NCBI RefSeq assembly: GCF_048403405.1
Contig: NZ_CP183135.1
Reading direction: 5' to 3' (one strand)
From: Escherichia coli
GTDB taxonomy: Bacteria; Pseudomonadota; Gammaproteobacteria; Enterobacterales; Enterobacteriaceae
Length of the DNA stretch: 64,000 nt
How positions within the stretch are numbered: position 1 is the stretch's first letter; each line of letters starts with the position of its first letter. The position numbers and the translations under genes were made by a program. Of this stretch, positions 1 to 64,000 are shown one piece after another. The notes below the pieces were generated by a model. The model did not search any database, was not told the DNA's origin, and worked only from the letters and a program-made list of their open reading frames with translations.

Positions 1-575
1 AATAAAAAGCCGCGGTAAATAGCAATAAATTGGCCTTTTTTATCGGCAAGCTCTTTTAGGTTTTTCGCATGTATTGCGATATGCATAAACCAGCCATTGA
101 GTAAGTTTTTAAGCACATCATCATCATAAGCTTTAAGTTGGTTCTCTTGGATCAATTTGCTGACAATGGCGTTTACCTTACCAGTAATGTATTCAAGGCT
201 AATTTTTTCAAGTTCATTCCAACCAATGATAGGCATCACTTCTTGGATAGGGATAAGGTTTTTATTATTATCAATAATATAATCAAGATAATGTTCAAAT
301 ATACTTTCTAAGGCAGACCAACCATTTGTTAAATCAGTTTTTGTTGTGATGTAGGCATCAATCATAATTAATTGCTGCTTATAACAGGCACTGAGTAATT
401 GTTTTTTATTTTTAAAGTGATGATAAAAGGCACCTTTGGTCACCAACGCTTTTCCCGAGATCTCATCTATTGAAACAGCTTGATAGCCTTTTTCAACAAA
501 CAATATTCGTGCTGAGTTAACCAGTGATTGATAGGTACTCTTAAAATTTTCTTGTTGATGATTTTTATTTTCCAT
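1..575 (-). CDS. tetC: TetR-family regulator, Tn10 TetC-like; the last ~6 codons lie beyond the window start
   Basis: Minus-strand frame open to the window edge with ATG at 573-575 (MENKNHQQENFKSTYQSLVNSARILFVEKGYQAVSIDEISG...), TetR-type N-terminal HTH; AT-rich and divergent from tetD as in the Tn10 tet region. Confidence 0.6.
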   Translation of the reverse strand, partial: MENKNHQQENFKSTYQSLVNSARILFVEKGYQAVSIDEISGKALVTKGAFYHHFKNKKQLLSACYKQQLIMIDAYITTKTDLTNGWSALESIFEHYLDYIIDNNKNLIPIQEVMPIIGWNELEKISLEYITGKVNAIVSKLIQENQLKAYDDDVLKNLLNGWFMHIAIHAKNLKELADKKGQFIAIYRGFL

Positions 576-662
576 GATAGATTTAAAATAACATACCGTC
601 AGTATGTTTATGGTATCATGATGATGTGGTCGTGACAATCTTAAGAACATTTAGGTTATTTT

Positions 663-1079
663 ATGTATATTGAACAGCATTCTCGCTATCAAAATAAAGC
701 TAATAACATCCAATTAAGATATGATGATAAGCAGTTTCATACAACGGTTATCAAAGATGTTCTATTATGGATTGAACATAATTTAGATCAGTCTTTACTG
801 CTTGATGATGTGGCGAATAAAGCGGGTTATACCAAGTGGTATTTTCAGCGGCTGTTCAAAAAAGTAACAGGGGTCACACTGGCTAGCTATATTCGTGCTC
901 GTCGTTTGACGAAAGCGGCTGTTGAGTTGAGGTTGACGAAAAAAACTATCCTTGAGATCGCATTAAAATATCAATTTGATTCCCAACAATCTTTTACACG
1001 TCGATTTAAGTACATTTTTAAGGTTACACCAAGTTATTATCGGCGTAATAAATTATGGGAATTGGAGGCAATGCACTGA
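663..1079 (+). CDS. tetD: AraC/XylS-family regulator TetD of Tn10 (138 aa)
   Basis: ORF-track protein MYIEQHSRYQNKANNIQLRYDDKQFHTT...SYYRRNKLWELEAMH recognised as TetD; its stop TGA (1077-1079) overlaps the IS10 inside end CTGAGAGATCCCC starting at 1076. Confidence 0.8.
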   Translation: MYIEQHSRYQNKANNIQLRYDDKQFHTTVIKDVLLWIEHNLDQSLLLDDVANKAGYTKWYFQRLFKKVTGVTLASYIRARRLTKAAVELRLTKKTILEIALKYQFDSQQSFTRRFKYIFKVTPSYYRRNKLWELEAMH

Positions 1080-2266
1080 GAGATCCCCTCATAATTTCCC
1101 CAAAGCGTAACCATGTGTGAATAAATTTTGAGCTAGTAGGGTTGCAGCCACGAGTAAGTCTTCCCTTGTTATTGTGTAGCCAGAATGCCGCAAAACTTCC
1201 ATGCCTAAGCGAACTGTTGAGAGTACGTTTCGATTTCTGACTGTGTTAGCCTGGAAGTGCTTGTCCCAACCTTGTTTCTGAGCATGAACGCCCGCAAGCC
1301 AACATGTTAGTTGAAGCATCAGGGCGATTAGCAGCATGATATCAAAACGCTCTGAGCTGCTCGTTCGGCTATGGCGTAGGCCTAGTCCGTAGGCAGGACT
1401 TTTCAAGTCTCGGAAGGTTTCTTCAATCTGCATTCGCTTCGAATAGATATTAACAAGTTGTTTGGGTGTTCGAATTTCAACAGGTAAGTTAGTTGCTAGA
1501 ACCCATGGCTCCTTTGCCGACGCTGAGTAGATTTTAGGTGACGGGTGGTGACAATGAGTCCGTGTCGAGCGCTGATTTTTTCGGCCTTTAGAGCGAGATT
1601 TATACAATAGAATTTGGCATGAGATTGGATTGCTTTTAGTCAGCCTCTTATAGCCTAAAGTCTTTGAGTGACTAGATGACATATCATGTAAGTTGCTGAT
1701 AGGTTTCCAGTTTTCCGCTCCTAGGTCTGCATATTGTACTTTTCCTCTTACTCGACTTAACCAGTACCAACCCAGCTTCTCAACGGATTTATACCATGGC
1801 ACTTTAAAGCCAGCATCACTGACAATGAGCGGTGTGGTGTTACTCGGTAGAATGCTCGCAAGGTCGGCTAGAAATTGGTCATGAGCTTTCTTTGAACATT
1901 GCTCTGAAAGCGGGAACGCTTTCTCATAAAGAGTAACAGAACGACCGTGTAGTGCGACTGAAGCTCGCAATACCATAAGTCGTTTTTGCTCACGAATATC
2001 AGACCAGTCAACAAGTACAATGGGCATCGTATTGCCCGAACAGATAAAGCTAGCATGCCAACGGTATACAGCGAGTCGCTCTTTGTGGAGGTGACGATTA
2101 CCTAACAATCGGTCGATTCGTTTGATGTTATGTTTTGTTCTCGCTTTGGTTGGCAGGTTACGGCCAAGTTCGGTAAGAGTGAGAGTTTTACAGTCAAGTA
2201 ATGCGTGGCAAGCCAACGTTAAGCTGTTGAGTCGTTTTAAGTGTAATTCGGGGTAATGACTCCAAC

Positions 2267-2770
2267 TTACTGATAGTGTTTTATGTTCAGATAATGCCCG
2301 ATGACCTTGTCATGCAGCTCCACCGATTTTGAGAACGACAGTGACTTCCGTCCCAGCCTTGCCAGATGTTGTCTCAGATTCAGGTTATGCCGCTCAATTC
2401 GCTGAGTGTAACGCTTGCTGATTACGTGCAGCTTTCCCTTCAGGCGGGATTCATACAGCGGCCAGCCATCCGTCATCCATACCACGACCTCAAAGGCCGA
2501 CAGCAGGCTTAGAAGACGCTCCAGTGTGGCCAGAGTGCGTTCACCGAATACGTGCGCAACAACCGTCTTCCGGAGCCTGTCATACGCGTAAAACAGCCAG
2601 CGCTGGCGCGATTTAGCCCCGACGTATCCCCACTGTTCGTCCATTTCCGCGCAGACGATGACGTCACTGCCCGGCTGTATGCGCGAGGTTACCGACTGCG
2701 GCCTGAGTTTTTTAAATGGCGGAAAATCGTGTTGAGGCCAACGCCCATAATGCGGGCGGTTGCCCGGCAT
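2267..2770 (-). CDS. insB: IS1 InsB
   Basis: ORF-track protein [16 protein letters not shown]...[13 protein letters not shown] (167 aa). Confidence 0.8.
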
Positions 2771-2964
2771 CCAACGCCATTCATGGCCATATCAATGATT
2801 TTCTGGTGCGTACCGGGTTGAGAAGCGGTGTAAGTGAACTGCAGTTGCCATGTTTTACGGCAGTGAGAGCAGAGATAGCGCTGATGTCCGGCGGTGCTTT
2901 TGCCGTTACGCACCACCCCGTCAGTAGCTGAACAGGAGGGACAGCTGATAGAAACAGAAGCCAC
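2689..2964 (-). CDS. insA: IS1 InsA
   Basis: ORF-track protein [43 protein letters not shown]... Confidence 0.85.
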
Positions 2965-3180
2965 TGGAGCACCTCAAAAACACCATCATACACTAAATCA
3001 GTAAGTTGGCAGCATCACCTAATTCGGGGCAGAATTGGTAAAGAGAGTCGTGTAAAATATCGAGTTCGCACATCTTGTTGTCTGATTATTGATTTTTCGC
3101 GAAACCATTTGATCATATGACAAGATGTGTATCCACCTTAACTTAATGATTTTTACCAAAATCATTAGGGGATTCATCAG

Positions 3181-3329
3181 GGTGATGCGTGCACTACGCA
3201 AAGGCCAGGCCTCAGCATTTTATTATGGTGATCCCCTGGGCGAAATGCGCCTGGTAAGCAGAGTTTTTGAAATGTAAGGCCTTTGAATAAGACAAAAGGC
3301 TGCCTCATCGCTAACTTTGCAACAGTGCC
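3181..3329 (+). mobile_element. IS26 right-end remnant (149 bp) abutting the IS10 outside end
   Basis: Sequence GGTGATGCGTGCACTACGCAAAGGCCAGG...CGCTAACTTTGCAACAGTGCC is identical to the 3' end of the two complete IS26 copies in this window. Confidence 0.85.
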
Positions 3330-3348
3330 GTGCAGACAGAAACCGTAA

Positions 3349-3585
3349 ACACCGGCATTGACATGCCGGGGAAGCCCTTATAGTACAATAATTCTCTATA
3401 TCCAAACTGACCCCGATGAGAAAAGCATGGAGACGTTGAGCACCAATCTGCAACTCGCCCGGCTGGTTGGCGTTCAGGGGACGCCGGCAACCATCATTGG
3501 CGACGAGATGATCCCCGGCGCGGTATCGTGGGAGACCCTTGAGGCGGTGGTGAAAGAAAAACTGGCGGTGGCCCATGCTCAGTAA
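3349..3585 (+). pseudogene. DsbA-family thiol:disulfide oxidoreductase, 3' fragment (ScsC-like), cut by the IS26 remnant
   Basis: C-terminal DsbA-like motif ...LQLARLVGVQGTPATIIGDEMIPGAVSWETLEAVVKEKL; in-frame stop directly after the IS26 boundary, no N-terminal half. Confidence 0.5.
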
Positions 3586-4081
3586 ACTGCGCCGCTGGCT
3601 GCGTGAAGGCGCGATCTTACTGGTTGTGCTGGCTGGCGTGATAATCCTGCTGGATGTCTGGCGTTCTCCGCAGATGCCGGCCATGTTTGACAGCACGCCG
3701 CTGCATACGCTGGACGGGGAAACCGTAACGCTGGCGTCGATCAGTGAAGAACGCCCGGTGCTGCTCTACTTCTGGGCGAGCTGGTGCGGTATCTGCCGTT
3801 TCACCACGCCGGATGTCGCCCGTTTGCAGTCGGAAGGGGAGAGCGTCATGACCATCGCGCTGCGTTCCGGTAATGACGGGGAGGTTTCCCGCTGGTTATC
3901 GCGTAAAAGGGTGACGTTCCCCGTCGTGAATGATAGCGGCGGTGAGATATCACGAAACTGGGAAATCAGCGTCACGCCAACGCTGGTGGTGGTGTCGAAG
4001 GGGCAGGTGGTAACTACGACCAGCGGCTGGACCAGCTACTGGGGCATGAAGTTACGTCTGTGGCGGGCAGCCATGTTTTGA
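3575..4081 (+). CDS. membrane-anchored thioredoxin-like protein (ScsD-like)
   Basis: N-terminal hydrophobic anchor followed by WCGIC (CxxC) thioredoxin motif; 168 aa. Confidence 0.6.
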   Translation: MLSKLRRWLREGAILLVVLAGVIILLDVWRSPQMPAMFDSTPLHTLDGETVTLASISEERPVLLYFWASWCGICRFTTPDVARLQSEGESVMTIALRSGNDGEVSRWLSRKRVTFPVVNDSGGEISRNWEISVTPTLVVVSKGQVVTTTSGWTSYWGMKLRLWRAAMF

Positions 4082-4317
4082 TAGCGTGCCGGGGAAACCC
4101 GGCATTTTTTAACCCATTGTAAGGATGTGTAAAACGAGCGGAGAGCGTGTTTTCTGTTATTTTTGCTGCTTTTTTACCGACGCCAGTTATTATTTTTTAC
4201 CGCTGCCTGATGTTGCAAACCTGAATTGATAATGGCATATCTGTTTTAATTGAATGAAAGTCTGTGATACGTTCAGGCGATTTTTTCGATTTCCATTTTG
4301 ACAGGGATAACAATTCA

Positions 4318-5079
4318 ATGCGCAAGGGTAAAATTATTGTTGCATCAATGATGGTGCTTTGTGTCCTTATTTTTGTTGCGGCGGCGGCATGGTTTATGCT
4401 GTTCCAGGGAGAAATGACGGAGCCGACAGAGGAGGAAAAACAGGCGGCAATTTTACACGCTGCGGGCCTGATGAAATCAGAGACCCAGGATAAAAAATCA
4501 GTCGAAACGCTCTATCATCGTTATATTATTCAACGCCATGTTAATTTAGATTCCGGCGAACTGGTGGCTGGCAGCAGCGCGGACACCGCGCGGCAGAAGT
4601 GTGAAAAACTTGCCCCTGAACGCGACCCAGCGCAGGTTCGTCAGCGCTGTACGGTGGCGGATGTGTTCTTTGTGAAAGATAAAAATAATGAAATTCAGCA
4701 GGTTATCATTCCAGTTACCGGTAAGGGTGCGAAATCCATGATGCATGCGTTTCTTGCTCTGGGGCTGGACGGTCGTACGGTGAGAAATCTGTATTATTAT
4801 CAGCAACGGGAAACGCCGTTTCTGGGGGCTAGGGTGGAAGACGCCAACTGGCGCAAACAGTGGCCAGGGAAACGATTATTAGATAACAGCGGACATCCTG
4901 CATTGAAAATAGTACAGGATAAACCTGAACATGCCGATGAATATACCGTTGACGGTATTTCCGGTGCGACGTTGACATCAACCGGCGTTGAGAAAAGTAT
5001 TAACTACTGGATGGGGCCGCAGGGATATGGTCAATTCTTACAGCGTCTTGCCAGCGATCGAAATAACCTTAATCTTTGA
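4318..5079 (+). CDS. FMN-binding-domain protein (NqrC/RnfG-like), membrane-anchored
   Basis: DGISGATLTS motif typical of covalent-FMN domains; N-terminal TM segment; start placed at in-frame ATG 4318 (MRKGKIIV...). Confidence 0.5.
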   Translation: MRKGKIIVASMMVLCVLIFVAAAAWFMLFQGEMTEPTEEEKQAAILHAAGLMKSETQDKKSVETLYHRYIIQRHVNLDSGELVAGSSADTARQKCEKLAPERDPAQVRQRCTVADVFFVKDKNNEIQQVIIPVTGKGAKSMMHAFLALGLDGRTVRNLYYYQQRETPFLGARVEDANWRKQWPGKRLLDNSGHPALKIVQDKPEHADEYTVDGISGATLTSTGVEKSINYWMGPQGYGQFLQRLASDRNNLNL

Positions 5080-5365
5080 ATATTGCTGTACGCAATAACG
5101 CGTTTTATTTCTGCCTGCCGATAATGAATAATATCACTGTCGGCAGGGGGATTTATTCCTCTGTTACCGCGCCTGCCTTGCCGTTAATTCCATGAGAAAA
5201 ACAGGGAGATAACGTCCCTTTTATCAACGCATAATGTGTGTGTTCATCACGATTTGATGAAATAAGTTTACATAACTTGTCGTCTGCTGACATTTTTATG
5301 ATCCAGGTCATGTATAACGCGACAAAAAGATATGATAATAATTATCATTTGTATTCTTTGGCGGT

Positions 5366-7312
5366 GTGCACGTGCGTAACTTCCGTAACTCTTTGTTGGT
5401 TACTCTCTTTGGCTTGTTTATAAGCATGAGTGTCTGGGCGTCGACGAATTATGCGCCTTTGATTGAAGATATCGAGCAACGTCTTGATAAAACAGCGGAA
5501 CTTTATCAGCAACAGCATGCCGACGAGGCGCGCCGCACGGTACAAATGGCCTATTTTGAGGTGTTCGAGAACCTGGAAGGGCCGATCCGCATCAACATTT
5601 CCGCGCGCAAAAGTTACGAGATGGAGAGCGCATTCGGCGAGATCCGTCGAATGATTGGCGAGAAAAAACCGCTCGCTGACGTCCAGGCGCGCATTGACTG
5701 GCTGAAAGCCGCACTGCGCGAAGTGGAACCGGTGCTGGATGGCGGACATCGTCTGGTGGCCGAAGAGCAGCACAACGCGCTGTCCAGGGACGACATTGCC
5801 GTTCACTGGCAGGAGAGTTTCAGGACGATCGACGATCTGCTGGCGCAGGCGGTCACTGAATATCAGGCCGGGAATTACAGCGTTGCCAGTCAGCACGTTC
5901 AACAGGCGCACTATCAGGGCTTTAAAAACTCTGAGATGGAGATGTCCCTCAGACAAAACCGTTCTGCAAAAGATGCCGCCTCCATTAACCAACAATTCTC
6001 ATCCCTGATTGCGCTGACCGCGCAACCTGACCATCTCAACGATGTCTCCTATCAGGTCACTACGCTGCTACAGGATATCGAGGATATCTTACCCGGCTTG
6101 CCAACCACCCGTGACGATCAGCAGGTTGCCGCAGCGCAAAGCGCAGACAACATTCCGGCGGCGGACGAGGGAAATAACCGCACCGACTGGGCTGAGGTGA
6201 CGACGGGAATTAACCAGAGCATTCAGGACGCGATAGCGCGCTATCAGGGCGGCGATGCGAAGAATGCGATTCTGGATATCCAGGATACCTACTTCGACCG
6301 CTTCGAAGCCAGCGGCATGGAAAACAAAATCGGCTCTCGCGATTCGGCATTTAAAACCACGCTGGAGGCGTATTTTACCCGCCTGGTCAGTCTGATGAAG
6401 GCCGGTCAGCCGGTTGAGCGCCTGAATGCAGAGGCCAGCGCGCTGACGCAGGATCTGCAAAAAGCCGTGACGATGCTGGGCGAAGGCGAAGAAACCCAGT
6501 GGAGTCTGCTGCTCTATAGTCTGATGATCATCGTGCGCGAGGGGCTGGAAGCGCTGCTGATTGTTGCGGCAATCGTGGCCTACATGGTGAAAAACAACCA
6601 TCAGGATAAGCTGCCGCTTATTCGTCAGTCGGTAATTGTGGCGCTGATCGCCAGCGTCATCACCGCCGCTATCTTCCAGATGCTGTTTACTAACTCCGGC
6701 GCCAGCCGTGAACTGCTGGAAGGCATAACGATGCTGATTGCCGTCGTGATGCTGTTCTTTATGAGTTACTGGCTGCTGTCCAAAGTGGAAGCGCGCCACT
6801 GGAAAGCCTGGCTGGAAGGCAAACTGTCTCATTCCCTGTCGCGAGGCTCCCTGGTCGGACTATGGCTGACCAGCTTCCTGGCGGTGTACCGCGAAGGGGC
6901 GGAAACGGTGCTGTTCTATTACGCTCTGATTGGCGATGCAAACACGGTATCCGGCCATATGGCGATTGGCGCCGGTTTTGTGATTGGCTGCGTGGTGCTG
7001 CTGCTCGCCTGGCTGGTGATGCGTTACTCAGTGGTGCGCCTGCCGCTGAAACCCTTCTTTATGTTTACCGGCAGTTTCATGTATCTGATGGCCTTCGTCT
7101 TTGCGGGCAAAGGCGTTCTGGAACTGGTGGAAGGCAAACTGTTCCAGCCTACGTTGATTAACGGCTTCCCTGAAATCAGCTGGCTGGGGATTTATCCCTA
7201 CGTGGAAACGTTGTTACCGCAGGTCGTATTGCTGCTCGCGGCGCTGGTGGCGCTGTGGGTGATGCGGCGCAAAAGCGCGGTTCCCGGGGAGACGATAAAA
7301 AATAACCCATAA
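5366..7312 (+). CDS. FTR1-family iron permease with large N-terminal periplasmic domain (FetM-like)
   Basis: 648 aa; signal peptide, ~370-aa soluble domain, then multi-TM FTR1-type region (...REGLEALLIVAAIVAYM...). Confidence 0.7.
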   Translation: MHVRNFRNSLLVTLFGLFISMSVWASTNYAPLIEDIEQRLDKTAELYQQQHADEARRTVQMAYFEVFENLEGPIRINISARKSYEMESAFGEIRRMIGEKKPLADVQARIDWLKAALREVEPVLDGGHRLVAEEQHNALSRDDIAVHWQESFRTIDDLLAQAVTEYQAGNYSVASQHVQQAHYQGFKNSEMEMSLRQNRSAKDAASINQQFSSLIALTAQPDHLNDVSYQVTTLLQDIEDILPGLPTTRDDQQVAAAQSADNIPAADEGNNRTDWAEVTTGINQSIQDAIARYQGGDAKNAILDIQDTYFDRFEASGMENKIGSRDSAFKTTLEAYFTRLVSLMKAGQPVERLNAEASALTQDLQKAVTMLGEGEETQWSLLLYSLMIIVREGLEALLIVAAIVAYMVKNNHQDKLPLIRQSVIVALIASVITAAIFQMLFTNSGASRELLEGITMLIAVVMLFFMSYWLLSKVEARHWKAWLEGKLSHSLSRGSLVGLWLTSFLAVYREGAETVLFYYALIGDANTVSGHMAIGAGFVIGCVVLLLAWLVMRYSVVRLPLKPFFMFTGSFMYLMAFVFAGKGVLELVEGKLFQPTLINGFPEISWLGIYPYVETLLPQVVLLLAALVALWVMRRKSAVPGETIKNNP

Positions 7313-7349
7313 TCGTTGTATAGCCGTTGTTTTAGACGAGAGGATACGT

Positions 7350-7880
7350 TTGATGACCATGAAGAAAACCCTGATTGCCAGCGCAGTGATGGCCAGCATT
7401 TTCATTGCGCCAGCCGCGTTTGCTTTTAAAGAGTACCCGGCAGGCGAGCCTGTCACCATGAATGAAATGGAGCTGGCGGCCGTTTACCTGCAACCGATTG
7501 ATATGGAACCGCGCGGCATGGGCTTACCGGCAGCAAAAGCCGATGTTCACCTTGAAGCGGATATCCACGCTGTAGAAGGCAATAAAAACGGCTTTGGCGC
7601 AGGGGAATGGATCCCGTACCTGACCATCAGCTACACCCTGGTCAACAACGACACGGGCGAAAAACAGGAAGGCACCTTCATGCCGATGGTTGCCAGCGAT
7701 GGCCCGCACTATGGCGCGAACATCAAAATGATGGGCGTGGGCAACTATAAAGTGACCTACCACATTGAACCGCCGTCAAAAGCCGGGATGCATCGCCATA
7801 CTGACAGCGAAACAGGCGTAGGCCGCTGGTGGAAACCGTTTGATGTGAGCTACGAGTTTAAATATGTCGGTCTGAACTAA
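7350..7880 (+). CDS. periplasmic P19-type iron-binding protein (FetP-like)
   Basis: 176 aa with signal peptide, immediately downstream of the FTR1 permease as in FetMP/P19 systems. Confidence 0.7.
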   Translation: MMTMKKTLIASAVMASIFIAPAAFAFKEYPAGEPVTMNEMELAAVYLQPIDMEPRGMGLPAAKADVHLEADIHAVEGNKNGFGAGEWIPYLTISYTLVNNDTGEKQEGTFMPMVASDGPHYGANIKMMGVGNYKVTYHIEPPSKAGMHRHTDSETGVGRWWKPFDVSYEFKYVGLN

Positions 7881-7983
7881 AACCGACTAACCAACGCGCC
7901 AGGAGGATTCCCCCTTCTGGCGCGTTGGTCAGACCGATCATATGCCCGTCGCTTAATTCAACCCGCCGTACAGAGTCGAAGTT

Positions 7984-9363
7984 ATGAGTTACTTTTTCGT
8001 CACGACGCTACAGGTCTTTTTCTGCATTGCGCTTCTTTCCGGTGTTCTCTGGAGTCGAAACGATCCTCCCTCTTTACGTCCGCTGACCTGGACGCTGCTG
8101 ACCGGGCTGATTGCCGGCGTGCTGGCGGGACTGTTTATTCACGGCAGCCAACCGGTACAACTGCTGCTGGTTGGGGCGGAGGTCATGGTATCGCTGCTGT
8201 TTGTCCTCAGTTTCTGGTGGGCTTCAACGCGTATCCGCTATCTGTGGCAGGGGATTCTGATTTTCGGCGCTGCCCGCCATTGGGCGCTGGACCCTAATCT
8301 GGGCGGGCTGACCAGTACGCATGTGCTGAATACTGACCTGCTGTTAAACCTGACGGCCGTCGTTCTCGCTTTTGCGATCCTCTGTCTGGCGGGCGTACTC
8401 TGCGCGATGCTGCTGCGGCGTATTCGCGGCCTGTACTGGCCGTTAACGCTGATTCTGCTGGTGATGATCTGGCTGCCGCTGAGCGGCAACCTGCTGTTGT
8501 TGCTGATGAAATTACAGGTTGTTCCGCTGGGAAAATCACTGCTGAGCTTCGTGGCGAAAGTCACAAATAACACGGCGCTGTATAACTGGGCGGGAGCCGC
8601 GCTGCTGCTGGCCCTGGCGCTGTGCTGGCTTCCGGCGCTGTTGCGGGCTTTTCGACAGACGCGGGAAACCGAAGAACCGATTGCTCACCGTCTGGCGCTG
8701 GCGCAGCGTCGCAACGCTTTGCGGCTGTGGTTGGTCACAATCGGCTGCGCGGTGGTCGTTATCGCAGGCCAACTGTGGTGGGATAAAGTGGCCTCGCAGC
8801 CGCCGCAACTCTCTGAAGCCGTGCCCGTAACGCTGGGGAGCGATGGCATGGTGCGCCTGCCGGTTGAACAGCTTCGTGACGGTAAACTGCATCGTTTCGT
8901 CTGGGTGGCGGACGATGGCAAAGCGGTGCGCTTCTTCGTGATTAACCGCTATCCCGACAAGCTGCGTTTTGGCGTGGTGTTCGACGCCTGCCTGCTGTGC
9001 GGCGATCAGGGTTATGTCATGGAGGGCAATCAGGTTATCTGCGTCGCCTGCGGAGTGCATATTTTTATTCCGTCTATCGGCAAGGCCGGTGGCTGTAACC
9101 CGGTGCCGATTGAAAACTGGCACAATGATGAAAAAGAGCTGGTGATCCCCGGTAAAGAACTGGCGACAGGGGTGAACTACTTCTCGACGGTCATGACTAT
9201 TAAAGTGACCGATCCGGTCGATGGTTCAACGTTGACCAATACCTCAGCCGATTACAAATACAGCTATGGCGGCAAGACCTGGTTCTTCTCGTCAGAGGCT
9301 AACTATGAACGCTTCCGTGAAACGCCGGAGCAGTTTGTTCCTGCCGACATGAGGGAGGAATAA
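7984..9363 (+). CDS. polytopic membrane protein with C-terminal Cys-rich metal-binding domain (FetA/Cj1660-like)
   Basis: 459 aa; N-terminal multi-TM half; C-terminal CLLCGDQGY...CVACGVHIF...GGCNPVP and GGKTWFFSSEANYERF. Confidence 0.55.
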   Translation: MSYFFVTTLQVFFCIALLSGVLWSRNDPPSLRPLTWTLLTGLIAGVLAGLFIHGSQPVQLLLVGAEVMVSLLFVLSFWWASTRIRYLWQGILIFGAARHWALDPNLGGLTSTHVLNTDLLLNLTAVVLAFAILCLAGVLCAMLLRRIRGLYWPLTLILLVMIWLPLSGNLLLLLMKLQVVPLGKSLLSFVAKVTNNTALYNWAGAALLLALALCWLPALLRAFRQTRETEEPIAHRLALAQRRNALRLWLVTIGCAVVVIAGQLWWDKVASQPPQLSEAVPVTLGSDGMVRLPVEQLRDGKLHRFVWVADDGKAVRFFVINRYPDKLRFGVVFDACLLCGDQGYVMEGNQVICVACGVHIFIPSIGKAGGCNPVPIENWHNDEKELVIPGKELATGVNYFSTVMTIKVTDPVDGSTLTNTSADYKYSYGGKTWFFSSEANYERFRETPEQFVPADMREE

Positions 9364-9365
9364 TC

Positions 9366-10649
9366 ATGCTGTGGCGGATGTTACGACAATCCTGGGGGCG
9401 CAATTTACGCCGCAAAGTGCTGGCGATAATCACCGTTTTTCTGGCCTCCAGCCTGATCTCGGCGCTGCTGGCGGTGTCCATTGATATCGGCGACAAAATG
9501 TCCAGAGAGCTGAAGTCTTATGGTGCGAACATTTTGATTGAACCCGCCGGACAGGCTGCGCTGCCCGCGCTGTTTAGTGAGAGCAGTAATCCGCTTTCCG
9601 GTCAGGATTTTCTTGATGAAGCCGAGCTGCCGAACATCAAAGATATCTTCTGGCGAAACAACATTGTCGGGTTTGCGCCGATGCTCGGCGGCGAAGCCAG
9701 CGTGGAGGGAGAACCAGTGCGGATTCTGGGCACTTTCTTCAGTCAGCCAGTGGATATTCCTGATGAAGAGGGATATGAGACGGGGCAGAAAACGGTCAGC
9801 CCATACTGGCAGGTGACCGGCGACTGGCCGCAGGAACCCGCAGGCGCAGAGCCGCAGACCTTAGTCGGGCACGCGCTGGCGCGGCAAATGGGCTGGAAAC
9901 CCGGTGATAAGCTGACATTACGTACCGAAGGCGAAGCAGTGCAGGTCACCGTCAGCGGTATCCTCTCCAGCGGCGGCGATGAAGATAACCAACTGGTGAT
10001 GCCGCTAAGCACGGTACAGCACCTGCTGGGGCTCCCCGGAAAAGTGCAGGCGATTCGCGTCTCGGCGCTGACGGTGCCGGAAAACGAACTGTCCCGCCGC
10101 GCGCGGGAAAACCTGGACGCGCTCAATGCCGAAGAGTACGACCTCTGGTATTGCACGGCCTATGTGTCGTCGATCGCGCATCAGCTGGAAGAGGCGATTT
10201 CCGGTGCGGAAGTGCGCCCGGTATGGCAGGTCGCGGCGTCCGAAGGGGTGGTGATCGATAAAATTCAGTTGCTGATGGCGGTCGTTACCGTCGCGGCGCT
10301 GGTGGCTTCCGCAATGGGGATCGCCTCGCTGATGACCAGCACCATTATGGAACGCGCCAAAGAGATCGGTTTGATGAAAGCGCTGGGTGCGCGACAGTGG
10401 CAAATTATGCTGCTGTTCTACCTGGAAGCGGCGTCCAGCGGGCTGGCTGGCGGTGCGCTGGGATGTATTGCCGGGTGGGGGCTGGCGAAAGCGATTGGCG
10501 TCATGCTCTTCGACGCGCCGCTTAATTTTGCCTGGATTGTGGTGCCGTGCGTACTGGTGATTGCGGTACTGATTGCGTTGATCGGCACCTGGTTCCCGGC
10601 CCGGCGGATTGCCCGGCTGTATCCTGTGGAGGTGCTGTATGGCCGCTAA
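9366..10649 (+). CDS. ABC transporter permease, FtsX-like
   Basis: 427 aa; N-terminal TM, large periplasmic domain, C-terminal TM bundle. Confidence 0.7.
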   Translation: MLWRMLRQSWGRNLRRKVLAIITVFLASSLISALLAVSIDIGDKMSRELKSYGANILIEPAGQAALPALFSESSNPLSGQDFLDEAELPNIKDIFWRNNIVGFAPMLGGEASVEGEPVRILGTFFSQPVDIPDEEGYETGQKTVSPYWQVTGDWPQEPAGAEPQTLVGHALARQMGWKPGDKLTLRTEGEAVQVTVSGILSSGGDEDNQLVMPLSTVQHLLGLPGKVQAIRVSALTVPENELSRRARENLDALNAEEYDLWYCTAYVSSIAHQLEEAISGAEVRPVWQVAASEGVVIDKIQLLMAVVTVAALVASAMGIASLMTSTIMERAKEIGLMKALGARQWQIMLLFYLEAASSGLAGGALGCIAGWGLAKAIGVMLFDAPLNFAWIVVPCVLVIAVLIALIGTWFPARRIARLYPVEVLYGR

Positions 10650-11769
10650 ACGTACCATGCTCTGGCTGCTGGTGTGGCGGGCGCTGCGTCTGCGTTTTCA
10701 GCGGGTCAGCGTGGTGTTTGCCGCGCTGATGGTGGGGGCGACCATCGTGACGGCGCTTTCTGCCGTCTGGTTCGACATTAACACCAAAATGAGCGAAGAA
10801 CTGCGCACCTTCGGCGCGAATTTTTACATCGGGCCGGGGCACGGTTCCAGTATGCCGCAGCAGGAGTTGCAGAGCATTCTCGATCAGGCGCCGCAGGGGC
10901 TGGTGCATGGCGCCAGTCCGTGGTTGTACGGCATGGCGCGTACCGAGCTGGAAAAAGTGGTGATGGTTGGCGTGTGGTTCGAGTCGCTGCAAAAACTGGT
11001 GCCGTACTGGCAGGTCACCGGTAGCTGGATTGGCGTTAGTTTTGACGACCGTAATGCGATGATCGGCGTCAAACTGGCGGAACGCCTCAACGTGCAGCCG
11101 GGCGACAGCATCACGCTGGTGGATCACAATCAGCGTAAGAATTTGCAGATTAAAGGCATTGTGGAGTCTGGCGATGCGACGGACAACATGCTGATCGTCA
11201 GCCTCGACGTGGCGCAGGCCTGGCTGCATCAGCCGGGCAAAATCAGCCACGGCTTGCTGAGCGTCAGTAACGATGTCGGCCAGGTGGAGAACTATGCCAG
11301 CCGGTTGCAGGCGCAGTATCCTGACCTGGAGATTCGTCCGGTGCGTAAGGTCTCTGCTTCCGAAGGGCAGGTGCTGGATAAAATTAAAGGTCTGATGGGA
11401 CTGGTCTCGATCGTGATTCTGGCGCTCTCTTCGCTGTGCGTGAATACCACGCTGATGGCGATTGTCGGCGAGCGGGCGCGCGAGTTTGCGCTGCAAAAAG
11501 CGCTTGGTTCCAGCAACGGCGATATCGTGCGGCAAATTCTGCTGGAAACCAGCATCATCGCGCTGGCGGCGGTGGCGTGCGGCTGGGTGCTGGGATATTT
11601 GCTGGCGCAACTGTTGGGATTAACGGTGTTTAATGCCGCCATTTCACTGCGTCTGCCGGTGTTGCCCATTACTCTGGTGTTGTCTTTACTGGTCGCCATT
11701 CTGGCGGCGATTGTTCCGGTGCGACGCGCGGTAAGCGTCGAGCCTGCTAAAGTGCTGAAAGGAGAGTAG
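10639..11769 (+). CDS. ABC transporter permease, FtsX-like (second copy)
   Basis: Paralogous architecture to the preceding gene; start placed at ATG 10639 (MAAKRTML...) overlapping the upstream stop. Confidence 0.7.
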   Translation: MAAKRTMLWLLVWRALRLRFQRVSVVFAALMVGATIVTALSAVWFDINTKMSEELRTFGANFYIGPGHGSSMPQQELQSILDQAPQGLVHGASPWLYGMARTELEKVVMVGVWFESLQKLVPYWQVTGSWIGVSFDDRNAMIGVKLAERLNVQPGDSITLVDHNQRKNLQIKGIVESGDATDNMLIVSLDVAQAWLHQPGKISHGLLSVSNDVGQVENYASRLQAQYPDLEIRPVRKVSASEGQVLDKIKGLMGLVSIVILALSSLCVNTTLMAIVGERAREFALQKALGSSNGDIVRQILLETSIIALAAVACGWVLGYLLAQLLGLTVFNAAISLRLPVLPITLVLSLLVAILAAIVPVRRAVSVEPAKVLKGE

Positions 11770-11773
11770 CGCC

Positions 11774-12469
11774 ATGTCCGTTACGCATATCCCTCAGGTG
11801 GCGATCGAAACCCGCCACTTATACAAACGGTTCGGTGACGTTACCGCCCTGGATGACATTAATCTGCGCATTGCGCAGGGTGAATTTGTCGCCATTATGG
11901 GCGCTTCTGGTTCTGGTAAAACCACGCTGATGAATATTCTGACGTGCCTTGATACGGCGACGGAAGGGCAGGTGTTTCTTGATGGCACCGATGCCGCCGC
12001 GCTGGATGAAGAGGGGCGCCGTCGCTTTCGCGCCGAGAAAATCGGCCTGGTATTTCAGCAGTTCCATTTGATCCCGTTCTTAACTGCGCTGGAAAACATC
12101 ATGCTCGCCCAGCATTACCACAGCGTGGTGGATGAAGCGGCGGCGAGGAAGGTGCTGGAACAGGTAGGGCTTGGGCATCGTGTGACGCACCTGCCGAGCC
12201 AGCTTTCCGGTGGTGAGCAGCAGCGTGTGTGTATCGCCCGGGCGCTGGTCAACGAACCGCCGGTTATTTTCGCGGATGAACCGACGGGCAACCTGGATGA
12301 AGAGAATGAGCAGCGGGTGCTGGATCTGCTCACCGATCTGCATCGTCAGGGGCGCACGATTGTGATGGTGACGCACAACCCTGCGCTTGGGCAGTTTGCC
12401 GACCGTATTCTGCGGCTGCAACACGGTAAATATCTGGGTGAGGAGGCCAATCAACATGCGCTGGCATAA
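11774..12469 (+). CDS. ABC transporter ATP-binding protein
   Basis: Walker [10 protein letters not shown], signature LSGGEQQR, Walker [12 protein letters not shown]. Confidence 0.85.
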
Positions 12470-12941
12470 TGTGCTGTTACTCGCGGCGGCGATCCTGATA
12501 AGCGGGTGTAAAGAAGAAAAGCTGGCGGTCGGGGCACCGGCCCCGGCGCTGGCGGCGTTTGATCTGCAAGGCCAGGAGTCAGGCCTTGAACGCTGGCAAG
12601 GAAAGGCGGTGTACCTGAATTTTTGGTCTGCGGGATGCGGGGGGTGCCTAGCGGAAATGGACACGCTGGAAGCGCTGAGCAAAAAATGGGGCGATAAAGT
12701 GGTGGTTGTGGCGGTCAATACCGACCCTGAAACGGTCAGGATCAACGATCTGCTGGCAAAACATCAGATAACCTATCCGGTGGTGCGCGATCAGCTCAAC
12801 ATTACCCAGGAACGTTATCAGGTGATCGGCACGCCGACCTCCGTACTGATTGACTCCGAAGGACGCGTTCTGGAGCTACACCAGGGTATGCGTAAGCCGT
12901 CTGAGTTAGAGGCCACGTTTGCGCGCCTGGCGGCGCGATGA
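12456..12941 (+). CDS. TlpA-like thioredoxin-fold lipoprotein
   Basis: Lipobox LISGC after start [22 protein letters not shown] motif. Confidence 0.65.
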   Translation: MRWHNVLLLAAAILISGCKEEKLAVGAPAPALAAFDLQGQESGLERWQGKAVYLNFWSAGCGGCLAEMDTLEALSKKWGDKVVVVAVNTDPETVRINDLLAKHQITYPVVRDQLNITQERYQVIGTPTSVLIDSEGRVLELHQGMRKPSELEATFARLAAR

Positions 12942-12965
12942 ACGACGCGTACGGAGAGATACCCA

Positions 12966-13451
12966 ATGGCATTTATCTGGAACGACGAAAGCCTTGCGAT
13001 TCTGCGGGAAAACGCGGGCATCCTCACGACAGAGCAGATAGCGCAACTGCTTCACACTAATATTACCGCCGTGCGGAATATGGCCTATCGGCTGAAACTG
13101 AGCCTTCGGGTGACGGCGTATAATCACCGACGCATAGCGCAGGTTCAGGCGCTTTATGCCTCTGAGACGTTGAGTCTCAAAGAGATCGCGGCGAAAACGG
13201 GGCTGACGGCCAGTACCGTGCAATATATCGTGTACGTGAAATCAAAAAATAAGCCCTACGCCACCACGGAATATGTCTCTTTTGAAACGGAGAACGCCGT
13301 TCATTACCGCGTGCAAAAAGAATTTGTCGATACGGAACGTTCCCTGCTGGACAACATCTCTGATAACACGCGATTTCGTGAACTGTATCTGACGGACGGC
13401 ACTTTTTATTGCGCCCGCAATATTAAGTATGAGGTTTTTATCTCGGAGTAA
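12966..13451 (+). CDS. hypothetical protein with possible helix-turn-helix segments
   Basis: 161-aa ORF, no family recognised; coding-like composition. Confidence 0.4.
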   Translation: MAFIWNDESLAILRENAGILTTEQIAQLLHTNITAVRNMAYRLKLSLRVTAYNHRRIAQVQALYASETLSLKEIAAKTGLTASTVQYIVYVKSKNKPYATTEYVSFETENAVHYRVQKEFVDTERSLLDNISDNTRFRELYLTDGTFYCARNIKYEVFISE

Positions 13452-13572
13452 CCGGAACACGCTGACCTGCCGGTTATCTTCTGGAATCTCCCGTTTTGCG
13501 AAACCGTTCCCGGAAAAATGTCATATTTCTGTCACACTCTATGAGGATTGATAACAACAAGAGGTTGTAGGG

Positions 13573-14316
13573 ATGAAAAAATTGATACTCGCCGCCGCTG
13601 TGGCAGGGGCTGTTTTATTGTCGTCCGCCGCGCAAGCGCAGACAACGCCGGAAGGTTATCAACTGCAACAAGTGTTGATGATGAGCCGACACAACTTGCG
13701 CGCGCCGTTGGCCAATAATGGCAGCGTGCTGGAGCAGTCCACGCCGAATCAGTGGCCGGAGTGGGATGTGCCCGGCGGGCAGCTCACCACGAAAGGCGGT
13801 GTGCTGGAAATTTATATGGGCCACTACATGCGAGAATGGCTGGCGGAGCTGGGGATGGTCACGTCAGGCGAATGCCCGACGCCGGACACGGTATATACCT
13901 ATGCCAACAGTCTGCAACGCACCGTTGCGACGGCACAATTCTTTATCACCGGCGCTTTCCCTGGGTGCGACATTCCGGTACATCATCAGGAAAAAATGGG
14001 CACGATGGACCCAACGTTTAATCCGGTGATCACCGATGACTCTGCGGCGTTTAGCCAGAAAGCGGTGCAGGCGATGGAAAAAGAGCGCAGCCAGATGCAG
14101 CTTGACGACAGCTATCAGCTGCTGGCGCAGATGACGGACTACAAAGATTCACCGTCCTGCAAAGAAAAACAGCAGTGTTCGCTGACCGAAGCCAAAGACG
14201 CCTTTAGGGAAGGTGCGAATAAGCAGGTCATGTCTTCCCAAGCTGACTCGTTGATTAAAATTTCGCGGATCTGGGCCGATTTTTGTCCCGCAAACACATC
14301 GAATCAGCCTATTTAG
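13573..14316 (+). pseudogene. agp: glucose-1-phosphatase (histidine acid phosphatase), 5' portion only
   Basis: Signal peptide plus RHNLRAP active-site motif and close resemblance to E. coli Agp through ...[13 protein letters not shown]; 247 aa instead of ~413. Confidence 0.7.
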
Positions 14317-14357
14317 GCTATTTTTTCCACCATTTCTGGTGTTATTTCCGGTTTTTA

Positions 14358-15808
<1,451 letters not shown>

Positions 15809-15819
15809 ATTATCCCACG

Positions 15820-18228
15820 CTAAGACTGTTTTTTGTACAATATGGTGTCGACTGTGCGTAATGAGCGGTATTTTCCGGATCCCAGCTTAAGATTATTACG
15901 CCAGACGTAATCTCCACTCAGATTGATATGTTCCCAGCCCAGGGGAGAAAGATGAGATACCAGTTGCTCATTTATCGGGATACCTTTTCGTTTTAGTGAC
16001 TCAATAGCTCTTTCTATATATACCGTGTTCCACAACGTGATCGCCGCTGTCAGTAACGTCAGCCCGCTGGCGCGGTAACTCTGATTCTCCAGCCCACGAT
16101 CCCTTATTTCACCCAGACGGTGCATAAAGACCGCTCGCGCAAGGGCATTACGGGCCTCACCCTTATTCAGCCCCGCCTGTACGCGTCGGCGCAGACCGGG
16201 ATCACGGAACCAGTCCAGCATAAATAGTGTCCGCTCAATGCGGCCAATCTCTCTCAGCGCTTTGGCAAGTCCATTCTGTTTTGGGTAACTGGCTAACTTT
16301 TTCATCATCAGCGATGCGGTGACTGTCCCCTGCTTAATCGAGGTTGCCAGGCGCAATACCTCATCCCAGTGTGCCTCAATGTCTTTGATATTCAGGCTGG
16401 TTGTTGATATGACGGACTGAAGCCCCGGATAGCGTTCGGCCTTTCCATGAATAAACAGCCGCTTGTCATGAAGATCCCGGATCCTCGGCGCAAAAGCGAA
16501 TCCCAGCAGGTGCATCAGGGCGAAAACATGTTCAGTGAAGCCTGCGGTATCGGTGTAATGCTCGGTAATTTCCAGATCGCTTTCATGGTACAGCAGGCCA
16601 TCAAGCACGTGGGTTGAGTCGCGCACCCGGCTGATCACTTTGGCATAGAACGGGCTGTATTGGTCTGAGATATGCGTATAAATCTGCACGCCCGGCTCCT
16701 GACCATATTTAAGATTGACCTGACCGGCATAACGTCCGTGACTGCCTACCCGAAAGTTCTGCCCGTCTGACGATGATGTTGTCCCGTCGCCCCAGAATGC
16801 GGCCAGAGGCCGCGCTTTCTGAGCGTTGACCAGCTCGGCCAGTGCCGCTGAATAAGTTTCATCTCTGATGTACCATGCCTGAATACCTTCGAGTGACGAT
16901 TTTGTTGCCCCCGGGCAGGACTCCGCCATTTTTGTCAGCCCCAGATTGATGCCGTCGGCCAGAATGGTGGTCAGCAACAGTCTTCCGTCTTTTGGTCTGA
17001 CGTTATTATTTTTGAGGTGCGCGAAGTGACGCGTAAACCCCGTCCAGCTGTCCACTTCTTCCAGTATCTCTGTAATTTTCGGATGAGGAAGCATGCCATA
17101 AACCAAATCGGCAAAGGGCGAAACACCCGAAGGGACGCTGTTCTCCAGCGGAGTGATTTTTACTCCTTTATCTGAAATATCAACATCGGGCAAATCACCG
17201 GCAAGCGCCATCGCGTTAACTTCTTCCAGACGCGATGCAAGAAGCGTCATACGGGCCTGAAGATATGCCTGGCAATCGGTCTGAACGGCCAACTGTAACT
17301 GGTCATTGTGGCGGGATTTCTCAAACTCAGCAGTCGGGATGAGATAATCATCAAAATTTCTGTAGCGGCGCGATCCTTTTACCCAGATATCACCGGAACG
17401 TAGCGCCCCCTTGAGTTCATTCATTACGCAAAACTCGTAGTACTTGCGGTCGATTCCTGAAGGCGTGAGTACCAGTTTTCGCCAGCTTTCAGGGATAAAT
17501 CCTGTTGGCGCCGATAGCGGCACTTTACGAAGTTGTTTACGGTACATTTCCCTGATGGTGTCCAGCGCATCGCTGAGCGTCTGCGCCGCAGGTGTCGCCA
17601 TGAACTGCAATGCTGACAGCATACGCGGGGCGTATTTACGCAGCGTACTGTATTTTTCGGTGATCAGGTGAAGCGGGTCGAAATTGCCCTTACGGGACAG
17701 AAACCGTGTTTCTTCCAGGCTGTTGATGAACTCCTGCCAGGGAAGGACATCTTCTATCGCTGCCCAGGGATCTTCACCGGATTCTCTGGCATGCAGTAGT
17801 GCCTGACCGACAGTAAAATATTGCTTCAACTTGCTCTGGATGAGTTTCCCCGTCAGCTGAAGCCTCTCGGCTTGTGTGCGTTTTGCCTGGCTGAACAGAG
17901 TGCCCAGAATACGTTCGTGCAGTTCGATAACCTCATCAGTCAGTGTGGCCCGCGCTTCCTGAATGACACAAACCAGCGTAGCGTAACGTCTGACATCGGT
18001 GAATTTAGCCAGATCTCTGCTGCTCATTTTCCGGCCCTCACGCGCCAGTTTAAGCAACCTGTTCTGGTGAACGGAAAGTGCAATACCATCAGGCAACCCC
18101 AGCGCAGCGATGGAATTAAGCCGGTCGATATGTTGCAGCACATTTTTACCGTTTATTTTACCCGGAGGCTGTAGCAGCCATGCCAGACGGGAAGGTTGTT
18201 CACCCTCTGATATGAGCAGGCTGTCGAG
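15820..18228 (-). pseudogene. tnpA: Tn3-family (Tn21-subgroup) transposase TnpA, N-terminal ~190 codons removed by IS26
   Basis: The 999-aa track ORF is TnpA-like only downstream of the IS26 boundary; its first ~190 aa are antisense read-through of IS26. Confidence 0.85.
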
Positions 18229-19048
18229 GGCACTGTTGCAAATAGTCGGTGGTGATAAACTTATCATCCCCTTTTGCTGATGGAGCTGCACATGAACCCA
18301 TTCAAAGGCCGGCATTTTCAGCGTGACATCATTCTGTGGGCCGTACGCTGGTACTGCAAATACGGCATCAGTTACCGTGAGCTGCAGGAGATGCTGGCTG
18401 AACGCGGAGTGAATGTCGATCACTCCACGATTTACCGCTGGGTTCAGCGTTATGCGCCTGAAATGGAAAAACGGCTGCGCTGGTACTGGCGTAACCCTTC
18501 CGATCTTTGCCCGTGGCACATGGATGAAACCTACGTGAAGGTCAATGGCCGCTGGGCGTATCTGTACCGGGCCGTCGACAGCCGGGGCCGCACTGTCGAT
18601 TTTTATCTCTCCTCCCGTCGTAACAGCAAAGCTGCATACCGGTTTCTGGGTAAAATCCTCAACAACGTGAAGAAGTGGCAGATCCCGCGATTCATCAACA
18701 CGGATAAAGCGCCCGCCTATGGTCGCGCGCTTGCTCTGCTCAAACGCGAAGGCCGGTGCCCGTCTGACGTTGAACACCGACAGATTAAGTACCGGAACAA
18801 CGTGATTGAATGCGATCATGGCAAACTGAAACGGATAATCGGCGCCACGCTGGGATTTAAATCCATGAAGACGGCTTACGCCACCATCAAAGGTATTGAG
18901 GTGATGCGTGCACTACGCAAAGGCCAGGCCTCAGCATTTTATTATGGTGATCCCCTGGGCGAAATGCGCCTGGTAAGCAGAGTTTTTGAAATGTAAGGCC
19001 TTTGAATAAGACAAAAGGCTGCCTCATCGCTAACTTTGCAACAGTGCC
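18229..19048 (+). mobile_element. IS26 copy 1 (820 bp)
   Basis: 14-bp IRs GGCACTGTTGCAAA at 18229 and ...TTTGCAACAGTGCC at 19048. Confidence 0.95.
18292..18996 (+). CDS. tnpA: IS26 transposase Tnp26
   Basis: [57 protein letters not shown]... Confidence 0.9.
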   Translation: MNPFKGRHFQRDIILWAVRWYCKYGISYRELQEMLAERGVNVDHSTIYRWVQRYAPEMEKRLRWYWRNPSDLCPWHMDETYVKVNGRWAYLYRAVDSRGRTVDFYLSSRRNSKAAYRFLGKILNNVKKWQIPRFINTDKAPAYGRALALLKREGRCPSDVEHRQIKYRNNVIECDHGKLKRIIGATLGFKSMKTAYATIKGIEVMRALRKGQASAFYYGDPLGEMRLVSRVFEM

Positions 19049-19094
19049 TTTAAGCGTGCATAATAAGCCCTACACAAATTGGGAGTTAGACATC

Positions 19095-19694
19095 ATGAGC
19101 AACGCAAAAACAAAGTTAGGCATCACAAAGTACAGCATCGTGACCAACAGCAACGATTCCGTCACACTGCGCCTCATGACTGAGCATGACCTTGCGATGC
19201 TCTATGAGTGGCTAAATCGATCTCATATCGTCGAGTGGTGGGGCGGAGAAGAAGCACGCCCGACACTTGCTGACGTACAGGAACAGTACTTGCCAAGCGT
19301 TTTAGCGCAAGAGTCCGTCACTCCATACATTGCAATGCTGAATGGAGAGCCGATTGGGTATGCCCAGTCGTACGTTGCTCTTGGAAGCGGGGACGGACGG
19401 TGGGAAGAAGAAACCGATCCAGGAGTACGCGGAATAGACCAGTTACTGGCGAATGCATCACAACTGGGCAAAGGCTTGGGAACCAAGCTGGTTCGAGCTC
19501 TGGTTGAGTTGCTGTTCAATGATCCCGAGGTCACCAAGATCCAAACGGACCCGTCGCCGAGCAACTTGCGAGCGATCCGATGCTACGAGAAAGCGGGGTT
19601 TGAGAGGCAAGGTACCGTAACCACCCCATATGGTCCAGCCGTGTACATGGTTCAAACACGCCAGGCATTCGAGCGAACACGCAGTGATGCCTAA
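19095..19694 (+). CDS. aac(6')-Ib-cr: aminoglycoside/fluoroquinolone acetyltransferase AAC(6')-Ib-cr
   Basis: [16 protein letters not shown]...; both cr substitutions visible (GDGRWEEE = Trp to Arg, TTPYGPAVY = Asp to Tyr). Confidence 0.9.
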
Positions 19695-19790
19695 CCCTTC
19701 CATCGAGGGGGACGTCCAAGGGCTGGCGCCCTTGGCCGCCCCTCATGTCAAACGTTGGGCGAACCCGGAGCCTCATTAATTGTTAGCCGT
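19695..19790 (+). other. attC recombination site of the aac(6')-Ib cassette (approximate)
   Basis: Imperfect inverted repeat ...GGGCTGGCGCCCTTGGCCGCCCC... between cassette genes, ending near GTTAGCC. Confidence 0.45.
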
Positions 19791-19824
19791 TAAAATTAAG
19801 CCCTTTACCAAACCAATACTTATT

Positions 19825-20655
19825 ATGAAAAACACAATACATATCAACTTCGCTATTTTTTTAATAATTGCAAATATTATCTACAGCAGCGCCAGTGCAT
19901 CAACAGATATCTCTACTGTTGCATCTCCATTATTTGAAGGAACTGAAGGTTGTTTTTTACTTTACGATGCATCCACAAACGCTGAAATTGCTCAATTCAA
20001 TAAAGCAAAGTGTGCAACGCAAATGGCACCAGATTCAACTTTCAAGATCGCATTATCACTTATGGCATTTGATGCGGAAATAATAGATCAGAAAACCATA
20101 TTCAAATGGGATAAAACCCCCAAAGGAATGGAGATCTGGAACAGCAATCATACACCAAAGACGTGGATGCAATTTTCTGTTGTTTGGGTTTCGCAAGAAA
20201 TAACCCAAAAAATTGGATTAAATAAAATCAAGAATTATCTCAAAGATTTTGATTATGGAAATCAAGACTTCTCTGGAGATAAAGAAAGAAACAACGGATT
20301 AACAGAAGCATGGCTCGAAAGTAGCTTAAAAATTTCACCAGAAGAACAAATTCAATTCCTGCGTAAAATTATTAATCACAATCTCCCAGTTAAAAACTCA
20401 GCCATAGAAAACACCATAGAGAACATGTATCTACAAGATCTGGATAATAGTACAAAACTGTATGGGAAAACTGGTGCAGGATTCACAGCAAATAGAACCT
20501 TACAAAACGGATGGTTTGAAGGGTTTATTATAAGCAAATCAGGACATAAATATGTTTTTGTGTCCGCACTTACAGGAAACTTGGGGTCGAATTTAACATC
20601 AAGCATAAAAGCCAAGAAAAATGCGATCACCATTCTAAACACACTAAATTTATAA
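19825..20655 (+). CDS. blaOXA-1: class D beta-lactamase OXA-1
   Basis: MKNTIHINFAIFLIIANIIYSSASASTDISTVASPLFEGTEGCFLLYD... 276 aa. Confidence 0.9.
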   Translation: MKNTIHINFAIFLIIANIIYSSASASTDISTVASPLFEGTEGCFLLYDASTNAEIAQFNKAKCATQMAPDSTFKIALSLMAFDAEIIDQKTIFKWDKTPKGMEIWNSNHTPKTWMQFSVVWVSQEITQKIGLNKIKNYLKDFDYGNQDFSGDKERNNGLTEAWLESSLKISPEEQIQFLRKIINHNLPVKNSAIENTIENMYLQDLDNSTKLYGKTGAGFTANRTLQNGWFEGFIISKSGHKYVFVSALTGNLGSNLTSSIKAKKNAITILNTLNL

Positions 20656-20792
20656 AAAATCTAATGGCAAAATCGCCCAACCCTTCAATCAAGTCGGGAC
20701 GGCCAAAAGCAAGCTTTTGGCTCCCCTCGCTGGCGCTCGGCGCCCCTTATTTCAAACGTTAGACGGCAAAGTCACAGACCGCGGGATCTCTT

Positions 20793-21233
20793 ATGACCAA
20801 CTACTTTGATAGCCCCTTCAAAGGCAAGCTGCTTTCTGAGCAAGTGAAGAACCCCAATATCAAAGTTGGGCGGTACAGCTATTACTCTGGCTACTATCAT
20901 GGGCACTCATTCGATGACTGCGCACGGTATCTGTTTCCGGACCGTGATGACGTTGATAAGTTGATCATCGGTAGTTTCTGCTCTATCGGGAGTGGGGCTT
21001 CCTTTATCATGGCTGGCAATCAGGGGCATCGGTACGACTGGGCATCATCTTTCCCGTTCTTTTATATGCAGGAAGAACCTGCATTCTCAAGCGCACTCGA
21101 TGCCTTCCAAAAAGCAGGTAATACTGTCATTGGCAATGACGTTTGGATCGGCTCTGAGGCAATGGTCATGCCCGGAATCAAGATCGGGCACGGTGCGGTG
21201 ATAGGCAGCCGCTCGTTGGTGACAAAAGATGTG
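20793..21233 (+). pseudogene. catB3: chloramphenicol acetyltransferase CatB3, 3' end removed by IS26
   Basis: [38 protein letters not shown]... hexapeptide-repeat CAT; homology stops at the IS26 IR at 21234. Confidence 0.85.
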
Positions 21234-22053
21234 GGCACTGTTGCAAAGTTAGCGATGAGGCAGCCTTTTGTCTTATTCAAAGGCCTTACATTTCAAAAAC
21301 TCTGCTTACCAGGCGCATTTCGCCCAGGGGATCACCATAATAAAATGCTGAGGCCTGGCCTTTGCGTAGTGCACGCATCACCTCAATACCTTTGATGGTG
21401 GCGTAAGCCGTCTTCATGGATTTAAATCCCAGCGTGGCGCCGATTATCCGTTTCAGTTTGCCATGATCGCATTCAATCACGTTGTTCCGGTACTTAATCT
21501 GTCGGTGTTCAACGTCAGACGGGCACCGGCCTTCGCGTTTGAGCAGAGCAAGCGCGCGACCATAGGCGGGCGCTTTATCCGTGTTGATGAATCGCGGGAT
21601 CTGCCACTTCTTCACGTTGTTGAGGATTTTACCCAGAAACCGGTATGCAGCTTTGCTGTTACGACGGGAGGAGAGATAAAAATCGACAGTGCGGCCCCGG
21701 CTGTCGACGGCCCGGTACAGATACGCCCAGCGGCCATTGACCTTCACGTAGGTTTCATCCATGTGCCACGGGCAAAGATCGGAAGGGTTACGCCAGTACC
21801 AGCGCAGCCGTTTTTCCATTTCAGGCGCATAACGCTGAACCCAGCGGTAAATCGTGGAGTGATCGACATTCACTCCGCGTTCAGCCAGCATCTCCTGCAG
21901 CTCACGGTAACTGATGCCGTATTTGCAGTACCAGCGTACGGCCCACAGAATGATGTCACGCTGAAAATGCCGGCCTTTGAATGGGTTCATGTGCAGCTCC
22001 ATCAGCAAAAGGGGATGATAAGTTTATCACCACCGACTATTTGCAACAGTGCC
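21234..22053 (-). mobile_element. IS26 copy 2 (820 bp), inverted relative to copy 1
   Basis: IRs at 21234 (GGCACTGTTGCAAAGTTAGCG...) and 22053; identical Tnp26 ORF on minus strand. Confidence 0.95.
21286..21990 (-). CDS. tnpA: IS26 transposase Tnp26
   Basis: Same 234-aa protein as copy 1. Confidence 0.9.
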
Positions 22054-22389
22054 CCATCAGGGACAAAGATCTGGCTGGTCGCTGGCATCACCGATATGAG
22101 AAACGGCTTCAACGGCCTGGCGGCAAAGGTGCAGACGACGCTGAAAGACGATCCGATGTCAGGTCACGTTTTTATCTTCCGTGGGCGTAATGGCAGTCAG
22201 GTAAAGCTCCTCTGGTCTACCGGCGATGGACTGTGTCTGCTGACCAAACGGCTGGAGCGCGGCCGCTTCGCCTGGCCGTCAGCCCGGGATGGCAAAGTGT
22301 TCCTCACACCGGCACAGCTGGCGATGCTCCTTGAAGGTATCGACTGGCGGCAGCCTAAAAGACTGCTTACGTCCCTGACTATGTTGTAA
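22054..22389 (+). pseudogene. tnpB: IS66-family TnpB (Orf2), first codons removed by IS26
   Basis: ...WLVAGITDMRNGFNGLAAKVQTTLKDDPMSGHVFIFRGRNGSQVKLLWSTGDGLCLLTKRLERGRF... Confidence 0.8.
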
Positions 22390-23271
22390 GCCTCTTTATC
22401 CTGGTCGACGCTGAATGAGCCTGGTAATATACCCGGTATGAGCAGCTCACTTCCTGACGATATCAATGCACTGAAACGTCTCCTTGCCGAACAGGAGGCG
22501 CTGAACCGTGCCCTGCTGGAAAAGCTGAACGAGCGTGAACGCGAAATAGACCATCTGCAGGCGCAGCTGGATAAACTCCGCCGGATGAACTTCGGCAGTC
22601 GTTCCGAAAAAGTCTCCCGCCGTATCGCACAAATGGAAGCCGATCTGAACCGGCTTCAGAAAGAGAGCGATAGAGAGCGATACGCTGACTGGTAGGGTGT
22701 ATGACCCGGCAGTACAGCGTCCGTTGCGTCAGACCCGCACCCGTAAGCCGTTCCCTGAATCACTACCCCGTGACGAAAAGCGGCTGTTGCCTGCGGCGCC
22801 GTGCTGCCCGAACTGCGGCGGTTCACTGAGCTATCTGGGCGAGGATACCGCCGAACAGCTGGAGTTGATGCGTAGCGCCTTCCGGGTTATCCGGACGGTA
22901 CGGGAAAAACATGCCTGTACTCAGTGCGATGCCATCGTGCAGGCACCTGCACCTTCGCGGCCCATCGAGCGGGGTATCGCCGGACCGGGGCTGCTGGCCC
23001 GCGTGCTGACCTCGAAGTATGCAGAGCACACCCCGCTGTATCGCCAGTCAGAAATATACGGCCGGCAAGGTGTGGAGCTGAGCCGTTCACTGCTGTCGGG
23101 CTGGGTGGATGCATGCTGCCGGCTGCTGTCTCCGCTGGAAGAGGCGCTTCATGGCTATGTGCTGACTGACGGTAAGCTCCATGCTGATGACACGCCTGTC
23201 CCGGTGCTGTTGCCAGGCAATAAGAAAACGAAGACCGGGCGGTTATGGACCTACGTTCGTGACGACCGTAA

Positions 23272-25402
<2,131 letters not shown>

Positions 25403-37965: not shown

Positions 37966-38880
37966 ATGCTCTCAATAAAAAAAGTAACCATGCTCTTGGG
38001 GTGCCTAGTCCTCACCTGCTCGATAGCATTTCAGGCGAGTGCAGCTGAAAAATTCAAGGTCATTACAACTTTTACCATCATCGCAGATATGGCCAAAAAC
38101 GTGGCTGGAGATGCTGCAGAAGTCTCATCCATAACCAAGCCTGGTGCAGAAATTCATGAGTATCAGCCTACCCCTGGCGATATTAAACGTGCGCAGGGGG
38201 CACAACTGATTCTCGCCAATGGTATGAATCTGGAATTGTGGTTCCAACGCTTTTACCAGCATCTCAATGGGGTTCCAGAAGTAATTGTCTCTTCGGGTGT
38301 GACGCCAGTAGGGATCACCGAAGGGCCCTATGAGGGCAAACCTAACCCCCATGCCTGGATGTCGCCAGATAATGCTCTGATTTACGTCGATAATATTCGT
38401 GATGCGTTTATAAAATACGATCCGATAAATGCACAAACCTACCAACGTAATGCCGATACTTATAAAGCCAAGATTACCCAAACCCTTGCCCCCCTGCGTA
38501 AGCAGATTGCGGAACTCCCTGAGAATCAGCGATGGATGGTCACCAGTGAAGGGGCTTTTTCTTATCTCGCACGCGATTTGGGGCTAAAAGAGCTTTATCT
38601 GTGGCCGATTAATGCCGATCAACAAGGAACACCGCAGCAGGTACGTAAGGTTGTTGATATAGTTAAGAAAAATCATATCCCGGCAGTCTTTAGCGAGAGT
38701 ACGATTTCCGATAAACCAGCGCGTCAGGTTGCGCGTGAAACCGGCGCGCACTACGGTGGTGTGCTCTATGTCGATTCCCTGAGCACAGAAAACGGCCCGG
38801 TACCTACGTATATCGACCTTCTGAAGGTTACTACCAGTACGCTGGTACAGGGAATTAAAGCCGGAAAAAGGGAGAAATAA
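37966..38880 (+). CDS. sitA: Mn/Fe ABC transporter periplasmic binding protein SitA
   Basis: 304 aa, signal peptide, first of four co-oriented overlapping ABC genes. Confidence 0.85.
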
Positions 38881-39707
38881 TGATGCAATCTGCAGGCATT
38901 GTCGTTAATGATGTTACTGTCACCTGGCGTAACGGGCACACAGCACTGCGCGATGCATCCTTCACAGTACCAGGCGGATCTATTGCCGCTCTGGTTGGGG
39001 TAAACGGTTCCGGAAAATCGACGTTGTTTAAAGCGATTATGGGATTTGTGCGTCTGACCAGCGGGAAGATATCTGTTCTGGGTATTCCCACACGACAGGC
39101 GCTACAGAAAAACCTGGTTGCCTACGTCCCTCAGTCAGAAGAGGTTGACTGGTCATTTCCTGTACTGGTGGAAGATGTGGTGATGATGGGCCGCTATGGG
39201 CATATGGGTATGTTGCGTATCGCCAAAAAGAGGGATCGTCAGATTGTCACCGATGCGCTGGAACGTGTCGATATGGTGGATTTTCGCCATCGACAAATCG
39301 GCGAGCTTTCCGGTGGACAAAAGAAACGCGTCTTTCTGGCGAGAGCGATTGCACAGCAGGGTGATGTGATCCTGCTGGATGAACCTTTTACCGGCGTTGA
39401 TGTGAAAACCGAAGCGAAAATCATCAGCCTGTTGAGGGAGTTACGCGCGGAAGGCAAAACGATGCTTGTCTCAACGCACAATCTCGGATCCGTCACGACA
39501 TTTTGCGATTATACGGTCATGGTCAAAGGCACCGTCCTGGCAAGCGGGCCGACAGACACCACTTTTACAGCCGAGAACCTGGAGCTGGCTTTTAGCGGCG
39601 TACTGCGCCATGTCACACTTAACGGCTCGGAAGAAAGCATTATTACTGACGATGAACGCCCTTTTGTGGCACATCGACCGTCAGCGGTGCAGAGGGAAGA
39701 AAGATGA
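38880..39707 (+). CDS. sitB: Mn/Fe ABC transporter ATPase SitB
   Basis: Walker [10 protein letters not shown], signature LSGGQKKR, Walker B ILLDEP. Confidence 0.85.
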
Positions 39708-40561
39708 ACGTGCTACTGGAACCCTTCAGCTATGAATATATGCTCAATGCGATGTGGGTCTCGGCGATGGTCGGCGGTCTCTGCGCTTTCCTGTCATGCT
39801 ATCTGATGCTAAAAGGCTGGTCGCTGATTGGCGATGCGCTGTCGCACTCTATTGTCCCGGGTGTTGCGGGGGCATATATGCTGGGGCTTCCGTTTTCTCT
39901 GGGAGCCTTCTTTTCCGGCGGACTGGCAGCGGGCAGCATGCTGTTTCTTAACCAACTCACTCGCTTAAAAGAAGATGCCATCATCGGCCTGATCTTCTCG
40001 TCCTTTTTTGGCCTGGGGCTGTTTATGGTGTCATTGAACCCGACATCCGTGAACATTCAGACCATCGTCCTGGGCAATATTCTGGCAATCGATCCGGCGG
40101 ATATCCTGCAACTCACTATCATTGGCATTCTCTCGATCATCGTGCTTTTTTTCAAATGGAAAGATCTTATGGTGACCTTTTTCGACGAGAATCACGCCCG
40201 TGCTATTGGATTGCATCCGGGCAGATTAAAAATCCTCTTCTTCACCCTGCTGTCGGTTTCGACCGTTGCGGCGCTGCAAACGGTTGGTGCCTTTCTGGTG
40301 ATCTGTCTGGTGGTGACTCCCGGTGCAACAGCATGGTTGTTAACCGATCGTTTTCCCCGCCTGCTCATGATTGCTGTAACTATTGGCAGTGTGACCAGTT
40401 TCCTCGGCGCGTGGGTCAGTTACTTTCTGGACGGCGCGACAGGTGGAATCATCGTGGTGGCGCAGACACTGCTGTTTCTTTTAGCATTTGTCTTTGCGCC
40501 CACCCATGGGCTTTTGGCAAATCGTCGGCGTGCGCATAAAGCGCTGGAGGATCGCTCATGA
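39704..40561 (+). CDS. sitC: Mn/Fe ABC transporter permease SitC
   Basis: 285-aa multi-TM permease. Confidence 0.85.
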
Positions 40562-41415
40562 TGGCATTATTACTGGAGCCACTGCAGTTCACCTTTATGA
40601 GTCACGCACTGCTGATTTCACTGGTAGTTTCCATACCCTGTGCGCTGCTGTCGGTCTTTCTGGTCCTGAAAAGTTGGGCACTGATGGGTGACGCGATGAG
40701 TCATGCGGTTTTTCCTGGCATCGTGCTTGCCTGGATTCTGGGGTTACCTCTGGCTACAGGGGCATTCGTCGCCGGAGTATTCTGTGCGGTGGCGACGGGA
40801 TACCTGAAAGACAACAGCCGAATCAAGCAAGATACAGTGATGGGGATTGTTTTTTCTGGCATGTTTGCCGCAGGTCTGATCTTGTATATTGCAGTCAAAC
40901 CAGACGTACATCTTGATCATATTCTTTTCGGCGACATGCTCGGGATAACCATCGGCGATATAATCCAGACGGTGATTATTGCCGGACTGGTTACACTTGT
41001 TATTAGCGTAAAATGGCGGGATTTTTTGCTGTTCAGCTTTGATTATCAACAGGCGCAGGCAAGCGGTTTGCATACGAGATGGCTGCATTATGGGCTGCTG
41101 TGCATGGTCTCCCTGACCATTGTGGCGACGCTGAAAGCGGTTGGTATCATTCTCTCTATTTCTCTTCTCATTGCGCCTGGTGCCATTGCGGTACTCCTGA
41201 CACAACGCTTTCATATTGCGCTCCTGCTGGCGACTGGCATATCGATATTGGTCTCAATGACTGGTGTCTGGCTGTCCTTTTTTATCGACAGCGCGCCAGC
41301 TCCGACAATTGTTGTCTTATTCGCGGTCATGTTCATCATGACGTTTACCGTTACCAGCATCAACGCACGCACAAAGGAAAATGCCGAACCACGGGATTTG
41401 TTATCATCCGATTAG
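40558..41415 (+). CDS. sitD: Mn/Fe ABC transporter permease SitD
   Basis: 285-aa multi-TM permease paralogous to SitC. Confidence 0.85.
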   Translation: MMALLLEPLQFTFMSHALLISLVVSIPCALLSVFLVLKSWALMGDAMSHAVFPGIVLAWILGLPLATGAFVAGVFCAVATGYLKDNSRIKQDTVMGIVFSGMFAAGLILYIAVKPDVHLDHILFGDMLGITIGDIIQTVIIAGLVTLVISVKWRDFLLFSFDYQQAQASGLHTRWLHYGLLCMVSLTIVATLKAVGIILSISLLIAPGAIAVLLTQRFHIALLLATGISILVSMTGVWLSFFIDSAPAPTIVVLFAVMFIMTFTVTSINARTKENAEPRDLLSSD

Positions 41416-41882
41416 CAGAACACTCGGCCAGCAACATCCGCTTATTGGCGATGCGCTTGAACGAATAATGCACAGACTTATGATTCTGATAAGTTTTGTT
41501 GCCAGAGAGTTGCTGCGGACTGGATAGCAAGTAATGTCGATTCTCAGGGGTAGCAAACAGCGCAGTAAAATGAGGGAAGTAGTGGCAAAACATAGAGAAA
41601 ATTGGGGGGCGAGGGCCAGTGATGTAAAAAACCACGCTAAGAGTTTAATTAATTGTTTGTATTGAAGTTTAATGATCTTAACTCACCCTTAAGAATATCT
41701 TCCGGTAACGAAGACGTATAATGCCCCAGCATATTTATATGGCTATGTATCAGCAGCGATAATCTTGCCGGATGCTACTCCTCAGGAGTTTCTCCCGATT
41801 TGCGAAGATGTGACAACGCCTCCTGCATGTAAAGTGTGTTTCACAGCACAACCGCATTGGTCACCAGCCCCAGAGCACCTAG

Positions 41883-42317
41883 TTGATCTTCCTGCCCTTA
41901 ACGGTAGCTGAAGATGACTGGGCTGGATGGAAAATCCTGCATGGTGCATTGGGAGAGCAGATAGAATTGGTTGGCGACGATCTGTTTGTGACCAACGTAA
42001 AGTATATTCAGCGCGGCATTGACGAAAACCTTGCCAATTCAGCATTGATTAAACTCAACCAGATTGGTTCCCTGAGTGAAACCTTTGATGCGGTACAACT
42101 TTGCCATGACAACAACTGGGGCACCTTTATCTCACACCGCAGTGGTGAGACAGTGGACAGCTTTATCGCCGATATGACAGTTGCAATGCGCGCAGGTCAT
42201 CTCAAAACGGGAGCTCCATGCCGGGGTGAGCGTATTGAAAAATATAACCAGCTTATGAGAATTGAGGATGAACTGGGTTCATCGGCGCAATTTGCCGGAA
42301 AGTCTGCCTTTAAATGA
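41883..42317 (+). pseudogene. eno: enolase C-terminal fragment
   Basis: ...[29 protein letters not shown]...[29 protein letters not shown]...[13 protein letters not shown] is the C-terminal third of enolase. Confidence 0.7.
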
Positions 42318-42657
42318 CATTATTGTGCCAATCCCCCAGGCTTACACGTCGGGGTTATTCTGGAGGAATGATGAAAGCTCACGTTTTTGTTATTTCTATG
42401 CTTACTGGCATTGTCGTCACCTATGCCGTGTTACTTCTTGGTTGCTTGTTCATCGATAAAACGCTCCCCACTGTAGATGTTGTCATTCTGTCACTTGTCG
42501 TGGGGGCTTCTGCTCAGCAATTGTCGAGGGTATTAATGTCAATAAATAGAACCTTCCCTTATCTTGCATGTAGTCAAAGGATATAAATTAACAATATCAG
42601 TCAAATGAGAACATATTCTGATATTGTTACGATAAAAAATTATTTTATGAGGGGTAC

Positions 42658-43038
42658 ATGATTAAATCACTTTTTGCCGTCATTATCGGCGGTTCTGTTG
42701 GATGTACTCTGCGCTGGTTACTGTCCACACGCTTTAACAGTCTTTTTCCAAATCTACCTCCAGGTACACTGGTGGTGAACCTCCTTGCCGGGTTAATTAT
42801 TGGTACTGCGTTGGCGTACTTTTTACGACAACCACACCTTGATCCTTTTTGGAAATTAATGATAACAACGGGACTTTGTGGAGGTCTGAGTACTTTCTCT
42901 ACATTTTCTGTTGAAGTATTCGCATTACTCCAGGCGGGAAATTATATATGGGCTTTGACGTCTGTACTTGTTCACGTCATTGGCTCCCTCATCATGACAG
43001 CTTTAGGCTTTTTTATCATAACCATACTTTTCGCATGA
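42658..43038 (+). CDS. crcB: fluoride ion channel CrcB
   Basis: 126 aa, four TM segments, MIKSLFAVIIGGSVGCTLRW...GGLSTFSTFS. Confidence 0.85.
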   Translation: MIKSLFAVIIGGSVGCTLRWLLSTRFNSLFPNLPPGTLVVNLLAGLIIGTALAYFLRQPHLDPFWKLMITTGLCGGLSTFSTFSVEVFALLQAGNYIWALTSVLVHVIGSLIMTALGFFIITILFA

Positions 43039-43100
43039 GAATTCATTAACGTTACAGGTTTATCAACTAATGTGACGCTTAGGATAGAATTTCGCTCCAT

Positions 43101-43161
43101 GGTATGCGTTTGCAGTCATTACAGTCTCCATGACGACTGTAATGACTGCAAACGCATTACC
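43101..43161. repeat. long near-perfect hairpin (26-bp arms, 8-nt loop) downstream of crcB
   Basis: GGTATGCGTTTGCAGTCATTACAGTC / tccatgac / GACTGTAATGACTGCAAACGCATTACC. Confidence 0.5.
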
Positions 43162-43417
43162 TGACATATCAGTATAAACAATGAATTAACCTCTTGGCGT
43201 ATTTTTTACATCACTGGCCCTCACCCCCCAAAATTCTCTCTGAAAAATTGTTGCGGTTAACGTTGCCAATGTATCCACCCATTTCAGAAGACGATCTGGC
43301 ATCCTGGTGGCATGCTGCGATGTGCTTCAGGTGAGTGCACTGGGCGGTCAGCACAGGCGGTTTCGACAGCGAAATTGCACAGGACGTTATGCCGGCTGTG
43401 AGTACAACATCATAGCC

Positions 43418-44611
43418 TTACTTGATTGTACGGTAATGCCAAATACATGCAGACACTATGGTAAATAATACAGCGGCAAATAATGCCGTCACAATCAGCG
43501 CGATTGAGACACCTGTTTTCGACGCCAGTGGCACCAACAATGCGCACAGCCCATAGCCAAGTGTGTGACTGGCCGCAAGCCAGCCCGCGCCTGCGCCGTC
43601 GGCCAGCTTATCATTCAGTAAAAGTTGATAAGCGGGTGTTGCCAGAGCGGCCCCAAATGACAGCACTGCACAGCCCAGGTAAAACAACCATAGCTGTTCA
43701 GTGAGCATGATAGCCAGACCACTACTCATCAACACCCCGGCACTCAGGAGCAGAGCCACTGGAGTCAGGCGCTGTGGACGGAGTACCACGAACTGCGCGA
43801 TAAGCGCAGCTATTGCGGACAGCCCCAACAACCACGCCACCTGTTGGCTAATAGTGGTGGTATCAGTATCGAACTGGCGAGTAAGGGCTGGCGAAAGTCC
43901 AAGCTGCATCATGCTCATTGCCGCAGCCAGTAACATTGCGCAAAGCAGATAAGGCAGGCAATCCCGCTTCAGGCTGACGCTCTTGCGCTCCGGTGTGGGC
44001 TGTGGTGGTGTGCCGGGCAACCGCAGAAGCATCACCACAGCCCACACCGGAGCTGCCATCAGCATCCACACTGGCGCCAGAGGGTGAATGACCAACATTG
44101 CCGCCGCGCACAGCGGCCCGAATAGCCTGCCGCAGCTCAGGCCGGAGCTGATGGTTGCCAGAGCGGCCATGCGATTCCCTTCTCCCGCTCTCTGCAATGC
44201 CCAGACCTGACAGGCTGGCACCATTGCTGACACGGTCAGACCGTAGACGATCCGGGCGATGATTAATATTCCCAACCCCACCGCTGTTGTTACGGCACCG
44301 GTAGCCATCAGCACGCTTCCCAGCCCAAGCAGGGTAAAGCTTACGCCATATCCTCCCAGAGCCCACAGCACCACAGTCTTACTGCCAGTAAGGGAAATTT
44401 GCTTTCCCCACCATGGGGAAGATGGCAGAAACAGCATTGAGCCCAGCATCAGCAGGGCAGCCCATACAGACAGACTCAGATTTGTCTGTATGACCAGAAC
44501 AGGGAGTACAACCAGCAGACCGTTCTGTCCGATACCGAGAAGACCGGCACTGAACGCCAGTGGCCAGCAGGACAGGGTTTTTTGGGGCGTATCTTCGATC
44601 TTAGATGACAT
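43418..44611 (-). CDS. shiF: MFS transporter ShiF (aerobactin-locus associated)
   Basis: 397-aa 12-TM protein divergent from and immediately upstream of iucA. Confidence 0.7.
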   Translation of the reverse strand: MSSKIEDTPQKTLSCWPLAFSAGLLGIGQNGLLVVLPVLVIQTNLSLSVWAALLMLGSMLFLPSSPWWGKQISLTGSKTVVLWALGGYGVSFTLLGLGSVLMATGAVTTAVGLGILIIARIVYGLTVSAMVPACQVWALQRAGEGNRMAALATISSGLSCGRLFGPLCAAAMLVIHPLAPVWMLMAAPVWAVVMLLRLPGTPPQPTPERKSVSLKRDCLPYLLCAMLLAAAMSMMQLGLSPALTRQFDTDTTTISQQVAWLLGLSAIAALIAQFVVLRPQRLTPVALLLSAGVLMSSGLAIMLTEQLWLFYLGCAVLSFGAALATPAYQLLLNDKLADGAGAGWLAASHTLGYGLCALLVPLASKTGVSIALIVTALFAAVLFTIVSACIWHYRTIK

Positions 44612-44746
44612 TGTAATGTTTCAACACCATGTATTAATTGTGTTTATTTGTAAAATTAATTTTTCTGACAATAACATTTCTCGTTGATAATGAGAATCAT
44701 TATTGACATAATTGTTATTATTTTACTGTGTAGGAGCTGTTTGATT

Positions 44747-46471
44747 ATGATCCTGCCCTCTGAAAAATCCGCCACAGATGTGGCTGCGCAGTGCTTCCTG
44801 AATGCCTTGATTCGTGAAACCAAAGACTGGCAACTGGCGGAATACCCGCCAGACGAATTGATTATCCCGCTGGACGAACAGAAGTCGCTCCATTTCAGAG
44901 TGGCTTATTTCTCCCCAACCCAGCATCACCGCTTTGCATTTCCTGCTCATCTGGTCACGGCATCAGGCAGTTATCCTGTCGACTTTACCACTCTCTCCCG
45001 GCTTATTATTGATAAGCTCCGGCATCAACTTTTTCTGCCAGTTCCCCTCTGCGAAACTTTCCACCAACGCGTGCTGGAAAGCTACGCCCATACGCAACAG
45101 ACAATTGATGCCCGCCATGACTGGGCCATCCTGCGTGAAAAAGCGTTGAATTTTGGCGAGGCTGAGCAGGCACTGCTGACAGGACACGCTTTCCACCCTG
45201 CACCTAAGTCTCATGAACCGTTTAACCGCCAGGAAGCTGAACGATACCTGCCTGACATGGCACCTCACTTCCCGCTGCGGTGGTTTTCGGTGGATAAAAC
45301 GCAAATCGCTGGTGAAAGTCTGCATCTTAACCTTCAACAGCGGTTGACGCGATTTGCCGCAGAAAATGCGCCCCAGTTACTCAACGAATTAAGTGACAAT
45401 CAATGGCTGTTCCCGCTGCACCCGTGGCAGGGAGAATATCTTTTGCAGCAAGTGTGGTGCCAGGCACTTTTTGCTAAAGGACTTATCAGAGACTTAGGCG
45501 AGGCCGGCACGTCGTGGCTGCCGACCACCTCTTCCCGCTCCCTCTACTGTGCTACCAGCCGCGATATGATCAAGTTCTCCCTGAGCGTTCGGCTGACCAA
45601 CTCCGTCCGTACTCTGTCTGTGAAAGAGGTGGAGCGAGGAATGCGCCTGGCACGTCTGGCGCAAACCGACGGCTGGCAGATGCTACAGGCCCGCTTCCCT
45701 ACTTTCCGGGTAATGCAGGAGGACGGCTGGGCCGGGCTGCGCGATCTTAACGGCAACATCATGCAGGAAAGTTTGTTTTCCCTGCGTGAAAACCTGCTGC
45801 TGGAGCAGCCGCAAAGCCAGACCAACGTTCTGGTTTCCCTGACTCAGGCCGCACCGGATGGCGGTGATTCGCTGCTGGTTTCGGCGGTAAAACGCCTGAG
45901 CGATCGCCTCGGTATCACTGTGCAACAGGCCGCCCACGCATGGGTCGATGCTTACTGTCAGCAGGTGCTGAAGCCTCTGTTTACGGCTGAAGCGGATTAC
46001 GGCCTGGTGCTGCTGGCGCATCAGCAAAATATTCTTGTGCAGATGCTTGGGGATCTGCCGGTCGGATTTATTTACCGTGACTGCCAGGGCAGCGCGTTTA
46101 TGCCTCACGCGACAGAGTGGCTCGATACCATTGACGAGGCGCAGGCGGAAAATATTTTCACCCGTGAGCAGTTGCTGCGCTATTTCCCTTATTACCTGCT
46201 GGTTAACTCCACTTTTGCCGTAACTGCTGCGCTGGGTGCTGCCGGGCTGGACAGCGAAGCGAATCTGATGGCTCGTGTACGAACATTGCTGGCTGAAGTG
46301 CGTGACCAGGTGACTCATAAAACCTGTCTCAACTATGTTCTGGAAAGTCCGTACTGGAACGTAAAAGGTAACTTTTTCTGTTATCTGAACGATCATAACG
46401 AGAACACCATCGTTGACCCTTCGGTGATCTATTTTGATTTCGCTAACCCGCTGCAGGCTCAGGAGGTCTGA
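44747..46471 (+). CDS. iucA: aerobactin synthetase IucA
   Basis: 574 aa from ATG 44747 (MILPSEKSATDVAAQCFLNAL...), IucA/IucC family. Confidence 0.85.
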   Translation: MILPSEKSATDVAAQCFLNALIRETKDWQLAEYPPDELIIPLDEQKSLHFRVAYFSPTQHHRFAFPAHLVTASGSYPVDFTTLSRLIIDKLRHQLFLPVPLCETFHQRVLESYAHTQQTIDARHDWAILREKALNFGEAEQALLTGHAFHPAPKSHEPFNRQEAERYLPDMAPHFPLRWFSVDKTQIAGESLHLNLQQRLTRFAAENAPQLLNELSDNQWLFPLHPWQGEYLLQQVWCQALFAKGLIRDLGEAGTSWLPTTSSRSLYCATSRDMIKFSLSVRLTNSVRTLSVKEVERGMRLARLAQTDGWQMLQARFPTFRVMQEDGWAGLRDLNGNIMQESLFSLRENLLLEQPQSQTNVLVSLTQAAPDGGDSLLVSAVKRLSDRLGITVQQAAHAWVDAYCQQVLKPLFTAEADYGLVLLAHQQNILVQMLGDLPVGFIYRDCQGSAFMPHATEWLDTIDEAQAENIFTREQLLRYFPYYLLVNSTFAVTAALGAAGLDSEANLMARVRTLLAEVRDQVTHKTCLNYVLESPYWNVKGNFFCYLNDHNENTIVDPSVIYFDFANPLQAQEV

Positions 46472-47419
46472 ATGTCTGGGGCAAACATTGTTCACAGCGG
46501 ATATGGACTGCGCTGTGAAAAACTCGACAAGCCTCTGAATCTTGGCTGGGGGCTGGACAATAGCGCGGTGTTGCACTGGCCCGGGGAGCTGCCAACAGGG
46601 TGGCTGTGCGACGCGCTGGATCAGATATTTATCGCCGCACCACAACTTTCAGCAGTGGTTCTTCCCTGGTCCGAATGGTGTGAGGAGCCACAGGCGCTGA
46701 CGCTTTTCGGACAGGTACAAAGCGACATTATCCATCGTTCCGCTTTCTGGCAGTTACCGTTATGGCTGAGTTCTCCGGCAAACCGGGCCTCCGGTGAAAT
46801 GGTTTTTGATGCAGAGCGTGAGATTTATTTCCCGCAGCGCCCCCCCCGTCCGCAGGGTGAAGTTTATCGTCGTTACGATCCACGCATTCGCAGGATGCTG
46901 AGTTTCCGCATTGCCGATCCCGTTTCTGATGCAGAACGTTTCACTCGCTGGATGAACGATCCGCGCGTTGAGTATTTCTGGGAGCAAAGTGGCTCACTGG
47001 AGGTTCAGATCGCCTATCTGGAACGCCAGCTCACCAGTAAACATGCATTCCCGCTGATTGGTTGTTTCGACGATCGGCCGTTCAGTTATTTCGAAATCTA
47101 CTGGGCGGCGGAAGACCGCATTGGTCGCCACTATTCGTGGCAGCCCTTTGACCGTGGCCTGCATCTGCTGGTTGGTGAACAGCAATGGCGCGGAGCCCAC
47201 TATGTGCAAAGCTGGCTGCGCGGGGTGACACATTACCTGCTGCTGAATGAGCCACGTACGCAGCGCACAGTACTGGAGCCACGCACCGATAACCAGCGCC
47301 TGTTCCGCCATCTTGAGCCTGCGGGATACCGGACAATTAAAGAGTTCGACTTCCCACATAAACGCTCGCGCATGGTGATGGCGGATCGTCATCACTTCTT
47401 CACGGAGGTCGGTCTGTAA
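46472..47419 (+). CDS. iucB: N6-hydroxylysine acetyltransferase IucB
   Basis: 315 aa, position in the iuc operon. Confidence 0.85.
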   Translation: MSGANIVHSGYGLRCEKLDKPLNLGWGLDNSAVLHWPGELPTGWLCDALDQIFIAAPQLSAVVLPWSEWCEEPQALTLFGQVQSDIIHRSAFWQLPLWLSSPANRASGEMVFDAEREIYFPQRPPRPQGEVYRRYDPRIRRMLSFRIADPVSDAERFTRWMNDPRVEYFWEQSGSLEVQIAYLERQLTSKHAFPLIGCFDDRPFSYFEIYWAAEDRIGRHYSWQPFDRGLHLLVGEQQWRGAHYVQSWLRGVTHYLLLNEPRTQRTVLEPRTDNQRLFRHLEPAGYRTIKEFDFPHKRSRMVMADRHHFFTEVGL

Positions 47420-49161
47420 TGAATCACAAAGACTGGGATTTGGTCAACCGCCGCCTGGTGGCAAAAATGTTGTCTGAGCTGGAGTATGAGCAGGTTTTCC
47501 ACGCGGAATCTCAGGGCGATGACCGCTACTGCATTAACCTGCCGGGAGCACAATGGCGCTTCATCGCTGAACGTGGTATCTGGGGCTGGCTCTGGATTGA
47601 TGCTCAAACTCTGCGCTGCGCGGACGAGCCAGTACTGGCTCAGACGCTGCTGATGCAGCTAAAGCAGGTACTGTCAATGAGCGATGCAACCGTTGCTGAG
47701 CATATGCAGGATTTGTATGCCACGCTGCTGGGCGACCTGCAACTACTGAAAGCCCGTCGCGGGCTGAGCGCCAGTGACCTGATTAATCTTAATGCCGACC
47801 GCCTGCAATGCCTGCTGAGCGGTCATCCTAAATTCGTTTTTAATAAAGGTCGCCGTGGCTGGGGTAAAGAGGCGCTGGAACGATATGCGCCAGAGTATGC
47901 CAACACCTTCAGACTGCACTGGCTGGCGGTAAAACGTGAACATATGATCTGGCGCTGTGATAACGAGATGGATATTCATCAGTTGTTGACGGCCGCAATG
48001 GATCCGCAGGAGTTTGCCCGCTTCAGTCAGGTCTGGCAGGAAAACGGACTGGATCATAACTGGCTGCCGCTGCCGGTACATCCGTGGCAGTGGCAGCAAA
48101 AAATCGCTACCGACTTCATCGCTGATTTTGCCGAAGGCAGGATGGTGTCTCTCGGCGAGTTTGGCGACCAGTGGCTCGCCCAGCAGTCGCTGCGTACCCT
48201 GACCAACGCCAGTCGCCGGGGCGGGCTGGATATCAAGCTGCCGCTGACCATCTACAACACCTCATGCTACCGGGGGATCCCTGGCAGATACATCGCTGCC
48301 GGACCACTGGCTTCACGCTGGCTACAACAGGTTTTTGCGACCGACGCCACCCTAGTGCAAAGCGGCGCAGTGATACTTGGTGAACCGGCTGCAGGCTATG
48401 TCTCCCATGAAGGCTATGCCGCGCTTGCCCGGGCTCCCTATCGCTACCAGGAAATGCTTGGTGTTATCTGGCGGGAGAATCCGTGCCGCTGGCTGAAACC
48501 GGATGAAAGTCCGGTTCTGATGGCAACACTGATGGAGTGCGACGAAAACAATCAGCCGCTGGCAGGCGCATATATAGACCGCTCCGGGCTGGACGCTGAA
48601 ACCTGGCTTACGCAACTGTTCCGGGTGGTCGTGGTTCCTCTGTATCACCTGCTTTGCCGCTACGGTGTCGCGCTTATTGCACATGGACAAAATATAACTC
48701 TCGCCATGAAAGAGGGGGTTCCACAGCGTGTTCTGCTGAAAGACTTCCAGGGCGATATGCGACTGGTGAAAGAAGAGTTCCCCGAAATGGACTCTTTGCC
48801 TCAGGAGGTTCGTGATGTTACATCCCGCCTGAGTGCGGACTATTTAATCCATGATTTGCAGACGGGTCACTTCGTGACAGTACTGCGTTTTATTTCGCCA
48901 CTGATGGTTCGTCTTGGCGTACCTGAAAGGCGATTTTATCAACTGCTGGCAGCAGTGTTGAGTGATTACATGAAAAAACATCCACAAATGTCAGAGCGTT
49001 TTGCGCTTTTCTCACTTTTCAGGCCACAAATCATTCGCGTGGTGCTGAACCCGGTAAAACTGACCTGGCCTGATCTGGATGGCGGCAGCCGCATGCTGCC
49101 GAATTACCTTGAGGATCTGCAAAATCCGCTGTGGCTGGTAACTCAGGAATATGAATCATGA
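47419..49161 (+). CDS. iucC: aerobactin synthetase IucC
   Basis: 580 aa IucA/IucC-family protein. Confidence 0.85.
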   Translation: MNHKDWDLVNRRLVAKMLSELEYEQVFHAESQGDDRYCINLPGAQWRFIAERGIWGWLWIDAQTLRCADEPVLAQTLLMQLKQVLSMSDATVAEHMQDLYATLLGDLQLLKARRGLSASDLINLNADRLQCLLSGHPKFVFNKGRRGWGKEALERYAPEYANTFRLHWLAVKREHMIWRCDNEMDIHQLLTAAMDPQEFARFSQVWQENGLDHNWLPLPVHPWQWQQKIATDFIADFAEGRMVSLGEFGDQWLAQQSLRTLTNASRRGGLDIKLPLTIYNTSCYRGIPGRYIAAGPLASRWLQQVFATDATLVQSGAVILGEPAAGYVSHEGYAALARAPYRYQEMLGVIWRENPCRWLKPDESPVLMATLMECDENNQPLAGAYIDRSGLDAETWLTQLFRVVVVPLYHLLCRYGVALIAHGQNITLAMKEGVPQRVLLKDFQGDMRLVKEEFPEMDSLPQEVRDVTSRLSADYLIHDLQTGHFVTVLRFISPLMVRLGVPERRFYQLLAAVLSDYMKKHPQMSERFALFSLFRPQIIRVVLNPVKLTWPDLDGGSRMLPNYLEDLQNPLWLVTQEYES

Positions 49162-50435
49162 AAAAAAGTGTCGATTTTATTGGTGTAGGGACAGGGCCAT
49201 TTAATCTCAGCATTGCTGCGTTGTCACATCAGATCGAAGAACTGGACTGTCTCTTCTTTGATGAACATCCTCATTTTTCCTGGCATCCGGGTATGCTGGT
49301 ACCGGATTGTCATATGCAGACCGTCTTTCTGAAAGATCTGGTCAGTGCTGTTGCACCTACAAATCCCTACAGTTTTGTTAACTATCTGGTGAAGCACAAA
49401 AAGTTCTATCGCTTCCTTACAAGCAGACTACGTACAGTATCCCGTGAAGAGTTTTCTGACTACCTCCGCTGGGCTGCTGAAGATATGAATAACCTGTATT
49501 TCAGTCATACCGTTGAAAACATTGATTTCGATAAAAAACGTCGATTGTTTCTGGTGCAAACCAGCCAGGGAGAATATTTTGCCCGCAATATCTGCCTTGG
49601 TACAGGAAAACAACCTTATTTACCACCCTGTGTGAAGCATATGACACAATCCTGTTTCCATGCCAGTGAAATGAATCTTCGTCGGCCGGACCTTAGTGGA
49701 AAACGGATAACCGTGGTTGGTGGAGGACAGAGTGGTGCAGACCTGTTCCTTAATGCATTACGCGGGGAATGGGGAGAAGCGGCGGAAATAAACTGGGTCT
49801 CCCGGCGTAATAATTTTAACGCACTGGATGAGGCTGCTTTTGCTGATGAGTATTTTACACCTGAATATATTTCAGGCTTCTCCGGACTGGAGGAAGATAT
49901 TCGCCATCAGTTACTGGATGAGCAGAAAATGACATCGGATGGCATCACTGCCGATTCTTTACTGACCATTTATCGTGAGTTGTACCACCGTTTTGAAGTT
50001 CTGAGAAAACCAAGAAATATCCGTCTGCTACCCAGCCGCTCGGTAACAACTCTGGAAAGTAGTGGTCCTGGCTGGAAGTTGCTGATGGAGCATCATCTGG
50101 ATCAGGGCAGGGAGAGCCTGGAAAGTGATGTGGTGATTTTCGCCACAGGTTACCGTTCTGCGTTGCCACAAATACTTCCCTCACTGATGCCCCTGATCAC
50201 CATGCACGATAAGAACACCTTTAAAGTGCGTGATGACTTCACTCTGGAATGGAGTGGCCCGAAAGAGAACAACATCTTCGTGGTCAACGCCAGTATGCAA
50301 ACCCATGGCATCGCCGAACCCCAGCTCAGCCTGATGGCATGGAGATCTGCACGTATTCTTAATCGCGTAATGGGACGTGATTTATTCGATCTCAGTATGC
50401 CGCCCGCCCTGATTCAGTGGCGCAGCGGCACCTAG
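49158..50435 (+). CDS. iucD: L-lysine N6-monooxygenase IucD
   Basis: 425 aa, N-terminal FAD motif IGVGTGP, second GGGQSG motif. Confidence 0.85.
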   Translation: MKKSVDFIGVGTGPFNLSIAALSHQIEELDCLFFDEHPHFSWHPGMLVPDCHMQTVFLKDLVSAVAPTNPYSFVNYLVKHKKFYRFLTSRLRTVSREEFSDYLRWAAEDMNNLYFSHTVENIDFDKKRRLFLVQTSQGEYFARNICLGTGKQPYLPPCVKHMTQSCFHASEMNLRRPDLSGKRITVVGGGQSGADLFLNALRGEWGEAAEINWVSRRNNFNALDEAAFADEYFTPEYISGFSGLEEDIRHQLLDEQKMTSDGITADSLLTIYRELYHRFEVLRKPRNIRLLPSRSVTTLESSGPGWKLLMEHHLDQGRESLESDVVIFATGYRSALPQILPSLMPLITMHDKNTFKVRDDFTLEWSGPKENNIFVVNASMQTHGIAEPQLSLMAWRSARILNRVMGRDLFDLSMPPALIQWRSGT

Positions 50436-50516
50436 GGAAAACGCAGCCGGAGGCTGCTTCTTTAACTCGCTACACAGCATCTTTGGGCTGATTTTTTCCG
50501 CCCGTATGGAGGAATA

Positions 50517-52718
50517 ATGATGATAAGCAAAAAGTATACGCTTTGGGCTCTCAACCCACTGCTTCTTACCATGATGGCGCCAGCAGTCGCTCAACAAACC
50601 GATGATGAAACGTTCGTGGTGTCTGCCAACCGCAGCAATCGCACCGTAGCGGAGATGGCGCAAACCACCTGGGTTATCGAAAACGCCGAACTGGAACAGC
50701 AGATTCAGGGCGGCAAAGAGCTTAAAGACGCACTGGCTCAGCTGATCCCTGGCCTTGACGTCAGCAGCCGGAGCCGCACCAACTACGGTATGAATGTGCG
50801 TGGCCGCCCGCTGGTCGTGCTGGTTGACGGCGTGCGTCTCAACTCTTCACGTACCGACAGCCGACAACTGGACTCTATAGATCCTTTTAATATCGACCAT
50901 ATTGAAGTGATCTCCGGTGCGACGTCCCTGTACGGCGGCGGCAGTACCGGTGGCCTGATCAACATCGTGACCAAAAAAGGCCAGCCGGAAACCATGATGG
51001 AGTTTGAGGCTGGCACCAAAAGTGGCTTTAGCAGCAGTAAAGATCACGATGAACGCATTGCCGGAGCTGTCTCCGGCGGAAATGAGCATATCTCCGGACG
51101 TCTTTCCGTGGCATATCAGAAATTTGGCGGCTGGTTTGACGGTAACGGCGATGCCACCTTGCTTGATAACACCCAGACCGGCCTGCAGTACTCCGATCGG
51201 CTGGACATCATGGGAACTGGTACGCTGAACATCGATGAATCCCGGCAGCTTCAGTTGATCACACAGTACTATAAAAGCCAGGGCGACGACGATTACGGGC
51301 TTAATCTCGGGAAAGGCTTCTCTGCCATCAGAGGGACCAGCACGCCATTCGTCAGTAACGGGCTGAATTCCGACCGTATTCCCGGCACTGAGCGGCATTT
51401 GATCAGCCTGCAGTACTCTGACAGCGCTTTTCTGGGACAGGAGCTGGTCGGTCAGGTTTACTACCGCGATGAGTCGTTGCGATTCTACCCGTTCCCGACG
51501 GTAAATGCGAACAAACAGGTGACGGCTTTCTCTTCGTCACAGCAGGACACCGACCAGTACGGCATGAAACTGACTCTGAACAGCAAACCGATGGACGGCT
51601 GGCAAATCACCTGGGGGCTGGATGCTGATCATGAGCGCTTTACCTCCAACCAGATGTTCTTCGACCTGGCTCAGGCAAGCGCTTCCGGAGGGCTGAACAA
51701 CAAGAAGATTTACACCACCGGGCGCTATCCGTCGTATGACATCACCAACCTGGCGGCCTTCCTGCAATCAGGCTATGACATCAATAATCTCTTTACCCTC
51801 AACGGTGGCGTACGCTATCAGTACACTGAAAACAAGATTGATGATTTCATCGGCTACGCGCAGCAACGGCAGATTGCCGCCGGGAAGGCTACATCCGCCG
51901 ACGCCATTCCTGGCGGCTCAGTCGATTACGACAACTTCCTGTTCAACGCCGGTCTGCTGATGCACATCACCGAACGCCAGCAGGCATGGCTCAACTTCTC
52001 CCAGGGCGTGGAGCTGCCGGACCCGGGTAAATACTATGGTCGCGGCATCTATGGTGCTGCAGTGAACGGCCATCTTCCTCTAACAAAGAGTGTGAACGTC
52101 AGCGACAGCAAGCTGGAAGGCGTGAAAGTCGATTCTTATGAGCTGGGCTGGCGCTTTACTGGCAATAATCTGCGTACCCAAATCGCGGCCTACTATTCGA
52201 TTTCTGATAAGAGCGTGGTGGCGAATAAAGATCTGACCATCAGCGTGGTGGACGACAAACGCCGTATTTACGGCGTGGAAGGTGCGGTGGACTACCTGAT
52301 TCCTGATACTGACTGGAGTACCGGAGTGAACTTCAACGTGCTGAAAACTGAGTCGAAAGTGAACGGTACCTGGCAGAAATACGATGTGAAGACAGCAAGC
52401 CCATCAAAAGCGACAGCCTACATTGGCTGGGCACCGGACCCGTGGAGTCTGCGCGTGCAGAGCACCACCTCCTTTGACGTGAGCGACGCGCAGGGCTACA
52501 AGGTCGATGGCTATACCACCGTGGATCTGCTCGGCAGTTATCAGCTTCCGGTGGGTACACTCAGCTTCAGCATTGAAAACCTCTTCGACCGTGACTACAC
52601 CACTGTCTGGGGGCAGCGTGCACCACTGTACTACAGCCCGGGTTACGGCCCAGCGTCACTGTACGACTACAAAGGCAGGGGCCGAACCTTTGGTCTGAAC
52701 TACTCTGTGCTGTTCTGA
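50517..52718 (+). CDS. iutA: ferric aerobactin TonB-dependent receptor IutA
   Basis: 733 aa, signal peptide, TonB box region, C-terminal ...NYSVLF. Confidence 0.85.
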   Translation: MMISKKYTLWALNPLLLTMMAPAVAQQTDDETFVVSANRSNRTVAEMAQTTWVIENAELEQQIQGGKELKDALAQLIPGLDVSSRSRTNYGMNVRGRPLVVLVDGVRLNSSRTDSRQLDSIDPFNIDHIEVISGATSLYGGGSTGGLINIVTKKGQPETMMEFEAGTKSGFSSSKDHDERIAGAVSGGNEHISGRLSVAYQKFGGWFDGNGDATLLDNTQTGLQYSDRLDIMGTGTLNIDESRQLQLITQYYKSQGDDDYGLNLGKGFSAIRGTSTPFVSNGLNSDRIPGTERHLISLQYSDSAFLGQELVGQVYYRDESLRFYPFPTVNANKQVTAFSSSQQDTDQYGMKLTLNSKPMDGWQITWGLDADHERFTSNQMFFDLAQASASGGLNNKKIYTTGRYPSYDITNLAAFLQSGYDINNLFTLNGGVRYQYTENKIDDFIGYAQQRQIAAGKATSADAIPGGSVDYDNFLFNAGLLMHITERQQAWLNFSQGVELPDPGKYYGRGIYGAAVNGHLPLTKSVNVSDSKLEGVKVDSYELGWRFTGNNLRTQIAAYYSISDKSVVANKDLTISVVDDKRRIYGVEGAVDYLIPDTDWSTGVNFNVLKTESKVNGTWQKYDVKTASPSKATAYIGWAPDPWSLRVQSTTSFDVSDAQGYKVDGYTTVDLLGSYQLPVGTLSFSIENLFDRDYTTVWGQRAPLYYSPGYGPASLYDYKGRGRTFGLNYSVLF

Positions 52719-52790
52719 CCGGTATTCCTTTACAACAAAGGTACGCTGATATCAACATGGCCGCTGACAGCCAAGTTGATATCATATAAT

Positions 52791-52851
52791 ACACGACATA
52801 ATCTGTAGTCAGGGAGGATAGACTCTTTACTGACTACAGATTATGTCGTGT
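52791..52851. repeat. perfect 22-bp inverted repeat with 17-nt spacer just downstream of iutA; core resembles RepFIB iterons
   Basis: ACACGACATAATCTGTAGTCAG ... CTGACTACAGATTATGTCGTGT; core CTGTAGTCAG also occurs in the iterons at 33950-34000. Confidence 0.5.
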
Positions 52852-53243
52852 TCCGTGCTCATTTCCTCAAAAAAATACAAGAAAAGAATTAGTATTCTAA
52901 CAAAAAGTGAAATAAATTGTATCAAACTCCCTCTTTTAATCCTGTTGAGTAAATCAGCTTTTGCAATAGGATTGAAAGAGTGTAAGTGGAATCTCTTCCG
53001 GATACTCGTTACCACCGTGGCTAGAATATCTACGGCTGCGGGCCAGTAATAGATTAAGTGATAACAGCTGTCTGGAAATGTAGGGGCGTATCCACTAATC
53101 ATAATCATTGTGAGATAAATATTACGGGGCATTTTATAATGAATAAAATATACTCTCTAAAATATTGTCATATTACCAATACCATGAAGGTGATGCTGCC
53201 AACTTACTGATTTAGTGTATGATGGTGTTTTTGAGGTGCTCCA

Positions 53244-53519
53244 GTGGCTTCTGTTTCTATCAGCTGTCCCTCCTGTTCAGCTACTGACGGGGTGGTGCGT
53301 AACGGCAAAAGCACCGCCGGACATCAGCGCTATCTCTGCTCTCACTGCCGTAAAACATGGCAACTGCAGTTCACTTACACCGCTTCTCAACCCGGTACGC
53401 ACCAGAAAATCATTGATATGGCCATGAATGGCGTTGGATGCCGGGCAACAGCCCGCATTATGGGCGTTGGCCTCAACACGATTTTACGTCACTTAAAAAA
53501 CTCAGGCCGCAGTCGGTAA
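53244..53519 (+). CDS. insA: IS1 InsA
   Basis: 91-aa InsA ORF. Confidence 0.85.
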
Positions 53520-53540
53520 CCTCGCGCATACAGCCGGGCA

Positions 53541-53930
53541 GTGACGTCATCGTCTGCGCGGAAATGGACGAACAGTGGGGCTATGTCGCGCCAGCGCTGG
53601 CTGTTTTACGCGTATGACAGTCTCCGGAAGACGGTTGTTGCGCACGTATTCGGTGAACGCACTATGGCGACGCTGGGGCGTCTTATGAGCCTGCTGTCAC
53701 CCTTTGACGTGGTGATATGGATGACGGATGGCTGGCCGCTGTATGAATCCCGCCTGAAGGGAAAGCTGCACGTAATCAGCAAGCGATATACGCAGCGAAT
53801 TGAGCGGCATAACCTGAATCTGAGGCAGCACCTGGCACGGCTGGGACGGAAGTCGCTGTCGTTCTCAAAATCGGTGGAGCTGCATGACAAAGTCATCGGG
53901 CATTATCTGAACATAAAACACTATCAATAA
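53541..53930 (+). pseudogene. insB: IS1 InsB, N-terminal region disrupted by the 11-bp deletion
   Basis: Track ORF (129 aa) matches InsB only from ...[11 protein letters not shown] onward. Confidence 0.7.
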
Positions 53931-54183
53931 GTTGGAGTCATTACCGCGCTTCCTGGGGGGTTAATGGCTGATGACGATAAAATCATATATCGAATGATTT
54001 ATTTCTCTGCCTGTAAATATCAGGCCAGGATTTATTATGCGATTAATGATAAATATCATATCATCTGCGGGTTTCCCTCCACGCAGGTCCGGTTTCCGGC
54101 GAAACCGGAGCCTCATTTTTCGGCCTGAAGTTTTGTCGTTGACTACTTTTTACCGGCTTGTGCCCAGTTGAGAAGCCGCTGAC

Positions 54184-55206
54184 TTAGTTTCTGAATCTCC
54201 GAAGATGGCTTTCCGGAATAAAATAGATGTTGCCCCGTGCCCGTGAGCAGGCCACGTATAGCCTGTTACGGGATGATGGTGGAAGTGCTGCCAGCTTCTG
54301 TTGGATGAGGCGCATCCAGTGGTTGGCCCCCATCACGATGCAGACGTCCTGAAAGTGGTCGAGTCCTTTACTGCCCCCCCAGTTCATTGAGTGGCATCCG
54401 TAACGGTGATGTTCGCGATAGAAGAGCTTGATCATCGTGTTGTCCGCGTGCAGGGCCGCTGAACGCGCTTCATCCGTGACGATTTCAATCTGGGTGGTAT
54501 GTGTTCCATGAGCCGAAATGCGAATGTTCAGTTGTCCGGTAATGAACTCACACACTGTAGCTGAACAGCGCCATGTCCGGCTGAGCGTCTCACAATCCAC
54601 CATGATACCCGCAGCCCTGAAGCGAGCCTCGTATCGGGTTATGTCTTCATGCAGCGTAGCATTGACGTTACCGTCGCGGCTTGTGTCAAAGGTATGCTGA
54701 TAAAAATCCCCGCAGCACAGCACTGAGATTTCCGCGCGGCATAGCTCCAGCAGAAAATTAAAGTCATGGCCGGCAAAGTCCTGGACTTCATCAACGAACA
54801 ACTCATCGTAGTAACGGGCAAGTCGGGTACGGATATCTGGCAGCAACCCCCGGGCTGTCAGCAGGTGTGCGAGCCGCCGGTGATACAGCCGTCCGGCGGG
54901 ATCCTGATAATGCCGGATATTCGTGCGCGGTATTCTGGAAGGGGGCTGGTTGAAGCTCAGACCACGCGATGACAGTTGCTCCTGCAGGAAAGGGCGAAAA
55001 CAGAAACCGTGCAGAAACTCAAACCAGGTCATCACACGGATCCCGTACGGTATGTAGCCAAAGCGTCTGATAATCTGCGCCCGCAGATGTGCTTCATTAT
55101 TTACGGTGAAGGTCAGGATCAGCGTCCGCCGGTCCTCTCTTAACCGACGTATCAGCAGCGTGGTTTTACCCGAGCCGGCAACCGCAAATATCACTCTCTT
55201 ATCCAT
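54184..55206 (-). CDS. compact SF1 (UvrD-like) helicase-family protein, 340 aa
   Basis: Walker A AVAGSGKTT, motif II FVDEVQD, motif V WGGSKGLDHFQDVCIVMG, motif VI LYVACSRARG; start overlaps the upstream ATPase gene by 16 nt. Confidence 0.55.
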   Translation of the reverse strand: MDKRVIFAVAGSGKTTLLIRRLREDRRTLILTFTVNNEAHLRAQIIRRFGYIPYGIRVMTWFEFLHGFCFRPFLQEQLSSRGLSFNQPPSRIPRTNIRHYQDPAGRLYHRRLAHLLTARGLLPDIRTRLARYYDELFVDEVQDFAGHDFNFLLELCRAEISVLCCGDFYQHTFDTSRDGNVNATLHEDITRYEARFRAAGIMVDCETLSRTWRCSATVCEFITGQLNIRISAHGTHTTQIEIVTDEARSAALHADNTMIKLFYREHHRYGCHSMNWGGSKGLDHFQDVCIVMGANHWMRLIQQKLAALPPSSRNRLYVACSRARGNIYFIPESHLRRFRN

Positions 55207-56755
55207 GCCAGTGCCTCCTGGATATAATCAGGAACGGTCAGCTTTTCGGCGTGCAACTGTAACAGCTGGAATGCTGCTTCTGCCTTATTGGCCAGCATGT
55301 AATCCTGAACCGTGAGTGTCCGGCGGGTTCCGCGGAAAAGCGCATCACACAGGTCGGCATTATCCTGATACAGGCAGATTTCAAATGTGGAGCGGCTGTT
55401 GTCGTGGTCAGCAAATGCCCGGGAGCGGGAACAAAGCACGTCAGCATAGCGTTCATCGCAATTTTGCTGATAGTTGCCGTCATTGTCGCGAAGGGCCGCG
55501 ACACGATTTTCCAGAAGACGGGCCAGTTCAAGATAACGACGGAAACTCGTTCCGCCGATAGCGATGATGTGAACCCCGTCATCCTCCGGTGCCCTGCCAT
55601 ACAGGCGGTGATAAAAGGCCTCGATCAGAATAAACTCAGCATCCCCCTCCACGAGCAGCACGCGTCTGGCCAGCGCAAATTCCAGCACGTTATTATCCGG
55701 TGCTTTCATGAAGAAGGCGGCAGTCTCAGCGGAAAGTTCATTCATCAGTACCGGCCGGGTAGCTCCGAGGAGAATAGCCTTACGTAGGTCGAGGCGGGAG
55801 GAGATATGGCTACTGTGTGTGGCAATAAACACCTGCGTCTGCCGTTCCGTGGCAAGCTGATTAACCAGCCTCTTCATACTGACATGGCTGAGATGATTCT
55901 CCGGCTCCTCAAGCAACAGCGCGTGGATCTCTCCCCCTGCTGCTGATGCCGCTGCAGCGCAAACTCCGTTTTGATGAAACACTGTCTTCCTTTTCCGCGG
56001 TGACGAATGGAAATACCGTCCTCAGTAATGTCCAGGTTCGCCTCAAGACCTGATTTAGCGCCGGAACGCACGCCAAACTGATACGTTTTCAGCGTGTCGT
56101 TTATGGCGGACAGATGCCGGGCGCAGAAGTGCATTTTCTGTTGCCGGTAACTGTTTTCAAGCCGGTACCGATCGGCCACCGGCACATTGACGCTGTAAAC
56201 TGTGCGCGTATACTCCTGTGCGGCATGCTCGTTATCAATGCGTGCACTGTCTAAGAACAGATGGCGCAGATAGCGTCTGAAGCCTGCGAAATGACCACCG
56301 GAGAATGTGCTGAACTGCACGGAATAGTATTCATAGGGAAAATTATCAGGATCCTGCTGCAAAACATGGTGTATATCCTGACCGTATTCCTCCATCATGG
56401 GAGCAATGCGCATTCTGAGACCATCCGCATCGATACCCGCCAGATTTTGCCTGCCGTTCAGGTCAGGCTCTCCCCCATTACTCAGGAAAACGTCAGCGGT
56501 CAGCACGGGTAACTGATCGGCACGGCGCTCACCTTCCTGAAAATGCCTGACTGCTGACTGTGACAGGAGCGATTCCACCCCCAGCGCCTCAACCCGATGC
56601 CTGCTGTCACTCAGCACAAGGTCAAGAGCCAGCAGAATAGTGCTTTTCCCGGACTCATTGTCCCCAACCAGAATGTTACGATCGTTGCTGAAGCGCAGGT
56701 CCAGTTCCGGAAACTTTTTGAAGTTTTGCAGCATAAGCCGCGTGATCAGTGGCAT
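55191..56755 (-). CDS. OLD-family ABC-ATPase/TOPRIM nuclease-like protein (~520 aa); frame broken once at a C5 run (55933-55937)
   Basis: N-terminal ORF has Walker A GDNESGKST; C-terminal ORF has Walker B/H-loop LLLEEPENHLSH and TOPRIM-like LLVEGDAE ... RDNDG. Confidence 0.55.
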
Positions 56756-56829
56756 TTTTTTATTCCTTTATATACCGCTGCCTGAAAGAGCGGCCGGCCG
56801 CGCCTGACCGCCTGTTTTGTTTTACAGCG

Positions 56830-57246
56830 TTATCTTACCCAGTCTTCCAGCACAAGACCCGGTACCCGCTCAAACTCTCTCACATTATTCGTCACCAGAA
56901 TGGCACAGGCAGCGATGGCGTGTCCGGCTATCGCCGTGTCGTTCGGACCGATCGGCGTGCCGGCGAGACGCAGTGCCACCTTAATCTCCGTGGTCGCATC
57001 CACCGCGGCGCGGTCCCACGGCAGGACGGCATCGAGCCTCTCACAGAACGCGTCAACCAGTTGCACGTGGCGTGGCGAGGCCTTCGGACCGGTGGCACCG
57101 AAGCGCATCTCGGAGTAGGTGATGGCCGAGACCACGATACGGTGACCGCGCAGCACCGACTGCTCCAGGTGCTTAAGCAATGCTTCAGGTTGCTCGCGCA
57201 TGATGAACGAGCAGATGTTCGTGTCGAGCATATAGATCTTGTTCAC
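56830..57246 (-). CDS. vagD: PIN-domain toxin VagD (VapC family)
   Basis: MNKIYMLDTNICSFIMREQPEALLKHLEQSVLRGHRIVVSAITYSEMRFG... 138 aa. Confidence 0.85.
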   Translation of the reverse strand: MNKIYMLDTNICSFIMREQPEALLKHLEQSVLRGHRIVVSAITYSEMRFGATGPKASPRHVQLVDAFCERLDAVLPWDRAAVDATTEIKVALRLAGTPIGPNDTAIAGHAIAACAILVTNNVREFERVPGLVLEDWVR

Positions 57247-57473
57247 AGGTTAACTCGTCCTTCGTCGCTGACAACGTCCTCGCGCTCCGTCATAAAGTCC
57301 GGATCGGCCTTTTCTAGCTCCAGGAATGAGCCCCAGGTCGGCCGGACGGGGCGCAGAATGATGCTGTCCCCTTCCCGGACGATCTCCAGCTCGCTCACCC
57401 CCTCAAAATCCAGATCGCGTGGAAGGCGGATAGCACGGTTGTTGCCATTTTTAAAAATGGATACGGTTCTCAT
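57243..57473 (-). CDS. vagC: antitoxin VagC (AbrB/SpoVT-type)
   Basis: MRTVSIFKNGNNRAIRLPRDLDFEGVSELEIVREGDSIILRPV... from in-frame ATG 57473; overlaps vagD by 4 nt. Confidence 0.85.
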   Translation of the reverse strand: MRTVSIFKNGNNRAIRLPRDLDFEGVSELEIVREGDSIILRPVRPTWGSFLELEKADPDFMTEREDVVSDEGRVNL

Positions 57474-58032
57474 GATTCTCTCCCGGGTAAGTGTGGATAT
57501 GTGATGCATATCCGGAATGATGTTCATTGCACCGGGTGTGTGCATATGTTTAGTATAGGCAGATGTCAGGCATATGGATATGTTCAGCCTATGTTATTTT
57601 CTCTCTTTCCCCGTGCAGATCCGGTTTCTGGTGGTTCCGGATCCGCGGATCCTTCGCTGCCGCCCGCTGGTCCGCTTTCACAGGATGTGGTGTCCCGCTC
57701 CGCTGACATGACACTGTATGTTGTGTTTCTTCCCGTGTTCCCGAGCCAGTCATCAGCGGCAGAAAAGATCGCTTCGCTTATTCACTGATCCTGATTCACT
57801 TCCGGAAAATCCTGAATCCGATAAAAATCGGATCATAGAAAAACAGTCATCCTGTAATTTATCATGGTTACTACATTGCAGGTTATTATTGTCATGATTA
57901 CTTTTCAGGTCAGTTATTGATGGTGGTGTTAATAATAGCTGGATAACAATATTCCGTTGCCGGAGGCATGTTATAGCGTAATACTGGTGTATACTTAATG
58001 GTGTACAGAGAGTATGTAAGATGAGGTGCATT

Positions 58033-58558
<526 letters not shown>

Positions 58559-59365
58559 ATGTCAGGCTCCGTTATACACAGCCAGTCTGCAGCCATGGTA
58601 CCGGCAGTGTATTCTGCCGGACAGTCTGCACAACTTCCTGTTGCCATTGATTATCCGGCAGCTCTGGCACTCCGCCAGATGTCGATGGTTCATGATGAAC
58701 TGCCGAAATATCTGCTGGCTCCCGAGGTGAGTGCCCTGCTTCATTATGTCCCGGATCTGCGCCGCAAGATGCTGCTGGCCACTCTGTGGAACACCGGCGC
58801 GCGTATTAATGAAGCACTAGCGCTGACGCGGGGGGATTTTTCGCTCACGCCTCCGTATCCGTTTGTGCAGCTTGCGACCCTGAAACAACGGACCGAAAAA
58901 GCTGCCAGGACGGCGGGGAGAATGCCCGCCGGTCAGCAGACTCACCGGCTGGTTCCGCTCTCTGACTCCTGGTACGTCAGCCAGCTGCAGACGATGGTGG
59001 CAACACTGAAAATACCCATGGAGCGGCGTAACCGTCGCACAGGAAGGACAGAGAAAGCGCGGATCTGGGAAGTGACGGACAGAACGGTCAGGACCTGGAT
59101 TGGGGAGGCGGTTGCCGCCGCTGCTGCTGACGGTGTGACGTTCTCTGTTCCGGTCACACCACATACGTTCCGCCATTCCTATGCGATGCACATGCTGTAT
59201 GCCGGTATACCGCTGAAAGTTCTGCAAAGCCTGATGGGACATAAGTCCATCAGTTCAACGGAAGTCTACACGAAGGTTTTTGCGCTGGATGTGGCTGCCC
59301 GGCACCGGGTGCAGTTTGCGATGCCGGAGTCTGATGCGGTTGCGATGCTGAAACAATTATCCTGA
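58559..59365 (+). CDS. resD: tyrosine recombinase ResD (F-type multimer resolvase)
   Basis: 268 aa, ...HTFRHSYAMHMLYAGIPLKVLQSLMGHKSISSTEVYTKV, directly after ccdB. Confidence 0.85.
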   Translation: MSGSVIHSQSAAMVPAVYSAGQSAQLPVAIDYPAALALRQMSMVHDELPKYLLAPEVSALLHYVPDLRRKMLLATLWNTGARINEALALTRGDFSLTPPYPFVQLATLKQRTEKAARTAGRMPAGQQTHRLVPLSDSWYVSQLQTMVATLKIPMERRNRRTGRTEKARIWEVTDRTVRTWIGEAVAAAAADGVTFSVPVTPHTFRHSYAMHMLYAGIPLKVLQSLMGHKSISSTEVYTKVFALDVAARHRVQFAMPESDAVAMLKQLS

Positions 59366-59829
59366 GAATAAATGCCTTGGCCTTTATATGGAAATGTGGA
59401 ACTGAGTGGATATGCTGTTTTTGTCTGTTAAACAGAGAAGCTGGCTGTTATCCACTGAGAAGCGAACGAGACAGTCGGGAAAATCTCCCATTATCGTAGA
59501 GATCCGCATTATTAATCTCAGGAGCCTGTGTAGCGTTTATAGGAAGTAGTGTTCTGTCATGATGCCTGCAAGCGGTAACGAAAACGATTTGAATATGCCT
59601 TCAGGAACAATAGAAATCTTCGTGCGGTGTTACGTTGAAGTGGAGCGGATTATGTCAGCAATGGACAGAACAACCTAATGAACACAGAACCATGATGTTT
59701 GGTCTGTCCTTTTACAGCCAGTAGTGCTCGCCGCAGTCGAGCGACAGGGCGAAGCCCTCGAGTGAGCGAGGAAGCACCAGGGAACAGCACTTATATATTC
59801 TGCTTACACACGATGCCTGAAAAAACTTC

Positions 59830-60842
<1,013 letters not shown>

Positions 60843-60844
60843 TC

Positions 60845-61100
60845 TGAGGGTTATCTGTCACAGATTTGAGGGTGGTTCGTCACATTTATTCTGACCTACT
60901 GAGGGTAATTTGTCACAGTTTTGCTGTTTCCTTCAGCCTGCATGGATTTTCTCATACTTTTTGAACTGTAATTTTTAAGGAAGCCAAATTTGAGGGCAGT
61001 TTGTCACAGTTGATTTCCTTCTCTTTCCCTTCGTCATGTGACCTGATATCGGGGGTTAGTTCGTCATCATTGATGAGGGTTGATTATCACAGTTTATTAC
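60845..61100. repeat. incC iterons of RepFIA
   Basis: Five direct repeats with core TGAGGG-n-TTTGTCACAG / TCGTCAC downstream of repE. Confidence 0.6.
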
Positions 61101-61420
61101 TCTGAATTGGCTATCCGCGTGTGTACCTCTACCTGGAGTTTTTCCCACGGTGGATATTTCTTCTTGCGCTGAGCGTAAGAGCTATCTGACAGAACAGTTC
61201 TTCTTTGCTTCCTCGCCAGTTCGCTCGCTATGCTCGGTTACACGGCTGCGGCGAGCGCTAGTGATAATAAGTGACTGAGGTATGTGCTCTTCTTATCTCC
61301 TTTTGTAGTGTTGCTCTTATTTTAAACAACTTTGCGGTTTTTTGATGACTTTGCGATTTTGTTGTTGCTTTGCAGTAAATTGCAAGATTTAATAAAAAAA
61401 CGCAAAGCAATGATTAAAGG

Positions 61421-64000: not shown

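Follow-up and report, generated by a model that had tools for sequence, protein, structure and literature searches.

The first 3,329 bp of the window (the whole 64,000-nucleotide stretch of Escherichia coli DNA analyzed here, from contig NZ_CP183135.1) very probably represent the right arm of the tetracycline-resistance transposon Tn10 (tetC-tetD-IS10-Right) in the multiresistance region of an IncF plasmid, where four mobile-element events appear from comparison of sequences to have left a layered scar. Over its full 64 kb, the window matches the IncF plasmid pCREC571-1, with 2 mismatches and 2 gaps. The scar, made of a Tn10 end, an IS1, and an IS26 stub, is confirmed and is an ordinary one, already described in the pTS14 paper (PMC7347964).

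The right arm of Tn10

The features at positions 1 to 4081 are as follows, with the basis for each in parentheses.

1 to 575, minus strand: tetC of Tn10, its last 6 codons removed by the window edge (NCBIfam Tn10_TetC equivalog, residues 1-191 of 197)
663 to 1079, plus strand: tetD, an AraC/MarA-type regulator of 138 aa (open reading frame list)
1076 to 2251, minus strand: inner part of IS10-Right, from IS10 bp 1329 to bp 154 (terminal sequence, reconstruction)
2244 to 2251, no strand: left 8-bp IS1 target duplication TAATTCGG, IS10 bp 161-154 (sequence)
2252 to 3019, minus strand: complete IS1, 768 bp (terminal repeats, open reading frames, profile matches)
2267 to 2770, minus strand: insB', within IS1
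2689 to 2964, minus strand: insA, within IS1
2707 to 2716: IS1 frameshift motif TTTAAAAAAC
3020 to 3027, no strand: right 8-bp IS1 target duplication TAATTCGG (sequence)
3028 to 3180, minus strand: outer part of IS10-Right (153 bp), whose outside end is at 3180 (100% identical to R100 Tn10 8987-9147)
3066 to 3135, plus strand: intact gene for RNA-OUT, the antisense RNA of IS10 (Rfam RF00240)
3071 to 3073: ATG of the IS10 transposase, whose first 18 codons then run into IS1
3181 to 3329, plus strand: IS26 fragment, bp 672-820 (149/149 compared with full IS26 copies)
3182 to 3274: last 31 codons of Tnp26, followed by the stop (3275 to 3277) and the right terminal repeat (3316 to 3329)
3330 to 3585, plus strand: 3' end of a DsbA/ScsC-type gene truncated by IS26 (PGAP annotation of pCREC571-1, "DsbA family protein, missing N-terminus")
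3575 to 4081, plus strand: intact ScsD-like thioredoxin-fold gene (NCBIfam thioredoxin-fold matches)

The flank at 3330 to 4081 is the beginning of the plasmid's putative iron-uptake cluster. TetC scored 445 bits against the NCBIfam Tn10_TetC model (cut-off, 425), and its sequence is that of R100 Tn10 tetC. The AraC-family matches of TetD in the profile search scored under their specific cut-offs. The TGA stop of tetD (1077 to 1079) overlaps the IS10 inside end, CTGAGAGATCCCC, which begins at 1076, as the initial annotation had stated. This overlap is native to Tn10, since window positions 1 to 2253 align gap-free to R100 Tn10 bp 6744 to 8996.

IS10 spans positions 1076 to 3180 and has the makeup of the element (1,329 bp, outside and inside ends, and a 402-aa DDE transposase) only once IS1 and one copy of the repeat are taken out in silico. 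The reconstructed element carries an intact 402-codon transposase gene (404 bits against an IS4-family model) and shows 100% identity with the IS10 of pMG101-B and pR85_1, which is uninterrupted in both. As present, the gene is split after codon 18, and the inner segment holds codons 16 to 402 with neither promoter nor start codon. The copy belongs to the IS10-Right type (1 difference when compared with R100 IS10R, 16 with R100 IS10L); the R100 comparison places Left-specific bases at IS10 bp 24, 25, 27, 47, 83, and 107. RNA-OUT matched RF00240 over its full length (1-70 of 70) with 98.8 bits (gathering score, 41). Both IS10 ends and the RNA-OUT gene are still intact.

An IS1 nested in IS10 with an 8-bp duplication, splitting the transposase, had also been described. 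Indeed, TAATTCGG occurs at 2244 to 2251 and again at 3020 to 3027, and the insertion lies after transposase codon 18. A 9-bp duplication is obtained only if the terminal G of IS1 is counted as target; otherwise the repeat is 8 bp. The inserted element is 768 bp long, has IS1-type terminal repeats and an intact insA, insB', and TTTAAAAAAC frameshift site, and is transcribed in the same direction as the IS10 transposase. These features agree with those of IS1 in general: 768 bp, imperfect inverted repeats at the ends, an insA/insB' pair with an A6C frameshift site, and target duplications of 8 to 9 bp. Its identity to the remaining IS1 copies in the replicon is 95 to 97%, which makes it a separate arrival. 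In pTS14, 8-bp direct repeats surround the IS1 in IS10R (PMC7347964).

The genes tet(B) and tetR(B), presumed to lie upstream of the window, are found immediately upstream in the near-identical pCREC571-1, in the order catA1-IS1-truncated ORF-jemC-tetR(B)-tet(B); with the tetC and tetD of the window, they make up the tetR-tetA(B)-tetC-tetD module of Tn10. The remnant as a whole corresponds to R100 Tn10 bp 3407 to 9147 at 99.95% identity. At its left edge a different IS1, beside catA1, abuts Tn10 bp 3407 without a target duplication and stands in place of IS10L, jemA, and the first part of the ORF after jemA. The initial annotation had also anticipated another IS10 copy upstream and the missing IS26 portion elsewhere in the replicon, but the whole-plasmid rebuild (pCREC571-1, 171,863 bp) contained neither a second IS10 nor an IS26(1-671/680) piece. 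The module is bounded by IS10-Right only and not by two inverted IS10 copies, and no 9-bp target duplication surrounds it, the right flank being IS26 bp 672 to 680 (GGTGATGCG). The element is therefore a Tn10 remnant and does not function as Tn10.

Two trivial explanations were considered and rejected: an assembly artefact, because more than 100 finished plasmids contain the same 3.6 kb with 100% identity and the structure recurs in hundreds of independent finished plasmids, and chance resemblance, by the exact matches.

The joint between IS10 and IS26

The IS10 outside end (3180) directly abuts the last 149 bp of IS26 (3181 to 3329), as first reported, and all 149 positions are identical to bp 672 to 820 of the full copies at 18229 to 19048 and 21234 to 22053. 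The window contains 5 occurrences of the IS26 terminal repeat, where chance would predict 0.08. The stub retains one of the two 14-bp terminal repeats of the 820-bp, tnp26-encoding element and is a non-functional fragment.

In pR85_1 (Klebsiella pneumoniae; NZ_CP091583.1), an IS10 lies within IS26 with bp 672 to 680 duplicated on both sides, and in pEC21Z137-66K, IS26(1-680) is joined to the IS10 inside end, forming the reciprocal junction with the complementary 9 bp. The joint in the window looks like a true transposition of IS10 into IS26, a reading supported because the same IS26 9-mer is targeted, with a 9-bp duplication, in other plasmids. This is consistent with the earlier suggestion that Tn10 inserted into, or recombined with, an IS26. 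The core consensus of Tn10 targets is NGCTNAGCN; GGTGATGCG matches it at 3 of 6 positions, and IS26 bp 672 to 680 are therefore no obvious IS10 hotspot. Despite this, IS10 has entered the site in both orientations, and it may be a recurrent target.

It is highly improbable that the joint arose instead by illegitimate recombination or by an IS26-mediated deletion that chanced to end at an IS10 terminus. Such an origin would fit a replicon that has neither the reciprocal junction nor a 9-bp duplication, but the joint coincides exactly with the terminal base of IS10, pR85_1 proves this 9-mer to be an IS10 target that is duplicated on insertion, and pEC21Z137-66K holds the complementary junction. 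Furthermore, IS26-mediated deletions terminate at IS26 termini, not within IS26. In a check for inversion, none of the other IS26 ends in the plasmid was accompanied by a partner of the 8-bp IS26 flank GTGCAGAC.

Two routes could have led to a transpositional joint. A whole composite Tn10 may have inserted into IS26 bp 672 to 680, with an adjacent deletion by the catA1-side IS1 then removing IS26(1-680), IS10-Left, jemA, and the beginning of the ORF after jemA; we give this route slightly less than an even chance. This lineage would then need no more than two steps, Tn10 bp 3407 to 9147 are contiguous and include the native tetD/IS10 junction, the outside end is used at the joint, as insertion of a whole Tn10 demands, and IS1 abuts Tn10 bp 3407 without a duplication. 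However, a search for IS26(1-680) (ending in ...AAGGTATTGAGGTGATGCG) joined to the IS10 outside end, the junction that this route needs, gave 16 candidates and found the two contiguous in pR85_1 only. That junction belongs to a lone Right-type IS10 in the opposite orientation and was rejected as proof of whole-Tn10 insertion; the IS26(1-680)/inside-end junction would then demand a third independent insertion at the same 9 bp.

Alternatively, a lone IS10 may have inserted into IS26 in the orientation seen in the window, and homologous recombination with the IS10-Right of a resident or incoming Tn10 brought tetD alongside, a course whose probability we likewise place just short of one-half. The IS26(1-680)/IS10 inside-end junction that it would leave, with the exact complementary 9 bp, is retained in pEC21Z137-66K, and together with pR85_1, two insertions would account for all four observed junction types. 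It requires an extra recombination step, however, and the pEC21Z137-66K junction could be an independent insertion, the site having been used in the other orientation too. The reciprocal product of the insertion is absent from this replicon, and insertion of a whole Tn10 and of a lone IS10 are therefore indistinguishable here.

Order of events and fate of the tet module

The proposed history has four steps. An IS26 would have been present in or beside the scsC-like gene. IS10 transposase would then have joined the IS10-Right outside end to the 9-bp IS26 target (bp 672 to 680), either through insertion of a whole Tn10 or through that of a lone IS10, with later recombination between it and the IS10-Right of Tn10. 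In the third step, the left part (IS26 bp 1 to 680, IS10-Left, jemA, and the beginning of the following ORF) would have been lost, leaving the catA1-side IS1 against Tn10 bp 3407; the absent target duplication suggests either an IS1-mediated adjacent deletion or recombination. Last, a different IS1 would have entered after transposase codon 18 and generated the 8-bp duplication. The one part of this order that comparison among plasmids shows is that the fourth step followed the second and third.

A search with a query whose flanks were both shorter than 28 bp found the IS10/IS26 joint without IS1 in 19 PLSDB plasmids, among them pMG101-B (NZ_CP070963.1), which upholds the earlier view that IS1 arrived after the joint had formed. 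pMG101-B has the same order, catA1-IS1-truncated Tn10-tetD-IS10-149-bp IS26-scsD, and differs in that its IS10 is intact without IS1 and in one extra G in the tetC-tetD spacer. Because this arrangement exists with an intact IS10, IS1 came last, after the loss of the left IS10. The parent of pMG101-B is a Salmonella Typhimurium plasmid isolated in Boston in 1973, and pMG101-B itself is a laboratory stock that was rearranged during storage (PMC8417528).

The reverse order, with IS1 in IS10 before the IS26 joint and the IS1-free forms arising by precise excision, is very improbable, and precise loss of IS1 in pMG101-B is unlikely. Precise excision of insertion sequences does occur, at low frequency, which lends this order no direct support; against it stand the 19 IS1-free plasmids with the joint, one of the 1973 lineage, and a non-exhaustive spread sample in which no IS1-interrupted IS10 had a flank other than IS26.

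The initial annotation had further proposed that IS1 fixed the tet module in place, and this did not hold. The left IS10 was already gone in the IS1-free pMG101-B; therefore, IS1 did not fix the module. Nor is the module fixed at all: tetC-tetD is contiguous with the joint in only 121 PLSDB plasmids, compared with 536 carrying the joint, and IS26 has deleted the tet module in some others. Resistance due to tet(B) should be unaffected. With one IS10 lost and the sole transposase gene split, the unit would be immobile as Tn10. For tet(B) in these plasmids, this means that mobility by Tn10 is gone and that movement or loss would proceed through IS26 or IS1 activity, homologous recombination, or plasmid conjugation.

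Transcription of RNA-OUT is directed at the outside end and, beyond it, the IS26 stub and scsD. Its promoter, pOUT, is presumably present, given the RF00240 match and the IS10 literature. A simple promoter/terminator scan of positions 2900 to 3700 found no terminator-like site, including between RNA-OUT and scsD; it gave two promoter-like matches, at the IS1/IS10 boundary, a number near chance, and did not recover pOUT. We consider it unlikely that the stub, which comprises 153 bp from the outer part of IS10 (pOUT/RNA-OUT included) and 149 bp of IS26, acts as an outward promoter for both the scsD-like gene and the neighbouring iron-uptake cluster instead of being a neutral scar.

Distribution and comparison with known systems

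The IS1/IS10/IS26 three-way junction was found in 536 of 5,426 complete E. coli genomes (~10%), and the stub persists at this frequency, also where tet is gone. As a marker of one family of IncF multiresistance regions, the junction is exact and very common; it goes back to a plasmid isolated in 1973 and can be used to follow this lineage and to order rearrangements within it. Its value is practical, not conceptual, and it implies neither a new mechanism nor a new element.

The Tn10 of R100/NR1 (NC_002134.1; 9,147 bp) has the order IS10L-jemA-jemB-jemC-tetR-tetA(B)-tetC-tetD-IS10R and shares with the window the tetD/IS10R overlap and the IS10R-type sequence. Unlike R100 Tn10, the window lineage lacks IS10L, jemA, and the initial 76 bp of the ORF that follows, its IS10R is split by IS1, and its outside end lies inside IS26; R100 Tn10 is flanked by a 9-bp backbone target duplication (CGCTCTGCC), whereas none surrounds the window remnant. 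pR85_1 shares with the window an identical IS10 sequence and the same IS26 9-mer target (672 to 680) but its IS10 stands alone, is oppositely oriented, and retains both halves of IS26 with the 9-bp duplication; tet genes are absent. The pTS14 paper describes the same truncated Tn10, with IS10L and jemA deleted and IS10R split by IS1 (PMC7347964). pTS14 and pJSWP006-1 (AP018939) belong to the same lineage as the window, and the same iron-uptake cluster then follows (PMC7347964). Their records match the junction query in three pieces. They differ in an extra full IS26 in IS10R, which yields three IS10R segments, whereas the IS10R of the window has IS1 only.

Architecture of the tet remnant

The left end of the window had been described in the initial annotation, from sequence alone, as a Tn10 remnant in which an IS1 is nested in an IS10 that abuts an IS26 fragment. 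Sequence reading and a script check bore out all of its coordinates.

Features of the remnant (window numbering)
to 575, minus strand: tetC, cut by the window start (NCBIfam Tn10_TetC, 445 bits against a cut-off of 425, residues 1-191 of 197)
663-1079: tetD
from 1076: IS10 inside end (CTGAGAGATCCCC...)
2244-2251 and 3020-3027: TAATTCGG repeat on both flanks of IS1
2252-3019, minus strand: IS1, 768 bp, with insA, insB' and the frameshift site TTTAAAAAAC all intact
3066-3135: intact RNA-OUT gene, pointing to the IS26 stub and scsD (Rfam RF00240, 98.8 bits)
to 3180: IS10 outside end (...GGGGATTCATCAG)
3181-3329: IS26 stub, 149/149 identity to bp 672-820 of the two full IS26 copies in the window

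The inside end of IS10 includes the tetD stop codon (1077-1079). In silico removal of IS1 and one repeat copy restored an IS10 of 1329 bp whose 402-codon transposase gene is uninterrupted; IS1 enters that gene after codon 18. The window contains five occurrences of the IS26 terminal repeat, where chance would give 0.08. An assembly artefact was ruled out, as more than 100 finished plasmids carry this 3.6 kb at 100% identity.

Resistance conferred by tet(B) should be unaffected. The split IS10 transposase has its promoter, start codon and initial 18 codons at 3020-3073 and the rest of its codons beyond IS1; since both IS10 ends are intact, mobilization in trans is conceivable. A sequence scan of 2900-3700 found no terminator-like site, so transcripts from the retained stub of IS10 might conceivably read into scsD and on into the iron-uptake cluster.

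Genetic surroundings and order of events

pCREC571-1 (NZ_CP183118.1), an IncF plasmid with FIA, FIB and FII replicons from a urinary E. coli isolate from Taiwan, matches the complete 64-kb window (one mismatch over 1-43665; one mismatch and two gaps over 43535-64000) and therefore served as a proxy for the upstream sequence. As had been anticipated, tet(B) and tetR(B) are immediately to the left, together with the ArsR-type gene jemC, a hypothetical ORF and an N-terminally truncated monooxygenase-like ORF; further left are an IS1 (plus strand), catA1, a GNAT gene and a Tn21/TnAs3-type transposase. We rebuilt the plasmid in full (171,863 bp) and searched it for IS10, IS26 and IS1. Neither the second IS10 sought upstream nor the missing portion of IS26 (bp 1-671) was present anywhere in the 171,863 bp. 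The plasmid holds five full IS26 copies and the 149-bp stub, and eight full or partial IS1 copies; the nested IS1 is 95-97% identical to the full-length ones and matches none. The 8-bp flank of the stub, GTGCAGAC, was not found beside any other IS26 end in pCREC571-1.

Elsewhere in the window, two full inverted IS26 copies bracket an aac(6')-Ib-cr/blaOXA-1/truncated catB module (18229-22053), the left one also cutting a Tn3-family transposase gene (15820-18228). Nested insertion sequences recur at 22015-25946, an IS66-family element split by IS100 (istA, 23469-24491; istB, 24488-25270), and two more divergent IS1 copies lie at 36898-37665 and 53189-53945. A TonB-dependent heme/hemoglobin receptor gene (26807-28776) is apparently frameshifted, with an open frame of only 454 amino acids, and is annotated as such in pCREC571-1. 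The IncF backbone (34007-64000) carries RepFIB (34007-34984), sitABCD (37966-41415), vapBC, ccdAB, repE and sopAB, as well as aerobactin genes iucABCD-iutA (44684-52718), with iucD frameshifted according to the pCREC571-1 annotation. pCREC571-1 also carries blaNDM-5, outside the part matching the window.

A junction query with flanks too short to seed alone was searched against PLSDB. Nineteen plasmids have the outside end of IS10 fused to IS26 bp 672 and lack IS1 at this position. Among them, pMG101_B (NZ_CP070963.1) is ordered catA1-IS1-truncated Tn10-tetD, followed by an intact IS10 (1329 bp, 100% identical to the reconstructed IS10 of the window), the same 149-bp IS26 stub and scsD. pMG101 was isolated in Boston in 1973, and its authors noted a single ISVsa5 (= IS10) downstream of tetD (PMC8417528). 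IS1 was thus inserted after the joint between IS10 and IS26 had formed and after IS10-Left had been lost; it was rightly placed last, pMG101_B having the joint and the truncated Tn10 with IS10 intact. The data lend no support to the proposed fixing of the tet module by IS1, since one arm of the composite was already gone when IS1 arrived. The module is not fixed in place: in NZ_CP020515.1 and NZ_CP023845.1, for example, a full IS26 has removed all DNA to the left of IS10 bp 959, and tetC-tetD is contiguous with the joint in only 121 PLSDB records, versus 536 with the three-way IS1/IS10/IS26 junction. The tetC-tetD spacer of pMG101_B is longer than that of the window by a single G (position 583); the window agrees with R100 there, so the additional G is probably either a variant of pMG101_B or an error in sequencing.

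Origin of the IS10/IS26 joint

The joint falls at the last base of IS10, inside IS26. IS26 activity is not known to yield joints inside IS26 at an IS10 terminus; IS10 transposition does. In pR85_1 (Klebsiella pneumoniae), a lone IS10 of identical sequence, opposite in orientation to that of the window, lies inside IS26 with a 9-bp duplication of bp 672-680 (GGTGATGCG). In pEC21Z137-66K (E. coli), IS26(1-680) runs directly into the inside end of IS10, which is exactly the counterpart to the window junction expected of a lone IS10 in window orientation.

IS10 at the IS26 9-mer
pR85_1, locus L003: 8471-10628
pEC21Z137-66K, locus L007: 6997-10518
window: 3181-3189

Between them, the window and these two plasmids show each of the four junctions that can form at this 9-mer, and IS10 has hit the site at least twice. 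The initial annotation had Tn10 inserting into, or recombining with, an IS26; the joint looks like a product of IS10 transposition, and two routes to it fit the window equally well. Either a whole Tn10 entered IS26 and its left part was then removed by an IS1-mediated deletion, or a lone IS10 entered IS26 and then recombined with the IS10-Right of a Tn10.

Repeated use of one IS26 9-mer by IS10 is mildly unexpected. The Tn10 core consensus is NGCTNAGCN; the target matches it at only 3 of 6 positions, and IS26 holds eight sites that match better. The 9-mer was used in both orientations and in unrelated plasmids. In pEC21Z137-66K the unit IS26(1-680)-IS10(1329-659) is duplicated in tandem. The 9 bp of the tetD end beside the native IS10R inside end (GGCAATGCA, 1067-1075) resemble GGTGATGCG (3181-3189) at 6 of 9 positions, a likeness across which a BLAST alignment even ran and which may reflect IS10 target preference or chance.

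Comparison with R100 and previously described plasmids

Tn10 of R100 is 9147 bp long and flanked by the duplication CGCTCTGCC. The remnant corresponds to its bp 3407-9147 (3 mismatches over 5590 bp); missing are IS10-Left, jemA (gltS-like) and the initial 76 bp of the ORF that follows. The window IS10 has one difference from R100 IS10-Right (bp 203), compared with 16 from IS10-Left, which identifies it, on sequence grounds, as IS10-Right in its native position beside tetD. That the tetD stop overlaps the inside end is usual for Tn10 and not peculiar to the remnant.

Of 5,426 complete E. coli genomes, 536 carry the three-way junction, as do 536 PLSDB plasmids. The remnant is a real, already known and very common mosaic of well-understood insertion sequences; the only points left over are the repeated targeting of a single IS26 9-mer by IS10 and possible outward transcription from the IS10 stub. 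The same truncated Tn10, with IS10L and jemA deleted and IS10R disrupted by IS1 with 8-bp direct repeats, has been described in pTS14, where it adjoins the same iron-uptake cluster, and also occurs in pJSWP006-1; unlike in the window, an extra IS26 also interrupts IS10R in pTS14 (PMC7347964).

Follow-up and report, generated by a model that had tools for sequence, protein, structure and literature searches.

In some Enterobacterales, a stand-alone, remodelled NqrC is encoded always just upstream of fetM, the permease gene of a P19/FTR1 iron-uptake cluster, and this arrangement would be the new element of the region studied here. The window, i.e., the whole stretch of 64,000 nucleotides analysed, comes from a common E. 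coli IncF plasmid, and its positions 5366-12941 are the published FetMP-Fls (FetMP-FetABCDEF) cluster. The region as a whole seems best explained if the NqrC-like protein serves FetMP-Fls as an optional carrier of electrons, with its flavin in the periplasm, a reading that we hold with somewhat more belief than doubt. It draws on full NqrC homology, strict linkage to fetM, purifying selection, conserved motifs and the precedents of FMN proteins in P19 clusters. Against it speak the lack of a Fur box, faster evolution, absence of the gene from sister clusters, phenotypes obtained with a clone that probably lacked it, and the fact that neither a flavin electron donor in the cluster nor an adjoining ApbE gene was seen.

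All genes listed in the initial annotation, from a DsbA-like fragment to a TlpA-like lipoprotein, were recovered at their coordinates by Pfam and NCBIfam profile matches (Table 1), and the Pfam E-values exclude chance for these identities. The proposed FetMP/P19 system with a downstream ABC and thioredoxin set was borne out by the same matches and by the published cluster. The FetMP system of E. coli F11, FetMP-Fls of Salmonella pUO-StVR2, cj1658-1665 of C. jejuni and FetMP-Flp of Y. pestis comprise seven genes in the order seen in the window: FTR1 permease, P19, DUF2318/YHS membrane protein, two FtsX permeases, ABC ATPase and thioredoxin. A Fur box before fetM is also common to the window and the known FetMP-Fls clusters. 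FetMP-Fls was described and mutated in Salmonella pUO-StVR2, where the cluster was reported to equal or closely resemble the E. coli F11 one and the plasmid FTR1 permease was named FetM (PMC7285068).

Table 1 Features of the iron-uptake cluster and its surroundings in the window
Feature	Position	Strand	Evidence
IS26 remnant	3181-3329	.	terminal inverted repeat TTTGCAACAGTGCC at 3316-3329; sequence inspection
DsbA-like ORF	3358-3585	+	PF01323, C-terminal part only
scsC' (last ~56 codons of DsbA-like ScsC)	3415-3585	+	PF01323 C-terminal match; donor homology from 3415
scsD-like, 168-aa membrane-anchored thioredoxin-fold protein, CxxC (WCGIC)	3575-4081	+	Redoxin/AhpC-TSA/Thioredoxin matches
Intrinsic terminator after scsD	4086-4105	+	8-bp G+C-rich stem, then TTTTTT
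Promoter-like element TTGCAA-N15-GGCATA upstream of nqrC-like	4213-4239	+	alignment of loci
nqrC-like, orphan nqrC paralog (253 aa; anchored in the membrane at its N-terminus; FMN_bind domain in the periplasm)	4318-5079	+	PF04205 E=6e-11
Hairpin ~35 nt after nqrC-like stop codon	5113-5148	+	MFE -32.1 kcal/mol, z=-4.4
Fur box TGATAATAATTATCA	5333-5347	.	perfect 7-1-7 consensus match, 19 nt upstream of fetM GTG start
fetM, FTR1-family iron permease, signal peptide and large N-terminal periplasmic domain	5366-7312	+	PF03239 E=8e-50
fetP, periplasmic P19-family iron-binding protein	7350-7880 (gene placed at 7353-7880)	+	PF10634 E=6e-70
flsD (C. jejuni fetA equivalent), Cys-rich polytopic membrane protein	7984-9363	+	PF10080 E=3e-28; PF04945 E=6e-17
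flsA, FtsX/MacB_PCD-type ABC permease	9366-10649	+	PF02687, PF12704
flsB, FtsX/MacB_PCD-type ABC permease	10639-11769	+	PF02687, PF12704
flsC, LolD/MacB/FtsE-type ABC ATPase	11774-12469	+	PF00005 E=3e-36; NCBIfam matches
flsT, TlpA/ResA-like lipoprotein, lipobox LISGC, CGGC active site	12456-12941 (annotated start)	+	Redoxin E=3e-18; ResA-like 95 bits
flsE, 161 aa, helix-turn-helix motifs, co-captured	12966-13451	+	Pfam HTH matches

The fetM start used here (GTG or ATG at 5366) is kept in eight loci; RefSeq places it at 5426. For FetP, 4602 homologs were found. FlsD, whose C. jejuni counterpart FetA has been described (PMC10783030), combines a periplasmic FtrD-like/DUF2318 domain (CLLC, CVAC and one more Cys) with a YHS domain. 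The permease genes flsA and flsB are paralogous (mutual identity of about 29%), and flsT, the seventh gene in all loci compared, encodes the genuine thioredoxin of the cluster. In Citrobacter and a number of further loci, though not across the family, flsE comes next (tblastn), and flsE has been called 'not conserved' (PMC7285068).

The upstream FMN-binding gene proved to be real. Its ORF opens at 4264, with the conserved start at ATG 4318, and the product matches NCBIfam NF003747 (388 bits) and TIGR01938 (182 bits) as well as V. cholerae NqrC over its full length (7xk3_C, E=6e-49). Compared with the NqrC proteins of V. cholerae and V. harveyi, it has the same fold (38-41% identity to the V. 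cholerae protein along the full length); its AF2 model (pLDDT 84.7) matched 4u9s in Foldseek with a TM of 0.86. The N-terminal anchor helix, the covalent-FMN threonine, ETPxLG and a pocket lysine are common to both. Thr218, the flavinylation site within DGISGATLTS, is intact and aligns with Thr225 of V. cholerae NqrC. Among about 65 cluster representatives, [S/T]GAT is found in all but two, both apparently frameshifted or chimeric, and ETPxLG and the pocket lysine are conserved as well. The alignments also revealed changes relative to NqrC: the pocket residues Leu149-Trp150 are replaced by Ala138-Lys139 specifically in this family, about eight residues are deleted, and a Cys95/Cys111 pair, likewise family-specific, is new. 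Unlike nqrC, the gene has none of nqrA, B, D, E and F in its vicinity, either in the window annotation or in the examined loci. The protein is a full-length duplicated NqrC no longer part of a Na+-NQR complex. RefSeq calls it 'Na(+)-translocating NADH-quinone reductase subunit C', a name based on homology alone.

Members of this family (46-100% identity) lie directly upstream of fetM in 15 of the 15 loci examined, which cover at least six named genera (Citrobacter, Phytobacter, Enterobacter, Superficieibacter, Raoultella and Sodalis) and others. The left-hand neighbours vary from locus to locus and include scsD, a ROK regulator, an AraC-type regulator and an IS605 OrfB gene. The next most similar protein (43%) is already a genuine NqrC encoded within nqrABCDEF-nqrM. 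A dN/dS of 0.08-0.24 indicates purifying selection, and the family evolves about 3 times faster than FetM and about 10 times faster than FetP. The gene stands next to fetM in every locus where the family was found, but it is absent from the nearest outside FetMP-Fls clusters (FetP 75-93% identical), those of Atlantibacter, Pectobacterium, Avibacterium, Acerihabitans and Pseudaeromonas. In two FetMP-Fls clusters without the gene, cytochrome c genes follow flsT.

The nqrC-like gene appears to form its own transcription unit, separate from fetM. The promoter-like element, with TTGCAA as the proposed -35 box and GGCATA as the proposed extended -10 box, recurs exactly and with the same spacing in the Citrobacter, Phytobacter and Enterobacter sp. 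EA-1 loci, and may function as a promoter. The hairpin after the gene is terminator-like with a weak U tract in the window allele; every locus has a hairpin at the equivalent place, and three of them (L008, L012, L014) have U tracts as well. No Fur box for nqrC-like was found in 14 loci, the best matches (10-13/19) being at background level. That of fetM has no mismatch in the window and in 9 of 10 orthologous loci, one mismatch in the tenth, and is the only perfect Fur site within the window (15/19 against the classical 19-mer). Having its own promoter-like motif, a downstream hairpin and no Fur box, nqrC-like may not be iron-regulated.

These signals are what one would expect of a linkage-kept neighbour with another periplasmic redox task, e.g., drawing on the Rsx/Rnf or NQR complex of the host or working on another substrate, which rode along at mobilisation. 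Sister FetMP-Fls clusters do without the gene, and complementation as well as phenotypes were reported for a clone carrying a fetMP-flsDA fragment (PMC7285068); judging from its size of 5,566 bp, this clone probably excludes nqrC-like. Hitch-hiking did occur at this locus, since the clearly unrelated scsC', scsD and agp' were co-captured. Nevertheless, we regard a role unrelated to iron uptake as unlikely, though deserving attention: the family turned up nowhere but immediately upstream of fetM, always in the same orientation and beside differing other neighbours, and such strict, exclusive linkage combined with purifying selection is unusual for unrelated genes.

The carrier role also has precedents, and the claim that the FMN protein was not a standard described component needs correcting. 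The FetMP-Fls descriptions consulted begin at fetM and leave the upstream NqrC-like gene unmentioned, and neither NqrC nor FMN occurs in PMC7285068. FMN-binding proteins in P19/FTR1 clusters, with a proposed function of supplying reducing power for ferric iron, have nonetheless been published for Actinobacteria, Firmicutes, Spirochaetes and Synergistetes (Liu 2018; Méheust 2021, 260 clusters; PMC6083913, PMC8238504). Accessory slots in the P19 clusters of other phyla are occupied by FMN-binding proteins, thioredoxins and small cytochromes (PMC6083913; PMC8238504). The published FMN-containing clusters resemble the present one in encoding, alongside P19 and FTR1, an FMN_bind protein that is extracytosolic and carries an [S/T]GA[S/T] motif for flavinylation. 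In those mostly Gram-positive clusters, however, the FMN protein takes the place of the thioredoxin as seventh gene and consists of just the FMN_bind domain, whereas the Enterobacterales protein is a full-length NqrC paralog, additional to the thioredoxin and encoded upstream of fetM in its own unit. The C. jejuni cluster encodes two thioredoxins and no flavoprotein (PMC10783030). The current FetMP model requires a source of redox power (PMC10783030), which we count in favour of a carrier.

In the proposed mechanism, fetMP-flsDABCT is the known Fur-controlled P19/FTR1 uptake system: FetP binds periplasmic iron and FetM moves it across the inner membrane, with a redox step to which FlsD, the transporter FlsABC and FlsT as thioredoxin contribute. 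The NqrC-like protein is held in the membrane through a single N-terminal helix and exposes its flavin domain to the periplasm, and host ApbE would attach FMN covalently to Thr218. As an optional one-electron carrier for FetMP-Fls, it would most likely pass electrons toward ferric iron or FlsD/FlsT, by which Fe3+ would become transportable Fe2+. The ferric-reductase or electron-donor role suggested initially is a reasonable inference, and we likewise infer that the protein is flavinylated, which way its electrons flow and which proteins it partners. The FetMP-Fls cluster encodes no electron donor for the flavin, and none of the nqrC-like loci examined showed an adjacent ApbE gene. A comparable case is Listeria PplA, reportedly (work of Light et al. 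in 2018) an anchored extracytosolic FMN_bind protein able to pass electrons to ferric iron. PplA is said to have two FMN_bind domains and to share its locus with genes for a dedicated NADH dehydrogenase, EetA/B and the flavin transferase FmnB. The NqrC-like protein resembles it and other ApbE-flavinylated extracellular electron-transfer proteins in being a membrane- or lipid-anchored extracytosolic FMN_bind protein, but its gene is not accompanied by donor genes.

FTR1-type permeases are classically coupled to ferroxidation, as in yeast Fet3-Ftr1 and FtrABCD. On the model of oxidation during transport in Fet3/Ftr1, EfeUOB and FtrABCD, the NqrC-like protein could instead be an electron acceptor: Fe2+ held by FetP would be oxidised during transport, and the membrane's quinone pool would receive the electrons by way of the periplasmic flavin. 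The Ala-Lys change brings a positive charge close to the flavin; by general flavin chemistry, such a charge would favour reduced anionic forms, which would speak against an acceptor. The 'FtrD-like' domain of FlsD fits oxidation, and C. jejuni FetE/FetF were more oxidase-like in vivo, the authors leaving the redox direction open (PMC10783030). The sequence itself fixes no direction, but the cluster contains no cupredoxin or peroxidase and what has been proposed in print for the FMN proteins of P19 clusters is a reductive role (PMC6083913; PMC8238504), so that oxidation is, in our view, improbable.

The plasmid copies of the nqrC-like segment add no independent support for the linkage, since these copies (834/835) stem from a single capture event; many E. 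coli IncF plasmids are 100% identical to the segment and carry the same annotation. A C. koseri contig with the order cbpA-scsABCD-nqrC-fetM shows 98.6% DNA identity from position 3415 on, the first window position homologous to the donor chromosome. The block scsC'-scsD-nqrC-like-fetM-fetP-flsD-flsA-flsB-flsC-flsT-flsE-agp' was captured from a Citrobacter koseri-like chromosome and adjoins IS26.

The two upstream genes described as thioredoxin-like partners are instead scsC' and scsD of scsABCD. The scsC' product shares 84-89% identity with the C-terminal end of a Citrobacter protein of 207 aa, which in turn matches ScsC of Salmonella (PDB 4GXZ, E=5e-104). In Citrobacter, scsA, scsB (626 aa, DsbD-like) and scsC are followed by the scsD-like gene, which closes the operon, and both position and sequence mark the window pair as orthologs of ScsC and ScsD from Salmonella and Citrobacter. 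The CCGGGGAAACCCGG hairpin and T-run, a strong terminator after scsD, are kept in all Citrobacter-type loci (alignment), and no scs genes were found upstream of nqrC-like in four non-Citrobacter loci (L008, L011, L012, L014). That the DsbA-like, CxxC and FMN proteins form a joint upstream redox module of the iron system, as adjacency, a common strand and their extracytoplasmic redox nature had suggested, is contradicted by this synteny, by the conserved terminator and by the truncation of scsC, and is very hard to credit. Rather, scsD lies outside the iron cluster and belongs to the neighbouring copper-tolerance operon scsABCD, scsC' is a truncated, non-functional remnant, and both are an inert or independent leftover captured along with the iron cluster. 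Compared with the complete ScsABCD, only the last ~56 scsC codons and an intact scsD are kept; scsA and scsB, of which scsB encodes the DsbD-like reductant, disappeared where the segment joins IS26. The IS26 remnant, recognised by the known inverted repeat of this element, is the left boundary of the captured segment; the initial annotation began at 3349, just inside this repeat, which ends at 3329. The remnant is itself cut by IS10, which ends at 3180 and carries its RNA-OUT at 3066-3135.

The nqrC-like gene, which encodes an FMN_bind protein, lies next to an iron-uptake system that is already described. The genes fetM-fetP-flsD-flsA-flsB-flsC-flsT are the FetMP-Fls system, and the ORF list and the Pfam and NCBIfam searches recovered every gene named in the initial annotation (see the table). 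A FetM-type FTR1 permease with a large periplasmic N-terminal domain adjoins FetP on the same strand. They are followed, in that order, by a DUF2318(FtrD-like)/YHS protein, two FtsX permeases, an ABC ATPase and a thioredoxin-like protein. The order from fetM to flsT is identical in 20 comparison loci, and 33 species share this P19-cluster gene order (PMC6083913). In Salmonella, cellular iron fell about five-fold when fetMP-flsDA was deleted from plasmid pUO-StVR2, and growth suffered when iron was restricted (PMC7285068). The equivalent in C. jejuni is fetMP-fetABCDEF, of which fetA-D and the thioredoxin pair are required under iron limitation; its redox step is still undefined (PMC10783030).

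Genes of the scs remnant, the nqrC-like gene and the FetMP-Fls cluster
Feature	Position	Strand	Evidence
C-terminal DsbA-like fragment	3358-3585	+	PF01323
CxxC thioredoxin-fold protein, 168 aa, membrane-anchored	3575-4081	+	Pfam
FMN_bind protein (nqrC-like), 253 aa, DGISGATLTS	4318-5079	+	PF04205; start 4318 conserved
FTR1 permease (fetM)	5366-7312	+	PF03239, E=8e-50
P19 protein (fetP)	7353-7880	+	PF10634, E=6e-70
Membrane protein, FtrD-like/DUF2318 and YHS (flsD)	7984-9363	+	Pfam
FtsX/MacB-type permease (flsA)	9366-10649	+	Pfam
FtsX/MacB-type permease (flsB)	10639-11769	+	Pfam
ABC ATPase (flsC)	11774-12469	+	Pfam
TlpA/ResA-like lipoprotein (flsT)	12456-12941	+	lipobox LISGC

The iron cluster is preceded by a predicted Fur site. 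A perfect 7-1-7 Fur box (TGATAATAATTATCA) is located at 5333-5347, 19 nt upstream of the conserved GTG start of fetM, and is the only perfect site of this type in the 64-kb window. The box is perfect in nine of ten orthologous loci and has one mismatch in the tenth. As for the start codon itself, RefSeq places it at the ATG at 5426. In 8 loci, a GTG or an ATG stands at the position of the upstream GTG (5366), and from there the protein gains a typical signal peptide (MHVRNFRNSLLVTLFGLFISMSVWA/STNY), which the RefSeq start probably cuts off. A second good Fur-box match at 44685-44704 (GATAATGAGAATCATTATT, 2 mismatches to the 19-mer; chance expectation none) presumably belongs to another iron-regulated gene.

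The thioredoxin-like proteins upstream of the nqrC-like gene had been proposed as partners of the iron system, a proposal that did not hold. In a Citrobacter locus (L004), the FMN_bind gene is preceded by genes for 120-aa, 626-aa DsbD-like, 207-aa DsbA-like and 168-aa CxxC proteins. The 207-aa protein matches Salmonella ScsC (PDB 4GXZ) over its full length (E=5e-104). The DsbA-like fragment of the window is the last ~56 codons of this ScsC, while position and size identify the CxxC protein as ScsD. Full scsABCD is found in Citrobacter L004 and in the C. koseri contig L010. The window holds only scsC' and scsD, and therefore carries a remnant of this copper-tolerance operon and not a member system. 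Both synteny and transcription signals led to the rejection of ScsD as an iron-system partner. In Phytobacter, two Enterobacter species and Superficieibacter, the FMN_bind gene and the iron cluster are present without adjoining scs genes, and a strong intrinsic terminator (4086-4105) follows scsD and is kept in all Citrobacter-type loci.

The nqrC-like protein is a homolog of the respiratory subunit NqrC over its full length. It scores 182 bits against TIGR01938 (cut-off 144) and 388 bits against NF003747, and residues 3-245 align with residues 10-252 of NqrC in the solved V. cholerae Na+-NQR complex (7xk3_C, E=6e-49). The AlphaFold model (pLDDT 84.7) superimposes on the V. cholerae NqrC crystal structure 4u9s with a Foldseek TM score of 0.86 and an rmsd of 2.6 Å. 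The motif DGISGATLTS aligns with DGLSGATLTS of V. cholerae NqrC. Thr218 is thus the counterpart of the flavinylated Thr225, and the flavin-attachment threonine, whose loss would have spoken against the initial annotation, is kept. G216, A217 and T218 are invariant in an alignment of 18 sequences. In a larger set of ~100 sequences, the motif is lost in only two entries, which are apparently frameshifted or chimeric. The N-terminal MRKGK leads into a hydrophobic helix (residues 2-32 in the model), in agreement with the topology of NqrC in solved complexes. With an FMN_bind domain carrying the [S/T]GA[S/T] motif beside fetM and fetP, the protein also matches the ApbE-flavinylated, P19-associated FMN_bind proteins in domain and gene context. 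The examined loci had no ApbE gene in their flanks; E. coli has a chromosomal apbE.

Relatives at least 47% identical form a distinct orphan family in the alignment of ~100 sequences, and its features hold in all but one or two entries, which look frameshifted or chimeric. The family retains [S/T]GAT, ETPxLG and the pocket lysine. The flavin pocket of V. harveyi NqrC is lined by Leu149, which clamps the pyrimidine ring, and by Trp150 (PMC4348036). At these positions, canonical NqrC has Leu-Trp in every sequence but one, whereas the nqrC-like protein and all other orphan-family representatives, except one chimeric entry, have Ala-Lys (Ala138-Lys139). The flavin environment is therefore remodelled. 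Moreover, the family has a deletion of ~8 residues relative to canonical NqrC, and two cysteines absent from it, Cys95 and Cys111. In the AlphaFold secondary structure, each of them lies on a short strand (95-97 and 109-111).

Neither the window nor 15 related loci contain nqr genes flanking the nqrC-like gene. More distant relatives located inside nqrABCDEF are genuine NqrC (Tritonibacter plasmid, 29% identical; Yokenella, 43%), and a Proteus relative (36%) lies in an unannotated stretch. RefSeq names the protein 'Na(+)-translocating NADH-quinone reductase subunit C', which is a homology name and not a functional assignment. NF003747 is the 'equivalog' model for NqrC and has a cut-off of 336. 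The plasmid allele, at 388 bits, is the sole orphan to pass; scores are 221-300 for the other family members and 186-260 for canonical NqrC. Since genuine NqrC falls below the cut-off and the plasmid allele above it, the model spreads the name of an NQR subunit to a non-NQR protein. E. coli is not known to possess such a sodium pump (Na+-NQR). The annotation is thus misleading, as the protein is systematically named after a subunit of an absent pump.

The nqrC-like gene is strictly linked to fetM. In a scan with one genome per species, close relatives were found in 11 loci (Citrobacter spp., Phytobacter, two Enterobacter spp. and Superficieibacter), and in 11/11 the gene lies directly upstream of fetM-fetP-flsDABCT. 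Four further members picked from the protein search (Raoultella, an E. coli-labelled record, a 46%-identity genome and Sodalis) have the same arrangement. The synteny on which the initial annotation had made its claim depend is hence seen in all 15 loci examined for the orphan family. The left-hand neighbours vary by genus (scsD, a ROK regulator, an AraC-type regulator, an IS605 OrfB gene), so the conserved unit consists of nqrC-like and fetMP-fls. Pairwise dN/dS values of 0.08-0.24, which are rough because dS is near saturation, indicate a functional coding gene. Linkage that is strict, exclusive and orientation-conserved across genera, together with purifying selection, argues that the nqrC-like protein would work together with FetMP-Fls. 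In the Sodalis sp. locus (L017 5043-9940), the nqrC-like gene is intact, and ~2.2 kb with only tiny ORFs separates it from fetM. The spacer is degraded, and extending the fetM match hits a stop codon. This points to decay of the surrounding genes, with the flavoprotein gene retained.

The nqrC-like gene has, nonetheless, the marks of an accessory. FetP has 4602 homologs. Outside the orphan family, those nearest to it, at 75-93% identity, come from Atlantibacter, Pectobacterium, Avibacterium, Acerihabitans and Pseudaeromonas, and none of these five sister FetMP-Fls clusters has an FMN_bind gene of any kind. In Atlantibacter (L015 15585-15881) and Acerihabitans (L023 14703-15029), a gene for a ~100-aa c-type cytochrome lies right after flsT or overlaps it. 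This cytochrome in clusters without nqrC-like suggests that accessory electron carriers are interchangeable. The gene also seems to be transcribed separately. It is preceded by TTGCAA-N15-GGCATA, with identical spacing in three genera, and a stable hairpin follows the stop codon in every locus (z=-4.4 in the window), with U tracts in Phytobacter, Superficieibacter and Enterobacter EA-1. A sigma-54 reading of the upstream motif was rejected, as order and spacing are unlike TGGCAC-N5-TTGCA. A scan of 14 loci with the 19-mer consensus and the 7-1-7 consensus, the latter with up to 3 mismatches allowed, gave only background-level Fur matches (10-13/19) upstream of nqrC-like. A Fur half-site overlapping the putative -10 box of the plasmid allele was discarded because it is not conserved. 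The 346-nt nqrC-fetM spacer yielded no riboswitch or small RNA; Rfam at E<=1 returned the IS10 RNA-OUT (3066-3135) alone. Furthermore, the dN of nqrC-like is ~3x that of fetM and ~10x that of fetP, rough figures given near-saturated dS. That the gene has transcription signals of its own, evolves fast and is missing from sister clusters argues that nqrC-like is optional to FetMP-Fls. In Salmonella, a 5.6-kb fetMP-flsDA clone was reported to complement and to give a gain of phenotype (PMC7285068); judged by its size, this clone probably excludes nqrC-like. Downstream of flsT, FlsE (12966-13451, 161 aa, annotated as 'hypothetical') has helix-turn-helix motifs (Sigma70_r4_2, HTH_24, HTH_IclR), and its gene follows flsT in Citrobacter, Enterobacter EA-1 and probably L020, another comparison locus. 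FlsE could be a putative local regulator, e.g., for the Fur-independent nqrC-like promoter.

The nqrC-like gene is very common in E. coli and nearly always plasmid-borne. Its region occurs in 827 of 5,426 RefSeq complete E. coli genomes (~15%), and 850 of 859 places are on plasmids. Many E. coli IncF plasmids match the 10.5-kb stretch at 100% identity, and 813 plasmid records include at least 80% of its length. There are 834 plasmid records with fetMP and 835 with nqrC-like, and both sets are spread over hosts in the same way. Identity is at least 95% in every record and at least 99% in all but one, so the plasmid copies derive from a single capture event. For this reason, the co-occurrence of fetMP and nqrC-like on plasmids was rejected as independent support for their association.

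P19 clusters are known to have a variable accessory position. Proteobacteria have a thioredoxin there, several other phyla an FMN-binding protein, and a cytochrome is found in some cases; these proteins have been proposed to provide extracytoplasmic reducing power for iron (PMC6083913, PMC8238504). The most likely mechanism would be the following, each step of it inferred. The nqrC-like protein would be a periplasmic flavoprotein anchored by a single helix, and the host ApbE would flavinylate Thr218. Single electrons would pass from the flavoprotein to ferric iron or to FlsD/FlsT, and this relay would let FetP and FetM import iron. A first rival reverses the electron flow, which would make the nqrC-like protein a sink for ferroxidation. 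A second rival is a role unrelated to iron. A more specific version of the relay appears possible, if rather doubtful: an NQR subunit was duplicated and exapted as a stand-alone periplasmic flavin carrier, with a remodelled pocket and a disulfide-capable Cys pair, and supplies FetMP-Fls with electrons from a host complex outside the cluster. The donor might then be, e.g., Rsx/Rnf, NQR or the quinol pool via FlsD. If true, this would mean flavin-based periplasmic ferric reduction in Enterobacteriaceae. Via IncF plasmids, ~15% of completely sequenced E. coli carry the gene.

The FMN protein had been regarded as not a standard component of such clusters, which is right in part. Neither the FetMP-Fls cluster nor the idea that P19 clusters can include an FMN protein is new (PMC6083913, PMC8238504), while the enterobacterial, NqrC-derived variant appears undescribed in the searched literature. 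In the P19 clusters of other phyla, the FMN-binding protein fills the thioredoxin position, whereas here an NqrC paralog lies upstream in addition to the thioredoxin. Literature searches for NqrC with ST131, plasmid or iron, or with FTR1/P19, returned nothing beyond Méheust 2021. What appears to be new is an NqrC-derived paralog with a remodelled pocket, located upstream besides the thioredoxin and widespread in E. coli on IncF plasmids. Published P19/FTR1 models call on thioredoxins, an ABC transporter and a Cys-rich membrane protein, but define no route for the electrons. With its strict linkage to fetM, the NqrC-derived flavoprotein would offer a direct handle on this redox step in a tractable host. 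Should the protein have no iron role, the annotation correction and the history of the segment, a Citrobacter block captured beside IS26, remain.

This history can be read from the flanks. On the left, an IS10 copy (RNA-OUT 3066-3135, end at 3180) is apparently interrupted by IS1. Next to it is an IS26 remnant with its terminal repeat ending at 3329. Chromosomal homology begins at 3415, with 98.6% DNA identity to the C. koseri contig L010 over 3415-4400, where the gene order is cbpA-scsA-scsB-scsC-scsD-nqrC-like-fetM. On the right lie flsE, a truncated histidine acid phosphatase and then IS110-family and Tn3-family transposases. Flanks and C. koseri homology together identify the region as one captured block of Citrobacter-like chromosome. 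The phosphatase (13573-14316) matches the N-terminal 160 of 354 profile positions of His_Phos_2 and corresponds to 'flsF' of the Salmonella study (PMC7285068). On our reading, it is agp-like and would fit a cbpA-scs neighbourhood. At the left edge, the insertions are nested. The IS10-like element (1089-3180) includes an IS4-family transposase ORF (1089-2216) and the RNA-OUT, which scores 98.8 bits; it appears to be split by the IS1 InsA/InsB ORFs (2267-2964), and the IS26 remnant (3181-3329) lies beside it. The 85 bp between the IS26 repeat and the scsC homology (3330-3414) match neither the Citrobacter loci nor a recognised element. Further left, bases 1-1000 have 34% G+C, and an ORF at 663-1079 (138 aa) looked AraC/MarA-like by eye.

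Follow-up and report, generated by a model that had tools for sequence, protein, structure and literature searches.

FlsE, encoded at the 3' end of the fetMP-fls iron-uptake cluster, is most likely a small DNA-binding protein, predicted to consist of two successive helix-turn-helix (HTH) units followed by a beta-rich domain. The function that we tentatively favor for it, somewhat short of an even chance, is that of an accessory transcription modulator which would be induced by iron starvation together with its operon. That FlsE is a folded HTH protein can be stated with high confidence; for a regulatory link to iron, our confidence is moderate to low.

A conserved gene at the end of an iron-uptake operon

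We analyzed flsE in a 64,000-nucleotide stretch of Escherichia coli DNA (contig NZ_CP183135.1; here called the window). The initial annotation had described an intact open reading frame (ORF) of 161 codons lying between an iron cluster and agp, with a product of no recognizable family. The ORF is exactly as described, with the fetMP-fls cluster on its 5' side and an agp-type gene starting at position 13573 on its 3' side (Table 1). Its product corresponds to WP_000874189.1, a "hypothetical protein" in the RefSeq annotation of an identical plasmid segment, and to ORF-R8 of pUO-StVR2; no curated Pfam or NCBIfam family covers it. The genes of the cluster were named fetM, fetP, flsD, flsA, flsB, flsC, flsT, flsE, and flsF on this Salmonella plasmid, and FlsE is the product of the eighth co-oriented gene in clusters of the pUO-StVR2 type (PMC7285068). 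Literature searches by accession and by gene or cluster name found no other paper that mentions flsE.

Table 1. Positions in the window of flsE, its operon, and the features discussed in the text
Feature	Position	Strand	Description
Fur box	5333..5347	+	Perfect 7-1-7 match, TGATAAT-A-ATTATCA; ~80 nt 5' of the annotated fetM start; overlaps a promoter-like -10
fetM	5426-7312	+	ORF; FTR1-family permease (Pfam FTR1 in the Citrobacter orthologue)
fetP	7350-7880	+	ORF; P19/FetP-type periplasmic iron protein (Pfam Iron_transport in the Citrobacter orthologue)
flsD	7984-9363	+	ORF; "Fe-S-containing" membrane protein (Pfam FtrD-like in the Citrobacter orthologue)
flsA	9366-10649	+	ORF; FtsX-type permease
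flsB	10639-11769	+	ORF; FtsX-type permease
flsC	11774-12469	+	ORF; ABC ATPase (ABC_tran)
flsT	12456-12941	+	ORF; TlpA-family thioredoxin (Redoxin)
Shine-Dalgarno-like GGAGAG	12953..12958	+	7 nt 5' of the flsE ATG; read from the sequence
flsE CDS	12966..13451	+	ATG start; 161 aa plus stop (ORF list and sequence)
HTH repeat 1	12978..13106	+	Predicted GcrA/Myb-like three-helix unit; residues ~5-47; AF2 helices 7-16/22-28/33-42
HTH repeat 2	13119..13241	+	Predicted basic three-helix unit; residues ~52-92; AF2 helices 54-65/71-78/82-92; pI 9.8
C-terminal beta domain	13254..13448	+	Acidic; residues ~97-161 (65 residues); AF2 beta-rich 99-160
flsF	13573..14207 (ORF region 13573-14316)	+	5' fragment of an agp-type histidine phosphatase gene; PF00328, residues 30-187 only

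The genes from fetM to flsT share one orientation, and the gaps between them are short or overlapping. Every orthologous locus fetched has an identical Fur box in front of fetM, and a putative Fur box has been described for the cluster (PMC7285068). The flsT stop codon (12939-12941) leaves a spacer of 24 nt before flsE, and neither a promoter-like nor a terminator-like site turned up there in consensus scans. The sole nearby promoter-like match is weak and lies inside flsT (12658-12687), and no terminator-like structure was found 3' of flsE (z-score 0.05). Because of the short spacer, the ribosome-binding site of its own, and the lack of an intervening promoter or terminator signal, flsE is most likely expressed from the Fur-repressed fetM promoter only; it would be co-transcribed with the operon and induced by iron starvation.

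The fetM promoter carries two further blocks that are kept in most of the fet loci fetched, namely, TTTACATAACTTG (5267-5279) and ATGATCCAGGTCATG (5298-5312). One block is an imperfect palindrome located just 3' of a TTGACA hexamer and resembles an FNR/CRP-type half-site pair. Neither block occurs at the loci of the other FlsE homologues. We considered the conserved promoter blocks TTTACAYAAYTTG and ATGATCCWGGTCATG as an operator for FlsE and rejected this, as they are absent from the loci of other FlsE homologues and thus cannot be tied to FlsE. Upstream of fetM are a thioredoxin/redoxin-like gene (3575-4081) and a gene with an FMN_bind domain (4264-5079; GC content, 47.5%). Both also precede the Citrobacter clusters; therefore, the conserved unit is larger than fetM to flsE.

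Downstream of flsE, the blastn alignment of flsF with the Citrobacter agp gene ends at 14207; the full-length Citrobacter gene encodes 413 amino acids. On the minus strand, flsF is followed by an IS110-family transposase gene (14737-15741) and then by one of the Tn3 family (15820-18819); presumably, agp was cut here by the border of the resistance region.

The operon functions without FlsE

Fur-repressed secondary regulators are known from within other iron-uptake clusters, such as the sigma factor FecI and the AraC-type regulators YbtA and PchR. FlsE might likewise be a cluster-specific activator that fetMP-fls requires, given its position within an iron-uptake cluster with a Fur box and a weak match to the Pfam model Sigma70_r4_2. 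Published experiments have largely refuted this idea, and we regard it as very improbable. A low-copy vector carrying a 5,566-bp fragment, with fetMP-flsDA and its native promoter region, restored a deletion mutant; in S. Typhimurium ATCC 14028, a strain devoid of the plasmid and thus of flsE, it improved both iron-limited growth and replication inside macrophages (PMC7285068). The fetM promoter and transport therefore work without flsE, so FlsE is not an obligatory activator, and any effect of FlsE on its operon would be modulatory at most. Most homologous clusters also lack flsE. In the same study, the cluster also benefited growth in an iron-independent way, and the authors left possible "a new regulatory mechanism" with effects on other uptake systems (PMC7285068).

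The protein itself does not look like a sigma factor either. UniProt gives it the automatic name "Sigma-70, region 4"; we rejected this assignment, since no Sigma70_r2 region is present and the score against TIGR02937 is 15.8 bits versus a cutoff of 42.9. The match to Sigma70_r4_2 (PF08281; 31.1 bits, cutoff 25.7) is restricted to FlsE residues 20 to 44 and to profile positions 27 to 51 of 54, a stretch that corresponds to a generic HTH core. FlsE may thus be likened to FecI, YbtA, and PchR in logic only, as a putative DNA-binding protein within an uptake cluster preceded by a Fur box. Unlike them, it has neither sigma region 2 nor an AraC fold, it is encoded at the 3' end of its operon, and the promoter is active without it.

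Distribution and origin of flsE

To place flsE in its evolutionary context, we examined its distribution on plasmids and chromosomes. A 2-kb segment around the gene is 100% identical in many E. coli IncF plasmids, and flsE is intact on at least 830 plasmids at ≥99% identity. The co-occurrence of FetP (852 plasmid records) and FlsE (843 records) was discarded as independent evidence because it reflects one near-identical DNA segment. More informative are the chromosomal homologues in other genera, which have 58 to 81% identity overall. Sequences with 73 to 81% identity come from Citrobacter amalonaticus, C. farmeri, C. youngae, and related species, as well as from Intestinirhabdus alba; those of Phytobacter ursingii and of a genome labeled Citrobacter sp. 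MNAZ 1397 have 63%. In these Citrobacter, Intestinirhabdus, and Phytobacter chromosomes, flsE closes a complete fetMP-fls cluster, starting 24 to 27 nt behind flsT, and a Shine-Dalgarno-like GGAG, GGGAG, or AGAG motif is kept at an equal distance in all orthologous flsE loci. Conservation thus extends beyond the plasmid lineage, a point on which the initial annotation had made its reading of flsE depend.

The genes 3' of flsE vary: Citrobacter has tauE-like, arsR-like, and agp genes, and Phytobacter has an HTH_17/PIN pair. Since the downstream genes change between lineages, flsE is linked to the iron cluster and not to agp. In Citrobacter chromosomes (compared at locus L009, 10462-12097), ~1.6 kb separate flsE from agp and contain a TauE-family gene and a 235-amino-acid ArsR/HTH_5-type gene; the corresponding stretch of the plasmid (window positions 13424 to 13485) has only ~120 nt between flsE and agp, and the TauE and ArsR genes are missing.

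Compared with the Citrobacter orthologues, flsE has a dN/dS ratio of ~0.04 to 0.2, figures that are rough, upper-level indications because dS is saturated. Its dN (0.11 to 0.29) is similar to that of flsT and ~10-fold above that of fetP or flsC. These values indicate that flsE is under purifying selection. Together with its conservation across genera, this excludes a spurious ORF, and flsE is a real conserved gene, more than a chance ORF. A non-functional remnant or a miscalled frame is accordingly hard to credit: while the product is annotated merely as "hypothetical," the ORF is intact on the plasmids and in several genera, dN/dS is well below 1, the predicted fold is confident, and the Shine-Dalgarno motif is conserved.

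The cluster as a whole is far more widespread than flsE. FetMP-Fls or FetMP-FetABCDEF clusters are found in E. coli F11, S. Typhimurium (pUO-StVR2), Yersinia pestis, and Campylobacter jejuni, and FlsT orthologues with 55 to 79% identity occur in Klebsiella, Raoultella, Pantoea, Sodalis, Pectobacterium, Brenneria, Yersinia, and Serratia. The clusters fetched from Raoultella ornithinolytica and Pectobacterium carotovorum both end at flsT and contain no FlsE-like sequence; flsE has also been reported as not conserved and as absent from the Yersinia and Campylobacter clusters (PMC7285068). Where it is present, in Citrobacter, Phytobacter, and Intestinirhabdus, the gene has the same co-oriented, operon-like arrangement. 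When 100,044 species were scanned, each represented by one genome, FlsE relatives were recovered at only 11 loci, and all homologues that we found come from Enterobacteriaceae. FlsE is therefore not a conserved component of FetMP-Fls systems.

One further cluster, from Enterobacter sp. EA-1 (L019; CP025776.1), seemed at 42% identity to be a divergent locus that retains flsE. We rejected this candidate because its low identity reflects frameshifts: in blastn, its fetMP-fls-flsE region has 77% nucleotide identity to the window, 194 gaps over 8 kb, and no long ORFs. Either an indel-rich, poor assembly or pseudogenization would account for this, and we did not count the locus as independent deep conservation.

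The simplest history given these results is that flsE joined the operon once, at its 3' end, in the Citrobacter/Phytobacter/Intestinirhabdus branch, was retained, and reached IncF plasmids when these captured the chromosomal segment. The closest sampled chromosome has only 82% DNA identity to the plasmid segment; thus, the actual donor is not among the chromosomes sampled.

Two predicted HTH units form the N-terminal half of FlsE

An AlphaFold2 (AF2) model of FlsE, built with 14 homologues, has a mean pLDDT of 84 and consists of two successive three-helix units and a beta-rich domain (Table 1); the relative orientation of the domains is unreliable (pTM, 0.52). The two HTH-like stretches that the initial annotation had pointed out both fall on helix 2, the turn, and helix 3 of these units, and Pfam HTH models match both. 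Repeat 1 is covered by the Sigma70_r4_2 match discussed above and contains the motif W-x2-E...AG...IA..L...AVRNMAYRLxL, whereas models of the HTH_24, HTH_IclR, and HTH_AsnC type match residues 62 to 89, in repeat 2. An NCBIfam search of FlsE gave nothing over the cutoffs, and its match to the prolyl aminopeptidase model TIGR01249 was dismissed as noise (19 bits versus a cutoff of 260). Sequence searches of the PDB gave nothing significant with the family profile (best E value, 0.75) or with the N-terminal half (best E value, 0.11).

An exhaustive profile search of 1.84 billion representative proteins returned 291 matches, of which only ~10 are full-length relatives of FlsE. Most of the others are longer proteins with two to eight copies of an FlsE-type HTH unit, W-[TS]-x-E-E-x3-L...IA..L.R...AV..KA..LGL, and in BLASTP repeat 1 of FlsE aligns onto their repeats. 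Some of these multi-repeat proteins exceed the Pfam threshold for GcrA, e.g., P0050 (54 bits) and P0109 (27.5 bits). In the same vein, FlsE residues 5 to 89 match positions 97 to 185 of the 319-position profile phrog_323, "transcriptional regulator, D5-like" (E value, 2.2e-11). That label is an annotation with no tested function behind it, and FlsE differs from the PHROG 323 multi-repeat HTH proteins of phages and mobile elements in having two repeats only and a distinct C-terminal domain. A tblastn search of FlsE against 50,697 phage genomes gave zero matches; thus, despite its PHROG matches, FlsE is not a recognizable phage gene.

The HTH reading holds, and DNA binding is the role most naturally inferred from it. 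The residues of repeat 1 that are invariant (R37, N38, A40, R42, L47, and R48) cluster in helix 3 and directly after it; this concentration and the basic character of repeat 2 fit a bipartite DNA-reading head, which the two units probably form together in the manner of R2R3 Myb proteins (6kks/1h89) or of the N terminus of the Tc3 transposase (1u78). The likeness to these two-HTH heads has limits: no Myb or transposase Pfam model matches FlsE over threshold, there is no DDE catalytic domain, and the relative orientation of the two units is uncertain in the model.

The closest structure to FlsE is GcrA, and SANT domains and CoREST are also among the fold matches. In the model, repeat 1 appears as a structural twin of the DNA-binding domain of GcrA from Caulobacter crescentus (PDB 5yiu; PF07750). 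GcrA is a sigma-70-associated factor that binds sigma-70 and recognizes CcrM-methylated GANTC sites. FlsE differs from it in having a second HTH and in carrying the beta domain where GcrA has its linker and its sigma-70-binding C-terminal region; it also occurs in Enterobacteriaceae, not in Alphaproteobacteria, and has no known link to CcrM methylation. Because FlsE has no Pfam GcrA match, no sigma-binding C-terminal region, and a different taxonomic range, it is not a member of the GcrA family. These matches bear on another reading, in which FlsE would be a protein-protein adaptor that docks onto RNA polymerase or another regulator and not primarily a sequence-specific DNA binder. We consider such a role improbable. 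The closest structure, the SANT and CoREST matches, and the consistent pairing of FlsE paralogues with a CaiF/GrlA-like regulator (see below) would agree with it, but the likeness to GcrA is limited to the DNA-binding domain, with no counterpart in FlsE of the sigma-binding region. Moreover, the invariant R37, N38, R42, and R48 are located in or just after helix 3 of repeat 1, the DNA-reading helix of HTH domains, and repeat 2 is strongly basic.

An orphan C-terminal domain

The C-terminal domain is conserved at F106, D122, L142, and D144-G145-T146. It matches phrog_20193, a 79-position profile of unknown function, with an E value of 9e-9; otherwise, in a collection of 5.8 billion proteins, it was found only in E. 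coli plasmid fragments and in hypothetical proteins of Salmonella. A search for structural relatives of the domain found none. It has no conserved Cys or His: the whole of FlsE contains one Cys and three His, of which one each are in the C-terminal domain, unconserved. Given a C-terminal domain without conserved Cys or His, FlsE has no obvious metal sensor, and FlsE gave no match over threshold to metal-sensing regulator families of the Fur, ArsR/SmtB, and Rrf2 types. Most plausibly, this is an orphan domain for oligomerization or partner binding. FlsE can be classed broadly as an HTH DNA-binding protein of narrow distribution whose C-terminal domain is an orphan.

Distant relatives and mobile contexts

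Relatives of FlsE outside the fetMP-fls cluster occupy several kinds of neighborhoods. One is related to iron. In Salmonella enterica, the homologue P0041 (55% identity) is encoded between a gene for a FepA-family TonB-dependent siderophore receptor and a second gene for a TonB-dependent siderophore receptor, which is followed by a YncE-like propeller gene. A perfect Fur box precedes the first receptor gene. A terminator-like hairpin separates P0041 from the FepA-family receptor gene, so their co-transcription is doubtful. The locus is a second, independent link of the FlsE family to iron uptake.

Another group comprises more distant paralogues of 172 to 180 amino acids with 41 to 44% identity, which are always paired with a divergent CaiF/GrlA-like gene. 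This pair is present at loci L006, L017, L018, and L026-L028 (at ~9140-10530 of each), often with a gene for an MCP-signal-domain protein downstream. In C. braakii, one paralogue copy follows a nonribosomal peptide synthetase (NRPS) gene and two genes for ABC exporters, and a second copy is close to fimbrial genes. In Salmonella, the pair is part of an ICE-like island that contains ArdC, TraI_2, integrase, and FlhDC-like genes, which suggests a mobile two-gene regulatory module; a truncated Salmonella paralogue adjoins a gene for a salicylate-synthase/aryl-AMP-ligase fusion. The homologue P0043 is encoded in an island that also has IS66, PerC, and Kiwa genes. From these neighborhoods, the FlsE family belongs to the accessory, mobile genome of Enterobacteriaceae, and several of its contexts, though not all, are related to iron or siderophores. 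In one C. braakii locus (L018), the CaiF/GrlA-like gene is followed by a convergent intergenic region with a perfect Fur-box match (9100-9114); the sister locus L017 has none, and the match may be due to chance.

These contexts raise the alternative that FlsE is a hitch-hiking DNA-binding protein of mobile-element origin, with a function unrelated to iron, whose gene merely landed at the operon end in one lineage. It could then be an ICE- or phage-type regulator, an anti-silencer, or a partner of island-encoded regulators. We hold this to be unlikely, though it is the rival to be taken most seriously. Both halves of FlsE match PHROG families (phrog_323 and phrog_20193), and the GC content of flsE (49%) is below that of the cluster genes (53 to 59%), which together suggest a mobile-element origin. 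Paralogues are found in ICE-like islands next to a divergent CaiF/GrlA-like gene, or else with IS66, PerC, and Kiwa genes as neighbors; in addition, flsE is missing from most fetMP-fls clusters and is dispensable for cluster function (PMC7285068). Yet the gene has retained the same position, short spacer, and Shine-Dalgarno motif despite divergence to 63% identity and changed downstream genes, and it is under purifying selection. Also against this rival are P0041, an independent homologue set between siderophore-receptor genes, and the lack of tblastn matches in phage genomes.

Proposed role and significance

The initial annotation had suggested that the protein might regulate the adjacent metal-uptake cluster. 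The HTH reading, the conservation linked to the cluster, and the second iron context at the P0041 locus support part of this proposal. Regulation of the adjacent cluster in particular fared less well: most fetMP-fls clusters lack flsE, the native promoter works without it, distant paralogues are found in islands without iron genes, and conserved Cys and His residues, which would point to metal sensing, are lacking in the C-terminal domain.

We therefore favor, still tentatively, an accessory modulator. Under iron starvation, the Fur-repressed fetM promoter would fire, and flsE would be made as the last gene of the operon. FlsE would be cytoplasmic, with the GcrA/Myb-like first HTH and the generic, basic second HTH reading DNA and the beta domain mediating oligomerization or partner binding. 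It might then act as feedback on its own operon or modulate other genes in trans; it would not be the on-switch of the operon. In this scheme, we infer the co-transcription, the DNA binding, and any regulatory target.

A bolder version, which we regard as a long shot, is that FlsE founds a new enterobacterial regulator family, with a tandem GcrA-like HTH head and a new beta domain, that is wired into Fur-controlled iron-uptake loci and acts in trans from IncF plasmids. If so, an iron-starvation-induced plasmid operon would reprogram chromosomal genes in pandemic E. coli lineages, an instance of plasmid-chromosome crosstalk, which could in addition account for the growth benefit, independent of iron, that the cluster has been reported to confer. 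More than 800 sequenced plasmids, for the most part conjugative IncF plasmids from clinical E. coli, carry the gene together with a functional iron-uptake cluster. If FlsE is a trans regulator induced by iron starvation, it would give plasmids a route to alter host gene expression during infection.

For annotation, the gain is that a "hypothetical protein" can be described as two GcrA/Myb-like HTH units with an orphan beta domain. Its narrow origin in chromosomal clusters of the Citrobacter/Phytobacter type is also defined, and a sigma factor, a core transporter component, and an obligatory activator are excluded. On present evidence, nothing about FlsE is mechanistically surprising.

Elsewhere in the window, a near-consensus 19-bp Fur box, GATAATGAGAATCATTATT (44686-44704), is located at the start of four co-oriented ORFs (44684-50435). 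These ORFs encode 595, 315, 580, and 425 amino acids and, by size and order, resemble the aerobactin operon iucABCD.

Follow-up and report, generated by a model that had tools for sequence, protein, structure and literature searches.

The stretch of DNA analysed here, hereafter the window, comprises 64,000 nucleotides of Escherichia coli (GCF_048403405.1, NZ_CP183135.1) and carries a module of aac(6')-Ib-cr, blaOXA-1 and a truncated catB3 that lies between two inverted copies of IS26, with the remnant of another mobile element on either side. The features are, in order of position:

3181–3329, plus strand: 3' fragment of IS26 (149 bp, IS26 positions 672–820), in the same orientation as copy 1
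14482–15807, minus strand: IS110-family (IS4321/IS5075-like) element of 1,326 bp, within the 38-bp terminal repeat of the Tn3-family remnant
15820–18228, minus strand: Tn3-family (Tn21-subgroup) tnpA remnant (3' 2,409 bp), left border of the variable resistance region
18229–19048, plus strand: IS26 copy 1, complete, 820 bp; identical DNA is annotated in RefSeq as IS26 transposase, WP_001067855.1
19036–19064, plus strand: candidate promoter-like hybrid site, with a -35 TTGCAA in the IS26 IRR, a 17-bp spacer and a -10 CATAAT in the flank
19049–21233, plus strand: integron-derived passenger segment of 2,185 bp, comprising a 37-bp leader and, in this order, aac(6')-Ib-cr, blaOXA-1 and truncated catB3
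19086–19694, plus strand: aac(6')-Ib-cr, long frame from 19086; the RefSeq call is 19140–19694 (AAC(6')-Ib-cr5)
19825–20655, plus strand: blaOXA-1, complete (profile blaOXA-1_like, 648.7 bits, positions 1–276 of 276)
20793–21233, plus strand: catB3, truncated (chloram_CatB profile positions 1–147 of 210)
21234–22053, minus strand: IS26 copy 2, complete, 820 bp, inverted relative to copy 1
22054–22389, plus strand: IS66-family tnpB remnant (IS66_TnpB profile positions 1–90 of 90, from remnant residue 6)

The two 820-bp IS26 copies are 100 % identical and exact reverse complements of each other. The one transposase gene, tnp26 (18293–18997 in copy 1; 705 nt, 234 aa), lies on the plus strand in copy 1 and on the minus strand in copy 2, and in both copies it is the 3' (IRR) end of tnp26 that faces the module. 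Copy 1 accordingly has its IRL against the Tn3-family tnpA remnant and its IRR against the aac(6')-Ib-cr leader; copy 2 has its IRR against the truncated catB3 and its IRL against the IS66-family tnpB remnant. The perfect 14-bp terminal inverted repeat GGCACTGTTGCAAA is found at 18229, 19035, 21234 and 22040, and also at 3316, with zero matches expected in the window by chance. The four 8-bp flanks are CTGTCGAG, TTTAAGCG, AAGATGTG and CCATCAGG, and comparison of all four revealed no direct or reverse-complement match among them, so that both the opposite orientation and the unmatched flanks given in a preliminary description of this DNA proved correct. The 8-bp target duplication left by a simple copy-in insertion is missing at both window copies, which does not affect their identity as IS26, and the flank of the 149-bp fragment at 3181–3329 matches no other flank either.

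Within the passenger segment, the aac product scores 427.9 bits against the profile AAC_6p_Ib in a profile search, the cr substitutions Arg and Tyr are readable in the AAC(6')-Ib sequence, and IS26 copy 2 leaves only the first 147 of the 210 codons of catB3. The 37-bp leader next to copy 1 is identical to the sequence upstream of qacEdelta1 and not to attI1; neither intI1 nor attI1 is present in the segment, and no integrase frame lies between IS26 and aac. Judging from the sequence, aac(6')-Ib-cr and blaOXA-1, which are devoid of an integron promoter, are probably expressed from a hybrid promoter that combines a -35 box in the IS26 end with a -10 box in the flank. The candidate site is directed into aac(6')-Ib-cr and matches the consensus at 9 of 12 positions, and hybrid promoters are a general property of the IS26 family (PMC7986276); the number of such promoter-like sites in the region is not above that in shuffled sequences.

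On the outer side of copy 1, the tnpA remnant covers profile positions 174–954 of 954, with roughly 173–193 codons lost from the N-terminus at the IS26 according to two comparisons. The claim that copy 1 truncates a Tn21-type tnpA holds insofar as this is a truncated Tn3-family tnpA and "Tn21-type" is read as a subgroup label, in line with the Tn21-subgroup-like 38-bp end of the remnant, GGGGTCCGCTTGGAAAACGGAAATTATCCCACGCTAAG. Identity as the tnpA of Tn21 itself, however, was rejected, the remnant protein sharing only 60 % amino acid identity with the Tn21-type TnpA of plasmid p675SK2_B (RefSeq label TnAs3 family). Over its length, the remnant is 100 % identical in dozens of E. coli IncF plasmids. 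The IS4321-like element inserted in its terminal repeat was considered as a shared derived character and discarded as such: the copy in pPEC1013-1 differs at 39 positions and therefore represents an independent insertion at the same target. On the other side, copy 2 does truncate an IS66-family tnpB, as had been proposed. The remnant aligns with all 90 positions of the profile, beginning at its residue 6, and has thus lost no more than a few N-terminal codons; everything upstream of tnpB in that element is gone, and the tnpC downstream is split by IS100. This remnant forms the right border of the variable resistance region.

How common each junction is was assessed in PLSDB, where all counts are approximate, a few of the places counted being composites of two pieces. 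Both inner junctions have their canonical form in the window, i. e., IS26 IRR joined to TTTAAGCG upstream of aac(6')-Ib-cr on one side, and the usual cut position in catB3 followed by IS26 IRR on the other. Among the matches listed, about 1,093 records share the orientation that the window shows for the IS26 end beside aac (300-bp junction), against at most 27 with the opposite one; for the IS26 end beside truncated catB3, the corresponding figures are about 937 and zero. A directly oriented form is thus possible in at most 27 PLSDB records among the matches listed, for example, in the tandem array of pGN4549-1. These orientation counts indicate that inverted IS26 copies are the normal form of the module. 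The statement that the trio usually lies between directly oriented IS26 copies hence turned out to be the reverse of what is seen, with the inverted arrangement in about 1,000 PLSDB plasmids among the matches listed, and Shropshire et al. likewise described the IS26 genes flanking the module as being "in opposite orientation" (bioRxiv 10.1101/616961). The inner junctions of the window are identical to those of about 1,000 others among the matches listed, apart from a G run at the catB3/IS26 junction that is 1 bp shorter here than in five compared plasmids. This G run was also tried as a marker of loss versus gain in the history discussed below and rejected, since the common 4-G allele also occurs in pPEC1013-1, which is of the window type, and the lengths of homopolymers are prone to error.

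The outer junctions, too, are old and shared, and delimit, within one IncF backbone, the variable resistance region: among the matches listed, that of the tnpA remnant with IS26 occurs in about 124 PLSDB plasmids and that of IS26 with the tnpB remnant in about 153. In pGN4143-1, another passenger lies between the same two borders and inverted IS26 copies; in pMB3176_1, only one IS26 is found between these borders, and tnpA has lost another 794 bp. Both copy-2 flanks around one IS26 were found in 13 PLSDB records among the matches listed, and both copy-1 flanks around one IS26 in only one such record and in 10 E. coli genomes. The exact window arrangement occurs in 10 complete E. coli genomes and a version with blaCTX-M-15 at the same border in 4.

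Comparison with related plasmids, which had been suggested as a way to reconstruct the ancestral arrangement, succeeded in part in that it revealed a difference of one unit. The close relative pIso00041_01 (NZ_CP095156.1) differs mainly by an extra 6,205-bp unit consisting of IS26, a Tn2 remnant, ISEcp1, blaCTX-M-15 and a second Tn2 remnant, situated between directly oriented IS26 copies. When this unit is deleted in silico, pIso00041_01 becomes collinear with window positions 15808–26987; over 11,181 bp, the two sequences differ by 2 mismatches and 1 gap (99.97 % identity). In pIso00041_01 and three similar E. coli plasmids, the backbone, the two border junctions, the module and its orientation are as in the window; in contrast to the window, all four carry the additional 6,205-bp unit and are free of the IS4321-like insertion. 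As the difference from the close relative is one unit between direct IS26 copies, it corresponds to a deletion or an insertion, not to an inversion.

We therefore consider the locus very probably a standard IS26-bounded module in an IncF variable resistance region, with four junctions that were inherited separately and a copy 1 that is recombinant. The module is the only content of this region in an IncF plasmid (FIA/FIB/FII, iron-uptake, NDM-5-type), and the IS26 copy at either border has its IRL on the outer side, having cut into the Tn3-family tnpA at one end and into the IS66-family tnpB at the other. Each of the four IS26 junctions would be an old event with its own line of inheritance, which would explain why no two flanks form a target duplication. 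Copy 1 probably received its outer flank from the border IS26 and its inner flank from the IS26 that separates the module from the ISEcp1-blaCTX-M-15 segment in relatives such as pIso00041_01. Recombination between two direct IS26 copies, either RecA-dependent or catalysed by Tnp26 as we infer, would have removed one IS26 and 5,385 bp (the 6,205-bp translocatable unit) and left the window arrangement. Loss of duplications, targeted conservative integration and RecA recombination are all reviewed IS26 mechanisms, and lost duplications are expected after later IS26 recombination or deletion (PMC7986276). The same end product could also arise from a double crossover in both IS26 copies, or from stepwise deletions from a larger region.

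The direction of this one-unit event inclines only slightly towards loss. In p675SK2_B, which is near-identical to the plasmid of the window, an IS26/AAAAATAG junction is retained together with the 3' part of a Tn2 tnpA, and this complements the AAAAATAG/IS26 end of the unit; when the two tnpA halves are joined at AAAAATAG, the reading frame is continuous and forms one HMM stretch. This orphan half favours an ancestor that bore blaCTX-M-15. The linkage of CTX-M-15, IS26 and aac(6')-Ib-cr is also said to be older and classical in IncF plasmids, which was counted against a gain.

In the opposite scenario, which we regard as possible but clearly less probable, this border originally carried the window type, and the IS26-ISEcp1-blaCTX-M-15 unit was added in relatives such as pIso00041_01 by Tnp26-mediated targeted conservative insertion beside copy 1. 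Two direct IS26 copies with no new duplication are exactly the structure left by conservative insertion, a documented mechanism (PMC7986276), and the window type is the commoner at this border (10 versus 4 complete E. coli genomes), which counts against loss. These genome counts nevertheless do not decide the direction, and p675SK2_B, whose Tn2 tnpA keeps the unpaired second half of the AAAAATAG duplication, speaks against a gain.

An unlikely alternative is that the present orientation arose by homologous flip-flop between the inverted IS26 copies, or that the module entered by exchange, through a double crossover involving both border IS26 copies. This is favoured by the AR_0014 plasmid, in which the same module is flipped against the same IS66 border with its inner junctions preserved (the one confirmed of two candidates among the matches listed), by an 11-kb segment between inverted IS26 copies that is inverted in pIso00041_01 as compared to p675SK2_B with the IRR flanks swapped, and by the different passenger of pGN4143-1. 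However, the orientation in the window equals that of its closest relative pIso00041_01 and of 13 PLSDB records among the matches listed, so that no flip is needed; events of this kind leave no scar by which they could be recognised in this plasmid.

The preliminary description had attributed the arrangement to an IS26-mediated inversion or replicative rearrangement, of which the IS26-mediated rearrangement stands as the cause of the missing duplications and the local inversion does not. It is very improbable that the module first lay between direct IS26 copies and was then inverted locally by intramolecular replicative transposition in trans. Such transposition can invert DNA and duplicate the IS (PMC7986276), the IS26 copies are indeed inverted and devoid of duplications, and a rare directly oriented form of the module exists. 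Yet a single event of this kind predicts that the right flanks of copies 1 and 2, or else their left flanks, are reverse complements, and this signature is absent, CGCTTAAA differing from CCATCAGG and CTCGACAG from AAGATGTG. Moreover, the inner junctions are those of about 1,000 plasmids among the matches listed, which as a rule have the inverted form, both outer junctions are older than this plasmid, and the occurrence of the identical arrangement in 10 complete E. coli genomes means that it was inherited and did not arise locally. Such an event would further presuppose a target in which the aac leader directly adjoined the IS66-family tnpB, an arrangement for which there is no support. Complementary junctions elsewhere, recommended as a check, are likewise absent: when all IS26 copies of p675SK2_B were examined, no partner turned up for any of the four window flanks, the copies outside the window on the plasmid itself being read only from such near-identical relatives. 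Since the module is flipped in relatives (AR_0014), an inversion in its deeper history is conceivable, although nothing in the window calls for one.

Two independent simple IS26 insertions whose 8-bp duplications later decayed are hardly credible: one IS26 of the sibling plasmid p675SK2_B does have an intact duplication, CCCAATGC, marking a simple insertion (the only one among all its copies), but each window copy parts unrelated sequences (tnpA from integron leader, catB3 from tnpB) and not the halves of one gene, the 100 % identity of the two copies makes decay of all flanks by point mutation implausible, and the inverted relatives likewise carry no duplications, whose presence there had been named as the sign of such insertions.

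The module, its inverted IS26 copies and the mismatched flanks are thus ordinary and already known; in regions of this kind, IS26 flanks that do not match are to be expected and do not point to an unusual event, and the importance of the finding goes little beyond bookkeeping. The module itself is among the commonest resistance segments in Enterobacterales: aac(6')-Ib-cr confers resistance to amikacin and tobramycin and low-level resistance to ciprofloxacin, and blaOXA-1 lowers susceptibility to penicillin-inhibitor combinations. What can be added is an NDM-5 IncF lineage that is without the blaCTX-M-15 unit adjoining the module in close relatives. Because the remaining IS26 pair is inverted, it can neither release the module as a translocatable unit nor on its own amplify it, for which a neighbouring direct IS26 would be needed; the module can only flip by homologous recombination. 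On a more speculative and rather doubtful note, the IRL-outward IS26 pair in the tnpA and tnpB remnants might act as a stable docking frame in the IncF lineage, in which passengers are exchanged, flipped and trimmed with the borders held constant, and from which blaCTX-M-15 would have been shed at about the time that blaNDM-5 was acquired elsewhere on the plasmid. If true, this would document IS26-framed cassette exchange via inverted repeats, outside the direct-repeat model of the translocatable unit.

Among known systems, a close counterpart is the module of blaCTX-M-15-type IncF plasmids and ST131 chromosomes, exemplified by TnMB1860 with its first island (Shropshire et al., bioRxiv 10.1101/616961); this module has the same genes and inner junction positions and likewise inverted IS26 copies with the IRR inward. 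The window differs from this type of module by the shorter G run (by 1 bp), by having no adjacent ISEcp1-blaCTX-M-15 or aac(3)-II units, and by its outer flanks, which are the Tn3-family tnpA and IS66-family tnpB remnants. The cassette order is that of the class 1 integron array aac(6')-Ib-cr, blaOXA-1, catB3 and arr-3, and hairpin-forming attC-like sequences follow aac and blaOXA-1 as in class 1 integron cassettes; when the attC regions were folded, the z-scores of the hairpins were unremarkable, and no evidential weight was given to them. Unlike that array, the module is without intI1, attI1, the Pc promoter, arr-3 and the 3'-CS, and its catB3 ends at codon 147. As to the IS26 pseudo-compound transposon or translocatable unit in the model of Harmer and Hall (PMC7986276), the neighbouring CTX-M-15 unit of the relatives behaves as one, and the flank pattern of IS26 copy 1 is that expected after excision or insertion of such a unit, whereas the aac(6')-Ib-cr/blaOXA-1 module, with its inverted copies, falls outside the direct-repeat requirement.

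Five matches to the IS26 terminal repeat GGCACTGTTGCAAA were found in the window, as compared to none expected by chance, and correspond to two complete copies and a fragment:

18229-19048, tnp26 on the plus strand, IS26 copy 1, complete (820 bp)
21234-22053, tnp26 on the minus strand, IS26 copy 2, complete (820 bp)
3181-3329, IS26 3' fragment (149 bp), the fifth terminal-repeat match

Each complete copy is the exact reverse complement of the other, with the 3' end of tnp26 (the right end, IRR) pointing inward in both. Their 8-bp flanks are CTGTCGAG / TTTAAGCG (copy 1) and AAGATGTG / CCATCAGG (copy 2), and no pair among these four matches directly or as reverse complement, in agreement with the flank sequences and the missing duplications reported in the preliminary description. 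The fragment adjoins an IS10/ISVsa5-type end beside IS1 and a tet(B) remnant of Tn10, and none of the other IS26 flanks matches the one found here (GTGCAGAC).

The 2,185 bp enclosed by copies 1 and 2 encode three genes, namely an AAC(6')-Ib that carries both cr substitutions (GDGRWEEE and TTPYGPA, read in the sequence) and matches its family profile, a full-length OXA-1, and a CatB that breaks off after residue 147 of 210 (profile match). Neither intI1 nor attI1 is present in this segment. The first 37 bp after copy 1 (19049-19085), which lead up to the start region of aac(6')-Ib-cr, are identical to the stretch that directly precedes the start codon of qacEdelta1 in the 3'-conserved segment of integrons, and the leader is thus a qacE-cassette fragment rather than attI1. 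The cassettes have lost their integron promoter, and aac(6')-Ib-cr may be served by a hybrid promoter at the left junction, where a promoter-like site pointing into the gene (19036-19064) combines a -35 TTGCAA in the IS26 end with a -10 CATAAT in the qacE-derived leader at a spacing of 17 bp; matches in the promoter consensus scan were not enriched over shuffles. Hybrid promoters are a known property of the IS26 family (PMC7986276). At the opposite end, the catB3/IS26 junction (21226-21240) reads GTGGGCACTG in the window, its sibling plasmid p675SK2_B, and pKP389-2, whereas five other plasmids have GTGGGGCACTG. The two versions differ by 1 bp in a G run at the outermost tip of the IS26 IRR, which may reflect either a genuine lineage marker, perhaps with loss of the final G of the IS end, or a sequencing error in a homopolymer.

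Since an IS26 junction (the IS end plus its neighbouring sequence) durably records the event that created it, 300-bp junction queries were searched against 72,556 PLSDB plasmids and compared with artificial versions carrying a flipped IS26 half. The IS26/aac junction was found as in the window in about 1,093 records and flipped in at most 27, and the truncated catB3/IS26 junction in about 937 and 0 records, respectively. Inverted IS26 copies with inward-facing IRR therefore bound this module in approximately 1,000 plasmids (Klebsiella, Escherichia, Salmonella, and others), whereas the rare flipped left junction reflects a direct-oriented module, for example, a tandem duplication in pGN4549-1. 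The earlier assumption that the trio usually lies between directly oriented copies is valid for mobile IS26 pseudo-compound transposons generally (PMC7986276), but is contradicted by these counts for this module, around which the inverted orientation is not unusual.

To the left of the module, copy 1 cuts a Tn3-family tnpA of which profile positions 174-954 of 954 remain. The truncated TnpA shares only 60% identity with the Tn21-type TnpA on p675SK2_B, while the 38-bp end of its element is Tn21-subgroup-like; the previous designation "Tn21-type" is thus usable as a subgroup label only. This 38-bp terminal repeat is itself split (halves at 14460-14481 and 15808-15824) by a further insertion:

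14482-15807, minus strand, IS110-family element (IS4321/IS5075-like, 1,326 bp) with a 334-aa transposase

The insertion is absent from p675SK2_B, pKP389-2, and pIso00041_01, and the variant element found there in pPEC1013-1 shows 39 differences, so the two are independent insertions into the same target. To the right, copy 2 has cost an IS66-family tnpB no more than a few of its N-terminal codons, together with everything upstream. In RefSeq this gene (22015-22389, WP_024193849.1) is annotated as complete, but only by virtue of a start codon in copy 2 that is in frame; the model thus begins with IS26 sequence, an annotation artefact.

The mismatched flanks of copy 1 are explained by comparison with pIso00041_01 (NZ_CP095156.1), a relative that shares the backbone, both borders, and the module in the same orientation, and that additionally carries, between border IS26 and module IS26, a Tn2 tnpA remnant split by ISEcp1-blaCTX-M-15. 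The IS26 pair around this segment is directly oriented. In silico removal of one IS26 and the 5,385-bp passenger (6,205 bp) yielded a sequence collinear with window positions 15808-26987 (2 mismatches and 1 gap in 11,181 bp), and the leftward remainder is 100% identical except for the IS4321-like insertion. Copy 1 accordingly joins the left-end (IRL) flank CTGTCGAG and the IRR flank TTTAAGCG of two pIso00041_01 copies, a combination that recombination between two direct IS26 copies would generate. The same pattern is also the state before conservative insertion of a translocatable unit beside an IS26 (PMC7986276). In either case, a one-unit difference accounts for these flanks without any inversion.

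As to direction, p675SK2_B carries, outside the region matching the window (NZ_CP027703.1 76936-78281), an IS26 followed by AAAAATAG and 519 bp of the 3' part of Tn2 tnpA, and the CTX-M-15 unit of pIso00041_01 ends in AAAAATAG followed by IS26, as does that of pGN4549-1. Joining the two tnpA pieces with one 8-bp copy removed restored an uninterrupted 930-codon frame, in which the Tn3-family transposase profile was matched in one stretch over the join. p675SK2_B thus retains the orphan half of a target duplication from the IS26 insertion bounding the CTX-M-15 unit, which suggests a CTX-M-15-bearing ancestor that lost the unit later, and we lean towards such a loss in the window lineage. Gain of the unit in relatives such as pIso00041_01 would fit the higher frequency of the arrangement without CTX-M-15 at the left border (10 versus 4 complete E. 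coli genomes), but the orphan half duplication points in the opposite direction, and a gain is rather unlikely. Other routes, for instance stepwise deletion or a double crossover involving both IS26 copies, are more improbable still.

If the module had been inverted in one step by intramolecular replicative transposition, the inner flank of one copy should be the reverse complement of the outer flank of the other, both being derived from the 8-bp target. The copy 1 and copy 2 flanks fit in neither pairing, and no partner for the window flanks was present around the IS26 sequences of p675SK2_B (five complete copies, one fragment). While IS26-mediated rearrangement as such stands, the proposed inversion from a direct-repeat ancestor does not, given the failed flank test and the prevalence of the inverted form. 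This plasmid family does show homologous inversion between inverted copies, as in the AR_0014 plasmid, where the module is flipped against the same right border with inner junctions preserved. Likewise, an approximately 11-kb intI1-dfrA17-aadA5-sul1-chrA-IS6100-mph(A) segment between inverted IS26 copies, outside the window, lies in opposite directions in p675SK2_B (NZ_CP027703.1 54877-67449) and pIso00041_01 (19015-31588 of its sequence piece L012), with swapped IRR flanks, clearly a homologous inversion. Such flips leave no scar, and one may have affected the module in its deep history, but none is needed for the window arrangement. Being inverted, the two IS26 copies of the window can neither release the module in the form of a translocatable unit nor amplify it; they can only flip it via homologous recombination.

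The outer junctions (tnpA remnant/IS26, about 124 PLSDB records; IS26/tnpB remnant, about 153) are each far commoner than the exact window arrangement (1 PLSDB record and 10 complete E. coli genomes), and the catB3 and tnpB junctions share one IS26 in 13 PLSDB records. In this backbone, the border copies are always inverted with IRL outward, regardless of content: pGN4143-1 holds a different 2.4-kb passenger, and pMB3176_1 a single IS26 with a further 794 bp of tnpA deleted (IS26 adjacent deletion). In pOXA1_020001, module and right border are kept next to a tet(A) region on the left. An identical 8.5-kb arrangement including both borders lies in a 5.03-Mb record (NZ_CM132303.1 392276-400776), suggesting that in E. 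coli 2020N08-094 the plasmid region has integrated into the chromosome. p675SK2_B (NZ_CP027703.1), to which the window is nearly identical, is an NDM-5 IncFIA/FIB/FII plasmid with iron-uptake genes including aerobactin and sit. The structure is a common and already described version of a very widespread resistance module and has been inherited within this NDM-5 IncF plasmid lineage.

Follow-up and report, generated by a model that had tools for sequence, protein, structure and literature searches.

Organization of the crcB unit between sitD and shiF

We analysed a stretch of 64,000 nucleotides of Escherichia coli DNA from a ColV-type virulence plasmid (hereafter the window), in which a unit of 1,626 bp, measured between and including two imperfect inverted repeat arms, lies between sitD and shiF. 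Beside its left arm the unit carries a stub of a transposase gene (tnpA), followed by the 3' part of an enolase gene (eno), a small hydrophobic open reading frame (ORF), crcB and a long hairpin (Table 1). The first-pass annotation of this DNA had placed an eno 3' fragment, a small membrane ORF, crcB and a hairpin between the repeats, and all of these were recovered by gene calls, profile matches and a repeat search.

Table 1. Features of the crcB unit and its immediate flanks, in coordinates of the window.
Feature	Coordinates	Strand	Description
Left flanking direct repeat	41598-41603		AAAATT, candidate target-site duplication; same hexamer just outside IR-R
IR-L	41604-41641	+	38-bp Tn3-family terminal inverted repeat, GGGGGGCGAGGGCCAGTGATGTAAAAAACCACGCTAAG
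tnpA pseudogene stub	41637-41908	-	Last ~89 codons of a Tn3-family transposase, three in-frame stops
Deletion junction	41907-41908		2-nt microhomology; tnpA 3' stub joined to last third of eno
eno 3' fragment	41909-42317	+	C-terminal ~135 aa of a 413-426-aa enolase; identical to 3' end of full-length eno of the long form (L002)
Small hydrophobic ORF	42368-42586	+	72 aa from ATGATG, GGAGG upstream, 2-TM
crcB	42658-43038	+	Intact, predicted 126-aa fluoride channel (Fluc)
Hairpin	43104-43157		Perfect 23-bp stem, 8-nt loop, 100% complementary; between crcB and IR-R
Right-arm subterminal extension	43169-43192	-	Copy of last tnpA codons as beside IR-L
IR-R	43193-43229	-	37-bp terminal inverted repeat, reverse complement GGGGGGTGAGGGCCAGTGATGTAAAAAATACGCCAAG
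Right flanking direct repeat	43230-43235		AAAATT, read from the sequence

The eno piece matches the enolase profile TIGR01060 at 196.9 bits, under the 300-bit cut-off, and is tagged partial in RefSeq. Because only positions 289-422 of the 425 in the profile are covered, the piece cannot be an enolase and is a predicted non-functional remnant. The crcB product matches NF010792 over its full length (175.8 bits, cut-off 125) as well as TIGR00494 (108.4 bits, cut-off 80.45), and the gene differs from the crcB of an intact transposon described below by 15 synonymous and 3 non-synonymous codon differences; among the predicted genes it is the only clearly intact one left in the unit. For the small ORF, searches for a Pfam or NCBIfam family gave no match. 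Its counterpart in the intact transposon encodes 59 aa, with a C-terminus that differs through a 1-nt indel, and the two show 9 synonymous and 8 non-synonymous differences over 57 codons, a ratio that points to no clear constraint, such that the status of the small ORF as a real gene is uncertain.

The tnpA stub was delimited by tblastn with the 992-aa TnpA of L001, residues 904-980 of which align with 41906-41676 on the minus strand at 91% identity across three stop codons. In the PGAP annotation the stub appears as 'Tn3 family transposase; internal stop; missing N-terminus'. Similarly, megablast of 41600-41908 against PLSDB returned matches of 91-93% identity to the inverted repeat and 3' end of intact 'Tn3 family transposase' genes in ~200 plasmids, the hosts being Enterobacter, Citrobacter and Klebsiella in addition to other plasmid carriers. 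A full-length transposase is absent from the unit, and neither res nor a resolvase was found within it.

The hairpin folds at -44.5 kcal/mol (z = -10.9) and has no U-run after it. An imperfect hairpin occupies the equivalent place in the intact transposon (-24 kcal/mol, z = -4.1), and the 23-bp stem of the window looks like a quasi-palindrome that would have been corrected to a perfect palindrome. When the unit was searched for other RNAs with Rfam (E<=1), the only matches were to eukaryotic miRNAs, snoRNAs and lncRNAs on the hairpin and neighbouring sequence, all of them implausible.

The repeat arms as ends of a Tn3-family element

The inverted repeats of about 70 bp and ~85% identity that had been proposed to bracket the unit are real: global alignment of 41595-41665 with the reverse complement of 43169-43240 gave 62 identities in 73 positions (84.9%), and an inverted-repeat search returned the pair 41591-41631 / 43202-43242, with 41 nt and 90% complementarity. 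The 38-nt left arm occurs a single time in the 64-kb window at <=3 mismatches (0.00 expected from 100 shuffles), and the right arm was missed by this search solely because of a 1-nt deletion that it carries. The proposed extent of the repeats had to be trimmed, however, since the outer 9-13 nt are flanking target DNA and not repeat. Outside the GGGG, the similarity comes from the direct repeat AAAATT, itself almost self-complementary, and from the bases next to it, CATAGAG at the left end and CTCTCTG at the right end. The termini of all relatives compared fall exactly at the GGGG, with unrelated DNA beyond, and because the similarity of every relative starts there, we place the element proper at 41604-43229. 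Its true ends, 41604-41665 and the reverse complement of 43169-43229, are 87.1% identical (54/62) in global alignment.

Each arm opens with a run of G and closes in ACGCTAAG or ACGCCAAG, and thus carries the hallmark of Tn3-family ends (~38 bp, GGGG start, ...ACGNTAAG end) in alignment with the termini of intact members. As judged from these alignments, both are terminal inverted repeats of the Tn3 family, of the form GGGG...ACGCTAAG. IR-L and its counterpart in the intact transposon differ at 3 of 38 positions. IR-L also resembles the inverted repeat of Tn1000 and includes the stop codon of tnpA (41637-41639, minus strand); IR-R is distinguished from IR-L by the 1-nt deletion and 3 mismatches. 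A scan of 100,044 species genomes with the inverted repeat identified 14 loci, all of which are ends of related Tn3-family elements, and at none of these 14 loci did we find a fluoride operon.

An intact 7.6-kb relative with a riboswitch-controlled fluoride operon

A look-up of the manganese-dependent pyrophosphatase PpaC of Enterobacter hormaechei plasmid pEB3_IMP1 (L003, second lineage) in public assemblies led to an intact relative in other Enterobacterales, a 7,601-bp element that is 86-92% identical to the window copy. It is composed of IR-L, tnpA (1002 aa), a divergently oriented tnpR (187 aa), a fluoride riboswitch (45.3 bits), ppaC, usp, eno, the 59-aa ORF, crcB and IR-R. Its TnpA matches PF01526 and the 187-aa resolvase PF00239, and the TnpA of L001, 99% identical to that of the 7,601-bp element, matches NF033527 at 1122.7 bits. 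The window corresponds to coordinates 1-305 (91%) and 6257-7601 (87%) of this element.

Among the intact copies we counted nine distinct right junctions, which stand for independent insertions at different sites, and the contexts included F-type transfer regions, the vicinity of IncFII-type repA and one apparently chromosomal position with feo and mal neighbours. Perfect 5-bp duplications flank the element at five sites (TTTGT, TAATA, AACTA, TTAAA and GTAAC), and a related element in Silvania hatchlandensis is flanked by the 5-bp duplication TAATA. On the basis of these nine junctions and the 5-bp duplications at five sites, the intact element is, as read from its junctions, a bona fide, recently active Tn3-family transposon. 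Copies of this parent with both ends were found neither in PLSDB nor among the complete E. coli genomes, and the sole PLSDB copy of the parent lineage, on pEB3_IMP1, is interrupted by IS26. The suggestion of the first-pass annotation that the crcB unit derives from a mobile element is thus borne out by the Tn3-family inverted repeats, by the tnpA stub next to the left arm and by an intact relative of 7.6 kb inserted at many sites with 5-bp duplications.

The parent transposon is like Tn1000 (gamma-delta) of the F plasmid in several respects. The two TnpA proteins share 82% identity over 1,001 aa, the inverted repeats are alike (GGGGTTTGAGGGCCAATGG... in Tn1000 versus GGGGTTTGAGGGCCAGTGATG... 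in IR-R of the parent), tnpA and tnpR diverge from an intergenic region of ~160 bp, tnpA ends within the inverted repeat and the target duplications are 5 bp long. Unlike Tn1000, it has a resolvase that is only 48% identical, a riboswitch-controlled fluoride operon as cargo and ends that share ~62 bp instead of ~35 bp, and the window copy lacks tnpA, tnpR and res. The cargo in turn resembles the FRM operon of Enterobacter cloacae, in which an RF01734 riboswitch precedes ppaC, uspA, eno and crcB and for which experiments have demonstrated induction by fluoride and a high resistance to it (PMC5533749). In both cases a fluoride riboswitch lies upstream of ppaC, followed by usp, eno and crcB. However, the FRM operon comprises six genes, gpmA among them, and lies on a genomic island bordered by unrelated transposases (PMC5533749), whereas the cargo described here lacks gpmA, has a small ORF ahead of crcB and belongs to a Tn3-family unit transposon; of this cargo, the window retains no more than the 3' end of eno, the ORF and crcB, and it has lost the riboswitch.

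The length of the arms also finds an explanation in the parent. About 25 subterminal bases beyond the inverted repeat are common to both arms and are copied from the 3' coding sequence of tnpA; the repeat thus spans ~62 bp instead of 38 because the cargo-side end also copies the last tnpA codons. The intact transposon has an equal end-to-end similarity of 55-65 bp, whereas the ends of Tn1000 and of the Silvania relative diverge after 35-38 bp and have no subterminal extension. This pattern suggests that the operon may originally have been captured by recruiting a second tnpA-proximal end. In cargo capture of the Tn1721/Tn1722 type an extra end arises with a 3' fragment of tnpA, and the cargo-side end here likewise duplicates the tnpA-proximal inverted repeat together with adjacent tnpA 3' codons. 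It differs from the Tn1721/Tn1722 case in that only ~25 bp of tnpA sequence are duplicated and a third, internal inverted repeat is absent.

A longer form at the same site and a single deletion

A longer form of the unit occupies the same sitD-shiF site in 16 PLSDB plasmids, for example in Klebsiella pneumoniae p52977-166.3 (L002), with the order sitD, IR-L, tnpA pseudogene, C-terminal part of tnpR, riboswitch, ppaC, usp, eno, small ORF, crcB, IR-R and shiF. The tnpA pseudogene of the long form covers aa 420-992 with several stops, tnpR is a C-terminal fragment of a serine resolvase and the fluoride riboswitch (RF01734) scores 43.8 bits against a gathering score of 34. Downstream of it, ppaC encodes a Mn-dependent pyrophosphatase and usp a universal stress protein, and eno is full-length. 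Aligned with the 7,601-bp element, the long form corresponds to coordinates 1-1755 (92%) and 3463-7601 (86%); in view of these unequal values for the left and the right part, one of the two lineages may be recombinant.

The window and the long form are separated by a single deletion of 4,241 bp. By BLASTN, 41300-41908 of the window equals 1153-1761 of L002 and 41907-43007 equals 6001-7101 of L002, both at 100% identity, such that the deletion endpoints overlap at the junction listed in Table 1.

Fixation of the unit at one site

The first-pass annotation had entertained two roles for the unit, that of a small non-autonomous mobile cassette and that of a site of inversion or recombination, and neither is supported as a present-day property. 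All 967 PLSDB records with a left-junction match of >=99% share the sitD flank, 770 of 780 share the same right junction, and an empty site was not encountered: the reconstructed 600-nt joint of sitD and shiF had no contiguous match in 72,556 PLSDB plasmids and 5,426 complete E. coli genomes, and an exact 20-mer of the empty site had three matches in metagenome contigs, none with homology to either flank. The short-form deletion junction is present in 945 of the 5,426 complete E. coli genomes, with a median of one place per genome. For the ColV lineage there was no insertion polymorphism among the related plasmids and genomes searched, and this single-site arrangement is the one that the annotation itself had named as speaking against its proposal. 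Because both transposase and resolvase are gone, the unit is unable to move on its own.

The unit might nevertheless be a still-active non-autonomous element, akin to a mobile insertion cassette or a TIME, that is moved by a related transposase in trans. It does have two recognisable Tn3-family inverted repeats in the correct inverted orientation without a transposase of its own between them, and closely related intact transposases, whose inverted repeats differ at few positions, are common in Enterobacterales plasmids. TIMEs (those of Szuplewska et al. 2014) are reportedly short and multicopy and occur at many sites, each with its own duplications. The window unit shares with TIMEs and mobile insertion cassettes the Tn3-family repeat pair lacking a transposase in between, but it is 1.6 kb long, sits at a single site and was made in situ by deletion. 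Second loci at which near-identical units carry their own duplications, the hallmark of TIMEs, were not found in PLSDB, and the junction counts given above, the 1-nt deletion inside IR-R and the demonstrable descent of the unit from a longer copy at the same site argue against ongoing mobilization as well. We therefore consider it highly improbable that the 1.6-kb unit is still active.

The geometry alone, inverted repeats bracketing genes, would also fit an invertible segment in which the arms serve as crossover sites of a site-specific inversion switch. Yet no intact recombinase remains in or beside the unit, and the arms are the termini of a transposon; sequences homologous to them form the ends of intact transposons. 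Moreover, megablast of 41400-43450 against PLSDB returned 737 plasmids that match the whole 2,051 bp, and nearly all of the matches listed consist of one collinear piece, the inverted configuration being found in none of the matches listed. An inversion switch at this locus has, in our estimation, next to no chance of being the right explanation.

The target site: one insertion or a joint of two copies

The uninterrupted site can be reconstructed as sitD-CATAGAGAAAATTCTCTCTG-shiF. We infer that a single copy inserted here because the hexamer AAAATT is identical on both sides. Five intact copies and one other relative show duplications of 5 bp, and the 6 bp in the window could reflect an atypical 6-bp stagger or, alternatively, a 5-bp duplication with a 1-nt slip in the A-run, both of which are possibilities; recombination between two copies of different origin is less likely to be the source of the 6-bp repeat. 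A single element is further favoured because both arms share a GGGGGG start, common to the two arms of the ColV copy and absent from all relatives compared. The idea that the palindromic target serves as the terminator of shiF was rejected, as the folding energy of that site in reconstructed form is a mere -6.7 kcal/mol (z = -1.55).

More generally, the arms could come from two transposon copies, one beside sit and the other beside shiF-iuc, between which recombination, either homologous or at res, joined the sit and aerobactin modules. Such a history would be consistent with the separation of sit and iuc in most E. coli chromosomes, where left-flank matches stop inside sitD, with the failure to find the empty joint in any collection searched, and with the difference between the left part (92%) and the right part (86%) in identity to the intact element. 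Hybrid ends occur in relatives (L038), and the flanking repeat has 6 bp instead of the 5 bp of the family. On the other hand, the presence of an identical AAAATT beside both ends would arise by chance, even in AT-rich DNA, with a probability of about 1e-3 to 1e-4 (our own estimate), the 7 nt that follow are nearly palindromic across the site as reconstructed, and the GGGGGG start is a lineage-specific feature of both arms that no relative has. Weighing these points, we hold a joint of two copies to be improbable and retain the insertion of a single element.

Expression of the remaining crcB

The sitABCD genes, the eno fragment, the small ORF and crcB are all encoded on the plus strand. No terminator-like site was predicted between sitD and crcB, and a search for an internal promoter gave promoter and terminator counts in the unit that were not above those of shuffled sequence. 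The RF01734 aptamer had no match in 41000-44000 even at E<=1. In published qRT-PCR experiments on pS88 in urine in vivo, the fold induction was 776 for sitA, 140 for sitD, 18.7 for the "enolase", 9.7 for the ORF and 6.1 for the CrcB-like gene (PMC3438092, Table 1), and thus declines monotonically along the plus strand from sitA to crcB. On the basis of this one qRT-PCR table and the lack of predicted terminators, we infer that crcB is most probably transcribed by read-through from the upstream, co-oriented and Fe/Mn-regulated sitABCD operon. Similarly, the reported urine induction of the "enolase" probably represents read-through from sitABCD. Fluoride export mediated by the predicted CrcB protein is plausible as the sole surviving function of the unit. 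E. coli also carries a chromosomal crcB.

Discussion

The arms that bracket the crcB unit are very probably the termini of a gamma-delta-like Tn3-family fluoride-resistance transposon that was inserted at sitD-shiF, deleted twice and is now immobile, with crcB presumably expressed by read-through. The ancestor would have been a unit transposon resembling gamma-delta (Tn1000) with a riboswitch-controlled set of ppaC, usp, eno, small ORF and crcB, one copy of which would have inserted between the convergent sitD and shiF of a ColV-type sit-aerobactin module. A first deletion would have removed the 5' part of tnpA, res and the 5' part of tnpR, giving rise to the long form that persists in some plasmids. 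A second deletion, that of 4,241 bp with 2-nt microhomology, would then have taken the rest of tnpA and tnpR, the riboswitch, ppaC, usp and two thirds of eno, leaving the form seen in the window. Lacking transposase and resolvase, the remnant would have become fixed at one site, and crcB, whose own riboswitch and promoter had gone, would from then on have been read from the sit promoter.

A more far-reaching proposal, which we regard as rather unlikely, is that the intact parent is an undescribed and currently active transposon that spreads a riboswitch-controlled fluoride operon among plasmids and chromosomes of Enterobacterales, and that the relic crcB is kept in ~17% of complete E. coli genomes since the deletions rewired it to the Fe/Mn-responsive sit promoter, giving ExPEC and APEC a selectable fluoride tolerance in urine or in the poultry gut.

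The element type, Tn3 family and gamma-delta-like, is textbook knowledge, and a fluoride operon with a riboswitch such as that of the cargo is already known (PMC5533749). The intact parent is a member of this family with a riboswitch-regulated, non-antibiotic cargo; an intact fluoride transposon is not described in the literature that we searched (in the contexts of crcB, fluoride, ColV and Tn3), nor did we find there a link of the ColV eno and crcB genes to transposon debris. Papers on ColV plasmids count both genes among the "core" and have offered speculative roles for them, that of a metabolic helper induced in urine for the truncated enolase (PMC3438092) and that of a plasmid-condensation factor for crcB (PMC4723317).

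As an ordinary transposon relic, the unit leaves the general understanding of how such elements work unchanged. It does provide a case of stepwise transposon decay, from the intact element through the long form to the short form, within a clinically important plasmid backbone, and it would give eno and crcB of the ColV "core" a concrete origin as the leftovers of a fluoride-resistance transposon.

Hairpin and flanks of the fluoride-transposon relic

Comparison of the relic with the intact fluoride transposon (copy L032) revealed that the perfect 23-bp palindrome between crcB and IR-R is confined to the ColV lineage. The outer and inner parts of the stem are common to the two elements; in the intact transposon, 10 nt at the centre of the left arm are different and 21 additional nt lie upstream. 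No U-run was found 3' of the hairpin. Judged by its sequence, the perfect ColV hairpin looks like a quasi-palindrome that has undergone template-switch "correction". At the flanks of the ColV element the direct repeat measures 6 bp, compared to the 5-bp duplications made by its relatives. A terminator role for the reconstructed target site was rejected as unconvincing because the fold is too weak. The coding region of the neighbouring shiF gene also contains a 24-nt inverted repeat (96% complementary, arms 19 nt apart) and two families of short direct repeats.

Features in and around the relic (window coordinates)
Feature	Position	Strand	Description
sitB to crcB	38880-43038	+	region covered by the read-through reading
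Flanking DNA outside element	41591-41603 and 43230-43242		near-palindromic, CATAGAG-AAAATT-CTCTCTG
Hairpin	43104-43157		perfect 23-bp palindrome; counterpart in intact transposon L032:13420-13510
Repeats in shiF	43987-44053 and 43638-44168	- (shiF)	inverted repeat and direct-repeat families

Suggested recombination and module exchange, and decay

Of the intact fluoride transposons, three (L030, L031 and L034) lack matching 5-bp flanks. L034 and L036 have one neighbouring region in common, but on opposing sides of the element, a pattern suggestive of inversions or of copies recombining with one another. The transposase encoded at 9005-12016 of pEk140_mcr-10 (L001) shares 99% protein identity with the one in the intact fluoride transposon. 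Such a transposase occurs in ~200 other plasmids and accompanies other cargo in many plasmids of Enterobacter, Citrobacter and Klebsiella, implying an exchange of modules, probably at res. The left end of the relative L038 is a hybrid.

The short-form junction occurs at 15 chromosomal places in the complete E. coli genomes. In L022 and L023, the entire sit - long-form transposon - shiF - iuc module adjoins chromosomal-looking genes (BLUF-EAL, MlrA-like and YmgL). Related plasmids bear additional lesions in the crcB unit: ISKpn26 has inserted at the crcB 3' end in K. pneumoniae p52977-166.3 (L002; window equivalent ~43003-43007), IS1 and IS3 insertions lie inside or near crcB, similarity to the window's unit ends at about 42620 in one variant, and another is cut off at about 42038, adjoining a "malate dehydrogenase" annotation.

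Expression of the eno fragment and crcB

In published qRT-PCR data for pS88 (PMC3438092), values drop monotonically along the series sitA, sitD, eno fragment, small ORF and crcB, which suggests that the "urine-induced enolase" of the literature reflects read-through from the sit operon.

Follow-up and report, generated by a model that had tools for sequence, protein, structure and literature searches.

The question raised by this locus is why a near-perfect hairpin with a stem of up to 27 bp stands between two convergent genes, crcB and shiF, of a very common virulence-plasmid module. We analyzed it within a 64-kb window, i.e., the whole stretch of DNA under study; "the hairpin" below denotes the feature at 43101–43161. 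Our answer is that the hairpin most probably arose in a one-off, quasipalindrome-correcting template switch at the right end of a defective Tn3-family transposon, and that it is a by-product of mutation whose effects on RNA would be incidental.

The hairpin inside the right end of a defective transposon

The region matches about 800 IncF (ColV-type) plasmids at an identity of at least 99%; most were found in E. coli, and a few in Klebsiella, Salmonella, and Shigella. Here, sitABCD is followed by truncated eno, a small ORF, crcB, and the hairpin, after which come convergent shiF and iucABCD-iutA. The features are as follows.

41598–41603, plus strand: AAAATT at the tip of the left inverted repeat (sequence)
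41604–41641, plus strand: left terminal inverted repeat, GGGGGGCGAGGGCCAGTGATGTAAAAAACCACGCTAAG (sequence comparison)
41642–41900, minus strand: 3' remnant of a Tn3-family tnpA pseudogene (aligned by eye with the 3' end of tnpA in locus L013)
41901–41906, no strand: junction of a 4.25-kb internal deletion (comparison with the undeleted element in pEC244_2)
41907–42317, plus strand: truncated enolase gene, C-terminal part (Pfam Enolase_C, E = 8e-59)
42314–42586, plus strand: small ORF (no Pfam family; a 59–71-aa ORF is called at the matching position in relatives)
42658–43038, plus strand: crcB, fluoride exporter, the last gene of the passenger operon (Pfam CRCB, E = 9e-27; annotation)
43101–43161, no strand: near-perfect hairpin (palindrome), with left arm 43101–43126, loop 43127–43134, right arm 43135–43161, and a bulged A at 43158
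43162–43189, minus strand: subterminal stretch of the transposon right end, from the hairpin to the inverted repeat (sequence comparison)
43190–43229, minus strand: right terminal inverted repeat of a Tn3-family element, GGGGGGTGAGGGCCAGTGATGTAAAAAATACGCCAAGAGG (sequence comparison)
43230–43235, plus strand: AAAATT at the tip of the right inverted repeat (sequence)
43418–44611, minus strand: shiF (MFS transporter), convergent with crcB (Pfam, annotation)

The letters of 43101–43161 are GGTA-TGCGTTTGCAGTCATTACAGTC / TCCATGAC / GACTGTAATGACTGCAAACGCATTACC, i.e., a left arm GGTATGCGTTTGCAGTCATTACAGTC, a loop TCCATGAC, and a right arm GACTGTAATGACTGCAAACGCATTACC. Repeat finding returned arms of 23 nt at 43104–43126 and 43135–43157, 100% complementary at a spacing of 8 nt; beyond the bulged A (43158), three to four further pairs carry the stem to 43101/43161, with 26/27 positions paired. 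The predicted RNA minimum free energy (MFE) of 43085–43175 is −44.5 kcal/mol for the plus strand and −45.7 kcal/mol for the minus strand. The corresponding z-score is −9.2 on both strands, and none of 200 shuffled sequences folded equally well (shuffle mean, ca. −17 to −19). The G+C content of the stem is 46%. A second match to the arm sequence was absent from the 64-kb window, where the chance expectation is 0. An earlier note on this DNA had described a hairpin with 26/27-bp arms and an 8-nt loop between crcB and the right-hand inverted repeat, and both the structure and the location (43101–43161 versus 43190–43229) were confirmed. It had also called the hairpin exceptionally long. This is to be qualified, since the same 64 kb contains two other hairpins of 22–24 bp with 96–100% complementarity (43987–44053 and 52791–52851).

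The two inverted repeats, of 38–40 bp, have the GGGG...TAAG form of Tn3-family ends and enclose the unit made of the eno fragment, the small ORF, crcB, and the hairpin. The features by which terminal repeats of this family are recognized were found at 41604–41641 and 43190–43229, namely, a GGGG start, a TAAG end, and AAAATT flanks; the AAAATT on either side is possibly a target-site duplication. The hairpin was also considered as the Tn3 terminal repeat itself and rejected, since it lies ~30 bp inside the right inverted repeat. From ~43166 onwards, the right-end stretch is conserved across many Tn3-family ends, and encodes the TnpA C-terminus where such an end is tnpA-proximal. At the other end of the unit, 41642–41900 is 100% identical to positions 5340–5598 of the pEC244_2 locus (L045), which run on into DDE_Tnp_Tn3 fragments (E = 3e-23 and 6e-82).

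When full-length eno and crcB were used together as a query, 17 plasmid records covered most of it. Of these, pEC244_2 was examined; it carries an undeleted 5.9-kb element (L045 5302–11168) consisting of the left inverted repeat, a frameshifted tnpA (DDE_Tnp_Tn3, E = 6e-82), part of tnpR, a fluoride riboswitch (RF01734; score, 43.8 bits; threshold, 34), ppaC-usp-eno-orf-crcB, an identical, perfect hairpin, and the right inverted repeat. On the two sides of the 4.25-kb deletion, the window and this element share 100% and 99.9% identity. The deletion takes out the remaining tnpA, tnpR, the riboswitch, two genes (ppaC and usp), and eno except for its 3' third. Because of the deletion, the window element is left without the riboswitch and the promoter, and, judging from what has been lost, native-type fluoride regulation of crcB cannot operate in this copy. 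A riboswitch-ppaC-usp-eno-orf-crcB operon is present in Rahnella variigena too, with a CrcB that is 90% identical, and is the closest operon found. The "crcB cassette" of ColV plasmids is the stump of a Tn3-family transposon that imported a fluoride-riboswitch operon resembling the Rahnella locus, most copies, the window's included, being without the riboswitch.

The hairpin is located in the 3' untranslated region of crcB, between the 3' ends of crcB and shiF. As read from these comparisons, the transposon is a dead member of the Tn3 family, its passenger operon has the hairpin in its 3' UTR, and no other feature lies between the hairpin and the right-end sequences proper. One suggestion of the earlier note, that the hairpin is part of a cassette end, is upheld by its position just inside the right repeat at 43190–43229, with the matching left repeat at 41604–41641. 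The 1.6-kb unit resembles other inverted repeat-bounded Tn3-family derivatives in its 38–40-bp GGGG...TAAG-type repeats, its passengers, and the lack of a working transposase. The hairpin itself is neither a terminal repeat nor needed by related active elements. MICs and TIMEs are inverted repeat-bounded deletion derivatives of Tn3-family transposons; the unit described here differs from them in being an internal deletion of a 5.9-kb defective transposon rather than a purpose-built miniature element.

Several minor observations concern the same neighborhood. The position of the small ORF between eno and crcB (42314–42586 in the window; 4712–4891 in L007–L011) is kept from Rahnella to the ColV plasmids, at a length of 59–90 aa, and no Pfam family matched the window copy. 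In two plasmids, an IS1 is inserted upstream of crcB, outside the hairpin. Between the right inverted repeat and the shiF stop codon, 43275–43395 contains scraps of an IS21-like element (ISEc12 istA) and of IS2/IS3-family transposase genes. A promoter-like site on the plus strand within the right inverted repeat (43205–43234; TTTACA, 18 nt, CAAAAT) reads outward, antisense to shiF; it is a match to consensus only.

A graded series of right ends and the change in the left arm

The full perfect hairpin was found only in the sit-crcB-shiF module, in ~775 plasmid records that are all at least 95% identical over 83 nt and include 11 single-mismatch variants. Homology to other elements begins in the loop: positions 43128–43232, from the loop to the tip of the right inverted repeat, share 84% identity with the corresponding end of intact Tn3-family transposons whose genes are tnpA, tnpR, and a SIR2 / DUF87 (HerA-like) pair. 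Further right ends were collected by pattern scans of genome, viral, and metagenome collections, the metagenome pattern being written to leave out the window's own variant, while type B (below) came from a look-up of close CrcB homologues.

The right ends sort into five types (E, C, C'/D, B, and A). In type E, the left arm is wholly absent. Types C and C'/D have the 11-bp outer stem alone, GGTGTTGCGTT / AACGCAGTACC, including two G-U pairs. Type B, represented by three contigs (L019–L021), has intact eno and crcB genes (CrcB 98% identical) and the same right end; its hairpin combines the outer stem with an inner CAGTC/GACTG pairing around a non-complementary core. Type A is the window, with its perfect stem. 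RNA folding energies were −10.7 kcal/mol for E, −16.0 for C, −18.0 for C'/D, −22.1 for B, and −44.5 for the window. Types C and E were each found with at least five different flanking sequences and must therefore have transposed repeatedly without the long stem. The hairpin is thus not an essential cis element of the right end in this Tn3 subgroup, given that E has no left arm and C only the outer stem. A lack of conservation of the palindrome in related sequences, which the earlier note had set against its own proposals, is essentially what we found: relatives carry an imperfect version or none.

Among the metagenome contigs, L030 (type E) and L026–L028 (type C) have an identical flank, GAACCGAATTAAAAAATAGG..., which suggests an exchange of passengers or ends among related Tn3-family transposons at one insertion site.

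The difference between the window and type B is concentrated in the left arm, at the following positions.

43100–43101, no strand: site at which 21 nt have been lost, adjoining the left arm on its 5' side (comparison with L019–L021)
43113–43122, plus strand: derived 10-nt left-arm tract, GCAGTCATTA (10/10 positions differ from L019–L021)
43139–43148, plus strand: putative template in the right arm, TAATGACTGC (common to relatives)

Over 1321 aligned nt, the window and type B are 92.8% identical, i.e., they diverge by 7.2%. The left arm reads GGTATGCGTTT-GCAGTCATTA-CAGTC in the window and GGTATGCGTTT-CATTGGCACT-CAGTC in type B, so that all ten positions of 43113–43122 are changed relative to the L019–L021 counterpart, CATTGGCACT, between flanks that are the same. 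The window tract GCAGTCATTA is the exact reverse complement of TAATGACTGC in the opposite arm (43139–43148). At the equivalent of 43113–43122, the outgroups C, C', and D read C(A/G)TTGTCCCT; the pattern C(A/G)TTG..CTCAG is common to C, C', D, and L019 and absent from the window. Read from the alignment, L019 matches outgroups C'/D at 7 of the 10 tract positions, and the window at none. Because the outgroup core matches type B and not the window, the imperfect state is ancestral; this polarity rests on one close sister lineage (L019–L021, three samples with ERR1098 accession numbers that may share one project) and on more distant outgroups at ~84% identity. The series of states and its direction are shown by these data, as are the anatomy and context of the hairpin.

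Ten independent adjacent substitutions, all restoring pairing, are not credible at 7% divergence (estimate, 0.07^10 x (1/3)^10). An alternative gapped alignment, with a 5-nt insertion and a 6-to-1 replacement, fits the difference between the window and type B as well, but would still demand a complex event that happened to yield perfect complementarity. We also considered insertion of the left arm as a 31-bp segment flanked by CTCCATG repeats. This candidate was dropped, since CTCCAT is already present at both places in L019, and replacement of the arm core is preferred.

The 21 nt missing from the window, TTGACCTCAAACCCGTCTACT, are present in L019–L021; the TCTACTTGG part is also found in the SIR2/HerA transposon, and type C shares the segment partly. 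At ~2040–2062 of L019, 5' of the left arm, the type B sequence CATTGACCTCAAACCC resembles the tip of a Tn3-family repeat, CATTGGCCCTCAAACCCC, and may be the relic of a nested transposon end that was deleted in the window lineage.

We infer from this pattern that the mechanism was a template switch. In a subgroup of Tn3-family transposons, the right end has an inverted repeat just inside the terminal repeat that is weak and pairs imperfectly: an outer stem, GGT..TGCGTT / AACGCA..TACC, encloses a core that is not complementary. A single switch during replication would then have occurred in the lineage that carried the fluoride operon (ppaC-usp-eno-orf-crcB) and was inserted between sitD and shiF in ColV-type plasmids. 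In the proposed course of events, synthesis proceeds leftwards through the left arm, and the 3' end of the new strand, GACTG, folds back onto the CAGTC that it has just produced in the other arm; 10–22 nt are then copied from the opposite arm, on the strand itself or across the fork, and the strand returns within TGCGTTT, before the bulged A, which would have survived for this reason. Ten non-complementary bases of the left arm would thereby have been replaced, taking the folding energy from about −22 to −44.5 kcal/mol and giving a near-perfect 27-bp stem. The 21-nt deletion 5' of the arm would have arisen in the same lineage, and the palindrome would have been passed on unchanged with the module thereafter. 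What marks a template switch is present at this locus: differences that are clustered (10/10 in the tract against 7.2% overall), a tract that is an exact reverse complement, and an ancestral state that is imperfect according to the outgroups and one close sister lineage.

Events of this kind are known. In E. coli experiments, template switching makes imperfect repeats "perfect or more perfect", and quasipalindrome template switches are stimulated by AZT or fluoroquinolones (PMC7202029). Template switching has further been put forward as the reason why perfect repeats are conserved to excess in Proteobacteria (PMC5941160) and as a way in which RNA stems can be created in one step (PMC8794818). 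As in the E. coli thyA/lacZ reporters (Ripley model; PMC7202029), clustered changes perfect an imperfect inverted repeat, are the exact complement of the other arm, and leave the flanks untouched. Unlike the reporter mutations, the hairpin represents a naturally fixed event recognized by comparison, its converted tract (10 nt minimum, 22 nt maximum) and 27-bp stem are long, and a 21-nt deletion adjoins it. The switches described by comparative genomics (PMC8794818, PMC5941160) likewise involve one event that turns a partial stem into a perfect one and a multinucleotide difference between close relatives. They concern rRNA genes or short chromosomal inverted repeats, whereas the hairpin is found on a virulence plasmid, where a transposon ends and within the 3' UTR of its passenger operon, and shows no sign of being a functional RNA.

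A literature search for the hairpin or for the Tn3-bounded crcB cassette returned no earlier description (weak evidence of absence), and this example, with its ancestral state kept in relatives, appears to be undescribed in the literature searched. It would be an unusually clean natural example of a template switch, in that one step created a stem of 27 bp and relatives still show the "before" state, and an eye-catching structure in a very common virulence-plasmid module would be explained without a new element.

Alternative readings of the hairpin

Like an intrinsic or bidirectional terminator, the hairpin is a stable stem-loop in the gap between convergent 3' ends. Unlike an intrinsic terminator, it has no U- or A-tract, a stem that is two to three times longer, and a G+C content of only 46%. 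A T-run follows it on neither strand (next 12 nt, CTGACATATCAG on the plus strand and ATGGAGCGAAAT on the minus strand), and a consensus terminator scan did not call it. The statement in the earlier note that the hairpin is no canonical intrinsic terminator, having no T-tract, agrees with the tails, the base composition, and the scan. By analogy with known terminators, it should be a weak one at most. The native crcB terminator was considered as a source of the structure and rejected: homology to Rahnella variigena ends ~30 nt after the crcB stop codon, where a different small hairpin follows.

By position, the hairpin must be transcribed at the end of the crcB mRNA. It would form a stem-loop in the crcB 3' UTR, and an antisense equivalent in transcripts reading through from shiF. 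A promoter scan located a promoter-like site directly upstream of crcB (42588–42617); with the native promoter deleted, read-through from sit is a possible source of crcB transcription. An RNA duplex of 23–27 bp would be expected to halt 3' exonucleases, as the hairpin probably does. RNase III acts on double-stranded RNA that extends for roughly two helical turns (20 bp or more) with hardly an interruption; with 23 uninterrupted pairs, the hairpin has the length of a candidate substrate.

A small-RNA element, a further suggestion made earlier, is unlikely. A scan of 41000–45000 against Rfam 15 at a permissive E-value gave only sub-threshold generic hairpin hits, namely, MIR7723 (28 bits against a threshold of 200) and mir-277 (22 against 43). 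Sub-threshold miRNA-like hits of this sort are typical of any long hairpin. A promoter-like site feeding the hairpin was not found in the promoter and terminator scan, and the perfect stem is not conserved outside one near-clonal module.

The hairpin could still be a selected RNA element, with the template switch accounting for its origin only: a stem-loop that forms or stabilizes 3' ends, an RNase III site, or a two-way insulator between crcB (or sit read-through) and the Fur-regulated shiF. We consider this unlikely. In its favor, the hairpin stands exactly between the convergent 3' ends, in a gap with no other terminator-like site; folding is very stable for either strand; four lineages with different passengers keep a weaker outer stem at this position; and qRT-PCR on plasmid pS88 detected transcripts of crcB, the small ORF, and the eno fragment, with a weak response to iron (PMC3438092). 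Against these points, there is no U-tract or A-tract on either side, type E transposons are without the left arm entirely, and the perfect form is limited to one near-clonal module. The ColV module is nearly invariant, and the conservation of the stem therefore carries no information on selection. The present findings indicate no selected role.

The 11-bp outer stem, kept in four lineages (with two G-U pairs in C, C', and D), leaves room for some function of the ancestral structure. In a combined scenario, which we regard as distinctly unlikely, the weak stem would be a conserved part of the backbone in this Tn3 subgroup, keeping passenger read-through away from the end of the transposon, and the perfected ColV form would have acquired a new use as an RNase III site or as an RNA barrier that works in both directions. 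If so, the barrier would uncouple sit-crcB read-through from the convergent, iron-regulated shiF-aerobactin region.

The polarity of change could also be reversed, with the perfect hairpin being ancestral and the imperfect or missing versions in relatives being decayed copies. Palindromes are prone to deletion, type C resembles the window arm with small deletions under one alignment, and plasmid CP121674 has a 38-bp deletion in the hairpin between CATTAC repeats. Yet B, C, C', and D have a common core (C(A/G)TTG...CTCAG), although their passengers differ and they have diverged by ~16%, while the window matches at 0/10 positions, and independent decay would not converge on one non-complementary sequence; this reading is very improbable. 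The deletion in CP121674.1 (L004) corresponds to window positions 43118–43155 and lies between direct CATTAC repeats. With homopolymer error(s) and fragmented iuc genes in the same record, the deletion may reflect faulty assembly of long reads and not palindrome instability.

An even slighter chance attaches to the palindrome being a protein-binding site, whether an operator bound by a dimeric regulator or a site at the transposon end that assists transposase, resolvase, or a host factor. A symmetric 23–27-bp repeat beside a transposon end would suit such a site, and the right arm and outer stem belong to a transposon backbone common to several elements. However, tnpA and tnpR of the element are pseudogenes, no second copy of the arm was found in the 64-kb window or elsewhere searched, and relatives that lack the left arm, or have a weak stem, occupy many different insertion sites, which makes the protein recognition site proposed earlier unlikely. 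The best Fur-box match in the hairpin had 9/19 mismatches, in a weak test in which the positive-control region also scored poorly.

That the hairpin belongs to some small element that is mobile or dispersed in its own right (such as a REP/BIME-like repeat, a MITE, an attC site, or an end of the IS200/IS605 or IS91 type) can practically be dismissed, since, although hairpins of such size occur in those systems, a degenerate arm pattern gave one match in representative genomes of 100,044 species, in the SIR2/HerA transposon, plus one viral-contig match and 19 metagenome matches (window variant excluded), all at Tn3-family right ends, and neither RYYYAAC/GTTRRRY core sites flanking the hairpin nor a nearby gene for a Y1/HUH transposase or an integrase was found. 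A dispersed palindromic repeat (REP/BIME, ERIC, or MITE) was rejected after searches of the window, plasmids, E. coli genomes, and genome, viral, and metagenome contigs, in which plasmid copies of the full hairpin occurred only in the one module. REP/BIME sequences form families of hundreds of dispersed copies and stabilize upstream mRNA; the hairpin resembles them as an extragenic palindrome that follows a gene and could guard its transcript against 3' exonucleases, and is unlike them single-copy. An integron attC site, which is marked by RYYYAAC and GTTRRRY core sites where an imperfect stem with extrahelical bases begins and has a cassette array or intI beside it, was rejected as well, as core sites are absent from 43090–43170 and neither an integrase nor a cassette array is present in the neighborhood.

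A second palindrome in shiF and other hairpins of the window

Another palindrome, at 43987–44053, lies 0.9 kb from the hairpin within the minus-strand shiF coding sequence. Its arms (43987–44010 and 44030–44053) are 24 nt long, paired at 23/24 positions, and separated by a 19-nt loop. In shiF homologues from E. fergusonii and K. variicola, which are 84–86% identical, 14/24 and 16/24 positions are paired. Six window-specific changes fall within 14 nt (44038, 44039, 44043, 44044, 44048, and 44051), and each raises complementarity; together, they turn the peptide AAPLLALVMLL into AAPVWAVVMLL, a change of ~4 residues. This palindrome looks like the outcome of a second template-switch event in the same module, and because it shows the same pattern, we count it in support of a template switch at the crcB-shiF hairpin. 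The two structures are possible test cases for methods that detect template switches in bacterial plasmids, and they caution that long perfect hairpins need not be functional elements.

Two further long hairpins of the window, at 33949–34013 (29-nt arms, 83% complementary) and 52791–52851 (22-nt arms, 100% complementary, 17-nt loop), have a CTGTAGTCAG/CTGACTACAG core in common and may be copies of a single element.

Follow-up and report, generated by a model that had tools for sequence, protein, structure and literature searches.

A perfect palindrome downstream of iutA is homologous to RepFIB control iterons and is probably a recombination scar

Introduction

What is a perfect palindrome doing between iutA, the aerobactin receptor gene, and a copy of IS1? 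The palindrome lies in a 64,000-nucleotide stretch of Escherichia coli contig NZ_CP183135.1 (the window, meaning the whole stretch of DNA that was analysed), which also carries a RepFIB replicon. The original prediction, drawn from the letters of the DNA, offered two kinds of answer: a remnant or satellite binding site for the RepFIB initiator RepA or, more simply, the terminator of iutA. Our literature search found no publication that mentions or describes the site.

The upstream iterons of RepFIB are part of the origin, while the downstream iterons, E to K, control replication (PMC11983097). Carried alone on a P15A vector, the EFGHIJ block is able to displace a FIB replicon, and the upstream block is not; the mechanism proposed is Rep-mediated handcuffing of downstream iterons with origin iterons, in cis or in trans (PMC11983097). 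Here, E and F are labels given by the order of the first two downstream iterons and are not taken from the original RepFIB figures.

Results

The palindrome starts 73 bp after the stop codon of iutA. A repeat search returned exactly the arms and spacer originally described, two 22-nt arms with 100% complementarity around 17 nt of spacer. The parts of the element are listed below.

52791-52812, plus strand: left arm, ACACGACATAATCTGTAGTCAG, with an E-type RepFIB iteron, ACATAATCTGTAGTCAG, at 52796-52812; PWM score 18.4 bits
52813-52829, plus strand: spacer of 17 nt, GGAGGATAGACTCTTTA, identical at 13 of 17 positions to the E/F spacer of the E. coli RepFIB variant L005, ATAAGAGAGACTCTTTA
52830-52851, minus strand: right arm, CTGACTACAGATTATGTCGTGT, which reads ACATAATCTGTAGTCAG on the minus strand from 52846 to 52830; PWM score 23.4 bits
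52796-52846, plus strand: homologue of the inverted E/F iterons of RepFIB, 51 bp long, the homology stopping at both edges

The palindrome has a GC content of 41% and folds stably. RNA of the surrounding 91 nt (52780-52870) gave −41 kcal/mol, with a z-score of −8.6 and 0 of 200 shuffles as good, and the palindrome RNA is stable from both strands (−41 and −37.8 kcal/mol). The DNA fold of 52786-52856 gave −24.5 kcal/mol (z = −9.3). Two other candidates were considered and rejected. The arms hold CATAAT and ATTATG, but these lie 37 nt apart and are not the contiguous hexamers of a Fur box. A coding remnant was discarded as well: the 101-aa open reading frame at 52827-53132 (minus strand), which ends in the spacer, is of low complexity and has no annotation in the RefSeq records that were inspected.

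The core CTGTAGTCAG occurs without mismatch at only four sites in the window. Two of these are in the arms, at 52803 (plus strand) and 52830 (minus strand), and the other two, at 33963 (plus strand) and 33990 (minus strand), form an inverted pair just below the stop codon of RepFIB repA at 34007. The resident replicon is composed of the following features.

33741-33933, plus strand: further downstream (control) iterons, their role taken from PMC11983097
33956-34006, minus strand: inverted E/F iterons of the resident RepFIB, spaced by 17 nt and abutting the repA stop codon; the orphan pair beside iutA is their paralogue
34007-35026, minus strand: RepFIB repA, coding for the candidate cognate binding protein, with a CTG start and a P307-clade ribosome-binding site; RepB/RepFIB family by tblastn
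35139-35242, minus strand: iterons upstream of resident repA, belonging to the origin and promoter, with a perfect DnaA box at 35352

A mechanical ORF call placed repA at 34007-34984, with a GTG start at 34984. We assign the true start, following PMC11983097, to the CTG at 35026, 14 codons upstream of that GTG, because 35018-35046 reproduces exactly the sequence that is reported there for the P307 clade, with its ribosome-binding site and CTG start. The resident P307-clade RepFIB RepA is apparently functional. As a separate observation, the native E/F pair (33949-34013) has a partly palindromic spacer and is predicted to form a strong hairpin in repA-sense RNA (−29 kcal/mol, z = −5.4). No obvious secondary structures were described downstream of the rep ORF in PMC11983097; the hairpin could be relevant to 3′-end stability of the rep mRNA, a topic discussed in that paper.

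The shared core had been the basis of the original prediction, and comparison with the full iteron set indicates a wider likeness. The set comprised the 11 iterons flanking resident repA, 33741-34006 downstream and 35139-35242 upstream, with the consensus AYATAARCTGTAGTCAG. Each palindrome arm, ACATAATCTGTAGTCAG, matches this consensus at 16 of 17 positions, and both arms keep all positions that are invariant in the resident iterons (3, 4, 5, 8 and 9). Position 7 is a T in the orphan arms versus A or G in all 11 resident iterons. The T is natural in the first downstream iteron of Salmonella pSLT-type RepFIB, ACATAATCTGTAGTGAG. We also built a PWM from the 11 iterons and scanned the 64-kb window with a 15-bit threshold. 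The two arms were the sole hits above threshold outside the RepFIB replicon, nothing else beyond that replicon exceeded 13 bits, and shuffled windows held a mean of 0.34 hits above 15 bits. The scores of the genuine resident iterons range from 17.5 to 27.8 bits, which brackets both orphan arms.

The geometry of the orphan pair is also native, with a 17-nt spacer and 34 bp from centre to centre. The RepFIB replicons of E. coli, E. albertii and Salmonella all have an inverted pair, spaced by 17 nt, that begins at the base following the TGA of repA, and such an E/F-type pair was absent from the more distant pMT1/pHCM2-type and Klebsiella FIB(K)-type replicons examined. Across the 51-bp unit (17 + 17 + 17), the orphan pair is identical to that of L005 at 44 of 51 positions and to the resident pair at 41 of 51. 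Two genuine E. coli E/F variants are equally far apart (44/51), and E. coli and Salmonella pairs share 36–39 of 51 positions, which is lower than the identity between the orphan pair and L005. Similarity to the iterons therefore reaches beyond the 10-bp core, extending over both arms, the spacing and much of the spacer.

Database searches returned the same relationship. When 52787-53105 was compared by blastn with 72,556 plasmids (7.3 Gb), a 49-nt match to the RepFIB 3′ inverted pair was found (43/49, E = 3e-7); otherwise, only iutA-linked copies and IS2-like ends were returned. In CP088462.1, the matched sequence starts one base past the stop codon of an annotated RepB/RepFIB initiator gene. 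A local blastn search gave E = 6e-10, with homology confined to about 50 bp and neither flank RepFIB-like. A scan of 100,044 representative species genomes for two cores separated by 13–21 nt found 12 loci and no new genomic context. Four of the loci are RepFIB 3′ ends, and the rest have other spacings or are unrelated. With a spacing of exactly 17 nt, the pattern was found at RepFIB 3′ ends only, plus one unrelated hit. Loci in Corallococcus and in a Dehalococcoidia MAG are examples of this rest. Four Corallococcus genomes (L008, L013, L015 and L017) share an arrangement of their own, CTGTAGTCAG followed by a 13–14-nt spacer and then CTGACTACAG; this palindromic element may be conserved in the genus and unrelated to RepFIB.

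Together, the 16/17 arms, the identical geometry, the matching spacer, the BLAST hits and the 44/51 identity identify the iutA palindrome, at the level of sequence, as a homologue of the first two downstream iterons of RepFIB that falls within their natural diversity. A chance origin is excluded by the fold z-scores, the PWM hits compared to shuffles, the BLAST E-values and the spacer similarity. The orphan pair does have peculiarities. In genuine pairs the arms always differ, E beginning ACATAA and F beginning ATATAA or AAATAA, whereas both orphan arms are E-type (ACATAA) and their perfect symmetry continues for 5 nt outside the iteron. The inner spacer of the orphan pair is without the extra palindromy present in genuine E/F pairs.

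The palindrome is embedded in a patchwork between the end of iutA at 52718 and the start of IS1 at 53189.

52747-52784, plus strand: iutA 3′ hairpin, TGATATCAACATGGC / GCCAAGTTGATATCA, marking the end of the aerobactin module and not part of the iteron element
52852-53023, no strand assigned: orphan AT-rich segment of 172 bp, 35% GC, present only in this iutA context
53024-53105, plus strand: truncated right end of an IS2-like (IS3-family) element, about 80 bp, 85–90% identical to IS2 ends
53189-53946, plus strand: IS1, beginning GGTGATGCTGCCAACTTACTGAT, with the terminal repeat GGTGATGCTGCC; IS1 is annotated in related records

Positions 52719-52786 belong to the aerobactin module. Other aerobactin loci diverge from this one at about 52787-52794, where the palindrome starts. 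To the right of the palindrome, the 172-bp segment had no homologue away from iutA in BLAST searches of plasmids, phages and E. coli genomes. It holds a second, imperfect inverted repeat at 52931-52980, with arms of 17 nt that are 88% complementary and a loop of 16 nt. Klebsiella virulence plasmids remain similar as far as the IS2-like end, and a further fragment of about 80 bp, 53106-53188, precedes IS1. The AT-rich 79 bp at 53110-53188 recur elsewhere between two IS1 copies (L030). Compared to canonical IS1, the copy in the window has an apparent internal deletion of about 10 bp around 53585; at L030, the corresponding IS1, which likewise adjoins this fragment and the UvrD helicase gene, carries a frameshift annotation. 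The helicase gene (54184-55206, minus strand) and a second ORF starting at 55191 (minus strand) are annotated in related plasmids, one as a UvrD helicase and the other as an AAA family ATPase, a pairing that resembles a Gabija-like two-gene defence module.

Neither flank of the orphan pair has detectable repA similarity or a detectable rep remnant, and its surroundings give no further PWM score above 15 bits. The interval 52700-53190 holds neither a DnaA box nor direct iterons, and a satellite origin was therefore ruled out.

The region downstream of iutA was found in 1,552 plasmid records and in 953 of 5,426 complete E. coli genomes, nearly always on plasmids. Of the plasmid records searched, 835 hold an E. 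coli-type copy of the site. The median E. coli genome has the site in one place, always adjoining iutA. Among the 1442 iutA 3′ ends classed as plasmid-type (95% identity or more), 1439 keep the palindrome region. Within the E. coli lineage it is essentially invariant, and the plasmids of this lineage that were sampled all carry IncFIB. The palindrome is absent from about 1000–1,050 chromosomal iutA places in E. coli and is missing from the E. fergusonii-type aerobactin locus as well. All six distinct IS breakpoints lie on the right-hand side of the pair, a skew that does not reach significance (p of about 0.14 by our own estimate).

The iuc lineage of Klebsiella has a damaged copy. In both copies inspected (L002:3069-3150, from pAP855 of Klebsiella pneumoniae, and L021), the 6 bp AGATTA are duplicated in tandem and the right arm has a G>A substitution, and about 600 records belong to the same identity class as these two. 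The changes lower the stability of the hairpin and alter iteron positions 1 and 3 of the right arm. One Klebsiella iuc plasmid that keeps the site is typed IncHI1B and IncR, with no FIB. The Klebsiella IncFIB-typed replicon that was examined (FIB(K)-type, 58% RepA identity) has unrelated repeats. The site is therefore tolerated without a cognate RepA.

Discussion

The evidence is best explained if the palindrome is a stray copy of the RepFIB E/F iterons left at a recombination junction, where it would probably bind RepA with minor functional effect. We consider this account probable. The aerobactin module ends with its own hairpin at about 52786, and a plasmid-specific patchwork begins at about 52794. 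The scar is favoured by these scar-rich surroundings, by the damaged copy retained in Klebsiella plasmids, at least one of them without IncFIB, and by the 73-bp linkage to iutA. Of the possibilities first raised for the site, a remnant is thus the one that its context supports best.

Both arms of the orphan pair are E-type and their perfect symmetry runs 5 nt past the iteron, which suggests that hairpin-templated strand switching made the two arms alike. This process, quasipalindrome correction, is established in E. coli mutagenesis. When chromosomal loci are aligned, about two of the five symmetric nucleotides outside the iteron look as if they may stem from the aerobactin flank (TATAATAC).

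RepA binding at the orphan pair is probable, since the invariant positions and the 34-bp spacing are kept and the same plasmid encodes a P307-clade RepA. The pair would then serve as two extra control iterons, acting in cis or in trans by titration or by handcuffing with origin iterons, and would depress RepFIB initiation slightly at most. The T at position 7 could reduce affinity for the resident RepA, and the influence of one inverted pair on an origin 18 kb away may be too small to measure. The site would persist by hitch-hiking with iutA and not by selection.

A rival possibility is that the pair is a selected satellite control site, at which bound RepA handcuffs or titrates the RepFIB origin and so lowers copy number or gives the aerobactin module incompatibility towards incoming FIB plasmids. 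Both half-sites are near consensus at native spacing, the downstream iteron block alone suffices to displace FIB replicons (PMC11983097), and every E. coli-lineage plasmid sampled carries IncFIB. Of the source, only the pair of about 50 bp survives, with both flanks replaced; homology that ends exactly at the edges of the pair could reflect selective retention instead of a passive scar. However, retention in 1439 of 1442 iutA 3′ ends fits selection and tight linkage equally well, and the 73 bp to the iutA stop codon explain it fully. Variation in the E. coli lineage is too small for a selection test and there is one independent decay event. The damaged Klebsiella copy, found even on a plasmid without IncFIB, points instead to neutral hitch-hiking, and two sites per plasmid on top of 11 resident iterons would be expected to have a small effect. 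We therefore regard selection for such control as unlikely. The fuller proposal, that the aerobactin module carries a working RepFIB control site where RepA handcuffs the origin, by looping in cis or in trans between copies, and thereby tunes ColV-type copy number or excludes FIB plasmids, is decidedly unlikely. If it were true, selection would explain both the sole survival of the 50-bp pair and its perfect symmetry.

The palindrome could also act on the transcript of iutA, as a terminator, as a 3′-stabilising mRNA hairpin or as an insulator against transcription from the IS side. Like a Rho-independent terminator, it is a stable stem-loop soon after a stop codon, here 73 nt away, and its RNA is very stable on both strands. 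However, no U-tract follows the stem on either strand, the terminator scan makes no call, the 17-nt spacer is unlike the short loop of an intrinsic terminator, the GC content is low at 41%, and the element is not conserved with the gene, being absent from about 1000 chromosomal aerobactin loci. Its sequence is already accounted for by iteron homology. It also matched no Rfam family: an E-value search of 52600-53300 for structured RNA gave only sub-threshold noise, such as miRNA-precursor-like hits. A different hairpin, at 52747-52784, is common to chromosomal aerobactin loci and the E. fergusonii plasmid, with three pairs changed on both sides so that pairing is kept (GATATC/GATATC versus GTAAAC/GTTTAC). 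This hairpin, also without a clear U-tract, is likely the true 3′ structure of the iutA transcript. The original suggestion that the palindrome is simply the iutA terminator is accordingly disfavoured, and we find a role of this kind very improbable.

Tyrosine-recombinase core sites have 6–8-bp spacers. That the palindrome is a recombination or mobile-element site (a tyrosine-recombinase core, an IS or MITE end, a REP or ERIC repeat) or a chance or convergent palindrome unrelated to RepFIB is scarcely credible: it does sit at a junction between modules in a region rich in IS scars, and RepFIB replicons do have an adjoining integrase gene, but genomes hold it at a median of one place, always beside iutA, unlike a dispersed repeat, 17 nt between 22-nt arms do not suit a tyrosine-recombinase core, no Rfam hit rose above threshold, and chance or convergence conflicts with both E-values, the shared spacer and the near-restriction of the exact core-N17-core pattern to RepFIB 3′ ends.

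An orphan iteron pair would not surprise a plasmid biologist, and if inert it is merely a neat scar. If RepA does bind, ColV/ColBM-type virulence plasmids hold two control iterons beyond the annotated replicon, which bears on models of FIB copy number and incompatibility and on how iteron-based plasmid-curing cassettes are designed (PMC11983097). As a footprint, the pair points to a past recombination between a RepFIB 3′ end and the plasmid-type aerobactin module that E. coli ColV plasmids and Klebsiella hypervirulence plasmids have in common, and this fits the long-noted association of aerobactin with REPI/RepFIB. The analysis also corrects a likely misreading, as the 3′ structure of iutA would be the neighbouring hairpin and not the palindrome.

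The closest known system is the first inverted pair of the downstream control iterons E–K of RepFIB (P307, F, pO157 and REPI of pColV-K30), which has the same 17-nt half-site, inversion, 17-nt spacer and 34-bp spacing. The orphan pair differs in following iutA, 18 kb from the resident replicon and with no adjoining rep gene, and in being solitary, without the further iterons G–K. Genuine E/F pairs are imperfect, whereas the orphan combines two E-type arms, 22 nt of perfect symmetry and a T at position 7. A parallel in function would be incC of mini-F RepFIA and incA of P1, where repeats that lie outside the origin bind Rep and hold initiation back by titration or handcuffing, a model given in PMC11983097 and the references cited there that may apply to the orphan pair as well. 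Those arrays have five to nine sites beside a rep gene and demonstrated incompatibility, whereas the orphan consists of two remote, putative sites. The repE operator of mini-F, built of inverted half-iterons, is likewise an inverted iteron-like arrangement that a dimeric initiator could bind. Dimers of Rep_3 initiators may bind inverted iteron-like operators. The half-sites of such operators are close together and lie over the rep promoter, whereas the orphan pair is made of full-length iterons, 34 bp from centre to centre, and has no promoter with it.
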